Shown: positions 1-64,000 of the stretch, piece by piece | Numbering within the stretch: position 1 is the first letter of the stretch | Layout of the letters: every line of letters starts with the position of its first letter | Assembly (NCBI GenBank): GCA_000004695.1 | Contig: CM000153.2 | Span: 1,728,001-1,792,000, forward strand | Source: Dictyostelium discoideum | Taxonomy: Eukaryota | Reading direction: 5' to 3' | Length of the DNA stretch: 64,000 bases | The notes under the pieces: generated by a model | What the model saw: the letters and a program-made list of their open reading frames with translations, nothing else | Told to the model about the DNA's origin: nothing | Database searches by the model: none | Made by a program: the position numbers and the translations under genes

Positions 1-696
1 AATTTTAAGAAAATTTTTTTTCTTTTTTTTTTTTTTTTTTTTTTAATAATAAAAATTCTCACTCTCTCATAAAATTTAATTTATCATCCCAATTCTTTTT
101 ATATTTTTTACTTTCTAAAAAAAAAAATAAAAAAAAAAAAAAGAAATAAAAAAACCTATTTTTGTAATCTGTTTTTTTTTTTAAAAAAATAAAATTAAAA
201 AACAACTAAATAAAAAAAACACTATTCGAATGATCATTGTTTTTGAATTATTTTTGAACACACACACTAAAATAATAAAAAAAAAAAAAAAAAAAAAAAA
301 AATTTAAAAAAAATAATAAAACAAAACCCCCTAAAATACACACACACACTCACTCACATAATTTTTTTTTTTTTTTTTTCTTATTTAATTTTATTTTTTT
401 TTTAATTAAATTAAAAAAATAAAAATAAACCAAATAAATAAATAAATTAAAATTTTTTTTTTTTTTTTTTTTTCCAAACAAATTTATAACACTAAATTAA
501 TATTTTTTTTTTTTTTTATTTATTTATTAAAGGTTTATTTTAAAAATAATCATATATATATATAAAGTAATAAACATAATAAATTATATATATATAATTA
601 AATAAAAAATTTAAAAATAGATAATCTAATTTTTTTTTTTTTTTTTTTTTTTAATTATTTTTTTTTAATTATTTTTTTAATTTTAATAGGTATAAA

Positions 697-1626
697 ATGT
701 CACCAGACGAAATGGTTGGTATTTTTTGTTTAATTGGTGGAGCTGCATTATGTGTATTTGGAAGTAAATATCAAGAGTGTACCCTTAGTTTCTTTGGATC
801 TGGAGTTGGTGCATATTTATTTTATTTGGTTGGAAGTAAGATAGAGTTTGGATTTACGACACAAATTATATTATCAATTCTTGTATCATTAATTTTCTCA
901 TTTATCTGTATGAAATTGAAGAGATTATCTGTATTGTTAATTGCAATTATTCATTCTCTATGTATATCCAATTTAATGGCACCAGGATTAGGAGAACATT
1001 GGAGTCAATTTGTAATGTATGCCTGTTTAATCATATTGCCATCATTGTTCTTGTACGTTCCAGACATTGGTATTGTTGTGTCAAGTTCATTCTTTGGTTC
1101 ATGGATCTTTGTGGCTGGCATTGAGCAATTCATTGGCACCGGTTTCCCAAATCCAATGGTCGTACTATTCAATAGAGATTGGGATAGACTTGTTGTCATC
1201 GAAGAAAGTGCATTCTTAGAGTGTCTATTGGTTTGTTCAATTATGCTTACTTCATTATTAATCCAAATCAAGACTTTGGTACCATCCTCTAATGAAGTTC
1301 AAATGTTGGATATCGTTTCTTTAATTCAAGAGAAAGTAATTGAAAAAGTTGTCACTGATAAAACCATTACTCCATTTGACCTCGAAACCGATTTACGTGA
1401 AGTTTTAGTCGATGATGAAGTAGTTTCCAAAGTTCACAACTTAATCTTTGGTGTGGGTCTTCCAGTTATCAAATCAGTTGAGCTAATAGCTGGCGATGAT
1501 GACAATAATGATATGGTCACTCCAAATGGTGATGATATTTTACCACCAACTTCTGACATTAAAACCTATTATTTTGAAAAATTAATTGGTAAATCAGAAT
1601 CTTCAAAACCATTAATTATAAATTAA
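697..1626 (+). CDS. Uncharacterised multi-pass transmembrane protein (about 6-7 predicted TM helices in the N-terminal 190 aa, acidic soluble C-terminal tail); single exon
   Basis: Uninterrupted ORF with ATG at 697 (atgtcaccagac). The translation has repeated hydrophobic 20-aa segments (GIFCLIGGAALCVFG, ILSILVSLIFSFICM, VLLIAIIHSLCI, YACLIILPSLFLYV, VVSSSFFGSWIFVAGI, CLLVCSIMLTSLLIQI) followed by a D/E-rich tail. I could not place the family confidently (possibly DUF4203/TMEM198-like). Confidence 0.55.
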   Translation: MSPDEMVGIFCLIGGAALCVFGSKYQECTLSFFGSGVGAYLFYLVGSKIEFGFTTQIILSILVSLIFSFICMKLKRLSVLLIAIIHSLCISNLMAPGLGEHWSQFVMYACLIILPSLFLYVPDIGIVVSSSFFGSWIFVAGIEQFIGTGFPNPMVVLFNRDWDRLVVIEESAFLECLLVCSIMLTSLLIQIKTLVPSSNEVQMLDIVSLIQEKVIEKVVTDKTITPFDLETDLREVLVDDEVVSKVHNLIFGVGLPVIKSVELIAGDDDNNDMVTPNGDDILPPTSDIKTYYFEKLIGKSESSKPLIIN

Positions 1627-1813
1627 AATTATTTAATTTTTTTTAAATAAAATAAAATAAAAAAACAAATAAAATAAACAAAAAAAGTTTGTAAAGGAAA
1701 AAAAAAAAATAAATGCAATTATGAATATTTTTAAAAATTAATTTTTTTTTTTAAAAAGAGTGAATCATATTATTGTTTCTCCCAGTTTATTTTATATTAT
1801 TTCATTAACAAAT

Positions 1814-2224
1814 TTATTGTTTTGAAATGTATTCCATTAAGAATTTGTAATCGTCAGATTCTTTACCGAAAGTCTTGATGACTAAGGTTGAACAAGCAAC
1901 AACTTTACGAGCAGCAAGATCTTTGTCTAATTTGCAGAGACCAGCCCATTCACCTAAAGCTTTGTTATCTGGAACTTCAATTAATGGGATGTTGTGTTCG
2001 GTGGCGAGGGCTTTAACTAAACGAACAAAGTTTGGTTCGTCACAGTTTGAAGCTAAGACACATAAACGAGCAGTACGTTTGTCGAGGGCTTTGACGGTTT
2101 CATGGAGACCACGAGCAACACCTTGGACGGCTAAAGATTCTTTGATAACCTTTTGGAGGGCAACCATTGGGTCAGTGTTTTTTTCTAATGGGTTAGCGGC
2201 AATAACTGGGGCATCTCCTTCCAT
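1814..2224 (-). CDS. rps12: 40S ribosomal protein S12 (eS12), single exon
   Basis: 136-aa ORF. The translation ([102 protein letters not shown]) aligns along its full length with eukaryotic eS12 (human RPS12 has [24 protein letters not shown] and [28 protein letters not shown]). ATG at 2224..2222. Confidence 0.92.
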   Translation of the reverse strand: [136 protein letters not shown]

Positions 2225-3354
2225 TTTTGTATTATTCTATATTTATTAAGAAATCCTTACTGTATAAAATTATGCACATAAATTAATATACAATTCATTC
2301 AAAATAAAACAGAAAAATAATAATCTCTCTTTCCCCATTTATATATATCTTTTAATGATGGATTGGATTGATCATATTTTCATTTTTTATTTTTATTTAT
2401 TATTATAATTATTGATGATCGATGATAATGGATATGTGATATAAATTTGTCAACCTACATGCTGTTTCAAATATGAATAACTAAAAAATTTCGAAATTTT
2501 TTTTTTTGTGTAAAATTTTTTTTTCGACTTTCGGCGTTTTTCTTTTTTTTAATTTTTTTTTTTTTTTTTTATTTTAAAATAAACCTTAAACGTTACATTT
2601 TTTGGTGAAGTAAAATTTAAAGGAAAGTAAATAAAAAATTGAATAGATTTATAAGATTTATTTATTATTAATGTTTTGTTTTATTTTTTGTTTAAACAAA
2701 ACAAATCACAATAAAAAAAAAAAAAAAAATATCTCTATTTTTTTATTTTCCATTTTTTTTTTTTTTTTTTGTGATTTGAAGATAAAAAGAACCAAAAAAT
2801 TGGTATATATGATTTTTTGTCTTAGATGCCCAATTTTTTTTGTTTTTTTTTTATTTATTCCCTCTTTTTTCTTCAAAATAAAAAAATAATTACAAAAAAG
2901 GAATGAAAAATAAATCCTAAAATAAAATTTTGATTGCTCATCTCAATAAACAATTTTTAGTAATTATATTAATTCTTCATTTATTCTGAAATAATTTAAA
3001 GAAAGGAAAAAAAAAAAAATATTAATAATAAAAATTATTTTTTTTTATTATTTTTTATTTTTTTTTATTTTTTATTTTATTTTTTTTCTTAACATCTTTG
3101 TAAAATAATAATAAATTCTATTAAATCAAACTAAATTTAATAATTTTCCTGTTTACGAATAATTTAGTAATATAAAATAAAATTTTTATTTTTTTTTTAT
3201 TTTTTTTTTTTTTTTATTTTTTTTATTTTTTTATTTTTTTTTTAAAAATATATTTTTTCTAAAAATAGTAATTTTTTTTATTTATAGTTTTTTTTTTTTT
3301 TTTTAAATCTAATTTTTTTTTTTATATTTATTATTTTTTTTAAAGATTCAGATC

Positions 3355-3389
<35 letters not shown>

Positions 3390-3487
3390 AAATTAAAATA
3401 TGTAAAATTATCTTTTTACTTGAATCTTTTAACTTAATATCTTCATTTTAAATATATAATTAAATATACTTTTTTTTTAAAAAAACA

Positions 3488-5684
3488 ATGAGGAATAATA
3501 ATAGTTTAATCTCAATAATAATTTTTATATTATTTTCAATTTTCTTATCAACAAACGAAATTAATGCAGATGATAATTGTTCAACATTAAAACAGGCAAT
3601 TTTATTTTATAAAGTAAATAATCTTTTTTTTTTATTACTAATTAATAAATAAATAAATAAATAATAAATAAATAAATAAATAATAATTTTTTTTTTTTTT
3701 TTTAAAATAGGCACAACGTGCTGGAAGATTACCAGATAAAGATATATCATGGAGAGGTGATTCAGTTTTAACAGATGCAAGTCCAGGATCATCATTTGAT
3801 TCAAATGGAGATGGTGATCTTTCAAAGGGTTATTTTGATGCCGGTGATGGTGTAAAATTTGGTTTACCAATGAGTTGGACAATGACAATGTTAGGATGGA
3901 ATTTCATTGAATATTCATCAAATATTGAATCATGCGGTTTAACCGATTTATATTTAAATGTTTTAAAATGGGGTACAGATTATATATTGGCATCACATTT
4001 AAGTGATAATGTTTTGGTAGCTCAAGTTGGTGATGGAAATGTTGACCATAGTGTATGGCAGCCACCAGAATTCATTAATTATGTACGTCCAGTGTTTTTA
4101 ATTAATTCAAGTTATCCAGGAACTGAATTAGCAATGGAAGCAGCATCAGCATTGGCAGCAGCATCAATTGCATTCAAATCAAGTAATCCATCATATGCAT
4201 CCACTTGTTTATCACATGCCAAAGCATTACATAACTTTGGTAACACATATCAAGGTTCATACTCAGTTTCAGTTCCACAGGCATCTGCATTCTATAATTC
4301 ATATTCTGGCTATACCGATGAATTAGTATGGGGTAGCGTTTGGTTATACAAGGCAACTGGTGACTCTAGTTATTTAACATTGGCTGAGAATTACTATACC
4401 ACTAATAATGTTGGTTATGCAGGTACTTCAAATTCATTCGATTGGGATCAAACTGCCACCGGCTCATCTCTATTACTTTATAAATTGACTGGAAAAGAAT
4501 TCTATAAACAAATGGTGGACCAAACACTAAGCTATTGGTCAAAAGGTGGCGGTATAACTTATACTCCAGGTGGTTTAGCTTGGATTAGAGAGTGGGGTCC
4601 ATGTAGATACGCAATGTCAATGGCATTCCTTGCAACAGTGTATGGTACTGATTCATCATTACAATTTGCCCAAAATCAATTAAGTTATGTACTTGGTGAT
4701 AAAACTGGTCAATCATTTGTTGTTGGTTTAGGTTCAAATCATCCAATTAATCCACATCATAGAGCTGCCCATCATTCAACTACTAATGATATTAATAATC
4801 CTGTAAATAATTTATATATGTTATATGGTGCATTAGTTGGTGGTCCTGGAAGTGATGATTCTTATGTTGATGATCGTTCAGATTATACAAAGAATGAGGT
4901 AGCACTTGATTATAATGCTGGTTTCGTTGGTACTTTATCTTATTTTGCAAAAGGTATTTATTTTTATTTTATTTTATTTTATTTTATTTTAAAAAAAAAG
5001 TTTTTATATTAACTAACTAAAGGTTCTTCATCCTCAACTACTACCACTTCAACTACAACGTCAAATCCAACATCTACAACATCAACTACAACTTCAAATC
5101 CAACTCCTACCACATCAACTACAACTTCAAATCCAACTTCCACATCAACCACCACTTCAAATCCAACCTCTACTTCAACCACAACTTCAAATCCAACTAC
5201 AACTACAACCACAACTTCAAATCCAACCTCAACCTCAACTACAACTTCAAATCCAACTACAACTACAACCACAACTTCAAATCCAACTACAATTACAACT
5301 TCAACAAACCCAACTACAACATCCACTCCTGCCACAACAACAACATCTACTTCAACCACAACTTCATCAGGAGATGGTACCACAACAAGTGAGACAACAA
5401 CAGGAGATTTGGTGACATCCGGAGATTCTAACGTAACACCAACTGTTCAACCAACATCTAGTTCATCAACTTCTTCAGGAACTTCAACTGGAACTTCAAC
5501 TGGAACTTCAACTGGAACTTCAACTGGAGCCCCAACTGGAACTTCAACTGGAAATAGCCAAAATCCTCCTGGAGTCGAAAAAGATGGTAGTTCAAGTGAC
5601 GCACTCAGTTTGGGTGATATCATCCCACTTTCAATCATTACATTATTCATTTTATCATCAATTCATCTCTTATTAAACAATTAA
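3488..5684 (+). CDS. Secreted glycoside hydrolase family 9 endo-beta-1,4-glucanase (cellulase) with a Thr/Ser-rich tandem-repeat linker and a GPI-anchor-like C-terminus; join(3488..3613,3711..4953,5023..5684)
   Basis: Exon 1 encodes a signal peptide (MRNNNSLISIIIFILFSIFLSTNEINA). The donor gtaaat sits at 3614 and the acceptor aaaatag ends at 3710. Exon 2 carries GH9 hallmarks (GYFDAGDGVKFGLPMSWT, NPHHRAAHHS, GALVGGPGSDDSYVDDRSDY, NEVALDYNAGFVG). A second phase-1 intron runs 4954..5022 (gtattta...ctaaag). Exon 3 is in the same frame as track ORF 5409..5684 and encodes about nine copies of TTTSNPTSTS plus (TSTG)6, ending in a hydrophobic tail (SLGDIIPLSIITLFILSSIHLLLNN). Confidence 0.88.
5060..5335 (+). 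repeat. About nine tandem copies of a 30-bp unit (acttcaaatccaac[ct]tc[ta]ac[ct]tcaac[ct]aca) encoding the Thr/Ser/Pro-rich linker of the GH9 protein
   Basis: The periodicity is directly visible. It is also responsible for the spurious minus-strand ORF 5009..5383 (VVVVGFEV repeats). Confidence 0.9.
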
Positions 5685-5715
5685 TACAAATAGTATTAAA
5701 AAAGTAATAACAATA

Positions 5716-5746
<31 letters not shown>

Positions 5747-5960
5747 AGAATTTTTAAAATAAAAAATATATTATTTTTTATTTATTGGTGATCTAAATTT
5801 TTTTTTTTTTTTTTTTTTTTTTCATTTTTTTTTTTTTTTTAAACATGAACGCTCTTCACACTTTTTTTTTTTTTTTTTTTTTTTCATAAATTAAATTTAT
5901 TTTAATTTTTTCTTTTATTTTTTAAAATATAAAAAAAAAAGAAACAAAAATATTTTATAG

Positions 5961-6331
5961 ATGGCAGAATTAACAAATCATTTTAATAAAGTTAATGAAC
6001 TTTTAAATGATTGGGATGGAGTTGGATTATCACATGAATTATCAATGACAGAATTAATTACCTCAATTTTAAATTCAATAAATCATAATAGTCATAGTGG
6101 TATGAGTAATCAAAAGAAACAACAAATACAAGCAAAAGTTAATCAAATTAAAAAGACAGATTTAGTTGTTAAAAGACAACAAGATATAGATACATTATGT
6201 GCAAATAAAATTCAACACAACTATAATGAAATCGTTGCATATCGTTTAAGATCAATTTCATCATTATTAGATTCAAAATATTATGATGCATTTAGATATT
6301 TAATTGAAGCTATAAAGTAAGTAATAATAAT

Positions 6332-6373
<42 letters not shown>

Positions 6374-7439
6374 TTATTTAAAATTTCATATTAAAATTAT
6401 TTATTTATTTATATTTATTTATTTAGTTCATTTGTTAAAGTATTTGAATTATGGTCACAAAATATATTATGGAGATTATCATTAGATTTACGTTTAATGG
6501 CAGAATTGGCAACTTTAAATGTTGGTAGTAATGATAGTAATAATAGTAATAATAATGTTACGATTGATTATTTTGAAGAAGCATCAAGAACATTATTAAG
6601 TAAATGTTTTCAAGCAGCAAATGCTGATAGAACTCCAAATTTAGCAGAATCAAAAAAGAATGCAGCATTAGGAGTTGTAAACCAATTATTTCAAATTTAT
6701 TTTAAAATTAATAATCTTAAACTTTGTAAAAATTTAATTAAAACTATGGAATCACCTGGTTTCCCTACATTAGAGAGTTATCCTTTAAATCAAGTTATCA
6801 CATATCGTTTCTTTAATGGTCGTTTATCAGTTTTCAATGGTCAATATAAAAAAGCACAAGAAGAATTATTATATGCATTTAATAAATGTCCAAATGATTC
6901 AATTAAAAATAAAAGGTAAAAAAAGAACATAAAAACATATAAATATACATATACATATATACTAATTATTTTTTTTTTTTTTTTTTTTAAGATTAATATT
7001 ATTATTTTTAGTACCAATGCAATTAGAACAATGTAAATTCCCAAAGAAATCATTATTAGAGAAATTTAAGTTAACTCAATTCATTGATATTGTTCAATCT
7101 ATAAAAAGTGGTAATATTAAACAATTTAATGAATGTTTGTCAACTCATCAAAACTTTTTCATTTCAAAAGGTATCTATTTGATTTTAGAAAAATTGAAAA
7201 TTATTGTCTATAGAAATCTATTTAAAAAGGTACATTTAATTACAACTGGTCAAAGAATTCCAATTGGTAATTTCGTTTCCGCTTTGAAATGGATGGAAAA
7301 TGATGCTATCGATATCGATGAAACTGAATGTATTCTATCAAATTTAATTTATAATGGTTATCTTAAAGGTTATATCTCTCATAAAGTTGCTCTTGTTGTC
7401 TCTCCAACAAATCCTTTCCCAAAATTACCTTTAAATTAA
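5961..7439 (+). CDS. PCI-domain protein PCID2 / CSN12 / Thp1-like (TREX-2 and CSN12 family); join(5961..6316,6427..6915,6992..7439)
   Basis: The three track ORFs (5961, 6497, 7017) are exons of one gene. They are joined by donor gtaagt at 6317 / acceptor tttag at 6426, and donor gtaaaaaaag at 6916 / acceptor aag at 6991. The spliced protein aligns with human PCID2: GVVNQLFQIYFKINNLKLCKNLIKTM vs [44 protein letters not shown] vs [40 protein letters not shown] vs [51 protein letters not shown] vs [28 protein letters not shown]. Confidence 0.85.
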
Positions 7440-7658
7440 AAACTGAAAAAAAATAAAAAAAATAAAAAAAAATAAAAATAAAAATAATAACAACAAAAGA
7501 TTAAAGATTAAAAATATAACAACACCTCAAAGATTAATAAATGGCTTTTTTTTTTAAATTATTATTTTTTATTTTTTTTTTTTTTTGTTATTATTTTTTT
7601 TTTTTTTAAATTGTTTTTTTAAGATGTTTTGTGTTTGTATTTGTATTTGTTTTTTTTT

Positions 7659-7703
<45 letters not shown>

Positions 7704-7865
7704 CTTTTTCTTTTTTTTCTTTTGTACTTTAGAACATTTTCTATTATACCTATTGAGTTGTGTTGCTTTTGTTATTGAATTGTTGTGTTGTTTTTGGTTG
7801 TTTATTGTTGATATGATTTGTTGTGATATGTGTGATGTTATGGTTGAGGTTTTAGTTTTCTTTTC

Positions 7866-9435
7866 TTACAAAATAACAACGATAATACTAATGTTATCGG
7901 TACTTCCTTTCTTTAATGCATGTAATAATAATTTATCACTCATCTTTTGTGCTTCAGTTTCATTTAAAATAAGGTCCACTGCATCTTGGTCACTTGTAAC
8001 ATCCCAAAGCTAAAATTTAGAAATAAAAAAAATAAAAAAAATAAAAAAAAGATTAGCAAAGAGGAGAATAAAAAAAAAAATCTATTTATATATTTTTTTT
8101 AAAAAATATTATTTTACTTACACCATCACAAGCTAAAATTAAATGAGTATGACCAGAATCTAATTTAATTGAACGTTTATATGGGTCACCAATGACATGA
8201 TCTTTCATTGAGTGATCACCAAGTGAACGGGTTACAGCGAGAATACCATTAACACGACCATTACATACAAAACCACCTGCAGCATCAATACGTTTTACTT
8301 CTTCTGGATCAGATCCTTTATGATCGTATGATAATCTTTCTGCAACTTTATTATGACTAATTTTATTATAATTATTATTATTTATAAATGTTGTTAGTAT
8401 GGAACACATGAATATATATATTGAAGAGAAAAAGAAAATAAAATGATAATTACCAAACAACTGCACGGGCATCACCAGCATTGGCAACATAAAGATATTT
8501 TTCACCATCAACTGGATTTTTTCTAATTAAGGCGGTAATAGATGTAGTACCAGAGAATTGGATTTCACTTTCATTCATTTGTTTATCGGTTAAAAGATAA
8601 CTATTTCTAAAGAGTTCTAAAATATCACCTTCTGGGGATTTATTAATTTCATCTAAAAGGTTCTGTATATTTTTTTTTTTTAAAGAAAAAAAATAAATCT
8701 TGGGTTAAATAATGTTCCAAAAAGAAAAAATAATAATAATAATAAAAAATAGAGATTTGGTGGAAATTTTTTTTTTTTTTTTTTTTTTTTTTAATAATAA
8801 TAATAACTTACAACATGAAGAGTTTTAGCAGTGAATTCTACAGCACCTCTACCACCATGACCATCATAAATTGCAAAATAACCTTGGTTTGCATCACCAC
8901 CAAAGCAATCGATAATAACATGTTCATCCTCCATTGTTCTTCTATAACGTGCATTCTTTTCAAAGGAGACACCAAAGTCACGAACTGAACGAGTCTTTGA
9001 TGATGGTTCTGTGGTGAAATGTGTAGATTGTGCTTGTTGTGGTTGAATGGTTTGATGTGCTACTTGAGGTGTTGATGGTGCATCACCAGTACCGCTATTA
9101 TATGTATCATCTGAACTACTTTCTTCACTTTTGGTGGTAGTGGTTGTGTTATTTGATTCTTTTGGTGGTGTATTATTATTATTGTTGTTACTATTATTAT
9201 TATTAGTAGTATCATTATTATTATTATTATTTATATTTTCTTTTTCTTTTTCTTTCTCTTTATTATCATCTGCTGTATTTTTGTTTTCTTTATTTTTATC
9301 TATTGAAACTTCTAAATTTTTGTCTGCTGTAATCTCTGTTGCCTTGGTTGTATCTACAGTGTCATTGTTATGAGTTATGGTTTCATCTTTAATATCGCTT
9401 GATGAATCGATCATATCTGTATTTGTTGTGCTCAT
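7866..9435 (-). CDS. Protein phosphatase 2C (PPM family) with an Asn/Thr-rich N-terminal extension; complement(join(7866..8009,8122..8356,8454..8662,8812..9435))
   Basis: Exon 1 is track ORF 8791..9435 and ends ...RRTMEDEHVIID...YFAIYDGHGGRGAVEFTAKTLHV, followed by gtaagt. Exon 2 (not in the track because it has no Met) reads NLLDEINKSPEGDILELFRNSYLLTDKQMNESEIQFSGTTSITALIRKNPVDGEKYLYVANAGDARAVV. Exon 3 (track ORF 8086..8511 frame) reads CHNKVAERLSYDHKGSDPEEVKRIDAAGGFVCNGRVNGILAVTRSLGDHSMKDHVIGDPYKRSIKLDSGHTHLILACDG, followed by gtaagt. Exon 4 reads LWDVTSDQDAVDLILNETEAQKMSDKLLLHALKKGSTDNISIIVVIL*. These carry the canonical PP2C motifs (YDGHGG, ANAGDSRAV-like, LAVTRSLGD, ACDGLWDV, STDNISIIVV). 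Confidence 0.85.
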
Positions 9436-9562
9436 TGTATATTTTTTTTATTTTTTTGATGTAGTTGGAGTTTTTGATTTGTTTTTTGATCTAGTGATAT
9501 AAAATAAAAATCATATCACAATAAAAAATTTAAAAAAAAATAAAAAATAAAAAAAAAAAAAA

Positions 9563-9594
<32 letters not shown>

Positions 9595-9753
9595 TTTTAA
9601 TTATTTTTAAAAAAAAAAAAAGAAAAAAAAAAAAAAAAAAAGAAAAAAAATTTGATCAAAGTTAAATAATTGTAATTTTAAATTTCTATTAATATGTATT
9701 TTTTTATGTAATATTATTATTATTATTATTATTATTATTTTTTTTATTTTTTT

Positions 9754-9787
<34 letters not shown>

Positions 9788-10011
9788 GTGTAAATTAATT
9801 TTAATTACCTTTTTTTTTTTTCGGTGTGGTACGATTTTTGTTGGGATTTTTTTTTATTTTTTTTTATTTATTTTTTTTTTATTATATACAATGACAAATG
9901 GTCAATATATTCTAAAATAAAAATCTAATTGTTTTGTTGGGAATGATTGTGGTTTAAAACCCCGGGTTTTAAAAAAGAATTGATATAATAAATTGAGTTT
10001 TAAAATTATTT

Positions 10012-10052
<41 letters not shown>

Positions 10053-10200
10053 AAAAATTTGAAAAATTTGGAAAAAAAAAAAAAAAAAAAAAAAATATTT
10101 TTTTATTTTTTTTTTATTTTATTTTTTAAATGTTAATGGCGCGCTCAATATGATTGTTAGAGATTGATATAATAAAGAATATTTTTTGATCTTTTATGGT

Positions 10201-10232
<32 letters not shown>

Positions 10233-10246
10233 CCAAATTTTTTTCC

Positions 10247-10280
<34 letters not shown>

Positions 10281-10337
10281 CCCAAATTTCCTTTCTAAAT
10301 CAAAGGGAAATGAGATTATATTAATCTTCCAAACCCA

Positions 10338-10372
<35 letters not shown>

Positions 10373-11451
10373 ATAATTATTTGTGTTGGTGTTCTAAATT
10401 TTTCTTTTAATTCAAGAACGAGTTATTTGGTGATTTATTTTGTGTTTGGGAAAAAAAAAAAAAAAAAATTAAAAAATAAAAAAAAAATTAAAAAATAAAA
10501 AAAATCTGAGAAAAATCCTGATCAAATAATTGTGGTCGCACTTCCATTTATTAAAAATATAAAATTTAATTTATTATCCGAATGAAAATAAAAATAAATA
10601 AATATAAAAATAAAAATAAAAATAAAAATAAAAATAAAAATAAAAATAAAAATAAAAATAAAAATAAATAATAAAAATAAAAATAAACCTTTTTTTTTTT
10701 TCTTTATTTTTTATTTTTCATTTTTTATTTTTTTAACTAATATTATTTTATTTTTCTCAATTTTGATTCCAGAATTTTTATTTTTTTATATTTGAATTTT
10801 GATTGAATTATAATTCTAAAAATTAGATATTAAAAAAAAAAAAAAAAAATATAGTTTTATTTTATAACTTTTCCCTTTTCCTTTTTTTAATTTTTTTTTT
10901 TTTAAATCTCAAACTTAAATATTTAAAAATATTATTTCTTATTTTCAATTTAATTTAATTTATTGTTTTTTTTTTGAATAATTTTGATGTTATCTACAAT
11001 ATGAAAAAATATGAATAAATTTTTATTTTAATAAATCATCACGTGGATTTTTCCCACATGAGTGAGAAAAGTATAATTATAAATTTTATTATACATAATT
11101 ATTATTAATTACATATATATCTTACAATAATTGTATTTACACAATTATTATTATACAACAGAAAATAGCCACTTTTATTATAATTTAATTTAATATTTAA
11201 TAATTTAATACTTAACTAACTTTTTTTTTCCGTTAATTTATTCTTCGAAAACAATGGGTTGTGGGGGAAATAAAATTAAAAATAATGTGGTGTGAGTGGG
11301 GTTTGAATTTTATTTCATCTTTCCATACACCAACACATTCATAGTTTCCTTATATTGTAAAAATCATTCAAGTTTGCCCACTTTTTGTAATTCATATGAA
11401 AATATTTATATAAAATATAAAATTAATTGAAAGTGCCCAAATTTTGAATAA

Positions 11452-11533
11452 TTTTGACAATATCCAAATTCTAAATTAATTAATTAATTAAGATTTTGAC
11501 ATTCTCCAATATCTGAATTAATTAATTAATTAG
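11452..11533. repeat. Two tandem copies of a roughly 41-bp unit (ttttgaca[at]t[ac]tccaa[at]t[tc]ctaaattaattaattaatta[ag])
   Basis: Copy 1 is 11452..11492 and copy 2 is 11493..11533. A related shorter pair (aagtttgcccactttttgtaatt / aagtgcccaaattttgaataatt) lies just upstream at about 11370..11450. Confidence 0.7.
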
Positions 11534-11725
11534 TTAATTTTTTTTGTTTTTTTTTATTTATTTTTTATGATTTTAAAAATATTTTATTTTTTGATTATAA
11601 AAAGGATTCTATTTTTTTATTAAAAAAAATTCAAAAAAGGAATATAGTTTAAAAAAGTAAATAAATAAATAAATATTTAACTAAAACTTTCAAAAATATA
11701 TATATATTAATAGTTTTTTTTTTAA

Positions 11726-11965
11726 AAATTAAAAAAGATAAAAAAATTTAAAATAAAAATAATCAGGTTAAAAGTTTTAATTGCCATTTTAGTGATTCTC
11801 TCATTACTTTCGAATTTAAATGCTGAAAATGCAATTAGTGGTGGAAGTGATCTTTCCTGTTTGATTAAATGTATGGGCTCAGAATGTTTAAAACCAACAA
11901 AGATAAATGACCCATTGTGTAACGCATATTCAAAAAAAAGTAAAAATCAATGCATTAGAAATTAA
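11726..11965 (+). other. Open frame with no ATG start, encoding a signal-peptide-like segment plus a small cysteine-rich peptide (KIKIIRLKVLIAILVILSLLSNLNA|ENAISGGSDLSCLIKCMGSECLKPTKINDPLCNAYSKKSKNQCIRN*); candidate unannotated small secreted protein or terminal exon
   Basis: The frame is open from 11726 to the stop at 11963..11965. There is no in-frame ATG before the hydrophobic segment, and the nearest upstream ATG (11567) hits a stop. The hydrophobic stretch followed by LNA-EN looks like a signal-peptidase site. There are 8 Cys in 45 residues. Confidence 0.3.
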
Positions 11966-12270
11966 TAAACTTGTTATCAAATTTATTATTAATTATAATT
12001 AATTATTATAATTTTTCCCCAGTATTTGAAATTTATCTCTCTTAAAATTTTTAATCATCAAAAAATTGTCTAAAATGATAAACTATCTTTTTTTTTTAAA
12101 AAATCTTATTTTTATACATTTTTTTTTTTTTTTTGTATTTATTTTTTTATTTATTTAATTATTTGTTTGTTTATTGATTTTTCCTTTTTAAAATTTTTTT
12201 TTAAAAAAATTAAAAATAATAAGACAAATAATTTCACCATTACTTTTATTAATATTATTAATTAATTTTT

Positions 12271-12907
12271 CAAGTGCATATCAAAAATTATATATTTCAT
12301 TCCTTATGAAAGTCCAGAGTGTAGTGGAAATCCATCAGGTATTGGGTATGGCGGTTTAGTTGATACTTGTTTTACTCAATTAAATTAATATTGTTTTTAA
12401 ATTTAAATTTAATGATTGTCCAAATCCAACATCATGTTGTCCGGGTTATGGTATTTGTGAGGGTTTTAAAAGTGGTAGTGATAGTGGTAGTGGTAGTGGT
12501 AGTGGTGGTGAAAGTGGTAGTGGTAGAGATAGTAGTAGTGGTAGTAAGGAACAAATTTCAACTACTGGACCTCTAACCAGAGGATTTACAATTTCAGGTA
12601 CAGGTGGTACAGATTCAGTTCCAATTGATGCAAGCACAAATGTTCTCTGTCAACAAGGTGAACATTGTCAAGTTGATCAAGATGGAAGAGCACATTGTTA
12701 TTTTAATATTGAATCAATTGGCACACTTCCATTAGGTTCTTTAAATGTGGTTTGTCAACCACATCAACATTGTGAAATTGATAAAAATTCAGGTTTAGCT
12801 AATTGTGTATTAGATATTAATCCAATCCATGGATTCACTACAATCGATGCATCTTCAACAGTTGCTGGATCATCTTTAACAACAACTGGTGGTGCCAGTA
12901 CAAAATG
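12271..12907 (+). other. Two adjacent open frames without ATG encoding a Cys/Gly/Ser-rich secreted-type protein (frame A 12271..12385: ...PYESPECSGNPSGIGYGGLVDTCFTQLN*; frame B 12372..12907: ...NDCPNPTSCCPGYGICEGFKSGSDSGSGSGSGG...TNVLCQQGEHCQVDQDGRAHCYFNIESIGTLPLGS LNVVCQPHQHCEIDKNSGLANCVLDINPIHGF...TTGGASTK*); gene structure unresolved, possibly a pseudogene or a gene with a non-canonical join
   Basis: Frame B is missing from the ORF track because it has no Met. It contains two roughly 35-aa Cys-spaced repeats (C-x5/6-C-x6/7-C) and a (GSGSGS) linker. No AG dinucleotide exists between 12386 and 12468 to join frame A to frame B in phase, so a simple two-exon model fails. Confidence 0.3.
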
Positions 12908-13078
12908 AATAATAAATAATTAAATTCTAACAATAATAATAATAATAATTATTAGACTTTGATTAACCAAAAAAAAAAAAATTCGTAAAACAGAATGGTT
13001 ACATTTTTTATATTTTATATCATTTGGTGTATTTCAGGGTGTTCTATTTTCACGCTAATAGAAAATAAAATTAGATAA

Positions 13079-13119
<41 letters not shown>

Positions 13120-13476
13120 AAATTTGAATGTTTTTAACAATATTTCAATTTTTTTATTTTCATTTTCACCTTTTTTTTTTATTTTTTTATTTTTTTATTT
13201 TTTTTTTTCATTTTCATTAAATTTTTTTTTTTAATTATTTATTTAAATAAAAAAAAACATATACAATATATTAATTATATTATATATAATATATATATAT
13301 ATATATAATACGACCTTTGCTGTTTATATGAACATTAGATAGATAAATAGATAAACAATCACACACATATACATATATATATAAATCTCGAAAAATAGAT
13401 AAGTAAACAAAGTAGAAGAAAAAGAAGAAGAAGAAATATAAATATAAATTTCAAAAAAAAAAAAACAAAATCAAAC

Positions 13477-14568
13477 ATGGCAACGGAATCATCAAGAGAG
13501 TTAATGATCTCTTTGTTGAATGGTGCAAATAGTTCAGATAAAGATAGATCCGACCTTTTAGCAAGTTCATATGAACTTATTTTCCATAAAGAACCGATTC
13601 TATTGGATGAATTTTATAATAGTTTTGTTGAATTTGCATTAGATCGATCACAAGCAATCAAAAAACAAATTATACCATACATAGAATCAATTTGTAAAAA
13701 GTATCCAAAATGTAAATATAATCAAAATTTAATTTAAATCTTTATCATTTATATATATCATTTCATTTTCATTGCCCCACTTTTCCTAACACATATTCAT
13801 TGTCCTTCCCCTCCCCCTTCACTTTTGTATACAAATCATTAATCAAGTTTTAAGTAATAGCGAAGCAAATTTGAAAATATTATTAAATAGTGATAATAAA
13901 GCAATTGTAAAAAGAGTAATTTTATGTGTAACGAATTTAATTAGATCAACATTATCATTTTTGTAAGTGGATTAAAAATATGGTTTAATTTTAGGTTGCA
14001 CCCAATTATCAAACCCAATATATATATTATAATTTATACATTAGAATCTAATTTTAATTTTTTTAATAGATTACAACCTCAATCAAATTCAATAAATCAT
14101 GAGCAATTAATCAATATTTGGAATTCATTTAATTTTCTTAGAGGTTATATTGTAAATTTAAGTGCGTCAACAGAGGATGATTCAATAAAAACAAATGCAT
14201 ATAAAATGTTTGAAATTTTAATTTTATCATTTTCATCTCCTGGTGAATATAAGGTATGTACACCACCTGATTCATTATCATCATCATTCATTATTATATT
14301 GAAAAACTAATTCTCATACACACACACACATATGCATATATCTCATGTCTAGACAACGAAGAAATATAAATCTGATGAAGAATTTTCATTGGATAGAGTA
14401 CCATTTGATCATTCTATAATATCAAAACAATTATTACAAAAAGATTGCGAAGATTATTTAAATATTTTATTAGATGCAGCAAGAGATTTGAATAATATGT
14501 AAGAAATTATTTACAATTTACACATATAGAGATTATTTCTTCATTTTAAAAAAATCAATCAACCATAA

Positions 14569-14611
<43 letters not shown>

Positions 14612-15929
14612 CAATGAATATGTAATTACATAATGTTGATGATGATAATGATGATAATGATGATAATGATGATAATGATGATAATGATGATAATGATGAT
14701 AATGATGATAACGATGATGAATTTTGAAAGGAAATGAACTTGGAAATAGATTTTAATATTATTTTTTTATTTTTTTATTTATTTATTTTTTAATTTTTTT
14801 TTTATTATTATTTTGTGTTAGGACTAGCCAAAATATAATGATAATTGTAACATCATTAACGACAATAGCAAAACAAAGATTTTCAATGATTTCAAGGATT
14901 GTACCAATACTGTGTTCATGTCCGAATTTAATACCAGTTTTTCCAATAGTACAACAAGAAAGCGTTAGACATTCATTAAAAGTTTCATTATTATCAATAA
15001 TTCGTATAAAGAGAAAAGAACTATTATCACCATTCATTTCAGATTTAATTCAAGCATGTTCAAAAATTGATTCAAAAGATGCTGCTGATGAAGCTGCAAG
15101 ATGGTTTTATCATGATGAACCTGATAAAAAAGTAAATATAAATATAATTAATTATTAATTAAACTAAAATATACCCCTCCCCTTATTCAAATAACTAATT
15201 TTCCCAAAAATAAATTTCAAAAAAAGAAACGACATAACGAAGGTGGTCATGAATCTCATAAAAAAAAATCAAAGGTTGAACATGTTTATGGTGTTAATGA
15301 TAATGTAATAGAAAATAATAAAAACATAAAAAATAATCATAATAACGATAGTAATAATAATAATAACAACAACAATAATTTTAGTAACAATTTTAATAAT
15401 TTAAATAATAATTTTAATACCGGTTTTAATAATAATAATAATAATAACAATAATAATTTTAATAACAATAATTTTAATGAAATTAATAAGAATAATAATA
15501 ATATGTACAGTTCAAACTTTATTGAGAAACCAGGTTTAATTATTGATGATGAAACTCAAGCAAAGATTTTGTAAGTTTGCAATAAATGTATATAAAAAAA
15601 AAAAAAAAGGTAATTGGATGCATAAGTGTATTAATTTATATTTATATATATACATATTTATTTAAATAATTTAGAGCATCTATTGAACATCTTAGTCCAG
15701 AATTTGTAAGAGAACTTGTTATTGAAAATATGAGTCATGTTCCTTTGATTAGTTTATTACAAGGAATACCGTTTAATCAACAAACTAAAGAGTTATTTAA
15801 ATTTGTAGATTCTTATCAAAATAAACAGATTAAACCAATTCATTTCATAAGTCCATTAACACAACCAAATCCATTACAATCTATAAACAATACAAATTTA
15901 CCTCAATATCCTTCACCACCTTTAAAACC

Positions 15930-15984
<55 letters not shown>

Positions 15985-17783
15985 CCTCAACAAAATTCAC
16001 CACAAAATCAACCAACACCTTTCATATTATCACCACCAGTAAACAAATCTTTTAAACCACCACCATCATCCCAACAACCATCACCACCAATACTTCAACA
16101 ACAATCACCACCACAACAACCACCACAACAACTACCACCACAAATACCTCTACAACCACCACAACAATCAACACCACCAATTGTAGAAACTCAAATTAAA
16201 GTTAAAAAGGAAGAAGATAGCGATGACGAAGATGAAGAAAAACAACTACAAGAAGAAGAAGATGAAGATTTATTCTCAAAAGAAGCAATGGAAGAAGAAG
16301 AAGAAGATGATGAAGTTGATAAAATAATTAAAAAAGAAAATGAACAACAACAATTAAAAGAGAAAATGGAAAATTCAAATTCTATTAGTTCTTCATTATT
16401 TGGTGGTGGTGGTGGTGATAATAGTAACGGTAAGAGTGATGTTATACCATCATTTACACCAAGACCAACATTTAAAGCACCACCACTTTCAAAAGAGAAA
16501 CAAAAACATGTTGGGGAGAGTGCATTGGTTAGAATTAAAATATCAGAACCTGGTGTCATGGTTTGCGGTAAACATGATCTTTGGACTTCATTATTATCTC
16601 GTATACTTTCAATTAGACCCGATCAAGAAGAATTACAAGATCAATTTATAAAATTTATCACTCAAGATTTTAAAAATCATAGAGAATTAGCGCTTCAATG
16701 GTTATTCAATGAATTATATATTGCAAAACAAATTACACCAACAACAACTAAAAATCTTAATCCTGAATTAGAAAATAATAATAATAATAATAATAATGAA
16801 AATAATGAAAATAATGATAATTCAACCACTGAAGCATCAACAACAACAAATAAAAATAAAAAAGAACCAAATATGAAAAGATATTCAACTTTATTAAAAA
16901 AAATGATAAAACAAATGAGAAGTCATTTCCCAATTAAAGATACAACTATCGGATCATTTATATTAGATTTACCATTTATAACCAATCAATTATTACATTC
17001 TATAAATTGTAAGATTGTTGCTGAATCTCAAAGTTTAATTTATACAAGTGCAACTTGGGATATTAATAAAGTATTTTCAAATGAACATAATCAAATACCA
17101 ATTGCAAATGTTACAGCAAGTATAAAAGATCATCAAATTGATGAAAATGGTAATCAAATACCATTGACAGATGATGATATGGACGCAGCAGCAGCATCAT
17201 CATCACCATTACCTATTGATCCAAAGATATTACAAGATAAAGAGAATGAATGGTTACCAATTGGGTTGGGTATATTGAGAGATTTAATCATTTGGAGACC
17301 AAATGTACGTGAATATTGTATAAATAGTCTTTTAAAATTTTCAATTTCAAATGATGATTCAGTTCGTTCACCAACAATTAATTTAATTGCAAATCAAATC
17401 TATTCAAAACAATCTGCTACAGAACCAATTCAATTATTTGCAAAGGAACAAATCATTCATTTAATTGCAATCAAAGATATCGAAGATGAAATGGAAATTC
17501 AAAAATCAAAAGATGCTGCCATCATCTATAGTGAATTAATGAATCAAGATAATAATATCGATGATAATGCTATTAAAATTGAAGAAACTCAATCAATTGA
17601 AGATAAAAAAAAACATGAAGAATTTGAAAAAAATAAACAAAATCAAAAAGAAGAACAAGAACAACCAATGAAACTTGATAATCTAAATGATGATTCAAAT
17701 GTAGATATTAATACCAACACCACCAACACCACCACCACTACCCCCACAACAAATACAACCACAACAACATCAACATCGACATC

Positions 17784-17814
<31 letters not shown>

Positions 17815-18822
17815 GAATTAGAACAATCAATAGTACCAAAAGTTTTAACTAAAACTAGAGTAAAAGAAATTAAAAAGTTTATAGAAACAAGAGTTTCACT
17901 TTATTTTGCATTGATTATTAAAAATCATCAATTATTAACTGACCTTTTACAATTATATCCAAAATATGATGAAAATATTCAAGAGGTTGTTAAAAGACTA
18001 ACGACATGTGTAATTAAACATATTGGACAAAGTAGTGCTTCATTGTTACAAGTGATTTCAATTTGTCCAACTGGATCAGAGGAATTAACACTTGAAATTT
18101 TGAATGCATTGGTTTTAAATGAAAAACCATCCAGTGAATTGGTTGAATCTGTAAAAACCTTACTATTGACCAATGGCGATATTAGATTCCTTTTACCAGT
18201 GCTAACGGGTTTGAAGAAAGAAGAAGTTATCTCTAGACTACCATCATTCCTATCAATGCCAAATAAAACCGATACCAATCAATTCATTAGTGTTTTAGCA
18301 TCACCAGGCTCACCATTATCCGCTTCGGAATTATTAGTTCAAATTCATTTGACACCTGATTCCTTAACTATGAAATCAATGGAAGCTATCGATTTTTGTT
18401 TAGATATGGAAGATATTTTCAAACAAGAGATTGTCGCTGCCACCATAAATCAATTGATGGCTCAGGCTCAGCTACCAAAGTTATTCATGAGAACTATCTT
18501 AAAGACCCTTCAAAAATATCCACGTCTAAAGATTTTCATCGTTGAGATTTTAGGTCGTTTAGTTGCTAGACAAGTTTGGAAGGATAAAACTTTATGGGAT
18601 GGTTTCATTCGTTGTACAAAATTGGCAAAACCAGAATCACTAGAGGTTATACTTCAATTACCACCAACTCAATTCGAAGATGCAATCAATCATGAAAAAC
18701 ATCGTGATCTCAAATCAATCATTATCAAACATTTACAATCAAGTAAAGAAAATGAAATTAGATATCCAAAACAAAATTTAAAAACTTTGAATTGGGAAAA
18801 ACATTCAACCACTTCAAAATAA
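13477..18822 (+). CDS. Symplekin (scaffold of the mRNA 3'-end cleavage/polyadenylation machinery), 7 exons; join(13477..13711,13848..13962,14070..14253,14353..14498,14822..15131,15227..15570,15675..18822)
   Basis: N-terminal exons align with the human symplekin HEAT region: IFHKEPILLDEFYNSFVEFALDRSQAIKKQIIPYIESICKKY vs [66 protein letters not shown] vs [35 protein letters not shown] vs HDISLDRIPRDH; IIVTSLTTIAKQR vs SINLTTALGSLANIARQR; LSPEFVRELVIENMSHVPLISLL vs [21 protein letters not shown]. The 1030-aa last exon ends with the Symplekin_C signature: RQVWKDKTLWDGFIRCTKLAKPESLEVILQLPPTQF vs [36 protein letters not shown]. Donors gtaaat/gtaagt/gtatgt and acceptors were located explicitly, and phases 1,2,0,2,0,2 close consistently. 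Confidence 0.85.
14565..14712 (+). repeat. Intronic microsatellites in symplekin intron 4: (CAAT)n at about 14565..14615, then about eight copies of GATGATAAT at about 14636..14712
   Basis: Directly visible: caatcaatcaatcaatcaatcaataaatcaatcaatcaatcaatgaat ... gatgataatgatgataatgatgataat... Confidence 0.9.
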
Positions 18823-19282
18823 TTAAACTTTTTTTTTTAAAAAAAAAAAAATAAAATAAAATAACTTTTTCAAGTTTTAAAGTTAGTTTTAATAGTTTTT
18901 TTATAAAATATAATAATAAAAAGATTTTTTTTTAAAAACAAAAAAAAAAAAAAAATATTTTAATTTTTAATTTATTAAGTTTATTGTGGACGATTTTATT
19001 TTTTCCTTCTAAATTTGGATTTTGATTTGAAGTTTGAAATTTTAGATCATGATTTTTGACAGTTTAAGCCCAAACAAACTTTAAAAGAAAATAAAAAAAA
19101 AAAAAAAGATATTAATAGATATTATCTTAGACGTAGAAATAGATAATTTCGAACACTAATTTATTGAAATCATAAACGGAAGTTGCTGATCCATTCATTT
19201 ATGACTTTTTTTTTTTTATCAATAATCCGTATCTAGTTTAATTTTTATTTTTTTTATTTATTTTTTTTTTTTTTTATTTGTT

Positions 19283-19316
<34 letters not shown>

Positions 19317-19465
19317 AAGGGGATTCATATATGGGTGCTCGATATTATAAAAATCTTATGAGAAATAATGTATTGGTTGAATTTTTTTTTTTTTTTATTT
19401 TTTTTATTTTGGAAAAAAAAAAAAAATAAAAACTAATTTATAATCCATAATTTATAATCCATAAT

Positions 19466-19602
19466 TTATAATCCATTTAAAGAATTGGAAGGTTTTTCAG
19501 TTTCCAATCCATTCTTTTTTCCATTGATTGCACTGTTATTTCCTAATCTATCTGGTGATGGATTTCTATTTCTACTTCCACTTCTACTTCTATTTCCGTT
19601 TG

Positions 19603-19643
<41 letters not shown>

Positions 19644-19842
19644 GGTTTATTTAAACCATTTCTACTGGTACTTCTTGATCTATCTCTTCCGTTACCATTT
19701 CTTGTACCACTACTACTTCTATCTCTTTCTCTTCTATATCTATTTTCTTTGGATGGTGATCGGTTTCTTTTATTTCTGTCTCTAGAGGATGAACGATTTC
19801 TTTTATTATTACCATTACTATTACTATTATTATTATTATTAA

Positions 19843-19876
<34 letters not shown>

Positions 19877-20339
19877 TCCATTACCATTACCATTACCATT
19901 ACCATTACCATTTCCATTACCATTGTTATTATTTCTTGAATTTGATCTGTCTCTTTCCCTTTCTCTTGATCTATCCCTTGATCTGTCTCTTGATCTGTCT
20001 CTATCTCTTGATCTATCTCTATCTCTTGATCTATCTCTTGATCTATCTCTATCTCTTGATCTATCCCTTGATCTGTCTCTATCATCTCTTCTTCTATTAT
20101 CTCTTGAACGTGAACGAGATCTTGATCTATCTCTTTCTCTTCTTTTATCACTACGTCTTCTATCATCACGTCTTCTATCTCTGTCTCTTGATCTATCTCT
20201 AGAACGTGATCTTGATCTTTCACGATGATATGGATTATATCTTGAGTTTTTCTTTCCTCCACTTTTATATTTTTTTTTTAAAAATTAAAAATAAGAAGAT
20301 AATTAATAAAGATGGATAATAAAAAAAAAATTATAAAAA

Positions 20340-20372
<33 letters not shown>

Positions 20373-20910
20373 AAAAAAAATAAAAAAAAAAAAAAAAAAA
20401 AAAAAGAGATAAATAAAAAGAGAATTTAATAAAATTTAAATTAAATTAATAAATTAAAAAATTAAAAAAAGAAAAAAAATATAAAATAAAATTGTTTACT
20501 TACTTTGGACAACTTCTGGCCCAATGTCCCTCTTCATTACACATGAAACATTTGCCACTGCTGCTATCTGGTCTTTTAATACCTTTACTACTATTACTTA
20601 ATTCGACAATAATATTTCTACCAAGGAAATTTTGTTTATGTTCACTATTAATTGCATCATCTGCTGAAGCTTTATCAAAGTATTCCTATTTTTTTTTTTT
20701 TTTTTTTTTTTTTTCAATAAAAAAATATATATTTTAGTTTGTATAATTTTTTTTTTAAAAAAAAAAAAAAAAAAAAAATTGTATACTTACAATAAAACAA
20801 AAACCTTTTCTAAGTTCTAGTCTATCTATTTTTCCAAACTTTGAGAATCTACCATATAAATCATCTTCTCTTGCGTCATGATTCAATCTTCCGATATATA
20901 TTTTTGACAT
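19466..20910 (-). CDS. SR-family splicing factor with N-terminal RRM, CCHC zinc knuckle and a long RS/RD plus Asn/Gly-rich C-terminal domain (SRSF7/9G8-like); complement(join(19466..20251,20503..20685,20791..20910))
   Basis: Minus-strand exon 1 reads MSKIYIGRLNHDAREDDLYGRFSKFGKIDRLELRKGFCFI (RNP2 IYIGRL, RNP1 KGFCFIEY split by a phase-0 gtaagt intron). Exon 2 reads EYFDKASADDAINSEHKQNFLGRNIIVELSNSSKGIKRPDSSSGKCFMCNEEGHWARSCPK (C-x2-C-x4-H-x4-C), followed by gtaagt. Exon 3 starts after the aag acceptor at 20252/20253 (KNSRYNPYHRERSRSRSRDRSRDRDRRRDDRRRSDKRRERDRSRSRSRSRDNRRRDDRDRSRDRSRDRDRSRDR...), runs through a (GN)n/(N)n tract and ends NGL* at 19466. The RS frame has no Met, so the track only shows the wrong-frame GTG ORFs 19651..20262 (-) and 19485..20228 (+). 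Confidence 0.72.
19950..20100 (-). repeat. Imperfect tandem 30-bp repeat (tcttgatctatctctatctcttgatctatc...) encoding SRDRDRSRDR units of the RS domain
   Basis: The periodicity is visible on the plus strand between 19950 and 20100. Confidence 0.8.
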
Positions 20911-21403
20911 TGGTTCTTTAAATTACTACCTGTATAAATTGTGGTAATAATAATAATAATGTACAACACACAATCAATCCACTAAAACAAAAATAAGAGA
21001 ATGCAAAAAAAAAAAAAAAAAAAAAAAAAGAAATAAAAAAAATAGAAATAAAAATAAATAAATATTTATATGTTATAAGAGAAGAAAGATGTGGACAAGA
21101 AAAAAAAAAAAAAAAGAAAAAAAAAGAAATAATCGTTATTAAAAAATTGAAAAAAAAGTTTTTTTTTTTTTTTTTTAAATTTTTAAATTTTTTTTTTTTT
21201 GAAGATTAAAAACTTTGATATAAGGAACTTTTTAACTATAAAAAAAAAAAAAAATTTTTAAAAAAAAAAAAAAAATAGTCAAAAATTTTTTTTTTTAATA
21301 TAAAATAAATAATGTTTATTATTATTTTTTTCCAACAATAATACACATACCAGGATTATATAATAAAATAATTTGAAGGGGCAATATAAAATTAATTTAA
21401 AAT

Positions 21404-21434
<31 letters not shown>

Positions 21435-21511
21435 GGAAAATTCCAACAAAATATCTTTTTTTTTTTTTTTTTTTTTTATTTTCAAAAATAAAAAATCAAA
21501 AAGTCAAAAGC

Positions 21512-21553
<42 letters not shown>

Positions 21554-21569
21554 GATTTCGTGATTGATT

Positions 21570-23523
21570 ATGTCAAATCATGATAATAATAATAATACCA
21601 CCTCAGTGAATAACAATGGTAATAGTATAAAAACAATTAAAGAGAATATTCAAGCATGTATGGAGATATATTATCATTTAAAGAGTACATTGGGACCTTT
21701 TGGTAGAGATAAATTAATAGTTGACAAGAATAATAATTATCTATCAACCAATGACGGAGCAACAATATTACAATATTTAAAAATTACACACCCAGCACCA
21801 AGATTATTAATTGGTATTGCAAAATCACAAGATGAAACAGTTGGTGATGGTACCACAAGTGTAGTTTTATTAACATGTATTTTATTACAAAATGCTTTAA
21901 AATTTATATTATTATCAATTCATCCAATTATATTTATCAAGGTACATACCTATATCTATATTTAATATCAATTTTTATTTTTTATTTTATTGTATTAATT
22001 ATAATTTAATTTTTTTTTTAATTTTTTTCTTAATTTTTTAGGGTTATCAAATTTCATTAGATTTTTGTTTAAATGTAATTAATGAAATTAAAATATCACC
22101 AATAAAAGATAATAAAAATAATGAAGAGATTTTAAAAAAAGAGGAAATATTTGAAAATGAAGAATTTTTAAAACATTTATATTCAGTTGCATCTACATCA
22201 ATATCATCTAAAATTTTAGCAAGATATAGTGATCATTTTTCAAAGATTGGCGTTGAAGCAGTTAAAAGATTAAAATTCAATGAAACACAAGATTTAATTA
22301 GAGTTATTGGTATCACTGGAAATTCAATGTTAGAATCACAATTAATAGATGGAATATTATTAGAAATTGATAGAAATCAATTAACCACTTTTAAAATTGA
22401 TCAACAACAACAACAAAGCAACAACAACAACAACAACAATAAAGAAAATGAAAAAATTAAATCAATTTTAAAGAATCCATCAATTATTATTGGTAAATTA
22501 CAATTGAATAAAACTTCTTCAAATCAATTCCAAGGTTTAAATTTATCAATTCCACATTATCATGATAATAATAATAAAAATAATAATAATAATTATAATG
22601 ATCAAAATAAAGAACAAAGAGATAAAATTGAACTATTAATAAAAAAAGGAATAAACATTGTAATAAGTGATACGGAAATATCACCATGGATTGAATTAAT
22701 TTTTAAAGAAAATAATATATTATACTTTAATATTCCAGATAGTAGAGAATTGGAAATTATATCACATTGTATTAATTGTTCATTAATTTATGATCTTTCG
22801 TCATTGTCATTATTAGAAGATGAAAAAGAAAAACAATCATCAATGATATCAAAACCAAATTCAATTGAAATTTTACCAATTGGCGATAAATTCTTTTTAA
22901 AAATTTCATTAAATGGTGATGATGATGATGATGATGATGATAATAATAATAATAATAATAAACAATTATTATCATCAAATGGAGCTACAATGTTATTAAG
23001 ATCACCAACTGATACAATGTTACAAGAATGTATTAGATCATTTAAAGATATGTTAAACATTTTATCAGCAACAGTTAGAAATCCATATTTAATTGGTGGT
23101 GGTGGTTGTACCTATATTGAATTATCAAAAAGATTAAGAAATAAAGCAAATGAGTTTATAACTGATGAAAAATTATTAATTTCAATTAATTGTTTTGCTG
23201 ATTCCTTGGAAATGATACCAATGATTTTAATTCAAAATGCAGGATATGATAGTTTAGATTTATTAGGTAAATTGAAATTAGTTCATAAATCAACATCAAC
23301 CACAAATACAACTACAAATCCTTTAAATAATATTTGGAAAGGTGTAAATTTAAATGATGGTACTATAGTGGATATGATATCAGATTTAAATGTAAAAGAA
23401 CCATCTTTCCTTCTTTCAAATATTTTAACTTTATCAAGTAGAGCTGCTCAAATGATTTTAAGAATAAATAATAATATTTTCATTGAACCAAGATCACAAT
23501 TTAAAATTCCAAATCAATTATAA
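21570..23523 (+). CDS. Divergent TCP-1/cpn60 (group II chaperonin, CCT-like) family paralog with Asn/Gln/Asp-rich insertions; join(21570..21941,22042..23523)
   Basis: The track start at 21564 is TTG, and the first ATG is 21570 (atgtcaaatcatgat). Exon 1 ends ...HPIIFIK with gtacat at 21942. The acceptor ttttag is at 22040/22041 and exon 2 is in the frame of track ORF 22327. Chaperonin signatures are present: LGPFGRDKLIVDKNNNYLSTNDGATILQYLKITHPAPRLLIGIAKSQDETVGDGTTSVVLL (equatorial ATP-binding GDGTT motif), IGGGGCTYIELSKRLR (the VPGGGA.E motif) and a C-terminal ...RAAQMILRINNNIFIEP. The apical region is highly diverged with poly-N, poly-Q and poly-D runs, so it is unlikely to be one of the eight canonical CCT subunits. 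Confidence 0.65.
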
Positions 23524-23733
23524 AAAAGAAATAAAATAAAATAAAATAAAATAAAATTTTATTTGTATATTTATATGTATATATATGTATATATTTAGTA
23601 GTATAGCATTTCTTTATTGTTTTTTTTTTTTTTATTTTTTTTAGTTGGAGCGTAATGTTATTATAATTATTATAATAATTATTTTATTTTTGATTACCAT
23701 TTATTATTATTTATTTATTTATTTATTTATTTT

Positions 23734-26028
23734 TTATGAAGAAGCATTAATTGATTCTTTTGGTTGATTATTAATATTTTTTGGTTCTTCAGTTTTATTA
23801 TTAAAAGGACGTGGACCTAAGACAGCTTCAACTTCTTCAAAGTGAATAACTTCTTTTTCAAGTAATAAATTAGCTACAGAAATTAAACCTTCTCTATGTT
23901 CTTGTAAGACTTGAGTGGTACGATCATAAGCGGATTTAAGTAATTTTCTAACCTCTTCATCCATGACTTCAGCAGTTTCTTCACTGTAAGGTTTGGTTAA
24001 ATCAGAACCATCTTGACCTTTTTGATAGGATAATGGACCTATTTTTTCATTCATACCATAGATTGAGACTTGAGAGTAAGCCATTTTAGTGATTTTCTCA
24101 AGATCATCTTGAGCACCAGTTGTAATGGTACCAAAGGTTAATTGTTCAGCTACACGACCACCTAAAGCCATACACATCATATCAAAGATTTGTTCTTGAT
24201 TTTGAAGGAATTGCTCCTTTGGAAGATATTGAGCATAACCTAGAGCGGCAACACCTCTTGGTACAATTGAAACTTTCAATAGTGGATGACAATGTTTGAG
24301 GAACCAACTTACGACGGCATGACCAGCTTCATGATATGCAACTGTTCTCTTTTCAGTTGGAGATAAAACTTTATTCTTTTTCTCTAAACCACCAATAACA
24401 CGATCGACGGCAGCATCGAAGTGTTCCAAAGTGATGATTTCAGCATGTCTACGAGCGGCAATGAGGGCGGCTTCATTACAAACGTTGGCAATATCGGCAC
24501 CACTGAAACCTGGAGTTAATTTTGATAATCTTTCAGCGTAGTTTATTGATTTATCCAAAAGTAATGCGGCTAAATGTACTCTAAAGATCTCTTCTCTACT
24601 CTTTAGATCTGGATTATCGATTGTGATTTGTCTGTCGAATCTGCCAGGTCTAAGTAATGCCTTGTCCAAGATATCAGGTCTATTGGTTGCAGCGAGTACA
24701 ACAACATTCTTCAATGGTTTAAAACCATCCATTTCAACCAACAATTGATTTAATGTATTCTCACGTTCATCATTCGAACCAGAGAAACCACCTTTACCTC
24801 TTGCTCTACCAACTGCATCAATTTCATCGATGAATACAATACATGGTGCATTCTTTCTAGCCTGTTCAAATAGATCTCTAACACGTGATGGACCAACACC
24901 AACAAACATCTCTACGAAATCTGAACCACTTGTAGAATAGAATGGTACATTTGCTTCACCAGCGGTTGCTTTAGCAATCAAAGTTTTACCAGTACCTGGT
25001 GGACCAACTAAAATAGCACCTCTTGGTATCTTTGCACCAATGTCATGGAATTTCTTTGGATTCTTTAAAAAGTTTACAAATTCTTCAATCTCAACTTTAG
25101 CTTCACCAAGACCTGCTACATCGCTAAATTTAACAGTTGATGTTGATTTTTCAAATTTATTTGCTGTACTTTTACCTTGTGAAAACATTTTATTTGATTT
25201 AATTGATCTAAATGTTCTAAAAATTAAATAACCAATAATTGCATATGGTATAACTTGAATCAATGCTACTCTTGGGTCGAAATATTCATGATATGAAATT
25301 GGTATAAATTGTGATTTTGGAATACCTAAATCAGATTGAACTTTTTCAACTTGTTCTTCAAATACTTTCTTATCACCAATTTTGAAAGAATTGGTTATGC
25401 TATAAGTTACACCATCATCATTTAATTTATAAGTATTTGCATAACCATCAGTGACAACGATTTTAGATGGTTTATTCTCACTTAATTCATCTAAAAATTC
25501 ACTAAATTTAATTTCGTTTCCTTCTTCTGTATTTGGTCTAAAAAGTGATAATATAACACCAATTGATATAACTGTAATTAAATATTTCTTAAATTCTGGT
25601 GAATTCATTTGTTGCATAAAACTTTCATCTTTATTATCTTTATTATCTTTATTATCTTTATTATCTTTATTATCTTTATTATCTTTATTATTATTGTTGC
25701 CTTTGTTGTTGTTGTTGTCGTTACCAGTTTCTTTTTCTTTTTTTTCGAAATTACCCCATCCTTCTGATTTAAAAATTGAATCTTTTATTGACTTTATACT
25801 GAATGAAGGTGATGTTATATATTCATTATTAAAAAATCTATTTAAAATACTTGTTTGATTTTCATTTTCATTTTGATTTTTAAATAGATTATTATTACTT
25901 GAAAAGTTACATTTAATATTATTACTATATTGTTGTTTTGAAAATAATGAAGTTTGTGTTATTGTAATTGGTTTTTTTATTTTTTCATATGATTTTATAA
26001 GGTTTCTATTACGAATAATAGATGCCAT
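23734..26028 (-). CDS. Mitochondrial m-AAA protease subunit (AFG3L2/SPG7/Yta10-12-like FtsH-family ATP-dependent zinc metalloprotease), single exon
   Basis: 764-aa ORF. It has an N-terminal presequence-like segment ([19 protein letters not shown]), TM helices, Walker A ([18 protein letters not shown]), Walker B ([12 protein letters not shown]), second region of homology, HEAGHA zinc-binding motif, and a C-terminal block that is near-identical to AFG3L2 ([88 protein letters not shown]). Confidence 0.92.
25621..25690 (-). repeat. About eight tandem copies of a 9-bp unit (ctttattat, coding KDNKDNKDN) inside the AFG3-like N-terminal region
   Basis: Directly visible as ctttattatctttattatctttattat... 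It is an in-frame coding microsatellite. Confidence 0.85.
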
Positions 26029-26345
26029 GATTTATTTGTATATATATATATATTTATATTTATATGTAAGTATGATTGGGAGGAAAAATTAAGGAATTAT
26101 GAAAAAAAAAAAAATAAAAAAATAAAAAATAAAAATACATAAAAAAAAAAAAAAAAAAAAAAAAATGAAAATTAAAAAAACAATTGTTTTTTATTTTTAT
26201 TTTTATTTTTATTTTTTTTTTGGGAGAATGCGCTGATGACTGATGGATTCGTGTGATTATTTTTTTTTTTTTTTTTAAATTAAAATTTATTTACATAAGA
26301 TTTTTTCAAATTCTTTAAAAAATGGTTATATATACATAAACATTC

Positions 26346-28247
26346 TTAAGAAAAGAAACCAAATTTTTTTGATTTAGATTTATTATTTTGATTTTGATTT
26401 TGATTTGGATTTGGAATTGAAGATGATGAATTTGATAAAGAAATATTCTCTCTTGAAGATGATGGAGTTAATTGAGGAATATTATCATTTGAAATTAATT
26501 GACTTGGAATCCATTCAATTAATTTATACCAAGGTATTTCTTGAGATCTTGCCATTTCATATAATTGTTGCATATCTTTTGGTTCACAAGTTTTATCTTG
26601 ATAACATTGATTTACTTTAACACTAATTGCTAATGCCATAAAATATTCTTTATAAAATTGTTGTTCTTCTAATTTTGGTTTCTCTTTTAATTCCTTTTTT
26701 AAAATTAATATCTCTTCTGATAAATTCGATATTGTTTGTGCTTGTTGTTTAATTGTAGTTTGTAATTTATTAAAATCTTCATCTGAAACTATTGATTCTT
26801 TTTTTTTAAAAAAAAAAAAAAAAAATTGGAAAAAAGTGATTAGAAAATATATATTTTTTTTTTTTTTTTTTTTTTTAAAAAATTAAATTAAACTTACTAA
26901 TATTTGAAGATGAAGATGAAGATGATAATGGTGTTGATGAACCACTAGTTGATGATGATGAACCCCAATCAATTGAATTTACAGAGGTTCTTAATCTTGA
27001 TCTACCACCATTTAAAGTTTTTAAAGTCGATTGTAATTCTGATAAAGTTGGTGGTACTTTTTGAAGTGTAAAAAATATTGGATGTTGTAATAATTCTTGT
27101 GCTGTCGGTCTTTGAGTTGGATCTTTTTTAAATGATTGTTGGAAATAGTCTAAAAATTCTTTTGATATATCAGTTGGAAATGGTGGATGTTGATCGGATA
27201 CTATTAAAAAAATTAATATTAATATTAATATGGTACAATATAAATAAAAAAAAAATAGATGATGGTGGTAGTGGTGGTGATATTTTACCAATTCTAAACA
27301 TGGCAGCCATTGGTTGTAATGTATAATATGGTGGATTACCAGTTAATAATTCAATCATTGTAGAACCTAATGACCAAATATCACTTGCAGATGAACAACC
27401 AGATATTTCAATTGATTCTGGGGCCATCCAATATGGAGTACCAACCACTGAGAATCTTAATTGTGATTCTGAATCAATTTGTGATGCAACTCCAAAATCC
27501 GCTAGTTTAATTACACCCTCTTTTGTAATCAATATATTTGATGCTTTAATATCTCTATGTATAACTTTATTTGAATGTAAATATGCTAATCCCTGTAACA
27601 TTTGATATAAATATATTATACATAATTCTTCACTCAATGGTCCAAATTTCTCAATAACATCCCTCAAACTACCATTTTCAACATATCTATTTAATAATAA
27701 AATACAATAAAATAAAAGTAATTAATAATTAATAATTATTTAATTATTTTTTTTTAAAAAGAAAATAAAAAAAATAAAAAAAAAAAATAAAAAAAATTTT
27801 ACTCTAATATAAAATTTAATTGAGCTTGTACCTCTACAACACCTAATACTTTAACTATGTTGTTATGTCTTAATTTATGTAAAATTTCAACTTCCCCTTT
27901 AACTGATTGTAATGAACTTTCATCAATTTTATTTGAATCAATTTGTTTAATTGCAACAAACTCTCCAGTTTTTCCATTTAATCCTTTAAAAACTTGTCCA
28001 AATGCACCTCTTCCAATTTTTTCACCCAATGTCTATGGAAAAAAATAAAATAAATAAAATAAAATAAAAAATAATTTTGGGATTAATTTCTGGAAAAAAA
28101 AAAAAAAAGTGGAAATTAATTTCTAAAGTGCGCACTTACATATTCTCCAATTTTAACAATACTTTTTTTCTTAGAATCTGGCATTATTTGACTTGAAGGA
28201 AATTGTTTTCCATTACCATTATTATGATTATTATTAATTTCAATCAT
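26346..28247 (-). CDS. STE-group serine/threonine protein kinase of the Cdc15 / Cdc7(S. pombe) / SepA family; complement(join(26346..26797,26898..27200,27289..27686,27803..28032,28140..28247))
   Basis: The five exons were reconstructed with phases 0,2,1,1. Exon 1 reads [36 protein letters not shown]|gtaagt. Exon 2 reads [77 protein letters not shown]. Exon 3 reads [69 protein letters not shown]...[51 protein letters not shown]. Exon 4 reads [44 protein letters not shown]... Exon 5 is a coiled-coil tail ending ...KFGFFS*. The kinase core aligns best with S. pombe Cdc7 (LGDCLGKGAFGAVYRGLNIKNGETVAVKKV...[26 protein letters not shown]...GSPYWMAPEVIE...[46 protein letters not shown]). Confidence 0.82.
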
Positions 28248-30055
28248 AATTTTTTTTTTTTTTTTTTTTTTTTTTATTATTTTATTATTTTATTATTTTT
28301 TTTTTTATATATTAATAAAAATTAATTTTTTTTATTATTACTTATTAATAATAAAATAATTGATTTTTTATATATTAAAAATAATTATAATATGGAAAAA
28401 GTATAAAAAAAAAAAAAAATAATTATTTTTTTAAAAAAAAAAAAAAAAAAAAAAATAAAAAAAAAAAACAAAAACAAAAAAAAGAAAACAATTATTAATT
28501 AATTTAAAAATCAATAGGAATGGTGTTAATGGTTTTTTAAATTATAATAATCAACTATAACCCACTGTGTGTGTATTTGTGTGTTTCTTTAAATGTTTTG
28601 TTTGTACTTGTGTCAGTGTGGGTGTGAGTGTGTATATTTTTTCAAAACCCTATCACATATAAATATTTTTTTTAAAAATTTTTTTTAATAAATGAATAAA
28701 AATTTATATTTTTAAAATTTAAAAAACGTTAATGATGATTCTAATGATGATTTTTAATTGCCTATTATTGTTATTATTGTTGTTATTGCTGTATATTACA
28801 GATTATTATTATTGATGCTATTGTCTATAATTGGTAGCTATTATACAAATTATTTAAAAAGGTAGAATAAATAAATAAATAATTAATTTTAAAAATAAAT
28901 AAAAAGAAAAATAATAATAATATTTATGATAATATTAAATTTTTATTTTTTTGTATATATATATATAAATATTATTTAGTGTGTGTATGTGCGTTTGAGT
29001 GCTTCTATTTATTTATATTGTCAGTTTAGAGAGAGAGAGACTTTATTTTTGGAATAATTGGCTTATTTAAATTTACTTTCAATTTAGAAAATAAATAATA
29101 AAAAAAAAAAATAAAAAAAAAAGGGGTTTATTGTTTAAATAACTAGTTTTTTGTGGTTTAATTTAGTGATCGATTGAATTATTGAGAATTAAAAAAAAAT
29201 AAAAAATAAAAAATAAAAAAAAATAAAAAAAAAAAATAAAAAAAATAAAAAAATTAATTAAAAAAATAAAAAATAAAAAATTTTTTTTGTTGTGCGGTCA
29301 AACCAAAAAGATAATTTTATATAATAATCTGATCAGAATATCATTGTGATTAAAAAAACATTTTTTTTTTTTTTTTTTTTATATTTGTTGTATGCGAAAA
29401 GGAGGAGAGAGTGCATTTTATTTTCTTTATTTTTTTTTTTTTTTTTTACATCAACAATTTTTGATAACCACCATTGATACTAAAATTAGAATTATGATAC
29501 TTTCAATTACACAATCCTATTCACCCTTTAAAAAATAAAAATAAAAAAAATAAAAAATAAAAAAAACATTTTGTCAAGATTGTCATCTACTTTGATATAA
29601 TTTTTTTTATTTTTTTTTTTGATGTTATAAAATCGTTCAACAATAACCTAAAAATAGAATTATTGAGTTGTTTTATTTTTTTATTTTTTTTTTTTTTTTT
29701 TTTAAAAAAATAGGTACTTAATTGTTGTAAAATGTTTTGTTGCGGTGGTGGTGTGGTTTTGTTTAAAAAAAAAATAAAAAAAAAACTGGTGGAAATGATG
29801 ATTGTTTTATAGAAAAATTCTTTTTTTTTTTAACAACCATCTTGGATCCAAGATATTACCACCATATAAAATAAAAATAAAAAAAAGAAAGTGCAAATTA
29901 CATTGGCAAAATAATATTTGATTTTTTTTTTTTTTTTTTTGATTTTTTTTTATTTATTTACTTTAGATGATCGTTACAAGTGAAAATATGATAGTATATT
30001 TATTTATTTATATAAAAAGTAAATATAATAATAGTAAAATTTACTATTGTTATAT

Positions 30056-30110
<55 letters not shown>

Positions 30111-30152
30111 CCAAAAGATAACATAAACATATATCTAACTATTTGAAGTGTT

Positions 30153-31359
30153 TCAATTTTGTTTTGTAGTTGGTGATGGTGATGGTGTTGTTGATTTAGC
30201 AGCACCTCGCGTATTTTTATATTTTACATATAGTTTTAAAATGACATTAACAATGATTTCTGGTACATAGAATATTGGTATTTGTTTTGGTAAAATGCCA
30301 TCTTGATTAACCATTTTAGTTGGTTTGGCACTAATTGATAATATAATAAACTAAAATTTTAAAAAAAAAAAGAGATAGAGAGTGAGAGAGTGTGTCAGTA
30401 ACAATATATTAATGTTATTATCATTATTATTTATAGTGTTGATAGATATTTACCAATGGATATAAAATTGAGAAGATAGCATTACCAATTAACATTGGGA
30501 AGAAGAATGAACAAGTTGTAAATATTAAACCATAACCAAACATATATGCCCAATGTGTTTCAAAGTATTGAATTCTTTGTAATAAATTCCATTTACCTCT
30601 TAAAATCCATTTATAACTAGTATTAAGAAGAAGATAGTTTAAAATTAGTAAATTATTAAATTAATTAAAAATAAAAATTTAAAAAACATACTCGAAACAC
30701 CAAAATGAATAAAGCCAAGTTATAATTACGAAATTAATGAAATTGGTGTATGGAATGAATGCAATGATTGCAGACATTACCAAAATTACACCAAATAAAA
30801 GATTTCTATAAATTTCATCAACGAATGACGATAAAATTCCATTTGTAGAATTTGCAAATGTTGTACGACCTGAAATTACAAATGATTCTTTTGCAATCTC
30901 TGTATACCATTTGGAATTTGCTATAATACTAAATATATAAACTGGATAAACCCATAATGACTATATAAAATAAAAAAAATAAAAAATTGTTAGTATGTTA
31001 AAAATAGCCCAATAACAACAATAATAATAATAAAAAGGGAGAGAAGAAGAAAGAGGATTACATACAAAATAAATGATTGTAAACATATTTGATAAAGTTG
31101 GGAAATGATTTAATAAATAATTTAACATTGGTGATACCCAATATAAATAGATTAAATAGGTACCCAAGAATATTATACCATTTAAAAATATACAATGTAT
31201 GAAATTCTTTCTTAAGACTTCTGATTTTATGGTTCGAATGATTGCTCCTTTTAATTTCATTGAATCTGCTACTCCTAACCATATCAGTTTGAACATTTCT
31301 TTTACTTGTGGAATTGTATTATCTATCCTTTTTGTTACATATTCTTTAAATGTCTCCAT
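30153..31359 (-). CDS. EI24 (etoposide-induced 2.4 / PIG8) family multi-pass membrane protein; complement(join(30153..30350,30454..30616,30692..30960,31066..31359))
   Basis: The four exons are bounded by gtatgt/gtaaat donors. The spliced protein matches the human EI24 C-terminal half: ITWLYSFWCFDYKWILRGKWNLLQRIQYFETHWAYMFGYGL...FSILYPLFIILSISAKPTK vs [40 protein letters not shown]...[20 protein letters not shown]. Confidence 0.8.
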
Positions 31360-31485
31360 TATAATTGTATATATATATTTTTATATATATATCTAAATAT
31401 ATATTTTTATATATCTTGGGGTTTTTTATTTTTATTTTTAAAATAATATTGCTATTGCTGTTTTAAAATTTCCTTTTTGTGTGTT

Positions 31486-31529
<44 letters not shown>

Positions 31530-32137
31530 AAAAAAAAAAAAAAATTTTTTTTTTTTTTTTTTTGTTTTTTTTTTTTTATAACTCAATACAAAACACTTTT
31601 TGTTTAAATTTAAGGACAAAAAAAAAAGAAAATTAAAATAAAAAAAAAAAAATAAAATAAAAAAAATAAAAAAATAAAATAAAATAAAATAAAAAAATTA
31701 AGTTTTTTTTTTTTAATTTTTTACAAAAAAGATCATTGCAAGACTTATCCCCAAGTTATCAAAATAAAAAATAACAAAAAAAAATAAAAATAAAAAAAGA
31801 AATAAGAAAAAAATAAAAAAGAATTTAAAAAAAATCAAAATAAGGAGTGTGTGCATACTTAAGTTATTATTTTTTTTTTTTTTTTTTTTTATTTTTTTTT
31901 TTTTTTTTTTTTTTTAATTTTTTTTTTTTTTTTTTTATTTTTTTTTTATTTTCACAATTTACAACGATAGATAAAAAAAATTTAATTTTTTCCCGGTGAA
32001 AAAAAAAAAAAAGGAATCAAATAAATTTAATATACCATTACATGAAAAAAGGAAAAAAATTAAAATGACGGATATAAATTTAAATGACATAAAGTCTTCC
32101 CTTTCTATTGTTAATGATTCGTATGTATTTTGAATGC

Positions 32138-32176
<39 letters not shown>

Positions 32177-32707
32177 CTTGCGCTATATTTTTATTTAAGT
32201 AGAAAAAAAAAAAAAAAATAAAAATAAAAAAAAAAAGAAAAAAAGAAAGAAATAAGAAGAAAGAATAAATAAAATAAAATAAAATAAAATAAAAAAGAAA
32301 AAAGAAAAGAAGAAAAAAAAAAAAAAAAAAAAATATTATAACTTAATGCACACCATTATTTTTCTTTATTTCACTCCCTTTTTCTTTCTCTTTATTCAAA
32401 AACTTTTCTCTTTCTCTAACCTCTAACTTCTTATCTATTTTCTACTATTACTATAACTATTACTATAACTATTACTACTATTCCTATTTTCAATACAATA
32501 CCTCAAACCAACAAAACCAAAAACACAACAAAACCAAACCAAACACACAAAAAAACCAAACACACAAAAAAAAAAAAAAAAAAAAAAAATTTCCAATTAA
32601 AAAAAAAAAAATCAATGTTTGTCCCTTGATCAAATTTTATCCTTTTTTTTTTTTGTAATTGTTTTATTTTTATTTTTATTTTTTAAATTTTTTAAATTTT
32701 TTGAAAT

Positions 32708-36027
<3,320 letters not shown>

Positions 36028-37295
36028 TAAAAAAAAAAAAAAAAAAAAAAAAAGAAAAAAACAAAAAAAAAAACAAAAAAAAAAAAAAAATCAACCCATC
36101 GTAAAAATATCAATTAATTACAATAATAGTATAAAATACTTAATGGCGATTATTTAATAAATAACAATTCACTATTTTTTAGAATTAAAAGTGATTTTTT
36201 CAACTTTTAATAAAAAATTAAAATGATTGGTGTGCAGGTTTATTACTTTTTTTTTTTTTTTTTGACGGTGTGTTTTGGATTTTTTTTTTTTTCTTTTTAA
36301 GTTTTGTTTATAAAAAATTGTAAGGTGAAAATATCAATTTCGTTAGGTTTTTTTTTTTTATAGATTTTTCATTGCGCCTTTTTTTTTTTTTTTTAAACTT
36401 TGCCAAATTACAAGATTTTATTTTTTTTTTTTTTTAAAATTTTAGGAAACCCATTAATTATTGAACTCAATGAAACAATCATGATTTTAATCACAAATCA
36501 CTTTAAAATAAAATTTAGATTGAATACCTAACCCCTCATAATTTCATTCATTAATTCATTTTTTTTTTTTTTTTTTTTTTTTGAGGAGCCCGCCTTTTTT
36601 TAAAATTTTTTTTTTTTTTTGGGAGGGAAATTAGCAGTGTTTCAGATCTAAATATTGTATTGTTGGGTTGTTTATAATAATTTTTTTTTTACATCCAATC
36701 AATTCTTTAACTTGAGATCTCGAATGTTTATAATAGTTGTGTTTTTTTTTTTTATTTTAATTTTGTTTTGTTTTTTTTTTATTTTTTTTTTTTTATTTTT
36801 ATTTTGTTTTTTTTTTTTTTTTTTATTAATAATAATAATAAAAATAATAATGGGAGTTAAAGCGTGCAAACACCAAGTAGGGGGGGGTTTAAATTTAATG
36901 TTTTGCTATGTTGTTTATGAATTAATATGTTATGAATATTAGGGGTGATTAAAAATGGTTATAATACAATAAAAAAAAAAAAAAAAATTATAAAAAAATT
37001 AAAAAAAATTAAATTATTAATTTACAACATAATAGTACCCTATATTTGGGCTGTTTGTTGATGTAATGATAGTTTATTTTTTCTTTTCTTTTAATTATTT
37101 TTAATTAATATTTTTTTTTTTTAAAAAATAATTTTTTTTTTTTTTAATTTTTTTTTTTTTAAAAAAATAACATTTATTTTTAAGTTTACTTTAAATTTGT
37201 TTTTTTTTTTTTTAAAAAAAATATTATAAATAATAATCATAATAATATAATAATGGGGTGATTTAATCAATCAAAATACTTATATACTCCTCTCC

Positions 37296-37356
<61 letters not shown>

Positions 37357-38082
37357 CAACCAATGGTACCATTGTACCATATAAAAATAGGGTTTAAAAG
37401 ACTGCTAATTTAAGATGAATGTAGGTTAAACAATTCCCAGCGAATTAAGGTAACAATTTTTAATAATTATTCGAATTGGTTAAAAAAGGTGATTTAATTT
37501 TTTTTTTTTTTTTTTTATTCACTTTTTTTTTTTTTTTTTATTATTAAAAACTATTTTTTATTGATGAGAAAAATCTCCAATAAAGATGTCCTACCTTCAT
37601 ATTAATTTGAAAATGGTTTATCCTTTTTTGATGTTGGTAGATTTTATTTTTATTTTTATTATAATTTTTTTTTTTTTTTTTTTTTTTTCTTATTATTATT
37701 TTTATAAAGGATGGGGGTTTTATATAAGGTAATAATCAGCATGGAATAAAGGGTCCATCACTTATTCACACCCTTTTTCATTTACACATTTTACTTGATT
37801 TTTCACTTGTCAAAAGGCAAAACTATTTTTTTTTTCCAATTAATACACTCCATATAATTATTCTCAACTTTTTGTCAACCAAAAAGTTGACAACCAACTC
37901 AACAATATATAGTTTCATTCAATTTTGTTGATTGAATTAAATTTAATTAAATTAATAAATGTTTTTATAATTTTATTATTTAATTTTTAAAAAAAATTTT
38001 ATTTATTTATTTTTTATAAACAATTAATTCAAACTTTAATAATAATAATAATATCACACACACAACGGGGGTAAATTTGGCT

Positions 38083-38117
<35 letters not shown>

Positions 38118-39241
38118 GTTTTTCTAAACACTTTTTTATGTGCAACTCCTAGCAATTTCAGACAAGTAAATAATAGTTTTAAAACAATTTTTTTATTTTT
38201 TTACATAAAATCGACCATTTTATTTCTTTTATAATATATAAAGTAGCAATGTGAAAAAAAAAAAAAAAAAAAAAAAAAATAAATAAATTAATAAAACAAA
38301 TTAATTTTACCCCTTTTTTTATTTTATACAATTTTTTATTTTTTTACAAAATTTACTTATTTGATTGATGGTTATATAGCAATTTTTTTGTATTTTTAAT
38401 ATATCTGTGGGTTTAACCACTATAAAAAACCCACATTAAACCACTTAATTTCTACAAAAGTTAATTAAAATATTGTTTGTTTTTCAATGCCCATACACAT
38501 TTATCCGTTTTTGTTGAAAGTATGACGAAGCCAATAGATAAATCAAACAATAAGATTAAAAAATAAAATAAAAATAAAAAATAAAAACAAAATATAATAA
38601 AAAAAAAATAAAAAAAAGTAAATTATTAAACCATCAATATTAATTTTATTCCAATACACCACTAGGTGATAATAATTTATGGAAAAATTAATAAATAAAT
38701 AAATATTAAATATATAAATAAATAAATTAATAAGTAAAAATATAAATAATTACAATAAAAGTAAAATAAAAAAAGATTTATCAAATAATATCAATATACC
38801 TTACAAATTTAAATTAATAGTTTACATTATGTTAATTTGGTTTTATTTATATTGTTATTTATTATCCATTCAAAATTATTACATTCCAATTTAATTTTTT
38901 TTTTTTTTTTTTTTTTTTTGGTTTTTTTTTTTTTTTTTTTTTTCCTAAAAAAATAACAAAAATACTATCCAAATGCTCGGCTCTCAGCAATAATGGGTGG
39001 AATGAATGGTTTTTTAATTAAAATAAATTAAATTAAAATTAAAATAAATTAAAATTAAAAAAAAAAAAAAAAAAAAGAAACAATTTCTAATTGGTCGAAA
39101 GTAATTTATTTTAAATATATTTTTTTTAATTTTAATTAAATGGTATGGATATAGACAGTGGTAGTTTATTAAATACCACCATTTTTGTGTTATATATTAA
39201 AGTTTATTCAAATTAATTTTTTATTAAAAAATAAATAATAA

Positions 39242-39274
<33 letters not shown>

Positions 39275-40358
39275 AAATTAAAAATTAAATAAAAGCTACA
39301 GAAAAATAAATAACCAACTAAATTAAATTAAAAAACTTTTTTATTTGTTGTCGACATATTTCATTTCGTTGATGCAATAAAATTAAATTGTATATCTAGG
39401 ATTTGAATAAACTTTTTTTTTTTTTTTTTTTTTTTTTCCCAAAAAAATTTGGTTATAATAATATAGCCCAATAAAAAATAAAAAAAAACTAACCAATTAA
39501 ATTTAACTAAAATTTTAGGTTCATTTTATTATTATTATTATTTTTATTATTTTCTATCTTTAATGAATTGGTGGTAGTGAGTTTTTTTGAGATTTCGTTT
39601 ATATTTAACCAAGGAGATTTAAATTGACCCAATTAGATTTTCCCAAAAAAAAAAAATATTATTGTAATAATTTACCATTCACCACAAATTGTTAAAATGT
39701 AATTGAGAGTGTGAAATTGAAAAGGTGTGATACATTGAGATTTTAATTGTGGAAGTTAAAATCAAACACAAAATGTTAGTTCTTTAACTTTTTATTATAA
39801 TAATAAAATCAAAATCAAAATCAAAATCAAAAAACCAAAAAGAATTTGAAAGATTAATATGATGCAATCTCTTTATTTTTTGAGAATTCTGATTTTGTTT
39901 ACATAAATGGTAAGTTTTTTTTTTTTTTTTTTTTCAATTAACCATCAATTTTTTGTTGTAATTGTTTGTTTTTTTTTTTTTTTAATTATTTTAAGTGTCA
40001 ATTAATGGTGTTTAAATTATTGGTATTATATGTTTTTCTACAATAAATCATTGAAATTATAATAATTGTAGATGGGAATAAATCAATACTATCACTCTAT
40101 AAAAAATTTGAAGAAAAAAAAAATTGTAACACTGGGTGATAAAAAAAATAATTTGAATGAAATGTTGATAATTGCATTGAACTTTATTTTAATAATTTAA
40201 CTATAATAATGATTTTAATTTTTTTTTATGGGTAAAAAATGATTAATAATAATAAAAATAATTATTAAATACAAATTTCCCCAGTATTAGGGGTATTAAA
40301 TTGTATAAATTTGATTATAAGTTTTCTTTACCTTTTTTTTAAATTGCCAAATTCAATC

Positions 40359-40397
<39 letters not shown>

Positions 40398-41698
40398 GTG
40401 GTTGATTTGAATAGGGGTGGGGTAAGTAATTAATTATATTTATATATATTTTTTAGGGGTTTTAATAGATGTTGTCATATGCATCATCAAAAAGAGATAC
40501 TGTTTTAATTTAGTAATACTTGTTTTTTTTTTATGTTAAATTTTTTTTTTTATGTTAAATTTTTTTTTTTTTTTTTTTTCGGAGTGGGTTATTTGATAAT
40601 TTATTAGTAGTTTTAATAAGTTGGATACGTTGTGTGTATTAGTGTTGAATGAATTTGAATTGAAATTATTTTAAAATGATTTTTTTAATGGAGAAGGGGG
40701 TGATTTAAAATTTTTTTTTTTTTTTTCACAAATATTATTGTTGTTTTTTTCATTATTTCGAACAGTTTACAATCTCAATGGAGCACTTTTTGTATTAATT
40801 TATATGGGAAATATGTGATGGTTTTAATATTTATATATATTTATATTCAAAAAACAATTTAATAATTTTTATTTGGAGTAATTGTATTCACAATAAACCC
40901 ACATACACAAAAAAATACTCTTTCAATAATTCTTAATAGGTAGAGTGAGTGTGAATAATCATTTGAAAAACGAACAGGTTTTTTAATTTATTTATTAAAA
41001 CCTATAACCAAACAAGAGACAAAATTAATTTTTTTTTAATACAAGCCCAAATATATTATTGATAATAATTTTTTATTATAATTATATAATTATAAATAAA
41101 TATAAATAATTATATATATATATATATTTATATATATATTGCATATATAATTTTTTTTAGATATATATTAACAATAACCCCTTTTAAAATATTGACCATT
41201 TGAATTTATTTAATATATTTATTGGGTATGTAATTTTCAAATGATTTAACCACAATAAAAGGAAAACTATACTTGTTACTTAAAGAATAAAGTTTTTTTT
41301 TTTTTTTTTTTCTTAAAAAAATTAATAAATTAAAAATAATGGTTTTTCCTAACAACAATAAATTTAAAAATAGTAGTTTTGATAATACTAGTAGTTTATA
41401 ATAGTAAATACATGTAAATATTTAGCATTTTTTAATATAAATGCATTAAATTTTGTTTTTATTTAAATGATACACAATGTGATGATAAAAAATGATGACA
41501 ACATAAATTTTTTAAAATTTTCATTAAAGTATCACTATTTTCATAAATTTATTTCTATAGTTGTTAAAAATATTTTTAAATAAATATTGATATTCAAAGA
41601 ACAACAAAAAATAAAATATAATTTATTATATAAATCTATTAATATTTTTTCCTAAAATATATTTTCATATAAATACAAGTAAAAAAAAAAAATTGTCA

Positions 41699-41699
<1 letters not shown>

Positions 41700-41794
<95 letters not shown>

Positions 41795-41797
41795 TTA
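41700..41797. repeat. (AAT)n microsatellite of about 32 copies in non-coding DNA
   Basis: Directly visible. A second (AAT)n of about 22 copies is at 42741..42808, and a (TTA)n of about 19 copies is at 48339..48396. Confidence 0.9.
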
Positions 41798-42739
41798 AAT
41801 GAAGATATTGTAATGAATTTTCTGATTTCTATTTTTTTTTTTTTTTCAAAAATTTATTTTAATATTGTTATTTTTGATTGTTACAAATGTATTATTATAA
41901 AAATCATTAAAAATCATATTTATCCATAGATTATTTTTCATTATATTTTTAAAAAATGTACATACAAAAATTATATATATATATATTTTTTTTTTTTATT
42001 CCTATAAATATATATAATTTTAATTATTTTATATTTTTTTTATTTTTTATTCCAATCTAATATTGATTTTATGTTTTATTGTAATTGGTGGTAATTCCAA
42101 AGATATAATTAAAACTCGTATGTGATTTGAAATGAGATATATACTTGAAAATTATTTAAAATGATGGTTTTTTTATTTTTTTTTTTTTTTGATTAAAGGT
42201 ACCTTTTTCTATTTTTTTTTGTGGTTTTTTAAAGTTTGTGGTTGTGGTTTATACATGTTGATATAAGATGTATGTGTTAAATAATAAATCAACCCCCCAA
42301 TCTCACATTTTAACTATTATTTTTGTAAATATTATAATTTTATTTTGATTTTTTAAAATTAACACATACATAGATTAATATAAATGGTTAGTGAGCCAAA
42401 TTAATTTATTTTATAGTAATAATTTATAATGATAATTGCAAAAGGAAATAACATGTGTGTTCTATTTTATTGTATAAAAAAAATTAAAAATAAATTAAAT
42501 ATAATTGTAATGGTGTTATAGTGTAGTGGTGGTAGAAGTAATAGTCAATTACTATAAACCAATAAACACACACAAACTACCACTTATTTTTCACACCACA
42601 CTATTTAACTCACCACTAATACTTCAATTGGTGAATAAAAGGAACAACTACAAAAAAACAATAATAATAACAACCATAAAAAAAAAAAAAAAAAAAAAAA
42701 AATTAAATTGATAAACACCACCACACACTATACATATAT

Positions 42740-42809
<70 letters not shown>

Positions 42810-43659
42810 TAAAAAATGTTTGTTATTACCACAGTTATATAAGCACACAACACAAAACAACACAAACTAAATTATAAAATAAACATTACCACACATTATA
42901 ATTACCTCCGGTACAACTTTAACAATAATATATCTAATATATATAAACTTTCGATAGTATAAATTCCAATAATCACACATATACCAACACTACATATTAC
43001 ACTTTTTTATAAAATCTATTCAATGATTGAAATAAATTAAAGGAATACTTAAATTAAAAAAATTAATAAACCACAAACTACCACATGAATTGTTATTATA
43101 ATGATATTGACAACAAATTTTTACCACTAACTCACTCACTATCTCACTCACTCACACACTCACTCATTATCCATCTATCATCCAAACTTTTTTTTTCTTA
43201 CACTCATATATGTTTATCACCCTTCTTTAAATCAAATGTAAAAATAAAACCAAAAAAAAAATTATAAATAAAAAAAATTAAAATTAAAATTAAATAAAAA
43301 ATAATATTAAAAAAAATAATAATTTATTAAAATCATCACCAAATATACAACAACAAATAATAGAACAACAATAAATTAAAAAAAAAAAAAAAAACACTAC
43401 CAAAAAACAACAGCTGCAATAACAACAGCTACAACTACAACTACAACAACAATAACAACAGCCAATGTTTTTTTTTTCTTTTTTTTTTTTTTTTCTTTTT
43501 TTTTTTTTTTTATTATTATTTTTAATTTAATGATTTAATTAAAAAATTTGTTCTTTTGTCCCAATTCAACTAGAAAATTAAACAAATTATGAATGTTTTT
43601 ATTTTTTTCATTAAAACATTTAAAAAAAACAATAGGTTTTTAAAATTTAATTTATTGGA

Positions 43660-43690
<31 letters not shown>

Positions 43691-44329
43691 CAACTATTCA
43701 AAAAAAAAAAACCAATTATTTTGATATCAAAATAAATCATTTTTTTTTTGTTGCATTCAATCCAGTGAGCAATAATATTTTCTGTAAAAAAAAAAGTAAG
43801 GTAAATAATAAATGGTTAACCTTTTTTTTTTTTTTATTTTGTGGATTTTTTTTTTTTTTTTTTTTTCTAGTCAACCATAACACCTTTTTTTTTTTATTTT
43901 TTATTTTTTTTTAAAAAACTATTTTTTTTAAATTTTTTGCTTTTTTTTTTTTTAAAATTTGATTAGTACTCTATTATTGAATAGCTAATCAAATTGTGGT
44001 TTAATTCTAAATCACCATTCTTCTTTCGATGACTATTTATTTATTATTGGACCTTTTGGTATTAAAATAATATCATAAGATTTAAATGGTTTTTATAAGT
44101 TGAAAATAAAAAAAATTAAAAAATAATTATTATTTTTTTTTTTTTAATTTTAAAAAAAAAAAAAAAAAAAAATTGATTGTTAATATTTTATTTCCACAAT
44201 CACAATCATTTAATTATTTTTTTTGTTCAATACCTAATATTTTTTATTCTTGGTAAATATCTTTTTTTAAAAAAAAATAATCATTATTTTTTTTACATAT
44301 TAATTATAAAAAAAAAAATAATAATAATA

Positions 44330-44372
<43 letters not shown>

Positions 44373-45234
44373 CTATTACCATAGTTTTTGATGTTGTAAT
44401 TTTCGATTCCAATTGATTTTTTTATTTACCTGCCTAATAATATCATAAATAATTTTATTATTATTTTTAAAAAATAAAAAATTAAAAAAAAAAAAATCAC
44501 CAAAAAAACAGATATAATCTCTTTTTTTATTTTCATTTTTTTTTTTTTTTAAATCAAAATAAAAAAAACATTTTAAAACAAATTAATTTATTATAATAAA
44601 AAAAAAACAATCATTTTAAAATGTTTTTCAAACAATATCACATTTGGAATTAAAAATAATTAAAATCACATTAATATCATTAGTGATGAATAAAATAAAA
44701 AAAATAAAATAAATCAATTAACCAATCTATAAATCAATTCCATTTATGTAATTGATTTTAAACCTCAATAATAATAATATTATAAACACCATCTGTTAAT
44801 TACCACTATTTTTGTACAAATATATATAAATGTTTTTTCCTTTTTTTTTATTATTATTCTGATAAAAAATCCTCGTTCTAAGTTAACTGTTTGTTTTGAA
44901 TTCCTAAGAGGATTTTTGTACAGTGATGATCAACCTTTGTATTCATTAAATAATAAATAGACACAATTTATAATAAATTTTAAAATTTATTTGTAGATTA
45001 TTTTTTTTTTTTTTTATTGTAACTTTATGTCATTTTTTTATTATTGTTTTTTTTATTTTGTTGTAGTTTTTGTTGTTGTTATTTTTTTTGTGTTTGTTAT
45101 TTATTTATTTATTAATTAAAAAAAAAAAAAAAAAAAAAAAAAGAGCAAATTTGCATTCTTAATTAATAACCACTTCACACTGCTGCCAATTAATATTTGG
45201 ATCTACATATCAAACGCACTCACACCCCAAATTA

Positions 45235-45237
<3 letters not shown>

Positions 45238-45270
<33 letters not shown>
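45238..45270. repeat. (CA)n dinucleotide microsatellite (about 14 copies); the complementary (GT)n is at 49015..49036
   Basis: cacacacacacacacacacacacacacaaaaacg at 45238, and tgtgtgtgtgtgtgtgtgttg at 49015. Confidence 0.9.
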
Positions 45271-45273
<3 letters not shown>

Positions 45274-45760
45274 CGATAAATGCAACTATCACTACCACTA
45301 CTATGCTTTTCATCACCAACAAATCATTTATTTTTGTTTTAAAAATTTTTCATAAAAAAAAAAAAAAAAATTTAAATAAAAAAAAAAAAAAATCCTGATA
45401 CACCATTAACGCACTCATATCCATTTTCAGTTCTAAAATATGCACAACACATTTGAAATTTTTTTTTTTTTTTTTTTTTCTGTTGTTGGTTTCATAATCT
45501 TTAAAATTGTTACCAACTCACCCCATTTTTAAAATTGCTTGTGTGTGCTTTTTGTCAAAAAATTAAATTTCAATAATTGAATTGTGAATCACTTTCAACT
45601 TTAACCTCAATTTGGTCTCAACAATCTCAATATATGAAAGGGTTTTCCTTTTGATAATCAATAATGATGAAAAAAAAAAACTATTTTACAAACAAAGATT
45701 TTTAAATAACAATTAATTTTTTCATAAAATGATTATTATCAGGTTAGGCAATTTTTCTTT

Positions 45761-45802
<42 letters not shown>

Positions 45803-46300
45803 CAAAATAAAAAAAAAAAAAAGAACACCCAAGATGTATTAAATTAAAAGTTTTTTCAATTATTTTTTTTTTTTATCACTCTTACAAATAATTATTTGTT
45901 TAAAAAAAAAAAAATAATAGATATAAAAAAAAATAAATAATAATATAAATAATAAATAATATAATATATAAATAATTATATAAATATAAATATAAAATTA
46001 ATAATTTTTTTTATTACTTACAAATTTAAAAAAAAAAAAAAATATATACATATTAAAATAAAAAAAAAAAATTAATCAAAAATAACAATAACAACAATAG
46101 AAAAAAAAGTATTTACTTTATAATTATATTTGTACATTATTTTTATACTACAAACTTTAATTATTTTTAATTTATTAAATTTAATATAAATTCAACATAT
46201 ATAACACTTAATCCCCCATTTTTATTTTTTTTAAAAAAAATAAATTATTAAATAAAAAAAACAATTCCAACCAATCATACCCATTCTTTAAACAATTAAG

Positions 46301-46347
<47 letters not shown>

Positions 46348-46789
46348 AACTACAAGTAATACACCTACAATCACATAAAAACCAAAACAACATAAGAAAT
46401 TAATTAATTAAAACCCCTATTTTTTTTTTTAAATCGATTTTTTTATATTTTTATTTTTATTTATTTTTAAATTTATTTTTAAATTTATTTTTGTTTTTCA
46501 AACTTATTTTAAATTTTTTTTTTTAATTTTTTATTTTTTTTTTTTTTTTGAAAACAGATAAAAACATTTGCGCAAGTTTTATTTATTGATACATCACCAA
46601 ACCATTCTCATTCATAAATCTATTGTATTTTTTGTTCATATGAATTTTTTCCACTTACTTAAAAAAAAAAAAAAAAATTATATAAAATAGCTTAGTGCTC
46701 CCTCCTCCTTTATTTTTATTTTTTTTTTTCCCAATTTAGATTATTAAGTAATTAAAATCACAATCTTTAAAAAAGAAAATCTCAAAGGT

Positions 46790-46828
<39 letters not shown>

Positions 46829-47071
46829 TTTTTAATCCCTTTAAAACAAATAATTTTTATCATTATCATAAATACCACATCAATTTTTTTATTTTTTTTT
46901 TTTTTTAATTTTTTTATTTTTTAATTTGTAAATTTAACTTAATAATTTAGTTGTAATTATTTTTTTTTTTTTTTATTTTTTTATTTATTATTTTTTTTTT
47001 GCTCTTTCTACTTTTTTTCCTATCTCACTTTTTATCTCTATTATTTTTTAATTTTTTTTTTTACATCGAAC

Positions 47072-47113
<42 letters not shown>

Positions 47114-47487
47114 AAAACTACAAACCATAACTAGTGTAGTTTATAACGATTATTAAACCCTTAGACTGTTTGGTTTATTTAAAATTTTTTTTTTTTTTTT
47201 TTTTTTCATATCCTCTAAATTTTCCCAAACACAGAAAAACTATTTAACTCCTTCGATTCATTGCATGGTTTTTTTTTTTTTTTTTAATTTTTCAAAATTT
47301 ATTAATCTCGCCCAACCAATCAACAATTCATTGCAAATTCAAAAAAAAAAAAAAAAAAAAAAAACAGATATTTTTAATTTTTAATTTTTTTTGTAAATTT
47401 TGATTATTGGATATTTATAGAAAGATTTTTTTTTTTTTTTCAATTAAAAATCACATTCCAATTGTTGCCAAAATTTATTTTCATTAA

Positions 47488-47528
<41 letters not shown>

Positions 47529-48334
47529 AATTGTTTTTAAAAAAAAAAAATATGTTTTTTTTTATTAAATAGTATCACTCTTTGCATTATTTATTTATTT
47601 ATTTATTTATTTTAATTTTAAAAAATTTGTTAAAAAAAAAAAAAAATTTAATCATACCTTAAAAAATACAAAAGGTATTATTTTTTTTGTTTGAAAATTT
47701 TTATTTTTTCCACACCCACTCATTACACTGGACGAAATCTCACCGATGTGAAATTAGCAAAATTACAAAAAAAAAAAAAAAAAAAAAAAAAAGAAAAGAA
47801 AAAAAAAAAAAATTAAAAAAAAAAATTAAAGTTGCAATGACCTCAATATTGGAATGATTTTTTTTTTTATATATTTTTTTATATTTTTTAATCAAAATTC
47901 AAAAAAGTTCTTATTGAATTTTTTTTTAAAACTTAGATATTGCAATATATGTTGTCATTTACATTGTTGTCTTTTATTCTGTAATTTGGAAGCCCATTAA
48001 CATTTTTATTTTTGGTGTAAATATGCAAACAAATGTTTTTTTTATTTTGACCTTTTTTTTTTTTATTAAAAAAATAAAAATAAAAATTGCATCCAATGCC
48101 AATTTTTCCCATTACCCCTCATCATCAACACCTTCCACTCCCTTTAAATTTTTTTAAATTATCAATACTATTATTATTATTATTATTTTTTTTTTTTTTT
48201 TTTAATTATTGTTAAAAAATTAAAAAAAAAAAAAATCACAATAAAAAAAAAAAAAAAATCAATCAAAAAAAAAAAAATAGTATATATTTATTAATTTATT
48301 TTTCTTTATTTATACAGTGTATCAATTATAGACA

Positions 48335-48386
<52 letters not shown>

Positions 48387-49588
48387 TAAAAAAAAAAAAA
48401 AAAAAAAAATTATTTCAATATTATTGGTCAATTAATTTAAAGGTAATTTAACACATTTTTATTTATTTTTTCCTTTTTCCATTGACATTTTTCACACCAA
48501 AAAATTATTATTAGAATTTTTTCCATTTTTTCCATTGTTTTTTTCCATTGTTTTTTTTTGGATTTTATTTTATTCTATTTTTTTTTTTTTATGGATTACA
48601 ATTTTATGTATAATAATAAAACCCACAAAAAAAAAAAAAAAAAATCTTACCTTTTCAAATTATGAGAAAATTCTATATCCATGCCAACTCGGCTTTTTTA
48701 TCATCGCACACAATAATATCACACACTTTTTTCTGTGTGTGAGTGTGTGTAGCAATATTTATCACATCATTCCACTATCGACCCCTTTAAATTGTGTTTT
48801 TCATTGTTGCGTCAATATTGGCGATGTAAAATTGTGTTTTCTTAGTTTATAAAGTGTGATTAAAAATAACAACATTCTTAAAATTTTAAAACCGTTTGTG
48901 TTTTTTCACAGCTTTATATTTGATTTGTAACTTTAAAATTTAAAAAAAAAAAAAAAAAATTAAAAAATCCACACCCCCACTCACCAACACTCAATCCAAA
49001 TAGTTTTTTTTTTGTGTGTGTGTGTGTGTGTGTTGTATCTCAAACAAGTAGATCGATGAAAGTTTTTTTATTTTTTTTTTAATAAACTGGTGCCAGAATT
49101 CTATTTTTAAATTTATTTTTTTTTAAATATTTTTTTTTTTTTTTTTTTTATTTGATAGAAACCCATTCAAACCATTCATTGTTTTTAATTTTTATTTTTT
49201 TTTTTTTTATTTTTTTTATATTTTAAAAAAAAATACCTATGGTTCCAATTTTTCAAATTAAATTCTCAAAAATAATTATTACCATTGTGTGTGTTTGTGT
49301 GTTTTGAAATTATATCACCATAACAACCCACTTTAAACCCACCCTTTCTTTTTTTATACATTTTTTTTTTTTTTTTTTTTTATTAATAAAAAAAAAAAAA
49401 ACTGTTTTATTAGAAATCATTTCAAAAAAACACCTCACCATTATTTTTAATTTATTTTATTTGTTATTTTTTTTTTTAAAAATTATTTCATCTAATTATT
49501 TCTTTATTTATTGATTTATTTTATATTTTTTTTAATTTCTAAATTCATAAATCTTAATCACATTGTTTTAATCAACTAAATTATCTAT

Positions 49589-49627
<39 letters not shown>

Positions 49628-49780
49628 TTAATTTAATTAATTAATTAATTTATTTATTAATTTATTTTTTATTTTATTTTTATGATTTTAAAAATTATTT
49701 ATTTAAAATAATAGTAATATTACAACAAAAAATTTCTCAATTCAATCATACACACATTATTATTAAAATTCCAAAAAAAA

Positions 49781-49812
<32 letters not shown>

Positions 49813-49901
49813 AGAAAAAAAAAAAATAAATAATAAATATATAAACAAAACCAATTACAAACTAATAAAATTTTAATAATAAAATAAAATTAAATAATAA
49901 A

Positions 49902-52775
<2,874 letters not shown>

Positions 52776-52886
52776 ATTTTGTAAATTTTTTTTTTTCTTT
52801 GGAAAGAAAAAAAAAAAAAAAAAAACAAAAAAATTGTAATAATATAATTAATAATATTAATAACGTTGTATATATGTATATATGTA

Positions 52887-52940
<54 letters not shown>

Positions 52941-53347
52941 GAAAAAAAAAAAGAAAAAAAAAAAAAAAGAAAAAAAGAATATTAAAATGGATTAATTGGT
53001 AAAAAGAAATATTAAAAAGAATTGGAGTAATCAACTTTTCTTTTTTTTTTTTTTTTTTTTTATTCAATTTTACAATGGAAAAAAAAAAAAAAAAAAATAT
53101 CAATTTCCAACCCAAGAATTCAACAATTATATATTTATATATACAATTGTATGAAAATCATTTAAAAATTAGGAAAAAAAAAAAAAAAGAAATATAAAAA
53201 AAGAAAAAAAAAAAAAAGAAAAAAAGAAAATTGTAAATAAAAAAAAAAAAATAAAAATAAAATAAATTATCATTTTTTAAAAAATAAATAAACCACGTTG
53301 TTTTATAAACTTATTATTATTATTATTATTTTAAATTTATTTTGAAT

Positions 53348-54846
53348 TTATTTTGAATAATTTGTCCATTTACCACCTTCTTTTGAATAAAAATCCATTG
53401 GATAAACTGATTGCCAATTGATACCACCTAAACAAACTTCAGCTTCATAAGGATTTAATAAAGGTGTAGTGAAAGCGTAACCCCAGTCAATTGATAAACG
53501 TGGACATGCAATTTGTATCCAAGATTCAATATCAGAGAACATATCTAATTTTGCAGGGAAAATTTCAGAGAGTAAAACTGTGGTATAATGTTTACCATTT
53601 GATTTTAAGAGTTGTTCTAAATGATCCAAAATCTTTGGTGAACCTTGTCTACCTAATGTGCCTAAAATAATACCAAATTTGGTTGCTTTTGATGCAGTTT
53701 CAATTGCATCCCTTCTAATTTTATACATCTCTTGGAAATCATATTTCTCCAATGAGAATACCTTACTGTATGGATCATATCTGTAGGATTTGACATGTGG
53801 ATTTGAAATCATGATGGACTCTAAATGAAATCTACCATCGCCTAAATAAATCACGATTTCATTGTTTTCCTCGTCTCCATCTGGTGAGGTGAATTTAATT
53901 TTTGGGGAAGTGCAACCCAATATTTCACCAGGTGATAGTGGTTTCTCTTGTGGTATGAATATATTTGAAAAGTACTCTGACAAAGGCTCCCTTGATGATT
54001 GAAGCGATGCAGAGAATTGGATAGTTGATACCATGATTAATTTTTGAGTTTGTTTAAAATTGAATTTAAGTGTTTCAATGAAATGTTGAAGATCGAATTG
54101 AATATCAACGAAAACATATAACATTTTAATCTCACTAACGTCGATGGGTATTAAACAAGAGTGACCGTAATGTACCATAAAATCGGCACCCAACGATCTG
54201 GCTGTGTAATCATCGACACAACATGCCCCATAGGTAACATCACCCATTATAATGGTTTCAACCGATGCAAACTTTTCAATGATATCCGATATGATACAAC
54301 TATACATTAATAAACCTTCTGGAAATTGTAATGCCACTCTTTTAGCTGATGCTTGTTTAATTCTCCAAATGGTTTTAAATATTTCAAAATTATAATTACT
54401 TGGTAATATTTTAACTGCTAAATTTAATTCTTTATCATTCATAATCTCATCTGGTATTTGTTGTGCTGCCATTGCTAATCCTCTACCAAATACTTTAACT
54501 TTTTCTATTTTTTTTAAAAATAAAAAAATAATTAATTTATTATTATTTAATTTAAATCGATATACATATACATATAATATTTACTCTCTGTTGTTACTAT
54601 ATCTTTTGTAATAGGTGTTGTTGTTGTTGTTGTTGTTGTTGTTGTCTTTGTTGTTGTTACATTATCAATATTTTCATTTTGTTGTTGTTGTTGTGCTGCT
54701 ATCTTTTTTTTACCAACAAACCTTCTTTTTAAGGTTACTGATGGTGTTGTATTTGTATCTGTAGTTGGTGGTGTTGTATCATTTGTATCTGTATTGGTTA
54801 TAGTATTGATAACTACATTATCTTCAATATTATTACTATCTGACAT
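53348..54846 (-). CDS. dph1: Diphthamide biosynthesis protein 1 (DPH1, 2-(3-amino-3-carboxypropyl)histidine synthase subunit 1); complement(join(53348..54504,54585..54846))
   Basis: Exon 1 (track ORF 54547..54846) is joined through a gtaaat donor at 54584 and an aaaatag acceptor at 54505/54506. This gives ...TKDIVTTE|[42 protein letters not shown]... Exon 2 aligns end-to-end with human DPH1 ([28 protein letters not shown]...[32 protein letters not shown]...[13 protein letters not shown]...[11 protein letters not shown]...YRYDPYSKV...[13 protein letters not shown]...LLSEIFPSKL...[10 protein letters not shown]...PYEA). Confidence 0.9.
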
Positions 54847-55121
54847 TTTTTTTTTATTATTTGTTTATTATGAAATGATATTTCCAAAAATAAATGATGA
54901 TTTTTTTTTTTTTTTTTTTTTTTAATTAAAACGATTATTTCGTTTTTTGGGAAATAAAAAAAAATAAAAATTAAAAAAATAAAAAATAAAAATTAGTTTT
55001 TTTCAATTTTTTTAATTAATTTTTTATTTTTAAACAAAAATTTTTTTTTTTTTTTTTTTTTTTTTAAAATTCAATATACAAATAGATAAAAAAAAAAAAA
55101 GATAATAAATAAAATTTTTTA

Positions 55122-55392
55122 ATGGGTCGAAGTAAATCACATAACAAATTATATATAACTAAAACCGAATGGATTCATGATTTTGGTGGTAAAAAAGATG
55201 GTGAAAAAAAGAATGCATTTAGACCATTACCGTTTTATTGTTGTTCATTATCATTACAACATTTAGATGACCCAATGTCAAATGAAAATGGTAATTTATT
55301 TGATTTAGTGTATGTAAAAATTATATATTTATATAATAGAAATAATAATAATACAAATAAAATAAAAACAATTGTCAAACACTAATAATTAC

Positions 55393-55426
<34 letters not shown>

Positions 55427-55905
55427 TATTTAATGCCATATATAAAAAAACATGGAAAAGATCCTATTACAAATAAACCATCTACAATGAAAGATTATTT
55501 TCCAATCACGTTTTCTAAAAATGAAAATGGTAAATATAAACATAATAAATATAAATACAATTTAATGAAGAAAATAATTTTATTAATTTTTTAATTTTTT
55601 CTATTTATTTTATATTAAAAATAGATGAATATCATTGTCCAATTTTAAATAAAGTATTTACAGATTTCACTCATATAGTTTGTATTAAAACAACAGGAAA
55701 TGTTTATAGTTATGAAGCAGTTAATAAATTAAATATTGAAGCTAAAAATTGGATTGATTTATTAAGTGATAAACCATTTACAAAGAATGATATAATTACA
55801 ATTCAAGATCCTGAAAACAGAGCAAATAAAAATAATATTAGTAATTTTCATTTTGTTAAAGAAGGTATAGATTTTTCAAAAACATATGATCAAAATTCAA
55901 TCTCA

Positions 55906-55995
<90 letters not shown>

Positions 55996-57177
55996 TATAA
56001 TATAAAAAATGAAGATAATGAAAATGTTAATACAAATGAAGCAACATCGAGAATATTTAAAGAGATGAAAGAAAAAGGTATATTATTATCAGATAAAGAG
56101 AAAGAGAAAGCATTAAAAGTGAAATTAGAGAAACAAGAGGAAGAACAAGAAAAGAAATTAATGACAGAGGAAGAGAAAAAAAAGATAATGTTTGAAAAGT
56201 TTAAAAAAGAGAAACAAGAGAAAGAGGATGCAATAAAGAAACATGCTGTACAAGCACCCTCTTTTACGAGTACAGGTTTTACAAAGAAACAATTTGAAGA
56301 GGAACATCCATCATTAACAGCGGGAAAGAAAACCAAGAAGAAGGGTTACCTTCAATTGAAAACCAATCTTGGTGATTTAAACATTCAGTTACATTGTGAT
56401 TTAGCACCAAAGGCATGTGAAAACTTTTTATCATTAAGTGAAAATGGTTATTATAATGGTGTAACATTTCATAGGTTAATAAAGAATTTTATGATCCAAG
56501 GTGGTGATCCATCTGGTACAGGTTCTGGTGGTCAATCAGTTTGGGGAAAACCATTCAAAGATGAGTTCTCACCTCTATTGAAATACAATGAACGTGGTTT
56601 ACTTTGTATGGCAAATTCTGGTACAAATACAAATGGTTCACAATTTTTCATCACCCTCAGATCGGATTTACCACATTTGGAAAGAAAACATACAATATTT
56701 GGTAAAGTGGTTGGTGGTTTAGAGGTTTTGAAAACTATGGAAATGGTTAAAACCAATGAATCTGATGATCGTCCAAATCATACTATCAAAATAAATGCTA
56801 TCAATATCTTTGAAAATCCTTTCAATTCTTTGGATGAAGAACAATTTGAAGATAAATTAAAACAAGAGAAAAAAGAAAGAGAAAAGAAACAATTACCTCA
56901 ACAAATTGATAAAGATATTGAAGGTAATCAAATCTCCTCTTGGTATAGTAATCCAACACCACAACAAAAAGTTTTAAATCCTTCAAAAGATGTTGGTAAA
57001 TATTTACCAACATCCAATACCAATACTACTACCACTGCCACAACTTCATTAGGTAAAAGATTAAATAATTTACCACCTCCAAAAAATAATTCTTTAAAAG
57101 AATCTTTAATTCAAGAACAATTACAAAAAAAATCAAAAACAACTGGTGGTTCATTTGGTAATTTCTCAAATTGGTGA
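55122..57177 (+). CDS. Peptidyl-prolyl cis-trans isomerase-like 2 (PPIL2/Cyp60; U-box plus cyclophilin domain); join(55122..55309,55426..55529,55625..57177)
   Basis: Exon 1 reads MGRSKSHNKLYITKTEWIHDFGGKK...FRPLPFYCCSLSLQHLDDPMSNENGNLFDLV|gtatgt (human: MGKRQHQKDKMYITCAEYTHFYGGKK...FRRLPFDHCSLSLQPFVYPVCTPDGIVFDLL). Exon 2 reads YLMPYIKKHGKDPITNKPSTMKDYFPITFSKNEN. Exon 3 reads EYHCPILNKVFTDFTHIVCIKTTGNVYSYEAVNKLNIEAKNW... through a poly-N insert to a cyclophilin domain (GYLQLKTNLGDLNIQLHCDLAPKACENFLSLSENGYYNGVTFHRLIKNFMIQGGDPSGTGSGGQSVWGKPFKDEF...MANSGTNTNGSQFFIT...KHTIFGKVVGGLEVL) and the conserved terminus GNFSNW*. Confidence 0.9.
55911..55996 (+). repeat. (AAT)n of about 28 copies encoding a poly-Asn insert within PPIL2 exon 3
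   Basis: Directly visible. Confidence 0.9.
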
Positions 57178-57352
57178 GAAAATTTAATAATTTAATTTAA
57201 TTTACTTTTTTTTTTTTTTTTTTTTTAAACAATATTTACAAATAAAAATTGAGGCCAACAAAAAAAAAAAAAAAATTGACCATTTTTTGAAATTTCATTT
57301 TTCATTTTTTTTTATTTTTTTTATTGTGATTTTTTAAAAAAAGGAACTGATC

Positions 57353-59081
57353 ATGACAGAAACAACAACATCATTGAGAGAGATTGGAAATAAATTCTTT
57401 AAAGAAAAAAGATTAAATTTAGCAATTGAAAATTATAATAAAGCAATAGAATTTGACCCATCAGATTATCAATCATATACAAATAGATCATTAGCATATT
57501 TTCAAAAAAAAGAATATGAAAATTCTTTAGAAGACTCTAAAGAAGCAATTAAAATTAACCCACAATGGGATAAAGCTCATTATAGATATTCAATGGCATT
57601 AAAACAATTTAATAGATTAGATGAATCATTAAGATCTTTATATATAATTTATAATAGATTTTATAATTCAACCAACAACAACAATACCACCACTTCTTCA
57701 AATTCAAATAACATTGATATAAATTTAATTACAAAAGAAATTGATAATATTCAAAAACTTTTAATATCCAACAGATATTCAAAAGATATTATTTCCCAAT
57801 CTGAAACATTTTCAAATTCTATCAACGCCAATGTTAAAGTTGATTATATTAATGCAAACCTTGGAAAAAGTGTTTTCTTAATAAAAGATATAACAAATTA
57901 TAATCAACCATTAATATCTGAAAATCCTTTAGTTTCAAATTTATCTTCACTTTATTTTGATGTAAGTAAACTTTTTTTATTATTATTATTATTTTAGTGA
58001 TAATTATACTAAAATTTGTTTTTTTTTTAAAATTAAAAAAGGAAAATTATAAAAGTTGTTTTCATTGTTTAAAATCTATATTTGTAAATGAATCATGTTA
58101 TGGTGAGAAAATGAAAAAACAAAAAGAATTATTTATTGAAAAACCATCATTTACCTGTGATAAGAATTGTAAATTTGAAGTATATTGTTCAGAAAATTGT
58201 AAAAATGAAGCATGGAAACAGTATCATAATTTACTCTGTCCAAACTATGATCTCATTTTGAAACTATATGGATTTTGTCGTATTAAAAATCAAATATTCC
58301 CACTTGTAATTATGAAAATGTTGGCAATTGTTTTAAATGATTTAAAAAATAATAAAAAATCATTAGAAGATTCATTATCACCATTTACATCTTTTCAATA
58401 TGATTTGTCTGATTCAATATTATCAGATGATCAATTAATTGCATATGCTTTTATAATTGATATTTTTAAATCAATTTTAAAAGAAAAAAATGATGAAATT
58501 ATTTTTAATCAATGTAATGTATACATTTTTTTTTAAAACTATTATTTATTTGTTTATTCTATTCAATTCCATTCTATTCTATTCTTTAAATATATTAATT
58601 TGTTTGATTATTTATTTTAGTAATTAATAAAGAAAGATATTACCAATTTAATTCGATTTTAAAATTAAATTCATCAGATGTACAACCATTATCAATTTTA
58701 GAAGAATTAATTGATAATAAAGTTTCAAAAGCAGGAATTAAAGAAACTAATATAAAGATTGGTGATGAGGTGATTGAAATCGATTCCATTGGTGAATTTT
58801 TAGAAAAAAATAAATTACCAACCATTTCAATTAAAGGAGTAGGATTATATAGAGTTATCAATTCAATTAATCACTCTTGCGAACCAAATGTTTTTTGTTC
58901 ATTTAGTAAAAATGATCATTCAATGACAATTTATCCAACACCAAAAATGCAATTGAAAAAAGGTCAAGAAATAAATATTAGTTATATTAATGAAGATTTA
59001 CCATTTAGTCAAAGACAAAAATTATTAAAAGAAAATTATTCATTTAATTGTAATTGTAAAAAATGTAAAAATAAAGAATAG
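57353..59081 (+). CDS. SET and MYND domain protein with N-terminal TPR repeats (SMYD4-like lysine methyltransferase); join(57353..57961,58042..58513,58621..59081)
   Basis: Exon 1 has TPR repeats (AIENYNKAIEFDPSDYQSYTNRSLAYFQKKEYENSLEDSKEAIKINPQWDKAHYRYSMAL) then the N-SET start (VKVDYINANLGKSVFLIKDITNYNQPLISENP) and a gtaagt donor at 57962. Exon 2 has the MYND finger (CFHCLKS...C...C...FTCDKNCKFEVYCSENCKNEAWKQYHNLLC) and a gtaatg donor at 58514, phase 1. Exon 3 has the C-SET/post-SET region (GVGLYRVINSINHSCEPNVF...EINISYINEDLPFSQRQKLLKENYSFNCNCKKCKNKE*). The start coordinate follows the ORF track; see the finding on a 1-nt inconsistency at 57352-57361. Confidence 0.8.
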
Positions 59082-59149
59082 AAAAAAATATTTTAAAACA
59101 AAAATAAATTATTATTTATTATTATTATTTATTATTATTTTTAGATTGT

Positions 59150-61475
59150 TTAATCTAAATTACGATTTGAAGATAAAATTAATCTTTGAATATTTTTACT
59201 GAAATCATGATCGTTAACCAAGGTTTCTAAATTGATATGCATACGATATCTCCAATAATGCATTGGATTTGAAGGTTCATTAATCTTTTCTTCTTTTGGA
59301 TCTCTGCTACCATATTCACTAGAGATACCGAACCAATCTTGAATTGGAAAGATTGAAATCATAGATTGAGAATGTAAATGTTGAGTGATAACGGCCTCAC
59401 TAACATAAGGTTCACAAAAGTAAGGAGCATCACCAAACATTCCCAAGATTTTATTGTAGAAAACTTGAGAACGAGCTCTATCTTCTTCCCACCAACCTCT
59501 CAAGGTACTCATATCATGAGATGAGGTAGTATTTACAGTGAGATAGGAATATTCATTTGGATGATAGAAATCTTTATTTGAATCGGAAGGCATACGTTGA
59601 ATTCTTAAACCAAGGATACCTAAATCGTTGAGTACAGGCTCAACACATTTTGGAACCATACCTAAATCTTCACCACAAACCAACATCTTTGTGCAACCTT
59701 TAATCAAAGGTAAACGTTGAAGAGCAATTTGTGCCCAAAGTTCCTCTTGTCTTTCATAGTAGTAAGAGATGTATAAACGATGGAGAATGGTCTTGATATC
59801 ATCAGAGAGTTCATTGAAATTGCTAGTTTTGGTGATTTCAATTCTTGGATAGAAACGATTTTCATCCTCTGCATCGGCCAAGAGACTTACATTTTGAACC
59901 AATTTAAAGAGACCAGATTTATACATTGCATCCTCTTCATTGAGATTCTTTTCAATGAGACGCTCAGTGGCAAACTCTGGTTTCATATTGAAACAATTGC
60001 TTGAATATTCAACGAGGAATTTAGTTGCGACAGAATCGGCGTATTCACCAAATAACTCTCTAAGAGTATGATAACGAATGTATGGTTGAGTTAAACGATC
60101 GATATCCCAAAGACCATTGTTTTGAAGTTCACTTCTCCACAATGGTAATGATGGATTGAATTTACCCAATAAACCAGTGACACAAGTGGTTGGAATCTCC
60201 CAAATTCTAAAGAAACCCAAGATATGATCGATTCTAAATGCATGGAAATATTTTGACATTTGACCCAAACGTGAACGCCACCAAGCATAGCCATCCTTTT
60301 TCATGACTTCCCAATTGTAAGTTGGGAAACCCCAATTTTGACCATCATCAGCGAAAGCATCAGGTGGTGCACCAGTTGACATATTCATACGGAATAAATG
60401 TGGTGATACCCAAGCATCAACTGATACTCTATTGACACCAATTGGTAAATCACCTTTTAAACCGATTCTTTTAGCTGATGCATATTTTGAAGCGGCTAGC
60501 AATTGATTGTGAAGATGGAATTGAACGAAATAATAATAACGCATATCATCATAGTATTTTGAGTTTGGTTTGGATTCCTTTTCAATGTCTTCAGGAGTGA
60601 TACTACTATAGACTGGCCATTGATCGAAATCTCCACTCTTATAGGTGTCACGTAAGACACTATACAAAGCGTAAGCTTTAATCCAATCTTCACTATCCTT
60701 TACAAATTGTAAAAACTCTTTGTTTCCATCCAATGATGCCTTTTCTTTTGAATAGATTTCACGTAATAATTTTGATTTCAAATTCATAACGGCTTCATAG
60801 TCTACAGTTGTTAATTTATTTAATTTTTCACGATGTTCATTTACTTGAGCCAATATCTTTGGATCCTTGGTTATTGAATCAATGTGAATATAAATTGGAT
60901 GAAGTGCATAAACCGATACAGAACTATATGGATAACTATCTCTCCATGTATAATAGACGGTGGTATCATTGATTGGCAATATTTGAATCATATGAAGTCC
61001 TGATTGATGTGACCAATCCACCAATTGATGTAAATCGTTGAATTCACCAATACCTAAACCTTGTTTACTTCTTAATGAGAAGATTGGTACTGCAACACCT
61101 GCGCTTCTTAATAATTGACTATCCTTAAATTCACCATCGTTAAAGAAGAAATCACGATCCTCATTGGTGGTACTTGAATATTCACTTGCATGAGTGGCAC
61201 TTGCTGTGAACCATCTATCATTACCATATTCCCAATGAACAACTGATTTAATCTTATCGGCAATAATATATTTATAAGAGAATGGTAATTGATCTTTTGA
61301 AAACTCTAAATCAACTTTCCAAATTGGATAACTTTCATCACTTAATTTAACTGCTCTATCTGTTCTCCAATTACCTAATTGTGTATTACTACCAACAATA
61401 TAAATTGAATGATTTGGTGGTACATATGTTGATTTAACTTGGAAATGAATTATAACTTTATCTTTAAAAATTTAA

Positions 61476-61529
<54 letters not shown>

Positions 61530-61744
61530 AATGTTAATATTAATAATTAATTATTTTTTTTAATCAAATTAATTACTACATACCAGCTTGAGTTTGTTTA
61601 ATTAAAGAATATTGAGTTGGATTTTCTCTTCCAAAGAGTACTTCTCTAAAGAATGAAGAATTCAAATAAGTATTTTCAGCTGATGTTGGACTCTATTATT
61701 TTATTATTTAAAGTGAAATTGATTAGTAATAGAGTTTTAATTTA

Positions 61745-61779
<35 letters not shown>

Positions 61780-62086
61780 TTACTTGATAAGTATCTCTAA
61801 ATTCATGAATATAATTTGAATTTAAATCATTTAAATTAAAGGTACGGTTTGAACCACTCTCCCAAATCTTTTCACCATTAGTATCCATAACAAAGTATTT
61901 ATAATCTACTTTATTGTTTGATGCTGGAAATTGAATTAAAGTTTCCCAATCTCCATTATCGCAGTAGGTTAATTTGGTGGCTTTTGATTCATCCCAATTT
62001 CCTAATGGTTCAGTTGATCCTGATACATATAACTCTTGTCCTAATCTTGTGAAATAGTTAACTTTGAATCTAATAAAGTTTGCCAT
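59150..62086 (-). CDS. 4-alpha-glucanotransferase (GH77 disproportionating enzyme, DPE2 type) with two N-terminal CBM20 starch/glycogen-binding domains; complement(join(59150..61461,61584..61692,61784..62086))
   Basis: Exon 1 (track ORF 61742..62086) reads MANFIRFKVNYFTRLGQELYVSGSTEPLGNWDESKATKL...YKYFVMDTNGEKIWESGSNRTF (CBM20), followed by gtaagt. Exon 2 is short (109 nt). Exon 3 starts with the second CBM20 (VIIHFQVKSTYVPPNHSIYIVGSNTQLGNWRTDRAVKLSDESYPIWKVDLEF...YKYIIAD) and runs into the GH77 catalytic domain (GIGEFNDLHQLVDWSHQSGLHMIQILPINDT...GVNRVSVDAWV...YFHAFRIDHILGFFRIWEIP...MLVCGEDLGMVP...LGLRIQRMP). The stop is at 59150. Confidence 0.85.
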
Positions 62087-62780
62087 TTTTTTTTTTTTTT
62101 TTTTGTTTCTTTTTCTCTTTTTTTTTTTATTATACCAAATCTTTGCTTTTTTGCTTTTTGCTTTTTTTTTTTAAAAAAATTAAAAAATTATGAAATTATG
62201 AAATAATTAATTAAAAAATAAAAAATAAACAATAAACAATTAAAAAGCAATTAAAAAATTATTATAATAAATAAAATTAAAAAAAGCAAAAAAAAAAAAA
62301 AATTGTGAAAAAATGCTGATGTTACAAAAAAATTGTGAAAAAATGCTTTTTTTTTTTATTATTTTTTTGACCAGTCGGATAAAAAATAAAAACACTTCAA
62401 CACTCGGAATTAAAATCAAAAAACGTGACCAATTAAATTTTTTTTTTTTTTCCACAAACTAATCAAATAAAAATTTTATTTTTTTTTTTTTTTGTATTTT
62501 TTTTTTTAAAATACCTTTTGATAGAAATATTCAAATTTGAGTCATACTTAAAAAAAAGAATTTGGTATGAATAGAACACCCAAAAAACAAAATGATATTA
62601 TCAATAAAATTTTTTTTTTTTTTTTTTTATAAAATTAAAATTATTTTTAGTATTTTCTAATATAGAAAATATCCATATGAGGAAATATTCTAAAAATAAC
62701 TTAAAAAAATATCGATATTAAATAAATATTAATAAGATTTTAAATATTAATATTTTTATCAACACCAGAAATTTTAAAAG

Positions 62781-62817
<37 letters not shown>

Positions 62818-63018
62818 AAATCGGAATGGATTTCGATGAAAATTACCACGTAGTTTTTTTTTTTTTTTTTTCTTTTAAAATTTCTGAAATAAAAAATAAT
62901 AAAAAAATTAAAAATATATTTTATATTAATAATAACAAAAAAAAAAAAAACAAATCAAATTCATAACTAAAAAAAAAACAATAATTTATATATAATTAAA
63001 AAAAAAAATTTATATATA

Positions 63019-63714
63019 ATGTCCCAAAATATTGACCCATTTAATTTAATGGAAAAGTCAGTCAGTGAATCGATTATAAATATTAATAAAATTTATAATA
63101 AATGGTATTCATTATTAAATGAAACTAATACATTTTCAAACAAAAAATTTAAATTTTATACTAAAGAAATCAATAGAATGATAAATGATATAGAAATTGA
63201 TTTAAATGATATTTCAAATTCAATGAAAATTATTGAAAATAATAATAATAAAAATGAAAAATTTAAAAATATACCAAAACAAGAAATTCAAAGAAGGAAT
63301 GAATTTTTAAAGGAATCAAAAAATGAAATTAATAATATTAAAATAAAATTATCAAATGAAGAAGTAATTAAAAAAATAAATAGTGATAAATTAAAAAATC
63401 AAGAATTTAATAATTATAATAAAAGTAATAATTATACCAATTATATAAAACATCAAAATGAAATTAAAGATACAGAATTTTTAAATGAGCAAATTGAATA
63501 TAAAAAATCATTAATGGATAAACAAGATAAAGAATTAGATTATTTATTAGGTGATGTTAAAACAATTCACGAAATTAGCCTTGAAATTCAAAAAGAATTG
63601 GAAATTCAAAATAAAATATTAGGAAATCTAAATGATAGAGCAGATCAATCCCTTTTTTCAATTAATAGCGTTATGAGACAATTAGATAGATTCAAAGAAA
63701 GTTGGTTTAAATAA
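63019..63714 (+). CDS. Qc-SNARE of the syntaxin-6 / Tlg1 family (N-terminal syntaxin-6 domain plus SNARE motif); 3' end probably incomplete in this window
   Basis: ATG at 63019. The N-terminus (DPFNLMEKSVSESIININKIYNKWYSLL) resembles the syntaxin-6 N-domain (DPFFVVKGEVQKA...WTELL). The C-terminus (QDKELDYLLGDVKTIHEISLEIQKELEIQNKILGNLNDRADQSLFSINSVMRQL) is a Q-SNARE heptad motif (cf. [54 protein letters not shown]). No transmembrane anchor is present before the in-frame stop at 63712. Confidence 0.55.
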   Translation: MSQNIDPFNLMEKSVSESIININKIYNKWYSLLNETNTFSNKKFKFYTKEINRMINDIEIDLNDISNSMKIIENNNNKNEKFKNIPKQEIQRRNEFLKESKNEINNIKIKLSNEEVIKKINSDKLKNQEFNNYNKSNNYTNYIKHQNEIKDTEFLNEQIEYKKSLMDKQDKELDYLLGDVKTIHEISLEIQKELEIQNKILGNLNDRADQSLFSINSVMRQLDRFKESWFK

Positions 63715-64000
63715 ATTAATTTTTTGTTTATTTTTGTAATATTACTATTTATTTTTTTTAAAAAAAATTATCAAAAATAAATTATTTATTTTCTAAAAAA
63801 GATGAAATTTTTAATAATATTATATATTATATTATATTACTCAATCAAACTTTAGAATTATCAAATTATAATAACAAAACAAAATAAATAGTATACATAC
63901 ATTAAAGTTAATAATTTAATTTTATAGAATCAATTAATCATTAGATAATTTACCAATAATATTTCTAATTGGAGCAATAAAAAATATTACTTTAAAATAT

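Follow-up and report, generated by a model that had tools for sequence, protein, structure and literature searches.

A dictyostelid GH9 cellulase with a Thr/Ser-rich stalk and a candidate GPI-attachment signal

A gene at positions 3488-5684 on the forward strand of the window (the whole stretch of 64,000 nucleotides of Dictyostelium discoideum DNA analyzed here) encodes a cellulase of the GH9 family, and raises the question of whether an enzyme that ends in a Thr/Ser-rich stalk and a hydrophobic tail is held on the cell that makes it and, if so, on which cellulose it might act. The reading that we favor and consider fairly probable, judging from the sequence, is that of a GPI-tethered surface endo-beta-1,4-glucanase, displayed on a mucin-like stalk and acting on the organism's own cellulose.

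Gene structure and catalytic domain

The gene has three exons, all on the forward strand, with a CDS of 2031 nt that specifies 676 aa. Exon 1 (3488-3613; aa 1-42) ends at the donor TATAAA/GTAAAT, a junction that agrees with the protein models of orthologues, and is followed by intron 1 (3614-3710; 97 nt, 96% A+T, GT..AG). Exon 2 (3711-4953; aa 43-457, ending on the first base of codon 457) encodes most of the catalytic domain, and the phase 1 intron 2 (4954-5022; 69 nt, 93% A+T, GT..AG) leads into exon 3 (5023-5684), which closes with the TAA stop at 5682-5684. Both exon junctions (..FYK/AQRAG.. and ..YFAKG/SSSS..) recur in the independently annotated orthologues P0001-P0003. Reading through intron 2 yields ..AKGIYFYF.. 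followed by a stop, and the same type of error truncates the public model of the D. purpureum orthologue, which we corrected by re-splicing. The first 27 residues (3488-3568), MRNNNS, LISIIIFILFSIFL and STNEINA in succession, form a putative signal peptide with predicted cleavage between INA and DD; the N-terminal hydrophobic peak covers aa 3-27, and the n/h/c layout, a rule-based reading of the sequence, is the same in the orthologues.

That the catalytic domain is a standard GH9 endoglucanase domain, as the original prediction held, is borne out by a match to essentially the whole Pfam profile PF00759 (aa 32-451, aligned to positions 3-444 of the 444 in the profile; E=1.9e-140, with a score of 469.5 bits where the cut-off is 27.7), corresponding to nucleotides 3581-4937 and spanning intron 1. 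The nearest solved structure is that of Thermobifida fusca Cel9A/E4 (1js4; E=1.5e-113). Aligned with Asp55 and Asp58 of that enzyme are Asp85 and Asp88 of a DAGD motif (3837-3848), the catalytic base pair, while Glu438 in NEVALDYN (4896-4898) aligns with its Glu424 as the catalytic acid. The protein is thus a GH9 member with the full set of catalytic residues, and endoglucanase activity is predicted.

No Pfam domain other than GH9 was found anywhere in the protein and nothing at all beyond aa 451; the C-terminal 220 aa are low-complexity and Ser/Thr-rich, which confirms the predicted absence of a cellulose-binding module (CBM). The further concern that a downstream exon encoding a CBM had been overlooked is laid to rest by three observations: the stop is followed by an A+T-rich spacer of 276 nt; the ATG of the next gene already lies at 5961; and the orthologue models share the same end point.

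A tblastn search of the window found one GH9 gene only, and a cluster of cellulose genes was likewise rejected, since the ten largest ORFs apart from it belong to housekeeping genes; the large ORFs of the window include those for symplekin, TCP-1, FtsH, an RRM protein, diphthamide synthesis, a cyclophilin, GH77 and a syntaxin. In strain AX4 the gene is probably UniProt Q54PX8 / DDB0185916, as accession order and STRING homology links suggest. In the accessible part of the life-cycle proteome study (PMC12821622), Q54PX8 appears in a STRING table drawn from the late-development clusters 5-8; the candidate dictyBase identifiers DDB_G0284313 and DDB_G0284317 gave no match in the literature searched or in the supplements of that proteome.

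The stalk and the C-terminal signal

Downstream of the catalytic domain lies a Pfam-free linker or stalk of about 190 aa (aa 457-643; 5023-5582), delimited by its composition: the C-terminal 220 aa, within which it falls, are 40% Thr and 23% Ser (63% taken together) and 8% Pro. Two tandem arrays contribute to it. The first (5046-5299) is built of 30-bp units encoding (T/S)xTTTSNP, for which TRF reports 8.3 copies with 87% matches and a score of 300, or alternatively a period of 60 with 4.6 copies; the second (5478-5553) is built of 12-bp units encoding GTST (6.3 copies, 90% matches). When anchored on AAATCCAAC, the first array resolves into 8 units with spacings of 33, 33, 30, 30, 30, 30 and 30 bp and a mean pairwise identity of 80%, a single pair of units being identical. 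The original prediction had spoken of about nine near-perfect 30-bp repeats and of a perfect repeat at the DNA level; the array is real, but its regularity was overstated, because it consists of 8 TTSNP units and one degenerate unit at 80-87% DNA identity. Similarly, the reported (TSTG)6 block is present, though not as an exact run of six, reading TSTG four times followed by APTG and TSTG. The linker repeats vary between species in both unit and copy number, a length variation that is to be read as one among sibling species rather than among strains of one species. An antisense ORF (5009-5383; 124 aa, V/E/G-rich) was dismissed, since it mirrors the Thr-codon repeat on the opposite strand. Both the composition and the tandem repeats fit the mucin-type O-glycosylated stalk proteins of Dictyostelium, and the stalk is presumably heavily O-glycosylated and extended.

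The protein ends in ...DGSSSDALSLGD-IIPLSIITLFILSSIHLLL-NN, just as originally quoted, and the predicted C-terminal peptide is ...IIPLSIITLFILSSIHLLLNN. In a rule scan, DGSSSDALSLGD (aa 644-655; 5583-5618) emerges as the putative omega region, in which the candidate attachment residues with small residues at omega and omega+2 are G645 (followed by S, S), S646 (S, S) and S648 (D, A), respectively separated from the core by spacers of 8, 7 and 5 residues; these candidates are conserved in the orthologues. The core itself, IIPLSIITLFILSSIHLLL (aa 656-674; 5619-5684 inclusive of the terminal NN and the stop), has 19 residues and a mean Kyte-Doolittle value of 2.35, ends 2 residues before the C-terminus and is followed by no Lys or Arg. 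With a Kyte-Doolittle window of 19 residues, values above 1.6 occur at the two termini only, with no internal hydrophobic segment.

These features were judged against rules for GPI signals, namely a signal peptide, small residues at omega and omega+2, a polar spacer of 5-10 residues and a terminal hydrophobic core without a cytoplasmic tail. In rules of the Eisenhaber type, the pattern of a GPI signal is the combination of a small-residue triplet upstream of the core with the lack of a Lys/Arg tail. The FT-GPI method looks for hydrophobic segments at both ends only, with the helix ending at most 4 residues from the C-terminus (PMC9876418). Every one of the rule-based features applied is found in this protein, in keeping with the GPI-anchor-type C-terminus that had been proposed, and the most likely role of the final 30 or so residues is to direct GPI attachment.

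A tail-bearing lineage among dictyostelid GH9 proteins

The tail is retained in the syntenic orthologues of four close relatives, and also in D. purpureum once re-splicing has restored the same layout. In D. cf. discoideum, D. citrinum and D. firmibasis the gene has the neighbors TM7S3, rpS12, PCI and PP2C in common, and identity to the orthologues of these three species is 0.91-0.97 in the catalytic domain, 0.51-0.74 in the linker and 0.88-0.98 in the last 42 aa. D. cf. discoideum and D. firmibasis have exactly the same hydrophobic core, which differs at one of its 19 positions in D. citrinum; in D. purpureum 5 of the 19 differ, all conservatively. Of the omega region, D. purpureum retains the motif KD(G)SS(S)D and the C. 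fasciculata protein P0028 retains SSDALS. At the level of sequence, the tail is thus almost unchanged while the linker diverges, and is evidently under conservation.

The layout extends well beyond these relatives. All four taxon groups of dictyostelids, and the genera Cavenderia, Heterostelium, Polysphondylium, Tieghemostelium and Dictyostelium, contribute to a set of at least 15 GH9 proteins that combine an S/T linker with a terminal hydrophobic tail. Their cores, of 15-26 aa, contain Pro, Ser, Thr and His and are never followed by Lys or Arg, and each is preceded, at a distance of 5-10 residues, by small-residue triplets. In the tree, a clade with 94% bootstrap support unites 21 GH9 proteins that are tail-less or carry a CBM, and the tail-bearing proteins fall outside it. 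As far as the sequences tell, the tail-bearing layout is an old dictyostelid GH9 lineage, separate from the CBM-bearing and tail-less forms; hence, of the original proposal that the tail stands in place of a CBM, the absence of the module holds and the implied recent swap does not. By the same kind of evidence, the lineage has two members in D. discoideum, this gene and DDB_G0286321 (Q54M00). The latter, an uncharacterized paralogue, resembles it in having a GH9 domain, an S/T-rich linker and a hydrophobic tail (..FIGGSSFLNINGLLLLLISLTLIVIF), with 56% identity between the two, but its linker, at 112 aa beyond the catalytic domain, is the shorter one and lacks the 30-bp array; its clade joins that of this gene with 79% bootstrap. 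DDB_G0286321 has been picked as an expression marker of the mound stage (PMC8538044).

For the characterized GH9 enzyme of the organism, CelA (spore germination protein 270-6), expression in prespore cells and during germination has been described (PMC12821622), as has a CBM (PMC3188802). According to these two sources (PMC12821622, PMC3188802), CelA has in common with the present protein the organism, the GH9 domain, a signal peptide, a Thr-rich linker and, taking the probable product of this gene, late-development expression. CelA, taken here by its description, is secreted with a C-terminal cellulose-binding module, whereas this protein has a GPI-type hydrophobic end and no CBM; a folded CBM after the linker, which marks CelA-type GH9-CBM and class C GH9-CBM49 enzymes, is lacking. 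The CelA sequence was not found among the 120 homologues listed; the CelA-like protein P0005 sits within the 94% clade, with the tail-bearing proteins outside it.

A second comparison is with plant KORRIGAN, a class A GH9 enzyme that is needed for correct cellulose synthesis (PMC9099982, PMC8892547) and is likewise a CBM-free GH9 protein at the plasma membrane of a cellulose-making organism. KORRIGAN has type II topology, its cytosolic tail and its transmembrane helix both being N-terminal, whereas this protein has a cleavable-type signal peptide and a C-terminal stalk with a GPI-type signal; the N-terminal cytosolic domain and type II helix without a signal peptide that define class A are absent from it. 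Because of its short signal peptide and C-terminal anchor signal, the protein is not a class A GH9 enzyme but at most a possible functional analogue; since the anchor lies at the opposite terminus and is of a different type, the tethering would be convergent rather than homologous.

Proteins of closely similar layout are familiar in Dictyostelium: in PsA and contact site A (gp80), a globular domain sits on an O-glycosylated Thr/Pro/Ser stalk that is followed by a C-terminal GPI signal. These proteins serve in adhesion or as antigens and have no enzyme domain, and the likeness is one of layout, by description and not by sequence. Among enzymes, the fungal GH72 Gas/Gel and GH16 Crh families and the plant GH17 beta-1,3-glucanases comprise GPI-tethered wall hydrolases or transglycosylases, often with a Ser/Thr-rich region. 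GPI-anchored beta-1,3-glucanases have been described (PMC9099982). The fungal and plant enzymes resemble the present protein in a GPI tether at the interface of membrane and wall, and differ from it in GH family and substrate. The GPI anchoring of contact site A (csA) is cited in PMC12821622; for a GPI-anchored GH9 enzyme, no description was found in the literature searched.

Proposed action, alternatives and significance

Briefly, we advance the following mechanism. A cleavable signal peptide would take the GH9 endo-beta-1,4-glucanase into the secretory pathway, where a transamidase would exchange the tail for a GPI-type lipid by cutting at a small residue within G645-S648. The stalk would then hold the catalytic domain some tens of nanometers off the outer face of the plasma membrane. 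Given the membrane-tethered position and the late-development timing, the most likely substrate would be the organism's own nascent or amorphous cellulose of the sheath, stalk or spore wall, which it would trim or edit rather than attacking, as a freely released enzyme, cellulose at a distance. Within this GPI-tethered reading we infer the removal of the signal peptide, the O-glycosylation of the stalk, the transfer to GPI, the location at the surface and the substrate.

One alternative, unlikely but deserving some weight, is that the anchor is transient, with the enzyme being shed or passed into the sheath, stalk tube or spore coat in the manner of fungal GPI wall proteins. PMC12821622 places the probable AX4 protein among late-stage proteins, including those of the fruiting body, and living membranes are scarce in the stalk; a long mucin-like stalk would also suit embedding in a matrix. 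However, the protein has no CBM that would keep it on cellulose. It is also rather improbable that the protein is anchored, without a GPI link, by an ordinary type I transmembrane segment that crosses the membrane once and leaves two residues in the cytoplasm. With its 19 residues and the hydrophobicity given above, the core could cross the membrane as a helix, and its conservation equals that of the catalytic domain, a degree somewhat unexpected in a peptide that is cut away. Against this, the pattern across the roughly 15 homologues, with neither Lys/Arg nor a cytoplasmic tail after cores that are interspersed with Pro, Ser, Thr and His and preceded by small-residue triplets, is that of a GPI signal.

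We regard as distinctly improbable a digestive or germination cellulase like CelA, acting on spore-coat or foreign cellulose with the tail being irrelevant: the catalytic family is indeed common to CelA, a prespore and germination enzyme (PMC12821622), but the lineage stands well apart from the tail-less GH9 proteins and those resembling CelA, this protein has no CBM such as that reported for CelA (PMC3188802), and the tail is evidently conserved. Finally, the notion of an annotation artefact or pseudogene with an untranslated repeat-rich exon 3, to which the lack of any match to the exact spliced protein in a collection of 15 billion protein sequences and the omission of exon 3 from the public D. 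purpureum annotation might lend color, was dropped as exceedingly improbable, since the frame of exon 3 is open over 662 nt, the splice sites are canonical, frame and tail are kept in five species and three independent annotations include the exon.

In cellulose makers a synthase is repeatedly found together with a cellulase (plants have KORRIGAN, bacteria BcsZ), for reasons that are debated (PMC8892547). In the literature searched, we found no cellulase tied to cellulose synthesis in Dictyostelium. The tail-bearing GH9 layout is not known to have been studied experimentally; if GPI-tethered, it would add a fourth GH9 topology to the type II membrane, secreted and secreted CBM-bearing forms. 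Dictyostelium is haploid, easily knocked out and has a single cellulose synthase. The conserved, probably surface-tethered GH9 pair of D. discoideum thus offers a short and testable list of candidates. Were the tail an ordinary transmembrane anchor, or the walls of a knockout normal, the gene would be just another uncharacterized developmental cellulase. More speculatively, and with a low probability in our estimate, the ancient GPI-tethered GH9 lineage of dictyostelids might be the counterpart of KORRIGAN and BcsZ, working beside the synthase DcsA and needed for normal microfibrils; if so, a third major lineage would have met the demand of cellulose synthesis for a cellulase by a convergent form of tethering.

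Gene structure and catalytic domain

The GH9 cellulase gene spans 3488-5684 on the plus strand as three exons (3488-3613, 3711-4953 and 5023-5684), interrupted by two short GT..AG introns of 97 nt (96% A+T) and 69 nt (93% A+T); splicing yields a CDS of 2031 nt coding for a 676 aa protein, and both exon junctions agree with those of independently annotated orthologues. It is adjoined by rpS12 (1814-2224, minus strand), whose translation is identical to AX4 Q54PX9, and the translation of a TM7S3-like gene (697-1626) is likewise identical to AX4 DDB_G0284315/Q54PY0. On the other side, the ORFs 5961-6320 and 6497-6919, which both begin MAEL.. and look in-frame, with a (TAA)17 tract (6322-6373) between them, are presumably exons of a PCI-domain (PCID2-like) gene. 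tblastn recovered no second GH9 in the 64-kb window, nor was a cellulose-related gene cluster found around the gene within it: a GH77 4-alpha-glucanotransferase ORF lies at 59150-61024 (minus strand), and the remaining large ORFs are of a housekeeping type (symplekin, TCP-1, an FtsH-type protease, an RRM protein, diphthamide synthesis, cyclophilin and syntaxin).

As the original prediction had it, the catalytic domain is a standard GH9: the Pfam match (aa 32-451, E=1.9e-140) covers the profile in full, and Asp85, Asp88 and Glu438 align with the catalytic Asp55, Asp58 and Glu424 of Thermobifida fusca Cel9A/E4, the best solved relative (E=1.5e-113). The enzyme looks catalytically competent, and Pfam detects no other domain in the whole protein. 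An overlooked downstream exon encoding a CBM would have altered the interpretation. Such an exon is ruled out by the stop codon at 5682-5684, by the 276 nt A+T-rich spacer separating it from the next ORF with an ATG (beginning at 5961, where the PCI-domain gene probably has its first exon), and by the GH9 models at three orthologous loci, which stop at the same tail with the PCI gene 215-331 nt further on.

Stalk and C-terminal tail

The C-terminal 220 aa are composed of 40% Thr, 23% Ser and 8% Pro, and the linker repeats therein are real and far beyond chance. Tandem Repeats Finder delineates a 30-bp array at 5046-5299 (8.3 copies, 87% matches; alternatively read as 60 bp x 4.6) and a 12-bp array at 5478-5553 (6.3 copies, 90% matches). 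The former had been described as about nine near-perfect repeats; the repetition stands, but not its near-perfection, for the eight units anchored on AAATCCAAC show a mean pairwise identity of 80% with one identical pair only, and two of their spacings are 33 bp rather than 30 bp. A 124-aa Val/Glu/Gly-rich antisense ORF (5009-5383, minus strand) is not a gene; it arises from reading the Thr-codon repeat in reverse complement.

The protein ends in ...EKDGSSSDALSLGD-IIPLSIITLFILSSIHLLL-NN before the stop, and we judged this tail by published GPI sequence rules. Hydropathy exceeds 1.6 (19-residue window) at two places only, namely the N-terminus (aa 3-27) and the C-terminal tail, which is the arrangement specified by the FT-GPI criterion: hydrophobic helices at both ends only, the C-terminal helix stopping at most 4 residues short of the C-terminus (PMC9876418). 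The 19-aa core of the tail has a mean Kyte-Doolittle value of 2.35, includes Pro, three Ser, Thr and His, and is followed by Asn-Asn alone, Lys/Arg and a cytoplasmic tail being absent. Upstream of it, G645 (S, S), S646 (S, S) and S648 (D, A) present small residues as candidates for omega and omega+2, with spacers of 8, 7 and 5 residues to the core. By these rules the C-terminus appears as a classical GPI-signal layout. The same hydrophobic segment might instead act as a plain type I anchor, though the GPI-type reading originally put forward is the more likely.

Conservation of the tail and turnover of the stalk

Syntenic orthologues with the same neighbours are present in two D. cf. discoideum isolates (643 and 649 aa), D. 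citrinum (669 aa) and D. firmibasis (656 aa). Taking the window protein as reference, the identity to these four close relatives is 0.91-0.97 in the catalytic domain and 0.88-0.98 in the last 42 residues, as against 0.51-0.74 in the linker, which also varies in length from 146 to 179 aa. In D. purpureum, the public model DICPUDRAFT_40165 (455 aa, ending ...ALGIYL; locus at 3001-5140 of the region taken from GL871264.1) owes its truncation to read-through of the second intron at the donor site. Re-splicing (a 95-nt intron, with exon 3 from 4589) adds a 180-aa Thr/Pro/Gln-rich linker of the PTQTPSQST type and a GPI-type tail, ...NSKDSSDGISIYD-ILPLSIITLFFISSLHLMLA up to the stop, whose 19-aa core shows five conservative changes; the 'gene' called at 4608-4916 of this locus is a piece of the missed exon. 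Thus, the signal is constrained while the stalk turns over.

This turnover is evident in the main arrays: 30 bp x 8.3 (87%) in D. discoideum, about 30-33 bp x 6.4 (81%) in D. cf. discoideum, 54 bp x 4.5 (70%) in D. firmibasis and 78 bp x 2.9 (95%) in D. purpureum, with D. citrinum combining weak arrays and one of 15 bp x 4.6 (98%) within its Ser-Gly block. Counts of the SNP unit in the first five proteins compared are 8, 7, 7, 5 and 1. The linker repeats are hence lineage-specific, and these differences point to repeated slippage or unequal exchange, with composition and overall length conserved. The comparison was solely between species, that with D. cf. discoideum included, since its DNA identity to the window is about 90%; repeat-length polymorphism within species is likely. 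A mid-linker motif, SSGDGTTTSETTTGDLVTSGDSN (5360-5440), is conserved in the close relatives while the neighbouring repeats turn over, its D. purpureum version being looser (TTGNGDATTGVISTG). Separately, D. purpureum has a small gene (5623-6102 of its locus) between the GH9 and PCI genes, encoding a 159-aa protein in which a signal peptide is followed by an S/T/P-rich body and by a GH9-like tail (..SFSLYSLIPLSTFTIILISAIHLILV); it may have originated when the stalk-plus-anchor cassette was partially duplicated. D. discoideum has at this position only the 276 nt spacer.

A tail-bearing GH9 lineage and its possible role

The S/T-rich linker with a terminal hydrophobic tail recurs in at least 15 dictyostelid GH9 homologues: five orthologues of the window gene, D. 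discoideum DDB_G0286321, D. dimigraforme P0027, D. firmibasis P0009, D. purpureum P0037 and P0024, Tieghemostelium lacteum P0007 and P0018, Polysphondylium violaceum P0011, Heterostelium album P0014, Cavenderia fasciculata P0028 (...DDSSDALSF plus tail) and the metagenomic sequence P0010. Their cores of 15-26 aa end 0-2 residues from the C-terminus, with no Lys/Arg thereafter. Some paralogues end directly after the catalytic domain (e.g., iliH/DDB_G0271314), and in others the C-terminus is a folded module: P0005 (with TETP-like repeats), P0008, P0022, P0042 and P0017 (CBM49). A bootstrapped NJ tree built from the catalytic domains (444 columns) serves as a rough guide, its deep nodes being weak. 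It unites the 21 sequences that are tail-less or module-bearing in a 94% clade devoid of tail-bearing members, all of which fall outside it in a grade of poor resolution; the window clade (100% support) groups with that of DDB_G0286321 at 79%. By this placement the tail-bearing layout is old, and it may be the ancestral state of GH9 in dictyostelids.

The window gene is very probably Q54PX8/DDB0185916, an indirect assignment from the UniProt accession order Q54PY0, Q54PX9, next gene. Neither the exact 676-aa protein nor a D. discoideum strain protein >95% identical to it is in a 15-billion-protein collection that includes the neighbours rpS12 and DDB_G0284315 with AX4 accessions. In STRING, Q54PX8/DDB0185916 has homology links to celA, iliH and Q54M04, and it is listed in the STRING table derived from clusters 5-8 (late development) of a proteome covering the life cycle (PMC12821622). 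CelA, described as a secreted cellulase placed on its substrate by a CBM (PMC3188802), is expressed in prespore cells and at germination (PMC12821622); it is not among the 120 homologues listed for the window protein. Our literature searches turned up no GH9 described as GPI-anchored, whether from Dictyostelium or from another organism. Sheath cellulose deposition starts at about the mound stage. The paralogue DDB_G0286321, encoded outside the window and the second tail-bearing GH9 in D. discoideum, was chosen as a sharp mound-stage expression marker for a promoter reporter in a toxicology study (PMC8538044), which offers a ready-made expression tool for the tail-bearing family.

We propose that, upon (i) signal-peptide cleavage and (ii) O-glycosylation of the Thr/Ser stalk, (iii) a transamidase would cut at G645-S648 and transfer the protein to a GPI-type lipid; (iv) the extended stalk might then display the GH9 domain at the plasma membrane/wall interface, (v) where it might trim or edit the organism's own cellulose in late development. 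Sequence rules and conservation support the first three steps; the last two are inferred. Functionally, plant KORRIGAN offers the closest parallel, being a plasma-membrane GH9 that has no CBM; however, KORRIGAN has a type II N-terminal anchor, whereas the C-terminal GPI signal predicted here implies the opposite topology, and the window protein is hence not a member of that family.

In conclusion, the original observation is confirmed with minor corrections, and its interpretation holds as far as sequence analysis reaches. Beyond it, the combination of GH9, stalk and tail emerges from these comparisons as a family trait of a conserved dictyostelid GH9 lineage rather than a one-off, and one that the public annotation overlooked in at least one gene model. 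The protein represents a new topology within a well-known enzyme family, and a KORRIGAN-like role, if shown, would raise the interest of the finding.

Follow-up and report, generated by a model that had tools for sequence, protein, structure and literature searches.

The locus described here lies between a PP2C gene (upstream, on the minus strand) and the symplekin gene (start 13477) of Dictyostelium discoideum AX4, within a window of 64,000 nucleotides that was analysed as a whole and to which all unlabelled positions refer. The reference gene DDB_G0284317, which is placed on the 5.45-Mb AX4 chromosome record, matches the region at 100%. A sequence-only reading had described three open frames that do not start with ATG, together with a signal-peptide-like segment, regularly spaced cysteines and two repeats of about 35 amino acids, and all of these are found in the sequence once the frame coordinates are slightly corrected. 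Read exactly from stop to stop, the frames extend over 11726-11962 (stop 11963-11965), 12266-12385 (stop 12386-12388) and 12384-12905 (stop 12906-12908). The third frame had been started at 12372, which is excluded by an in-frame stop at 12381-12383, downstream of that position. The overlap of the last two frames is real and does involve different frames, but it extends over just 2 nt; likewise, the statement that 12386-12468 contains no AG was nearly right, with one AG at 12460-12461 that falls within conserved coding-like sequence. A second signal-peptide-like segment, overlooked before, occupies 12213-12302 in the third reading frame (KIIRQIISPLLLLILLINFSSAYQKLYISF) and goes with the ESPEC... 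frame. Homopolymer runs occur in the region, whose sequence is AT-rich. The features that we recognize are collected in Table 1.

Table 1. Features of the locus, in window coordinates
Feature	Position	Strand	Basis or detail
D. discoideum complex-specific block, containing units A and B	10733..13003	.	synteny comparison
Newer model KAM9943037.1 (P0014, 222 aa)	11285..12908	+	exact reconstruction on the window
First open frame	11726..11962	+	stop-to-stop; reaches 39 nt upstream of the unit A ex-start codon
Unit A, pseudogene (small secreted peptide, six Cys in intact alleles)	11765..11965	+	comparison with L005, L006 and L007
Unit B 5' part, DUF3430/Bad (PF11912) relic	12182..12385	+	blastn, Pfam, phmmer
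Frameshift site in the DUF3430 relic	12290..12302	+	two overlapping tblastn HSPs to P0003
Junction of the two relics	12386..12401	+	homology to neither parent assignable; same junction in L006
Unit B 3' part, spore-coat-like relic	12402..12908	+	phmmer, blastn and tblastn to P0002
Reference model DDB_G0284317 (P0001, 128 aa; UniProt Q54PX5)	12434..12908	+	exons 12434-12450, 12539-12908
GGT/AGT (Gly/Ser) microsatellite, expanded	12474..12545	+	about 21 extra codons relative to P0002
Cys repeat 1 (S-TNVL-C-QQGEH-C-QVDQDGRAH-C)	12633..12698	+	Ser in place of the leading Cys of the 4-Cys unit
Cys repeat 2 (S-LNVV-C-QPHQH-C-EIDKNSGLAN-C)	12738..12806	+	first Cys is Ser

Relics of three secreted-protein genes

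The first frame contains unit A, whose former start codon is AGG in AX4 (11765-11767; atcAGGtta) where the wild relatives L005, L006 and L007 have an ATG (atcATGtta), and whose stop is TAA 11963-11965. The first in-frame ATG of the AX4 unit lies downstream of the signal peptide (LKVLIAILVILSLLSNLNA). AX4 also shows a specific 6-nt deletion (MG--SEC) and a Cys-to-Ser change (KRCRNQC to KKSKNQC) and is left with five cysteines versus six. The unit is intact in L005 (68 aa) and L007 (66 aa), with the spacing CX3C-x6-C-x10-C-x6-CX3C after the signal peptide, and in L006 the ATG is present but a TAG falls within the signal peptide. Calculated on about 40 synonymous sites, a small number, dN/dS is approximately 0.6-1.9 in all pairwise comparisons but one of six, the near-identical L005/L006 pair at 0.08; PCID2, a neighbouring gene, has 0.04-0.07, a contrast that may reflect decay. 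Unit A may nevertheless be a live, fast-evolving gene in lineages other than AX4, given that it is intact in two haplotypes and that its frame survives two in-frame indels. Among secreted peptides that are small and rich in disulfides, plant alpha-hairpinins have paired CX3C motifs, and the intact unit A alleles resemble them in having a signal peptide that is followed by paired CX3C. They differ in that Pfam and PDB sequence searches detected no homologue of unit A and in that the single-sequence AlphaFold2 model of the AX4 peptide, which is of low confidence (pLDDT 59.8), is not a helical hairpin.

It is very unlikely that unit A alone functions in AX4, either spliced from an upstream ATG or by non-AUG initiation. 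Such a product would retain its signal peptide, with four or five cysteines, and there are candidate ATGs at 11254 (MGCGGNKIKNNVV-, with a GTGAGT donor at 11292) and 11285 (MW-), both in frame with an acceptor at 11766/11767, yet it would be short of one of the six conserved cysteines and of two residues, with an odd Cys number. It would also need a 475-nt intron, which is long for this genome to judge by two introns of the window, of 76 and 110 nt, and would contain a block conserved among strains, and the unit has a nonsense codon in the sister strain L006 and a dN/dS of about 1. Exact look-up of the products that unit A might give after splicing, or with its ATG restored, returned no record.

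The 5' part of unit B derives from a different family. DUF3430/Bad (PF11912, CfaA_B_C) comprises dictyostelid secreted proteins, including BadA-C, that are linked to bacteriolytic activity, and its domain has about 205 positions, at least eight conserved cysteines and several Y/FxxxxC motifs (PMC7886984). The relic consists of about 33 nt of 5' flank and the first ~57 codons of such a gene, with a frame that ends at TAA 12386-12388. It matches a D. dimigraforme DUF3430 gene by blastn (L002 9968-10159, 77% nucleotide identity with the 33 nt of 5' flank included) and the DUF3430 proteins P0003 and P0005 by phmmer (57-60% identity over aa 4-58). The PF11912 match, which is obtained with the frame-corrected reconstruction only, scores 41.5 bits against a gathering cut-off of 28.6 (E 1.9e-10) and spans profile positions 3-56 of 206; a word-indexed homologue search with the reconstructed N-terminus gave no match. 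The former start codon of this relic is ATA (12219-12221) in place of ATG in AX4, L005 and L006, with a signal-peptide-like segment at 12219-12290. Two tblastn HSPs to P0003 lie in different frames (aa 16-28 at 12264-12302, aa 26-54 at 12290-12376), with the signal peptide and KLYISF read in one frame and (F)IPYESPECSG... in the next. L005 and L006 depart from AX4 by 2 nt in the length of this region, and all three are out of frame relative to P0003. The relic is like the DUF3430 family in having a signal peptide that is followed by the KLYISF-PYES-C-G-PSGIGYGGL-DTCF N-terminal motif, but its ATA start and its domain lie in different frames, so that there is no Met-initiated in-frame signal peptide, and it keeps only two of the family's at least eight conserved cysteines and one YxxxxC motif (YESPEC) before it diverges and stops at 12386, after codon ~57. 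It is a fragment that could not fold as a family member.

The closest sequence to the 3' part of unit B is a D. citrinum hypothetical protein, KAN0034724.1 (P0002, 436 aa), which has a Pfam Dicty_spore_N domain at aa 20-133 (E 1.5e-17) and is encoded at a non-syntenic locus. The relic corresponds to P0002 aa 114-258, ends at TGA 12906-12908, contains zero Met codons, and lies in a long frame of 174 stop-free codons at 36% GC that matches P0002 by phmmer (E 1.9e-68) and by tblastn (E 1.8e-62, 67% amino acid identity). Its nucleotide identity to L001 10414-10813 is 84-88%, and its dN/dS relative to P0002 is 0.32, a figure that blends a functional lineage with the relic and is no proof of relaxed constraint. 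A word-indexed homologue search with the long frame matched the reference model alone, and a PDB sequence search with P0002 found nothing significant. Dicty_spore_N was not detected by a Pfam scan of the window frame, and in the alignment only the last ~20 positions of this 115-position Cys-rich domain are kept. What the relic shares with the Dicty_spore_N spore-coat-like proteins (PF04562) is the terminal NDCPNPTSCCPG-GICEG stretch of the N-domain, along with two of the C-x4-C-x5-C-x9-C repeats. Missing relative to P0002 are the intron-bearing 5' end, the signal peptide, N-domain residues aa 20-113 and the final three to four repeats, and the 3' truncation removes ~180 codons. The Gly/Ser linker of the relic is expanded, and L006 has an (AGT)n expansion of its own at this position. 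The two 4-Cys repeats, out of about six in P0002, are clearly homologous to it, yet each is without its first Cys: PIDACTNVIC in P0002 is PIDASTNVLC in AX4, and LPLGCLNVVC in both P0002 and L006 is LPLGSLNVVC in AX4.

Decay and absence in related genomes

An assembly indel had been offered as one explanation for the broken frames, and the AT-rich sequence with its homopolymer runs would suit an AX4 reference error, near 12370-12390 or elsewhere, that breaks an intact gene. We regard this as scarcely credible, since an independent D. discoideum assembly (L003, GCA_054883475.1) is base-for-base the same as the window over 10700-13300, and at least five independent errors would be needed (two lost starts, one frameshift, and the absence of both the N-terminal domain and the C-terminal third). 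Other strains moreover have some of the lesions in common with AX4, with the ATA start and a frameshift of the DUF3430 part present in two of them. The condition of the locus also differs from strain to strain. L006 keeps aa 113-325 of the spore-coat-like part, but with stops and frameshifts; L005 has a deletion from DUF3430 codon ~35 to past the spore-coat-like relic; and L007 has lost the DUF3430 part and retains spore-coat-like aa ~79-99 alone. L013 (GCA_054859235.1) is without the whole block, yet groups with L007 inside the D. discoideum complex. The identical second assembly, these differing deletions and stops in L005, L006 and L007, and absence in L013 and three sister species together indicate that the lesions are not assembly errors and that the locus is dispensable.

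The sister species are D. citrinum, D. dimigraforme and D. firmibasis, in which the spacer between the PP2C and symplekin genes measures 1.2-1.6 kb versus ~4 kb here, and in these species, as in L013, a block of ~2.3-2.4 kb is missing at the syntenic site. Window positions 10728 and 13150 are only ~140 bp apart in the syntenic spacer of D. citrinum (L004), and positions 10732 and 13004 are separated by ~190 bp in L013; the right edge of the block falls between ~12910 and 13149, varying with the genome compared. A tblastn search of the spacers of the three sister species with unit A and with the 5' and 3' parts of unit B gave no match, and no paralogues of the units were found elsewhere in the window. 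A listing of the other open frames of the block showed what looks like low-complexity AT-rich translation, with no transposon-like or coding remnant apparent. An Rfam scan of 9500-13500 gave nothing above threshold, only sub-threshold miRNA noise.

Like other pseudogenes, whether unitary, duplicated or chimeric through deletion and fusion, these units are recognisably homologous to genes that survive intact in other places and carry lesions that rule out translation of the ancestral product, namely the loss of two start codons, a single frameshift, premature stops and truncation at both the 5' and the 3' end, and they show presence/absence and distinct lesions among close strains. They are unlike the usual case in that three secreted Cys-rich families are crowded into 1.2 kb, which is why the region looked like one odd gene. 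The sequence-only reading had considered a gene with an unusual structure, which does not hold, as the frames are the remains of three different secreted-protein genes. Its suggestion of a pseudogenised member of a Cys-rich secreted family was right as to pseudogenisation, though three unrelated families are involved and not one gene or family. Homology comparisons of the kind that it proposed give P0002, P0003 and P0005 as relatives, along with unit A of other strains, which is intact in L005 and L007. A single frameshifted gene is ruled out by the assignment of the frames to three families, and chance open frames are ruled out by the PF11912 score, the P0002 match and the conservation of unit A in complex genomes.

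Gene models drawn across the relics

That no workable splice join connects the frames agrees with the public models, which join them only by means of a 42%-GC or a 28%-GC 'intron' and a GC-AG intron. The two real introns in the window, of 76 and 110 nt, have 4-10% GC. DDB_G0284317 (MLSGLCGSKEQ...) is a deposited annotation, but the likelihood that it is the true gene is very low. Its first exon takes the conserved NPTSCCPGYG segment out of frame, the 88-nt 'intron' (12451-12538) turns out upon reconstruction to be the Gly/Ser-coding repeat at 42% GC, and its product is without a signal peptide and begins mid-domain of the parent family. Literature and supplement searches for expression of DDB_G0284317 turned up nothing, and exact look-up of P0001 and of bacterial-style ORF products gave no record.

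The newer model, KAM9943037.1, comes from a public annotation of a near-identical strain and has exons at 11285-11289, 11767-11923, 12275-12345 and 12473-12908. It would make the locus a spliced four-exon gene, in which an ATGTG exon is joined at the AG created by AGG, for a 222-aa chimeric secreted Cys-rich protein. Although its product carries a signal peptide and 12 cysteines, an even number, introns 1 and 2 are AT-rich (15% and 12% GC), and T-to-G changes specific to AX4 yield the GTGAGT donor and the CAG/G acceptor, we consider this gene improbable. Exon 1 is just 5 nt, intron 2 uses a GC donor (GCATAT), and intron 3, at 28% GC, cuts out the conserved YGGLVDTCF and NDCPNPTSCCPGYGICEG and thereby deletes the residues that are best conserved in each of the two parent families. 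L005, L006 and L007 do not share the splice sites, the block is deleted or differently broken in all other haplotypes, and the product has no record beyond one genome, Logan assemblies of public runs included. In the same annotation series an intron skirts the in-frame TAG of L006, no gene is called on the intact unit A of L005 and L007, and symplekin is split into two models in L005, L007 and L008, which suggests a frame-rescuing prediction.

There is only a slim chance that the ATG-to-AGG change of AX4, in making the CAG/G acceptor, and the T-to-G change 475 nt upstream, in making the GTGAGT donor, have produced a de novo intron that rescues the signal peptide. If true, this intron, perhaps extending as in KAM9943037.1, would constitute gene birth from the parts of three decayed genes, caught mid-event.

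Proposed history and significance of the locus

Homology to two named families, the lesions themselves, the identity of the second assembly, strain-specific decay and sister-species absence are all direct observations, and we conclude with considerable confidence that AX4 has a small gene graveyard here, not a gene of unusual structure. The ancestor of the D. discoideum complex would have had three adjacent intact secreted-protein genes. The one ancestral to unit A probably encoded a ~68-aa pre-peptide, consisting of a signal peptide and a ~47-aa mature six-Cys peptide, and its start became AGG in the AX4 lineage, with two residues and one Cys also gone. Unit B (12182-12908) is a fusion relic in which a DUF3430 5' end abuts spore-coat codons 114-258, and the two genes are presumed to have been joined when the stretch between codon ~58 of the former and codon ~113 of the latter was deleted. 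The DNA of the block now appears to drift and to be in the process of being lost through lineage-specific deletions. In neither unit is there a start codon or an uninterrupted frame, and thus the AX4 locus most likely would yield no functional protein.

On this history, DDB_G0284317 and the 222-aa model are most likely artefacts over pseudogenes, and neither should be counted as a protein in secretome, family-size or orthology analyses. The main value of the result is this annotation correction; gene decay of this ordinary kind will not surprise specialists. The analysis also brings to light a small six-Cys secreted peptide gene, apparently unannotated, which two wild genomes of the complex carry in intact form and which is dead in the laboratory reference lineage. 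The locus as a whole provides a compact case of the rapid deletion of lineage-specific secreted-protein genes, here of the Bad/DUF3430 and spore-coat-like kinds, in social amoebae.

Three open frames and two probably dead units

Three-frame translation bore out the three open frames described in the sequence-only reading, with slightly corrected coordinates (see table), as well as its observation that they lack an initiator, a usable ATG being present in 0 of 3 frames. The AT content of the window is very high. The claim that no AG lies in 12386-12468 held except for one AG at 12460-12461. Overlooked at that stage was a second signal-peptide-like segment at 12213-12302 (KIIRQIISPLLLLILLINFSSAYQKLYISF), which lies in the third frame immediately 5' of the ESPEC... 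frame. A deposited D. discoideum AX4 protein, DDB_G0284317, matches the long frame at 100% identity. As to the explanations then offered, a pseudogene is supported but with a different anatomy: three families are present in two probably dead units, a small secreted six-Cys peptide gene (unit A, 11765-11965) and a chimeric relic (unit B, 12182-12908). An assembly indel can be discarded, as GCA_054883475.1 (L003), an independent D. discoideum assembly, is identical to the window over 10700-13300.

Features of the window and of its syntenic loci
Feature	Source	Coordinates	Remarks
Open frame 1	window	11726-11962, stop 11963-11965	three-frame translation
Open frame 2	window	12266-12385, stop 12386-12388	three-frame translation
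Open frame 3	window	12384-12905, stop 12906-12908	three-frame translation
Ribosomal protein S12	window	1814-2224	synteny neighbour
PCID2 homologue	window	5961-7442	three exons; reconstruction exact to XP_638668.1
PP2C phosphatase	window	8086-9435 (minus)	synteny neighbour
Symplekin	window	13477-18822	synteny neighbour
Unit A orthologue	L005	15680-15886	intact 68-aa ORF, signal peptide, six Cys
Unit A orthologue	L007	15444-15644	intact 66-aa ORF, signal peptide, six Cys
Unit B locus	L006, D. discoideum, GCA_054859385.1		DUF3430/spore-coat junction shared with AX4; parent aa 113-325 kept with stops, deletions, frameshifts
Unit B locus	L005, D. discoideum, GCA_054859355.1		deletion from DUF3430 codon ~35 to past relic
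Unit B locus	L007, D. cf. discoideum		without DUF3430 part; only parent aa ~79-99 kept
Block 10733-13003	L013, GCA_054859235.1		entire block absent

Unit A and its surroundings

Syntenic loci were obtained via the reconstructed neighbouring PCID2 protein and its cluster members. The unit A frame starts atcATGtta in three other D. discoideum-complex genomes, and these ATG alleles encode a 66-68-aa pre-peptide in which a signal peptide precedes six Cys with the spacing CX3C-x6-C-x10-C-x6-CX3C. The AX4 start region reads atcAGGtta, and AX4 also exhibits a 6-nt deletion and KKSKNQC in place of KRCRNQC; L006 has a TAG inside the signal peptide. Neither the L005 nor the L007 assembly annotation has a gene model for the intact ORFs, the protein collection contains no identical entry, and these ORFs appear to represent an unannotated small secreted-peptide gene. 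No relatives of unit A were found in Pfam or PDB. Of six pairings, five put its dN/dS at 0.6-1.9, computed from a small number of sites, and the sixth, between the near-identical L005 and L006, stands at 0.08 (1 non-synonymous and 3 synonymous differences); the value for PCID2 is 0.04-0.07.

Upstream of unit A, a relatively GC-rich non-coding segment at 11226-11385 (…ccatacaccaacacattcatagtttccttatattgtaaaaatcattca…) is conserved across the L005, L006 and L007 haplotypes, with indel-rich flanks and no Rfam match; it may serve unit A as a promoter or enhancer, or else encode a small RNA that has escaped recognition. A short ORF at 11254-11295 (MGCGGNKIKNNVV, then stop) has an N-terminal MGC that resembles a myristoylation/palmitoylation start. 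Its ATG opens a 44-codon frame in L005, and a T-to-G change in AX4 gives rise to the TGA stop and, at the same time, to a donor-like GTGAGT; this ORF is probably non-coding because the frame is not kept in L007. At 11039-11061 an imperfect palindrome (TCACGTGGATTTTTCCCACATGA) with a CACGTG core, partly conserved in L005, L006 and L007, may be a putative transcription-factor site.

Unit B and the history of the block

When the signal peptide and the ESPEC frame are joined, this frame-joined reconstruction matches PF11912 (CfaA_B_C, formerly DUF3430) at 41.5 bits (E 1.9e-10; gathering threshold 28.6 bits), confined to profile positions 3-56 of 206. DUF3430 is a dictyostelid-specific family with signal peptides, rich in Cys and aromatics; BadA-C are among its members, which number 54 in D. 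discoideum (PMC7886984). An exhaustive phmmer search matched query aa 4-58 to the DUF3430 proteins P0003 (D. dimigraforme) and P0005 (D. discoideum), and at the DNA level window 12182-12373 aligns at 77% with a D. dimigraforme DUF3430 gene, the aligned stretch taking in 33 nt of that gene's 5' flank. ATA (12219-12221) stands where the family has its ATG, the frameshift is placed at 12290-12302 because two P0003 tblastn HSPs in different frames overlap there, and the DUF3430 part stops after ~57 codons.

The same search matched query aa 58-220 to a D. citrinum spore-coat-like protein, P0002 (KAN0034724.1, 436 aa; E 1.9e-68), in which Pfam places Dicty_spore_N at aa 20-133, with about six 4-Cys repeats C-terminal to it; window 12402-12901 is an 84-88% DNA match to the middle of its gene. 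Taken together, the Pfam, phmmer and DNA matches indicate that frames 2 and 3 are fragments from two families with no relation to each other, the junction being at 12386-12401. The spore-coat-like part begins mid-exon at parent codon 114 (the parent's single intron follows codon 19) and ends at codon 258 of 436; its Gly/Ser microsatellite is expanded, and both repeats that it keeps have the first Cys changed to Ser. The P0002 locus, flanked by dihydropyrimidine dehydrogenase and profilin, shares no synteny with the window. Synonymous divergence between relic and P0002 is 0.43, ~2x the D. discoideum-D. citrinum PCID2 value (0.20), and thus the relic is likely to descend from an older paralogue or to lie within a fast-evolving region.

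The block between the PP2C and symplekin genes is dispensable. L013, which lacks it, pairs with L007 inside the complex in a neighbour-joining tree of 1,429 PCID2 columns. No trace of either unit was found in the PP2C-symplekin spacer, 1.2-1.6 kb long, of D. citrinum (two strains), D. dimigraforme and D. firmibasis. In the simplest history that we infer, the complex ancestor would have carried three adjacent secreted-protein genes here, a deletion would then have fused the DUF3430 gene with the spore-coat-like gene, and all three would have eroded since. AX4 mismatches L005/L006 by 7-12% in 10700-13480, compared with 2.7% overall (dS 0.039) in the PCID2 gene; an old haplotype, a locally higher mutation rate or misaligned AT-rich sequence could account for this.

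A long (ATAAAA)n-type microsatellite (10590-10690) lies just left of the block, and poly-A/T tracts (13070-13120) lie at its right boundary. Similar short motifs (ATTCTAA, TTTGATTGAAT) at both edges and at the L013 empty site may represent microhomology at a deletion or insertion.

Public gene models

Translation of DDB_G0284317 (128 aa) is modelled from an ATG at 12434 that is out of frame, and the model's 88-nt intron is the Gly/Ser-coding repeat, with 42% GC. The second model, KAM9943037.1 (222 aa), was reconstructed exactly from exons 11285-11289, 11767-11923, 12275-12345 and 12473-12908. Several of its features are implausible: a first coding exon of 5 nt, an acceptor that arises from the start-codon mutation, a GC-AG intron, and a 28%-GC intron that excises the residues best conserved in each of the two families. 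That AX4-specific T-to-G changes made a working intron which rescues unit A, or a chimeric gene, would be an alternative of low probability. We read both models as probable frame-rescuing predictions, because the two introns reconstructed within the window have 4-10% GC, because in the KAM9943037.1 annotation series an intron spans the in-frame stop of L006, and because symplekin is split into two models in L005 (16819-21531), L007 (16477-21525) and L008 (14772-20180) while being one model in L003, L004 (D. citrinum) and L009, which indicates that the automated annotations are of uneven quality. Most likely, the locus is a case of ordinary gene decay and mis-annotation.

Follow-up and report, generated by a model that had tools for sequence, protein, structure and literature searches.

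The gene and its product

The gene lies on the plus strand of the window (the whole 64,000-nucleotide stretch of Dictyostelium discoideum DNA that was analysed, numbered from its first letter), and runs from an ATG at 21570 to a TAA ending at 23523. This span is the one given in an earlier note made from the sequence alone, in which the single GT..AG intron had been missed; the two exons encode a product of 617 aa (Table 1). After splicing, the product matches DDB_G0284247 of D. discoideum AX4 exactly (100% identity over 100% of the length), annotated in the database as "hypothetical protein". The orthologues of D. citrinum and D. firmibasis have an intron at the matching position, and an FtsH neighbour is conserved among the orthologue loci. 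The gene was mentioned in no paper found by the literature search, in which nothing useful came up on chaperonins of Acrasis or on lists of the CCT genes of Dictyostelium either.

Table 1. Features of DDB_G0284247 in the window (residue numbers refer to the spliced product; clade X is described in the text).
Feature	Residues	Positions	Strand	Remarks
Exon 1	1-124	21570..21941	+	poly-N N-terminus and first equatorial segment with LGPFG, NDGAT and GDGTTS; splice model
Intron		21942..22041	+	100 nt, GT..AG, AT-rich
Exon 2	125-617	22042..23523	+	intermediate, apical and second equatorial segments; TAA stop
NDGAT nucleotide-binding loop	61-65	21750..21764	+	invariant in clade X; 463/472 others
GDGTTS phosphate-binding motif	92-97	21843..21860	+	from sequence and census
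Lys of the nucleotide-sensing loop, in SISSKIL	181	22210..22212	+	20/20 clade X, 461/472 others
Poly-Q/poly-N insert, apical domain	242-259	22393..22446	+	pLDDT <50 at 243-253
Poly-N insert, lid/protrusion region before the long apical helix	296-311	22555..22602	+	pLDDT <50 at 284-301
Poly-D/poly-N insert, end of the apical domain	417-430	22918..22959	+	pLDDT <50 at 419-432
LRSPT	443-447	22996..23010	+	clade X signature in place of canonical (L/I)RG(G/A)x
Catalytic Asp	460	23047..23049	+	20/20 clade X; PDB alignments match the conserved HDA motif
GGGGCTYIELS	476-486	23095..23127	+	GGG (477-479) intact; Tyr482 replaces canonical Glu
T-rich insert, C-terminal equatorial segment	542-551	23293..23322	+	mean pLDDT 57 for block 541-550

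DDB_G0284247 is a full-length three-domain subunit of the group II chaperonin type. The Pfam profile Cpn60_TCP1 (PF00118) is matched with 309 bits (cut-off 34.3) in a single stretch, residues 37-601, which covers profile positions 5-484 of 490. The AF2 model calculated from a 54-sequence alignment (pLDDT 82.5, pTM 0.82), which superseded an earlier one from 8 sequences (pLDDT 68), shows low confidence only in the inserts and termini. It has the equatorial/intermediate/apical architecture and a long apical helix at residues 303-325. The best Foldseek match is the closed-state human CCT2 (7nvn_b; E = 1e-32, TM 0.86, rmsd 3.9 Å), with the eta, alpha, gamma, and thermosome chains trailing by at most about three orders of magnitude; the TM values range within 0.84-0.88 across the CCT and thermosome chains. 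The equatorial domain is 34-42% identical to the canonical subunits, which is the ordinary level for CCT paralogues. In the case of the apical domain the identity is 14-17%, compared with about 25% between canonical paralogues, and the weak apical similarity to CCT remarked on earlier is borne out.

The low-complexity runs occur at residues 5-11 and at the four internal sites of Table 1 (the limits of the lid-region run being approximate). All four kinds described in the earlier note (poly-N, poly-Q, poly-D, and T-rich) are present, but the T-rich run is found in the equatorial domain and not, as had been thought, in the apical or intermediate one. The poly-Q/poly-N run at 242-259 is missing from the other dictyostelid orthologues. 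The inserts are lineage-specific, and the model predicts them to be disordered loops. The integrity of the lid tip in the predicted structure is uncertain, because residues 284-301, just before the long apical helix, belong to a disordered poly-N insert.

The pattern of substitutions indicates a functional gene under purifying selection. The overall dN/dS is 0.18-0.25, with 0.06-0.12 for the intermediate and equatorial domains. The apical domain, at 0.27-0.53, is the most relaxed part and is fast-evolving. The great divergence of this domain, the many simple-sequence inserts, and the silence of the literature are what one would expect of a decaying, functionless duplicate, in which divergence and repeats result from relaxed constraint. 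Such an explanation is hardly credible in view of the low dN/dS in the ATPase core, an ORF that is unbroken in 10 or more dictyostelid genomes from across Dictyostelia, about 170 alignment columns invariant in the group with all the catalytic residues among them, and the location of the inserts in loops predicted to be disordered.

The nucleotide site and the members of clade X

The closest relatives of DDB_G0284247 form a group called here clade X. Orthologues are found in every dictyostelid genome that surfaced, and further members in Ceratiomyxa fruticulosa (Amoebozoa), Acrasis kona (Heterolobosea), and several environmental eukaryotes, so that the paralogue is not restricted to dictyostelids. 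Since relatives exist in Ceratiomyxa and Acrasis, the split predates Dictyostelia. The neighbours of the Acrasis gene, on a contig of 86 kb, are ordinary nuclear genes. The contigs of the environmental members look like compact eukaryotic genomes, and their comparison with Acrasis revealed no synteny.

Clade X stands apart as a paralogue clade, one that has not been named before. In neighbour-joining (NJ) trees with 100 bootstraps per run, which are distance-based, contain long branches, and leave out the gamma, theta, zeta, and BBS-type sequences, it is recovered at 88-89%; long-branch attraction could be partly responsible for the grouping. Against the dictyostelid profile, the per-domain scores are 369 for P0122, 344 for Ceratiomyxa, and 324 for Acrasis, while the best eta protein reaches at most 323. 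The hhalign score of the dictyostelid members with the other members is 861, and at most 655 with any other clade. One profile search, topped by a Jordarchaeum protein, did not list known members (dictyostelids, Acrasis) and was of no use as a census.

The motifs of nucleotide binding and hydrolysis and their roles, including the GDGTT phosphate-binding motif, were taken from published definitions (PMC3268035). The motif census compared 20 clade X sequences with 472 other group II sequences. Clade X has conserved all the tested ATP motifs (LGPxG, NDG, GDGTT, GGG, the catalytic Asp, and the sensing-loop Lys) and retains all residues known to be required for ATP binding and hydrolysis. Lys181 and Asp460 are, we assume, equivalent to K161 and D386 of Mm-cpn, respectively. 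The GDGTTS motif had been reported as intact and is found so. The second string reported earlier, GGGG-x-E-x-x-LS, does not occur; the actual one is GGGGCTYIELS, with Tyr482 in place of the first Glu of GGGAxExELS. This position is Glu in 438 of the 472 other sequences and Y/F/Q/H in all 20 of clade X, and the change may be regarded as a family signature. The Gly of the canonical RG, present in 445/472, is replaced by S/A/T in 20/20, with Pro following LR[S/A/T] in 18 of these.

The derived changes common to clade X are thus LR[SA]P for RG[GA], Y/F/Q/H for the GGGAxE Glu, and Y/F/C at position 4 of LGPxG; DDB_G0284247 has all three (LRSPT, GGGCTY, LGPFG). Two structural readings of them were considered and dropped. 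The equivalence of the RG Gly with the hinge Gly375 of GroEL fails on a recount of the GroEL sequence. The idea that the lost Glu formed a salt bridge with position 4 of LGPxG is contradicted by many archaeal sequences, in which Lys is combined with Tyr or Gln, and therefore the two positions are not strictly coupled; position 4 is also variable among the canonical subunits (Val in alpha). Some of the same changes were gained independently by marine archaeal thermosome paralogues, so the clade X signature is not unique, and it could be convergent within clade X as well.

Clade X among the group II chaperonins

DDB_G0284247 is not a member of the alpha, beta, delta, epsilon, or eta orthogroup. 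The subunit-specific NCBIfam equivalog models (TIGR02340-02347) were applied to it, to insert-poor orthologues, and to 14 clade X members. Its best model is eta, with a score of 274.5 against a cut-off of 669.2, and with all eight models it stays below half of the cut-off; this is also true of the insert-poor orthologues and of the 14 members, whose scores lie within 140-325 bits (cut-offs 456-800). The eta model gives 274-325 bits (871-889 for true eta proteins), and for the dictyostelid members the beta model gives 209-290 bits (cut-off 522). The gamma, theta, and zeta models score lowest, theta being among the worst matches with 180-213 bits. The thermosome equivalog models, with 237 bits (cut-off 450) and 229 bits (cut-off 400), are roughly equal to any CCT model. 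In the NJ trees, clade X is part neither of the archaeal clade nor of any of the five subunit clades sampled (alpha, beta, delta, epsilon, and eta); bootstraps of the clades excluding it are 98-100% for beta and 100% for eta with the eta-like sequences, and the archaea are monophyletic without it at 77-99%, depending on the distance correction. Of the signature residues, DDB_G0284247 has 2/20 for beta, 0/11 for eta, 0/2 for alpha, 0/10 for delta, and 1/14 for epsilon. Because the scores are below the cut-offs, the trees exclude clade X, and the signature residues are missing, clear orthology to one canonical subunit after masking of the inserts, which the earlier note had named as the result that would speak against it, is not found. 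Its view of an extra, highly divergent paralogue with an intact ATP site, not orthologous to the canonical subunits, is upheld also when approached via the insert-poor orthologues.

The nearest canonical subunit to clade X is, weakly, beta (CCT2). The X+beta grouping is observed in NJ at 25-63%, compared with 7-17% for X+eta, and beta is the reciprocal best eukaryotic hhalign partner. The profile search with the apical domain alone matched the apical domains of CCT2 (2e-7) and of the thermosome (5e-7); no eta apical domain was matched in it, and CCT2 was the sole CCT subunit matched significantly. DDB_G0284247 has in common with CCT2 the group II fold, the ATP-site motifs, and the GGGC and LIQN(A/C)G-like strings, whereas the N-terminal segment, RG, and GGGxxE Glu of beta are each different. 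CCT7/eta provides the top subunit model and the top PDB sequence match, with an equatorial domain 38-42% identical. Orthology to eta, suggested by these top hits, is rejected on the cut-offs, the tree, the signature residues, and the apical-only search. The names assigned automatically to clade X members ('TCP-1-eta', 'T-complex protein 1 subunit beta', and 'thermosome subunit alpha') are misleading. Canonical cct2 and cct7 are probably present in D. discoideum, to judge from the published CCT set and the UniProt entries TCPB/TCPH_DICDI.

In mammalian testis, CCT6B replaces a subunit within an alternative CCT complex. By the same logic, DDB_G0284247 might be a fast-evolving orthologue or recent duplicate of CCT2/beta or CCT7/eta that fills its ring position in an alternative CCT, a reading to which the eta top matches and 'TCP-1-eta' names, the affinities to beta in NJ, hhalign, and the apical-domain search, and the beta-like strings all lend something. 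We consider it improbable, as no equivalog cut-off is reached and the scores exceed those of the generic thermosome models by no more than expected of a non-member, the beta and eta crown clades firmly leave out clade X, hardly any signature residues of either are kept, and the Ceratiomyxa and Acrasis relatives make the split too old. Moreover, the CCT orthologues of D. discoideum are reported as readily identified, with the canonical CCT set present (PMC10074162).

The likeness to archaeal thermosomes comprises the overall fold, the length, the ATP motifs, and a MILRID-type C-terminal helix, whereas DDB_G0284247 has neither the LKEGT strand at the N-terminus nor the charged or GGM tail of the thermosome. 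Horizontal transfer of a thermosome gene from archaea could be read from the NCBI name of the Acrasis member ('thermosome subunit alpha'), from the thermosome models being the top NCBIfam matches of several clade X members, and from the Asgard proteins that top the profile search. The kinship to Asgard archaea, suggested by a Freyarchaeota protein of 1057 aa (the top non-dictyostelid match, 437 bits) and a Jordarchaeum protein, was rejected because HMMER sums the scores of two tandem chaperonin units, each of which (206+232 and 177+153 bits, i.e. 153-232 per unit) is below ordinary eta; the halves of these proteins group with archaea in NJ. An origin from marine archaea was suggested by the paralogue P0155, which carries all three motif changes (LGPYG, LRAPT, GGGAPY). 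It belongs to marine planktonic archaeal clusters and never groups with clade X, so its motif likeness is treated as convergence. With X+archaea in 0% of the replicates, P0155 included, archaea monophyletic on their own, thermosome profiles as the best hhalign match for every canonical CCT clade too, and spliceosomal introns in an ordinary nuclear context, transfer from archaea is highly implausible.

Animal BBS6/MKKS, BBS10, and BBS12, which are thought to work with CCT subunits as dedicated assembly factors, are, like DDB_G0284247, divergent group II paralogues outside CCT1-8 with inserts. To our knowledge, dictyostelids have neither cilia nor a BBSome. On this analogy DDB_G0284247 could be a non-animal protein of the BBS type (MKKS/BBS6, BBS10, or BBS12) kept for a non-ciliary role. 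Its ATPase motifs are all intact, unlike those of BBS6. A published BLAST and HMM screen for BBS6/10/12 in D. discoideum found one BBS12-like sequence only, DDB_G0268902, and is silent on DDB_G0284247; the ancestor of the BBS chaperonins is considered to have been CCT8-like (theta) (PMC10074162). The proposal of a BBS12-like gene in D. discoideum means that such proteins can persist without cilia, but the gene concerned is another one, and the theta models, in spite of the supposed CCT8-like ancestor, are among the worst matches of clade X. Nothing in the analysis ties DDB_G0284247 to MKKS, BBS10, or BBS12, and on this indirect evidence we regard its membership in the BBS group as very unlikely.

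A second divergent chaperonin family, Y, is conserved across Dictyostelia; its D. discoideum member, P0400, is probably DDB_G0268902. Like clade X, it is outside all the canonical orthogroups, is matched by Pfam Cpn60_TCP1 only, and has shortened termini. It is separate from clade X in NJ (Y 100%, X+Y 25%), which also argues against a BBS-type identity of DDB_G0284247. Its nearest canonical subunit is alpha, and, unlike clade X, it keeps the GGGxxE Glu and the Lys of LGPKG. In respect to the 'ninth' paralogue of the earlier note, an extra paralogue does exist, but the count is probably too low, as there is also family Y.

Proposed role of DDB_G0284247

The account that we favour, and hold to be rather likely, is that DDB_G0284247 is a selected, non-canonical group II chaperonin of its own clade X, ATP-driven and acting as an accessory subunit or assembly factor. 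DDB_G0284247 itself would probably be a specialised chaperonin subunit, or an accessory factor, powered by ATP. Judging from the motifs, the equatorial domain would bind and hydrolyse ATP as in a CCT subunit, and the apical domain, to which this cycle may be coupled, would have a surface specific to the clade and to the client, while the low-complexity runs of the D. discoideum protein may be tolerated as disordered loops on the chaperonin scaffold. By analogy with BBS6/10/12, the protein would most likely act with or alongside CCT subunits, with a non-ciliary client, and a standard position in the housekeeping ring seems less likely. The accessory role is favoured because the ring-contact elements (the N-terminal strand and the C-terminal tail) differ and a full canonical CCT set is reported to coexist. 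In thermosomes, the N-terminal strand is used for ring contacts. In alignments, this strand ('LLKEGT' in eta and the thermosome) is missing from the dictyostelid and most other clade X members, which have a shorter N-terminus, and two members keep a vestige of it; its loss presumably affects assembly.

The usual picture of CCT is that of a machine with eight fixed subunits, and the known extra paralogues are either recent duplicates (CCT6B) or linked to cilia (BBS6/10/12). What is new here is a conserved and selected paralogue class, predicted to be ATPase-competent, in organisms without cilia. Its relatives in two eukaryotic supergroups suggest that the diversity of chaperonin paralogues is wider than the textbook set. 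A more far-reaching version, which we think unlikely, is that clade X is an ancient ninth CCT-type class from at or near the base of eukaryotes, possibly the sister of CCT2, which has been kept by only a small number of amoeboid lineages (Eumycetozoa, Heterolobosea, and some protists not yet sampled), and which in dictyostelids acts jointly with family Y as a chaperonin-like machine of its own, driven by ATP and serving a non-ciliary client. If so, it would amount to a second cytosolic chaperonin system beside CCT. Dictyostelium is genetically tractable, which makes the role of DDB_G0284247 and of the second divergent gene directly testable.

Gene model, fold and ATP site

The spliced product of DDB_G0284247 has 617 aa and matches the D. 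discoideum AX4 protein over its full length with 100% identity; the database annotates it as a 'hypothetical protein' and nothing more. The genes around it, including the symplekin-like and RRM genes, are ordinary Dictyostelium genes, and no tRNA genes are found in the 64-kb window. The intron position is conserved in the orthologues of D. citrinum and D. firmibasis. The adjacency to the FtsH gene is kept in D. firmibasis, and in D. citrinum the FtsH position is taken by a gene of matching size (768 aa) and strand, with no Pfam hit on record.

Exon structure of DDB_G0284247 and neighbouring genes
Feature	Position	Strand	Remark
DDB_G0284247, exon 1	21570-21941	+	splice model
DDB_G0284247, intron (100 nt, AT-rich, GT..AG)	21942-22041	+	splice model
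DDB_G0284247, exon 2 (TAA at end)	22042-23523	+	splice model
FtsH-type AAA + M41 metalloprotease, 764 aa, poly-N/KDN-repeat N-terminal region	23734-26028	-	downstream neighbour
1030-aa ORF with symplekin C-terminal domain	15730-18822	+	further upstream
Small RRM protein, first exon (fragment)	20755-20910	-	immediately upstream

The Pfam family Cpn60_TCP1 covers the product in a single stretch (residues 37-601, 309 bits). The ATP-site elements are present: the GDGTTS motif that the earlier note had pointed out, NDGAT, the sensing-loop Lys (SISSKIL), the catalytic Asp (SFKDML) and the GGG loop. The last does not literally read GGGG-x-E-x-x-LS, as had been stated; it is GGGGCTYIELS, with Tyr in place of the first Glu of the canonical GGGAxExELS.

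Low-complexity runs occupy residues 5-11, 242-259, ~296-311, 417-430 and 542-551. The poly-N, Q, D and T-rich runs described before are real, but the T-rich one (542-551) lies in the C-terminal equatorial segment and not in the apical or intermediate domain. In the other dictyostelid orthologues these runs are missing or much shorter (the Tieghemostelium protein has just 525 aa). In the better AlphaFold model, obtained with a 54-sequence alignment (pLDDT 82.5, pTM 0.82), the internal pLDDT falls below 50 in four low-complexity runs only (the T-rich run reaches 57), and the rest is a confident three-domain chaperonin fold; the runs are modeled as disordered loops on that fold. The equatorial domain is 34-42% identical to canonical subunits, which equals the conservation between any two CCT paralogues. 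The apical domain is as divergent as had been proposed, with 14-17% identity vs ~25% between canonical paralogues.

Members and traits of clade X

Orthologues scoring 445-1331 bits are found in D. discoideum strains, D. citrinum, D. firmibasis, D. purpureum, Polysphondylium violaceum, Tieghemostelium lacteum, Heterostelium album, Acytostelium subglobosum and one EukProt data set; below this set there is a gap, the next score being ~197 bits. The dictyostelid orthologues were combined into a profile, which was run against 1.84 billion representative proteins, and the hits were rescored per domain. Non-dictyostelid proteins above the canonical background are P0122 (512 aa, 369 bits) and those of Ceratiomyxa fruticulosa (344) and Acrasis kona (324). 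P0126, P0129, P0130, P0283, P0284, P0022 and P0025 were added on the basis of trees and of a further profile search, which did not list all known members, so that the membership is a lower bound. DDB_G0284247, its orthologues and these relatives (clade X) thus extend beyond the dictyostelids. Since Acrasis is a heterolobosean (Discoba) while Ceratiomyxa and the dictyostelids are Amoebozoa, the clade spans two supergroups. On its 86-kb contig the Acrasis gene has ordinary nuclear genes for neighbours, and the contigs of the environmental members look like compact eukaryotic genomes. The members bear inconsistent, automatically assigned database names ('TCP-1-eta', 'subunit beta', 'thermosome subunit alpha'), and our literature search found no paper mentioning DDB_G0284247 or describing the clade.

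Clade X has a neighbor-joining (NJ) bootstrap of 88-89%, and the hhalign score of its dictyostelid vs its other members is 861 (any other clade, ≤655). It carries LR[SA]P at the position of RG[GA]: the Gly site is S, A or T in 20/20 members, followed by Pro in 18/20, vs Gly in 445/472 other group II chaperonin sequences. The Glu of GGGAxE (438/472 others) is replaced by Y, F, Q or H in all members, and position 4 of LGPxG is always Y, F or C. In the alignment the N-terminal '(I/V)LLKEGT' strand of eta and thermosomes is missing from the dictyostelid and most other members, with a vestige in P0122 and P0284. The C-terminal tail is '...(E/D)LG-hydrophobic-hydrophobic' in non-dictyostelids and 'IEPRxQFKxP' in dictyostelids. 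Equating the lost Gly of RG with the hinge Gly375 of GroEL failed on a recount of the GroEL sequence.

The archaeal protein P0155 has the same three motif changes (LGPYG, LRAPT, GGGAPY), but it groups with archaea and the likeness is convergent. The Glu of GGGAxE is missing in the marine planktonic archaeal thermosome paralogues P0155, P0167, P0164, P0163, P0206 and P0237, several of these clusters being labelled Poseidoniaceae or Thermoplasmatota.

The dictyostelid-type orthologue P0010 (EukProt 'gene7539-9270_t', 618 aa) has an odd gene model, with an unrelated, Cys-rich, signal-peptide-like N-terminus and ~27 residues missing after GDGTTSV; the prediction was probably mis-fused or mis-spliced.

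Relation to canonical subunits and inferred function

By every test run, DDB_G0284247 is not a canonical subunit in disguise. Its best subunit-specific NCBIfam/TIGRFAM model is eta, with 274 bits vs a cut-off of 669, and the lowest-scoring models are gamma, theta and zeta. The non-orthology claimed earlier also holds with the inserts taken into account: insert-poor orthologues reach 308-325 bits, barely above generic thermosome models (genuine eta, 871-889), and 0/14 tested clade X members attain a subunit cut-off. Scores in the PDB sequence search are nearly equal (eta 180, beta 178, archaeal chaperonin 162, alpha 157). With the predicted structure, Foldseek separates its matches to beta, eta, alpha, gamma and thermosome chains by no more than about three orders of magnitude; closed-state human CCT2 comes first (TM 0.86). 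NJ trees, which are distance-based, have long branches and cover, of the eight CCT orthogroups, alpha, beta, delta, epsilon and eta, exclude DDB_G0284247 from the beta clade (98-100%), the eta plus eta-like clade (100%) and the archaeal clade (77-99%).

Among canonical subunits, a weak but consistent signal suggests beta as the nearest relative. X joins beta in 25-63% of NJ bootstraps vs eta in 7-17%, and in hhalign beta and the non-dictyostelid members are mutual best eukaryotic partners. The dictyostelid apical-only profile matches CCT2 apical domains (2e-7) and thermosome apical domains (5e-7); alpha gets no better than 0.1, and eta is not hit at all. Subunit-specific signature residues are few (beta 2/20, eta 0/11, alpha 0/2, delta 0/10, epsilon 1/14); as those of beta are nearly absent, any common origin with beta would be old.

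In comparisons with D. citrinum and D. firmibasis, the whole protein has a dN/dS of 0.18-0.25; the equatorial and intermediate domains have 0.06-0.12 and the apical domain has 0.27-0.53. About 170 columns, all ATP-site residues included, are invariant across eight dictyostelid orthologues. The sequence evidence says that DDB_G0284247 is functional; it is a genuine, conserved, non-canonical CCT-like chaperonin, probably ATP-active, from a small, undescribed clade. As its apparatus for ATP binding and hydrolysis is complete, it is expected to go through an ATP cycle as CCT subunits do. Similar replacements of the Glu recur in the marine archaeal paralogues, so that a working chaperonin can accommodate them. 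The fast-evolving apical domain, with its clade-specific conserved core (GKLQL, VISDT, DSRELE, IGD.FFL), may form a specialised client surface. Canonical cct2 and cct7 are presumably present in D. discoideum. A canonical CCT set has been reported there (PMC10074162); given this set and the altered ring-contact elements, the protein more likely acts together with CCT or next to it, as an accessory or dedicated assembly factor in the manner of BBS6/10/12, than in a position of the housekeeping ring. The role is directly testable in Dictyostelium.

Family Y and other divergent chaperonins

An extra divergent paralogue exists, as proposed, but 'ninth' is probably too low a count, because another divergent family (Y) occurs in dictyostelids, with members in A. 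subglobosum (P0195), H. album (PPL_10492), D. purpureum and D. discoideum (P0400), with the further proteins P0398, P0399 and P0402. Y is separate from X (NJ bootstraps: Y 100%, X+Y 25%), and of the canonical subunits alpha is the closest to it. This brings the probable number of group II chaperonin-type genes in D. discoideum to ten. P0400 is probably DDB_G0268902, which has been reported to be BBS12-like and to fall into none of the CCT families (PMC10074162). No tie of DDB_G0284247 to MKKS, BBS10 or BBS12 was found, the trees being without those sequences. Family Y is conserved across Dictyostelia and has very short N- and C-termini; P0400 (locus L011, 3001-5184, on a chromosome-1-sized contig) is flanked by three DUF6748 genes.

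A divergent eta-like clade, comprising P0225 (Naegleria gruberi XP_002676148), P0170 and P0240, is sister to canonical eta (joint bootstrap 100%) and is another lineage-specific CCT paralogue; P0240, the one member scanned, scores 475 vs the eta equivalog cut-off of 669. No subunit model fits the divergent group II chaperonin of the malawimonad Gefionella okellyi (P0263, P0397; EukProt EP00698), which matches thermosome (351 bits) and alpha (322) best.

Asgard archaeal top hits were an artefact of scores summed over two tandem chaperonin units. These proteins consist of two complete fused thermosome units: P0121 (Candidatus Freyarchaeota, MDO8079144.1, 1057 aa), P0281 (Candidatus Jordarchaeum, 1059 aa) and P0124 (JGI, 1047 aa), with genes on contigs of ≤119 kb. 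Such a covalently linked hetero-pair could bear on the origin of hetero-oligomeric CCT. In P0121 both units have GDGTK, and the C-terminal unit has Ser at the catalytic Asp site (ERVFRSVL vs ERAVHDAV in the N-terminal unit).

Follow-up and report, generated by a model that had tools for sequence, protein, structure and literature searches.

Genomic setting and coding potential of the interval

The window, by which we mean the whole 64,000-nucleotide stretch of DNA analyzed, was placed at D. discoideum AX4 chr4:1728001-1792000 (offset 1,728,000), and all eight published start and stop codons of four genes matched at this placement (ATG and TAA verified). On the basis of published gene coordinates, a long intergenic interval lies between two plus-strand genes.

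32065-36027, + strand: left flanking gene DDB_G0284321 (PTB-like)
36028-49901 (chr4:1764028-1777901), no strand: intergenic interval, 13,874 bp, 16.6% GC
49902-52775, + strand: right flanking gene DDB_G0284255 (zinc-finger protein, putative transcription factor)

The interval is ∼20 times the mean intergenic length of D. discoideum, and its GC content fits the lncRNA median of 17%, not the 13% of untranscribed intergenic DNA. A preliminary description of this DNA had placed the genes elsewhere in the window 70-1900 bp apart; that contrast was overstated, as the same coding measure also revealed ORF-poor blocks at 9448-12383 (2.9 kb) and 27722-32704 (5.0 kb).

No coding potential was detected in 36028-49901 on either strand. 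All 13 ORFs of at least 50 aa were low-complexity nonsense, and the top non-microsatellite open frame scored below 10 bits in a codon log-likelihood model trained on the genes of the window, compared to 30-720 bits for real exons, which bears out the initial impression that the interval holds no credible ORF. A single ATG/GTAAGT-like site at 39907-39915, followed by a 17-codon frame, would suit a concealed protein gene of very short exons, and the decayed remains of a pseudogene or transposon, or an error of assembly, may be envisaged in the same vein, but coding-like codon usage was absent from every open frame of 30 codons or more, the repeats of the interval belonged only to low-complexity families with no complex dispersed repeat found, and the gene-ID numbering together with a published neighbor table give no annotated gene between DDB_G0284321 and DDB_G0284255. 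We regard such hidden content as extremely unlikely.

Asymmetry of C and G between the strands

The cumulative G-C curve divides the interval into two parts.

36028-42543, no strand: proximal half, weak opposite polarity (G 9.1%, C 7.6% on the + strand)
42544-49901, no strand: strand-asymmetry domain (C 11.2%, G 5.3% on the + strand; cumulative G-C change point at 42544)

The plus strand of 42501-49901 contained 831 C and 392 G (skew −0.36), and the skew was negative in each of the fourteen 500-bp windows of this region. The background, defined by thirty 500-bp segments of noncoding DNA from the rest of the window, was symmetric (mean +0.03, SD 0.24) and differed from the skewed half with a Mann-Whitney p = 2e-5; the excess of C over G that had been noticed by eye from ∼42.5 to 49.9 kb was thus confirmed by the 500-bp skew check. 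The accompanying claim that this strand is A-rich was incorrect, with A at 41.9% and T at 41.6%, and no T>A skew accompanied the G/C skew. The asymmetry was strongest in runs (37 CCC versus 1 GGG on the plus strand, and no G run of four or more in 42544-49901). The proximal half carried ten G runs versus four C runs of that length on the plus strand but showed no significant departure overall from background skew. The excess of C over G continued into the zinc-finger gene, and the cumulative skew was flat from ∼53 kb.

One explanation of these data is that the stretch serves the zinc-finger gene as a large cis-regulatory region made up of many modules, with the skew arising from many similarly oriented C/A-rich protein-binding elements, putatively of the CAE/G-box type, and with any lncRNA models being incidental enhancer- or promoter-associated noise. 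GBF binds CAE/G-box-type elements in post-aggregative promoters. CAE-like half-sites (C[AC]C[AC]C[AC]C) occurred at 3.4/kb in 42501-49901 versus 0.44/kb in other noncoding DNA, CACCC/ACCCA occurred 16 times versus 0 for the reverse complement, a similar CACACACACTCACTCAC block was present upstream of the gene at 697, and several palindromes had strong z-scores. The skew is diffuse, however: a value of −0.34 was left once all CA/GT tracts were taken out, isolated C exceeded isolated G (233 versus 150), and double-stranded binding sites have no need of a common orientation. We consider this explanation unlikely, though worth weighing.

Published lncRNA models in the interval

Five lncRNA models, all on the minus strand, were listed for the interval by Rosengarten et al. 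2017 (PMC5295588, Files S4 and S6).

37345-38471 (chr4:1765345-1766471), − strand: CUFF_3346_1, 1126 nt; left boundary in a T57 run
41796-43464 (chr4:1769796-1771464), − strand: CUFF_3348_1, 1668 nt; ends next to an (AAT)n array and a T-run
43919-45753 (chr4:1771919-1773753), − strand: CUFF_3349_1, 1834 nt
47514-48225 (chr4:1775514-1776225), − strand: CUFF_3350_1, 711 nt; both ends within A-runs
48288-49510 (chr4:1776288-1777510), − strand: CUFF_3351_1, 1222 nt; head-to-head with the zinc-finger gene

The five models add up to 6,561 nt (47% of the interval), and four of them tile the skewed half, in support of the earlier suggestion of independent long non-coding RNA. When the full published list was inspected by eye, this was the only interval with five consecutive same-strand lncRNA models and the largest such cluster. 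The underlying data are strand-specific, rRNA-depleted RNA-seq with a strand specificity of ∼0.91-0.99 at neighboring genes; the filter was permissive, with 2 reads at any time point being sufficient, the median maximum lncRNA expression was 1 RPKM, and the source paper concedes strand-switch artefacts for antisense RNAs (PMC5295588). Of the ten model boundaries, seven are no more than 10 bp away from a low-complexity run, compared to an expectation of 3.2 (P ∼0.02), and a single 62-bp A-rich stretch forms the gap between CUFF_3350_1 and CUFF_3351_1. Most ends thus fall at homopolymers or microsatellites, to which reads cannot be mapped uniquely, and the real RNAs are therefore probably longer or fewer than five.

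On its own sense strand, each of the models was richer in G than in C: 121 versus 94 for CUFF_3346_1, 206 versus 109 for CUFF_3348_1 (p = 5e-8), 211 versus 118 for CUFF_3349_1 (p = 3e-7), 72 versus 46 for CUFF_3350_1, and 146 versus 90 for CUFF_3351_1 (p = 3e-4). The same held for the single plus-strand lncRNA model of the window (28449-29223), so that all six models showed sense-strand G>C (skew +0.13 to +0.41; five with p<0.03) and the skew therefore tracks the annotated transcribed strand. In further support of minus-strand transcription, the skew was equal or higher through most of the unmodeled gaps (60 G and 176 C on the plus strand of 45754-47513). The correspondence is imperfect at the edges: the skew spans 49511-49901 past the modeled 5′ end, and CUFF_3348_1 extends ∼750 bp past the skew boundary.

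These observations also bear on whether replication or some other non-transcriptional mutational asymmetry, such as a switch in fork polarity near 42.5 kb, could have produced the skew in functionless spacer DNA. The sharp change from G-run to C-run polarity at ∼41-42.5 kb and the symmetric AT content would agree with this, but the domain is just ∼7-10 kb long and ends with the transcription units, and another, independent locus of the window shows the same agreement between the sign of the skew and the strand of the lncRNA. We find an origin of this kind very unlikely.

Analysis of the GC islands

Nine short GC islands in the interval had been proposed as possible small RNA genes, a suggestion that gained no support. 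The islands matched no Rfam family at the gathering threshold, and relaxing the cutoff to E ≤ 5 gave just one miRNA match, which was at chance level; no tRNA was found, and no Class I RNA signature was present, with DUSE and Class I motif counts at chance. Five of the nine islands fall within the published lncRNA models. Two structured elements were identified.

37864-37891, no strand: perfect 11-bp inverted repeat CAACTTTTTGT / ACAAAAAGTTG, within CUFF_3346_1
48719-48810, no strand: local hairpin cluster, within CUFF_3351_1

The inverted repeat had a fold z-score of −3.4, and none of 200 shuffles folded equally well. In the hairpin cluster, CACACAC pairs with GTGTGTG at 48719-48742, and the minus strand forms another stem at ∼48740-48810; the z-scores were −3.8 (+ strand) and −3.1 (− strand), and the cluster gave no Rfam match.

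Direction of transcription relative to the zinc-finger gene

The skewed region had been described as co-oriented with the plus-strand gene; instead, all five models lie on the minus strand, divergent from DDB_G0284255, and PMC5295588 lists no plus-strand lncRNA model in the interval. The 5′ end of CUFF_3351_1 is 391 bp from the DDB_G0284255 ATG, and the sequence between them may serve as a promoter common to the minus-strand lncRNA and the zinc-finger gene.

49511-49901, no strand: candidate bidirectional promoter and 5′ UTR region, 7.7% GC (G 6, C 24), with a (TTAT)n array and an A58 run

According to the preliminary description, the skewed 7.4 kb would be transcribed from the plus strand, yielding either a long leader and upstream exons that belong to DDB_G0284255 or an lncRNA in the same orientation as the gene, in which case the minus-strand models would be weak antisense artefacts of the kind that the source paper concedes (PMC5295588). 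The continuation of plus-strand C>G into the zinc-finger gene fits this proposal, as do the C-runs on the sense strand, which resemble those of D. discoideum introns with their G4 motifs on the template strand (PMC6511855), and the AATAAA frequency of the plus strand (5.5/kb), which is lower than that of the background (8-10/kb) or the minus strand. A sense signal ∼100 times its artefact should nevertheless have been called, and no plus-strand model exists anywhere in the interval; the lack of a call counts against the proposal because the same unmappable runs would split such a signal into separate intergenic pieces. Moreover, GTAAGT is absent from the plus strand of 42501-49901 and GTAAG occurs once, which makes splicing of upstream exons implausible, Dictyostelium 5′ UTRs are mostly <100-200 nt (PMC6511855), and the sole plus-strand lncRNA of the window has a sense strand rich in G and not in C. 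Plus-strand transcription of the region, including the long leader, thus appears decidedly improbable.

Relationship to known systems

Among the untranslated RNAs of D. discoideum, the classical example with developmental regulation is dutA, an AT-rich, ORF-less Pol II transcript of ∼1.3 kb that is a single abundant RNA. The transcripts described here, likened to dutA by description only, are also ORF-less and AT-rich RNAs of the same organism but differ in number and abundance.

All five transcripts belong to the D. discoideum lincRNA catalogue (Rosengarten, Santhanam, Kokosar and Shaulsky 2017, G3 7:387; PMC5295588). They are intergenic RNAs of 0.7-1.8 kb that are for the most part unspliced and are devoid of coding potential, and their GC contents of 17-19% compare with a catalogue median of 17%. 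Whereas that paper states "no obvious pattern of clustering", five same-strand models occupy one 13.9-kb interval here, and the models overlap a marked imbalance of G and C between the strands, which the paper left unexamined at a locus that it did not discuss.

Divergent promoter-associated lncRNAs by transcription-factor genes of animals and yeast share the head-to-head layout, a 5′ end within ∼400 bp of the ATG, and low abundance. They extend over 0.2-2 kb, in contrast to an apparent 7.7-12 kb here, and the co-expression of the proximal model is weak (r = 0.31). The AATAAA-rich antisense strand (91 copies on the minus strand, or 60 without TTAT-type arrays, versus 41 on the plus strand) fits the U1-PAS prediction of short unstable RNAs, yet models occur far from the promoter.

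With regard to transcription-associated asymmetry, mammalian transcription units have more G than C on their non-template strand, and C exceeds G around plant and fungal transcription start sites (Fujimori et al. 2005, PMC555766). The present locus is similar in that the skew keeps one sign, extends as far as the transcribed domain, and is tied to the transcribed strand in six of six units, but it has no consistent T>A companion skew, which counts against reading the skew as a footprint of transcription, and the skew, at −0.36 over 7 kb, far exceeds those of mammalian introns. D. discoideum transcript 5′ ends have no mean GC skew (0.015 ± 0.33; PMC555766), so the sign to be expected in this organism is not established, and its introns, with G-run motifs on the template strand and C-rich sense RNA (PMC6511855), would favor plus-strand transcription here.

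Proposed basis of the locus

The gene desert and its skew are real, and the RNAs are largely catalogued already (PMC5295588). We think it probable that the interval is a long protein-gene-free domain upstream of DDB_G0284255, with low-level minus-strand transcription proceeding away from the gene into at least five lncRNA fragments. With CUFF_3351_1 starting no more than 391 bp from the ATG, the simplest layout would be a head-to-head (divergent) arrangement, behind which would lie either further minus-strand units or one longer unit that has been broken up; the AATAAA wealth of the minus strand counts against one 7.7-kb read-through RNA. The plus-strand C>G would then be the counterpart of G>C in the minus, RNA-like strand throughout the 7.4 kb tiled by four of the models, and the skew may be the long-term footprint of one-directional transcription, left by biased mutation or repair coupled to transcription, to which selection on G-run or CA-rich elements may have added. 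The lax published filter weighs against divergent transcription, as do the weak and inconsistent expression correlations of the models with DDB_G0284255 (0.43, 0.36, 0.13, −0.32, and 0.31). An array of cis-regulatory elements is compatible with transcription of this kind. We infer that transcription is the cause of the skew, and the lncRNAs, or the act of transcribing them, may act in cis on the zinc-finger gene.

Gene-free interval between DDB_G0284321 and DDB_G0284255

The interval at 36028-49901 is flanked by two plus-strand genes, DDB_G0284321 (PTB) and DDB_G0284255 (zinc-finger). DDB_G0284321 is annotated at chr4:1760065-1764027 (+), ending at window position 36027, and DDB_G0284255 at chr4:1777902-1780775 (+), a span of 2,874 bp that corresponds to the window ORF 49902-52775 (PMC5295588 File S6). 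The offset of 1,728,000 between window and chromosome positions was checked on four published genes, and all eight of their start and stop codons were ATG or TAA, which places the window at chr4:1728001-1792000 of D. discoideum AX4. The 13.9 kb between the two genes are the complete intergenic interval. Its GC content is 16.6%, compared with ~22% for the whole window (1-kb profile, 500-bp counts); the window's coding sequences contain poly-Asn/Gln repeats. A codon log-likelihood was trained on the long ORFs of the window, and stop-to-stop frames of at least 30 codons were scored. With the exception of (AAT)n arrays, no such frame in the interval exceeded 10 bits, whereas the real exons of the window scored 30-720 bits. 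ORFs of 50 aa or more number 13 in the interval, and all were homopolymer-derived, low-complexity nonsense. These results bear out the preliminary description, which had found no credible ORF here, and on the same two grounds we rejected a hidden gene of short exons. Transposon or segmental-repeat content was also rejected, as the repeat search yielded low-complexity families only. The gene density of D. discoideum is ~1 per 2.5 kb, and the interval is a real outlier against both this density and the mean intergenic distance of ~700 bp (PMC5295588). Because it is a gene-free outlier in a compact genome, it is probably maintained for a reason. The accompanying claim that genes are closely spaced throughout the rest of the window goes too far, since there is a second large ORF-poor block at 27722-32704 (5.0 kb).

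Published lncRNA models in the interval

Five lncRNA models from a published catalogue (PMC5295588), all on the minus strand and with a combined length of 6,561 nt, lie in the interval. Names follow File S6 of that work.

lncRNA models in the interval (window coordinates, chr4 coordinates, strand, name, source)
37345-38471 (chr4 1765345-1766471), minus strand, lncRNA CUFF_3346_1, PMC5295588
41796-43464 (chr4 1769796-1771464), minus strand, lncRNA CUFF_3348_1, PMC5295588
43919-45753 (chr4 1771919-1773753), minus strand, lncRNA CUFF_3349_1, PMC5295588
47514-48225 (chr4 1775514-1776225), minus strand, lncRNA CUFF_3350_1, PMC5295588
48288-49510 (chr4 1776288-1777510), minus strand, lncRNA CUFF_3351_1, PMC5295588

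For the catalogue, a developmental time course (0-24 h) was sequenced from paired-end, strand-specific libraries depleted of rRNA, uniquely mapping reads were used with a maximum intron of 500 bp, and the filter was lax, with at least two reads at some time point being sufficient (PMC5295588). Its lncRNAs were required to be intergenic and to have no tiling path to a neighbouring gene (PMC5295588); the five models are fully inside 36028-49901 and are intergenic in this sense, and by codon scoring and the low complexity of their ORFs they also lack coding potential. The GC content of the interval (16.6%) falls on the lncRNA side of the published comparison, in which the median was 17% for lncRNAs and 13% for untranscribed intergenic DNA (PMC5295588). 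The models are unlikely to be antisense artefacts, because the far stronger sense signal needed to produce them would have yielded models of its own. Elsewhere in the window the catalogue places putative antisense RNA models at 32258-32800 (-), 7599-8504 (+), and 20837-21110 (+), overlapping DDB_G0284321, DDB_G0284243, and DDB_G0284245; this class was flagged as artefact-prone by the catalogue's own authors (PMC5295588). CUFF identifiers disagree between Files S4 and S6 of PMC5295588 at identical coordinates (S4 gives CUFF_1436_1 for chr4:1765345-1766471, for example, and S6 gives CUFF_3346_1), as if one column of the supplement had been sorted wrongly, and the models should therefore be identified by coordinates rather than by names. 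When we inspected the whole list of 621 lncRNA models by eye for same-strand runs, this was the only intergenic interval seen to have five. Closest to it came chr4:3888506-3894339, with four models on the minus strand, and a 10-kb region, chr5 2625190-2634291, with two models per strand.

The five models substantiate one alternative in the preliminary description, an independent lncRNA. That description had also taken the stretch to be co-oriented with the plus-strand gene and had considered a long 5' leader with upstream exons for DDB_G0284255; we found support for neither. Every model in the interval is on the minus strand, and none on the plus strand is listed in the catalogue (PMC5295588). 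The plus strand of 42501-49901 contains no GTAAGT and a single GTAAG, and D. discoideum 5' UTRs are mostly shorter than 100-200 nt (PMC6511855), so that a spliced plus-strand leader is very unlikely. Of the 10 boundaries of the minus-strand models, 7 fall no more than 10 bp from a homopolymer or microsatellite run, versus 3.2 expected (P ~0.02). Boundaries at such unmappable runs imply that the models are truncated, and the RNAs themselves are probably longer, or fewer in number. They may be a single 7.7-kb transcript, which is not claimed here; the abundance of AATAAA on the minus strand counts against one uninterrupted RNA of that length. The hexamer occurs 91 times on the minus strand versus 41 times on the plus strand, an asymmetry that is due largely to TTAT/TTTATT microsatellites (60 versus 41 after TTAT-type arrays were masked) and on which we do not rely.

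Strand asymmetry of the interval

C outnumbers G by 831 to 392 on the plus strand of 42501-49901 (skew -0.36), whereas 36028-42500 has a slight G excess (588 G versus 493 C); the turning point of the cumulative G-C curve is 42544. The remaining noncoding-like DNA of the window (20.4 kb) served as control. Its C and G are balanced (8.45% and 8.46%), and its 500-bp skew has a mean of +0.03 and an sd of 0.24 (n=30). All 14 of the 500-bp windows in the skewed half were negative, with a mean of -0.35 (Mann-Whitney p = 2e-5 versus the control). The proposed excess of C over G is thus confirmed, but the proposed A-richness of the plus strand is not, as A (41.9%) hardly differs from T (41.6%) in the skewed half. 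The asymmetry is diffuse rather than tract-borne. It was unchanged (-0.34) when every CA- or GT-tract was left out, and isolated bases on the plus strand of the skewed half number 233 for C and 150 for G. Short runs are more strongly polarized, with 37 CCC versus 1 GGG on the plus strand of these 7.4 kb and 16 occurrences of CACCC/ACCCA versus none of the complement. Run polarity flips near 41.2-42.5 kb: to the right of this switch there are seven or eight C runs of at least 4 and no such G runs, and the left half has the opposite polarity, with ten G runs and four C runs of this length. The G-rich segment at 39.5-41.7 kb has no published transcript model on either strand.

Comparable skew was seen at one other place in the 64-kb window, 5001-6000 (skew -0.52), where a GH9 cellulase-like gene (3870-5681, +) is followed by a C-skewed repeat region in other frames, probably a Thr/Pro-rich linker or tail. 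The upstream region 1-654 has 55 C and 13 G on the sense strand of the downstream gene and carries CACACACACTCACTCAC, which resembles 43125-43166. At 26032-26348, upstream of a minus-strand gene, the plus strand has 31 G and 12 C and is hence C-rich in the sense direction. A general rule that DNA upstream of every gene is C-rich proved weak, the pooled upstream skew being -0.09 to -0.11 for 19 genes with approximate starts.

Relation of skew to transcript strand

On its own sense strand, G exceeded C in all six lncRNA models of the window, with skews of +0.13 to +0.41 and a binomial p<0.03 in five of the six. The sixth model is on the plus strand.

28449-29223 (chr4:1756449-1757223), plus strand, sixth lncRNA model of the window, 93 G and 39 C on the sense strand

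This plus-strand model sits in the ORF-poor block 27722-32704 and is divergent from a minus-strand gene ending at ~27721. Within the interval the skew persists through most of the unmodelled gaps, such as 45754-47513 (60 G and 176 C), and it is constant in sign along the unit (14/14 windows) and tied to the annotated transcript strand (6/6 models). No consistent companion excess of T over A was present on the sense strand (A/T of 610/744, 756/750, 302/292, 586/401, and 521/391). The sign to be expected of transcription-linked skew in D. discoideum is not established, because transcript 5' ends are on average without skew (PMC555766) and introns, which have G4-type G-runs on the template strand and C-rich sense RNA (PMC6511855), have the sign opposite to that of the lncRNA models here. 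The coincidence of an lncRNA cluster with a sharp domain of G/C skew and run polarity and the 6/6 agreement appear to be undescribed in the literature searched. A broader proposal is that G/C skew, and above all the polarity of G- and C-runs, marks the strand and extent of non-coding transcription units throughout the D. discoideum genome, and that the interval would be an extreme case, a divergent domain of ~8-12 kb kept gene-free because its transcription or RNA controls the zinc-finger gene in cis; we consider this proposal rather unlikely to hold.

GC islands and CA-rich elements

The preliminary description had suggested that nine short GC islands of the interval could be small RNA genes, and this was not borne out. 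Rfam gave no match in the whole window at the gathering threshold and, at E<=5, one chance-level match in the interval (mir-3149, 21 bits versus a 100-bit cut-off); ARAGORN detected no tRNAs. For DUSE, the upstream element of dictyostelid ncRNAs (consensus WCCCAYAA), there were 7 matches versus 10.5 expected. The 11-nt Class I motif, CCTTACAGCAA, gave 11 matches with up to two mismatches versus 8.7 expected, none being convincing in the interval; both are thus no commoner than by chance. On these results small-RNA genes (Class I RNAs, snoRNAs, snRNAs, and tRNAs) were rejected. Five of the nine islands, 37380-37480, 37700-37930, 38390-38540 (in part), 47700-47760, and 48640-48860, are inside published models. 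Each island was folded on both strands and structures with z <= -3 were singled out, giving local hairpins (z of -3.1 to -3.8) that are all inside published lncRNA models.

37864-37891, local hairpin
48719-48742, local hairpin
48740-48810, minus strand, local hairpin

The sequences involved are short palindromes or neighbouring CA and TG microsatellites without an Rfam match, and they could be protein-binding palindromes instead of RNA structure. C/A-rich half-sites of the CAE/G-box type occur at 3.4/kb in the skewed half versus 0.44/kb in the background (~8-fold). Judged from sequence, their clusters would fit regulatory DNA and are GBF-type candidates, but this enrichment leaves the diffuse skew unexplained.

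DDB_G0284255 and the divergent lncRNA cluster

CUFF_3351_1 (minus strand, 5' end at 49510) is head-to-head with DDB_G0284255 (plus strand, ATG at 49902), the distance from 5' end to ATG being 391 bp for a model whose ends are set by unmappable repeats. Expression of this proximal model has a Spearman r of 0.31 with DDB_G0284255, and the other four have values of 0.43, 0.36, 0.13, and -0.32 (PMC5295588). The DDB_G0284255 product, labelled C2H2, is 957 aa as a continuous ORF with two C-x4-C...H-x3-4-H motifs, and a GTAAGT at 49917 suggests a possible early intron in the annotated coding sequence. The protein had no Pfam match at E<=0.01, and its zinc-finger region had no homologue in a 5.8-billion-protein database. 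The PTB RRM region had just three distant matches (31-48% identity), none from a dictyostelid. Exact look-ups of the zinc-finger protein and of six proteins of the window gave no entry, and the protein collections covered evidently do not include dictyostelids. Within the literature searched, DDB_G0284255 is not mentioned and DDB_G0284321 is named in one paper, a REMI gene list.

Apart from the claims of A-richness and gene spacing, the gene desert and its C/G skew are real and statistically solid. This desert is an outlier, catalogued as the source of five minus-strand lncRNA fragments divergent from the zinc-finger gene. The transcripts have been published (PMC5295588), and nothing found here indicates a new kind of element. 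The 6/6 agreement of strand and skew suggests a cheap predictor of the polarity of non-coding transcription that needs sequence only. By our ranking by eye, the sole genome-wide catalogue has no same-strand lncRNA cluster as dense as this one, which lies beside a putative transcription factor. The locus thus offers a concrete, genetically tractable case in which to ask whether lncRNAs or long regulatory domains are of importance to a social amoeba.
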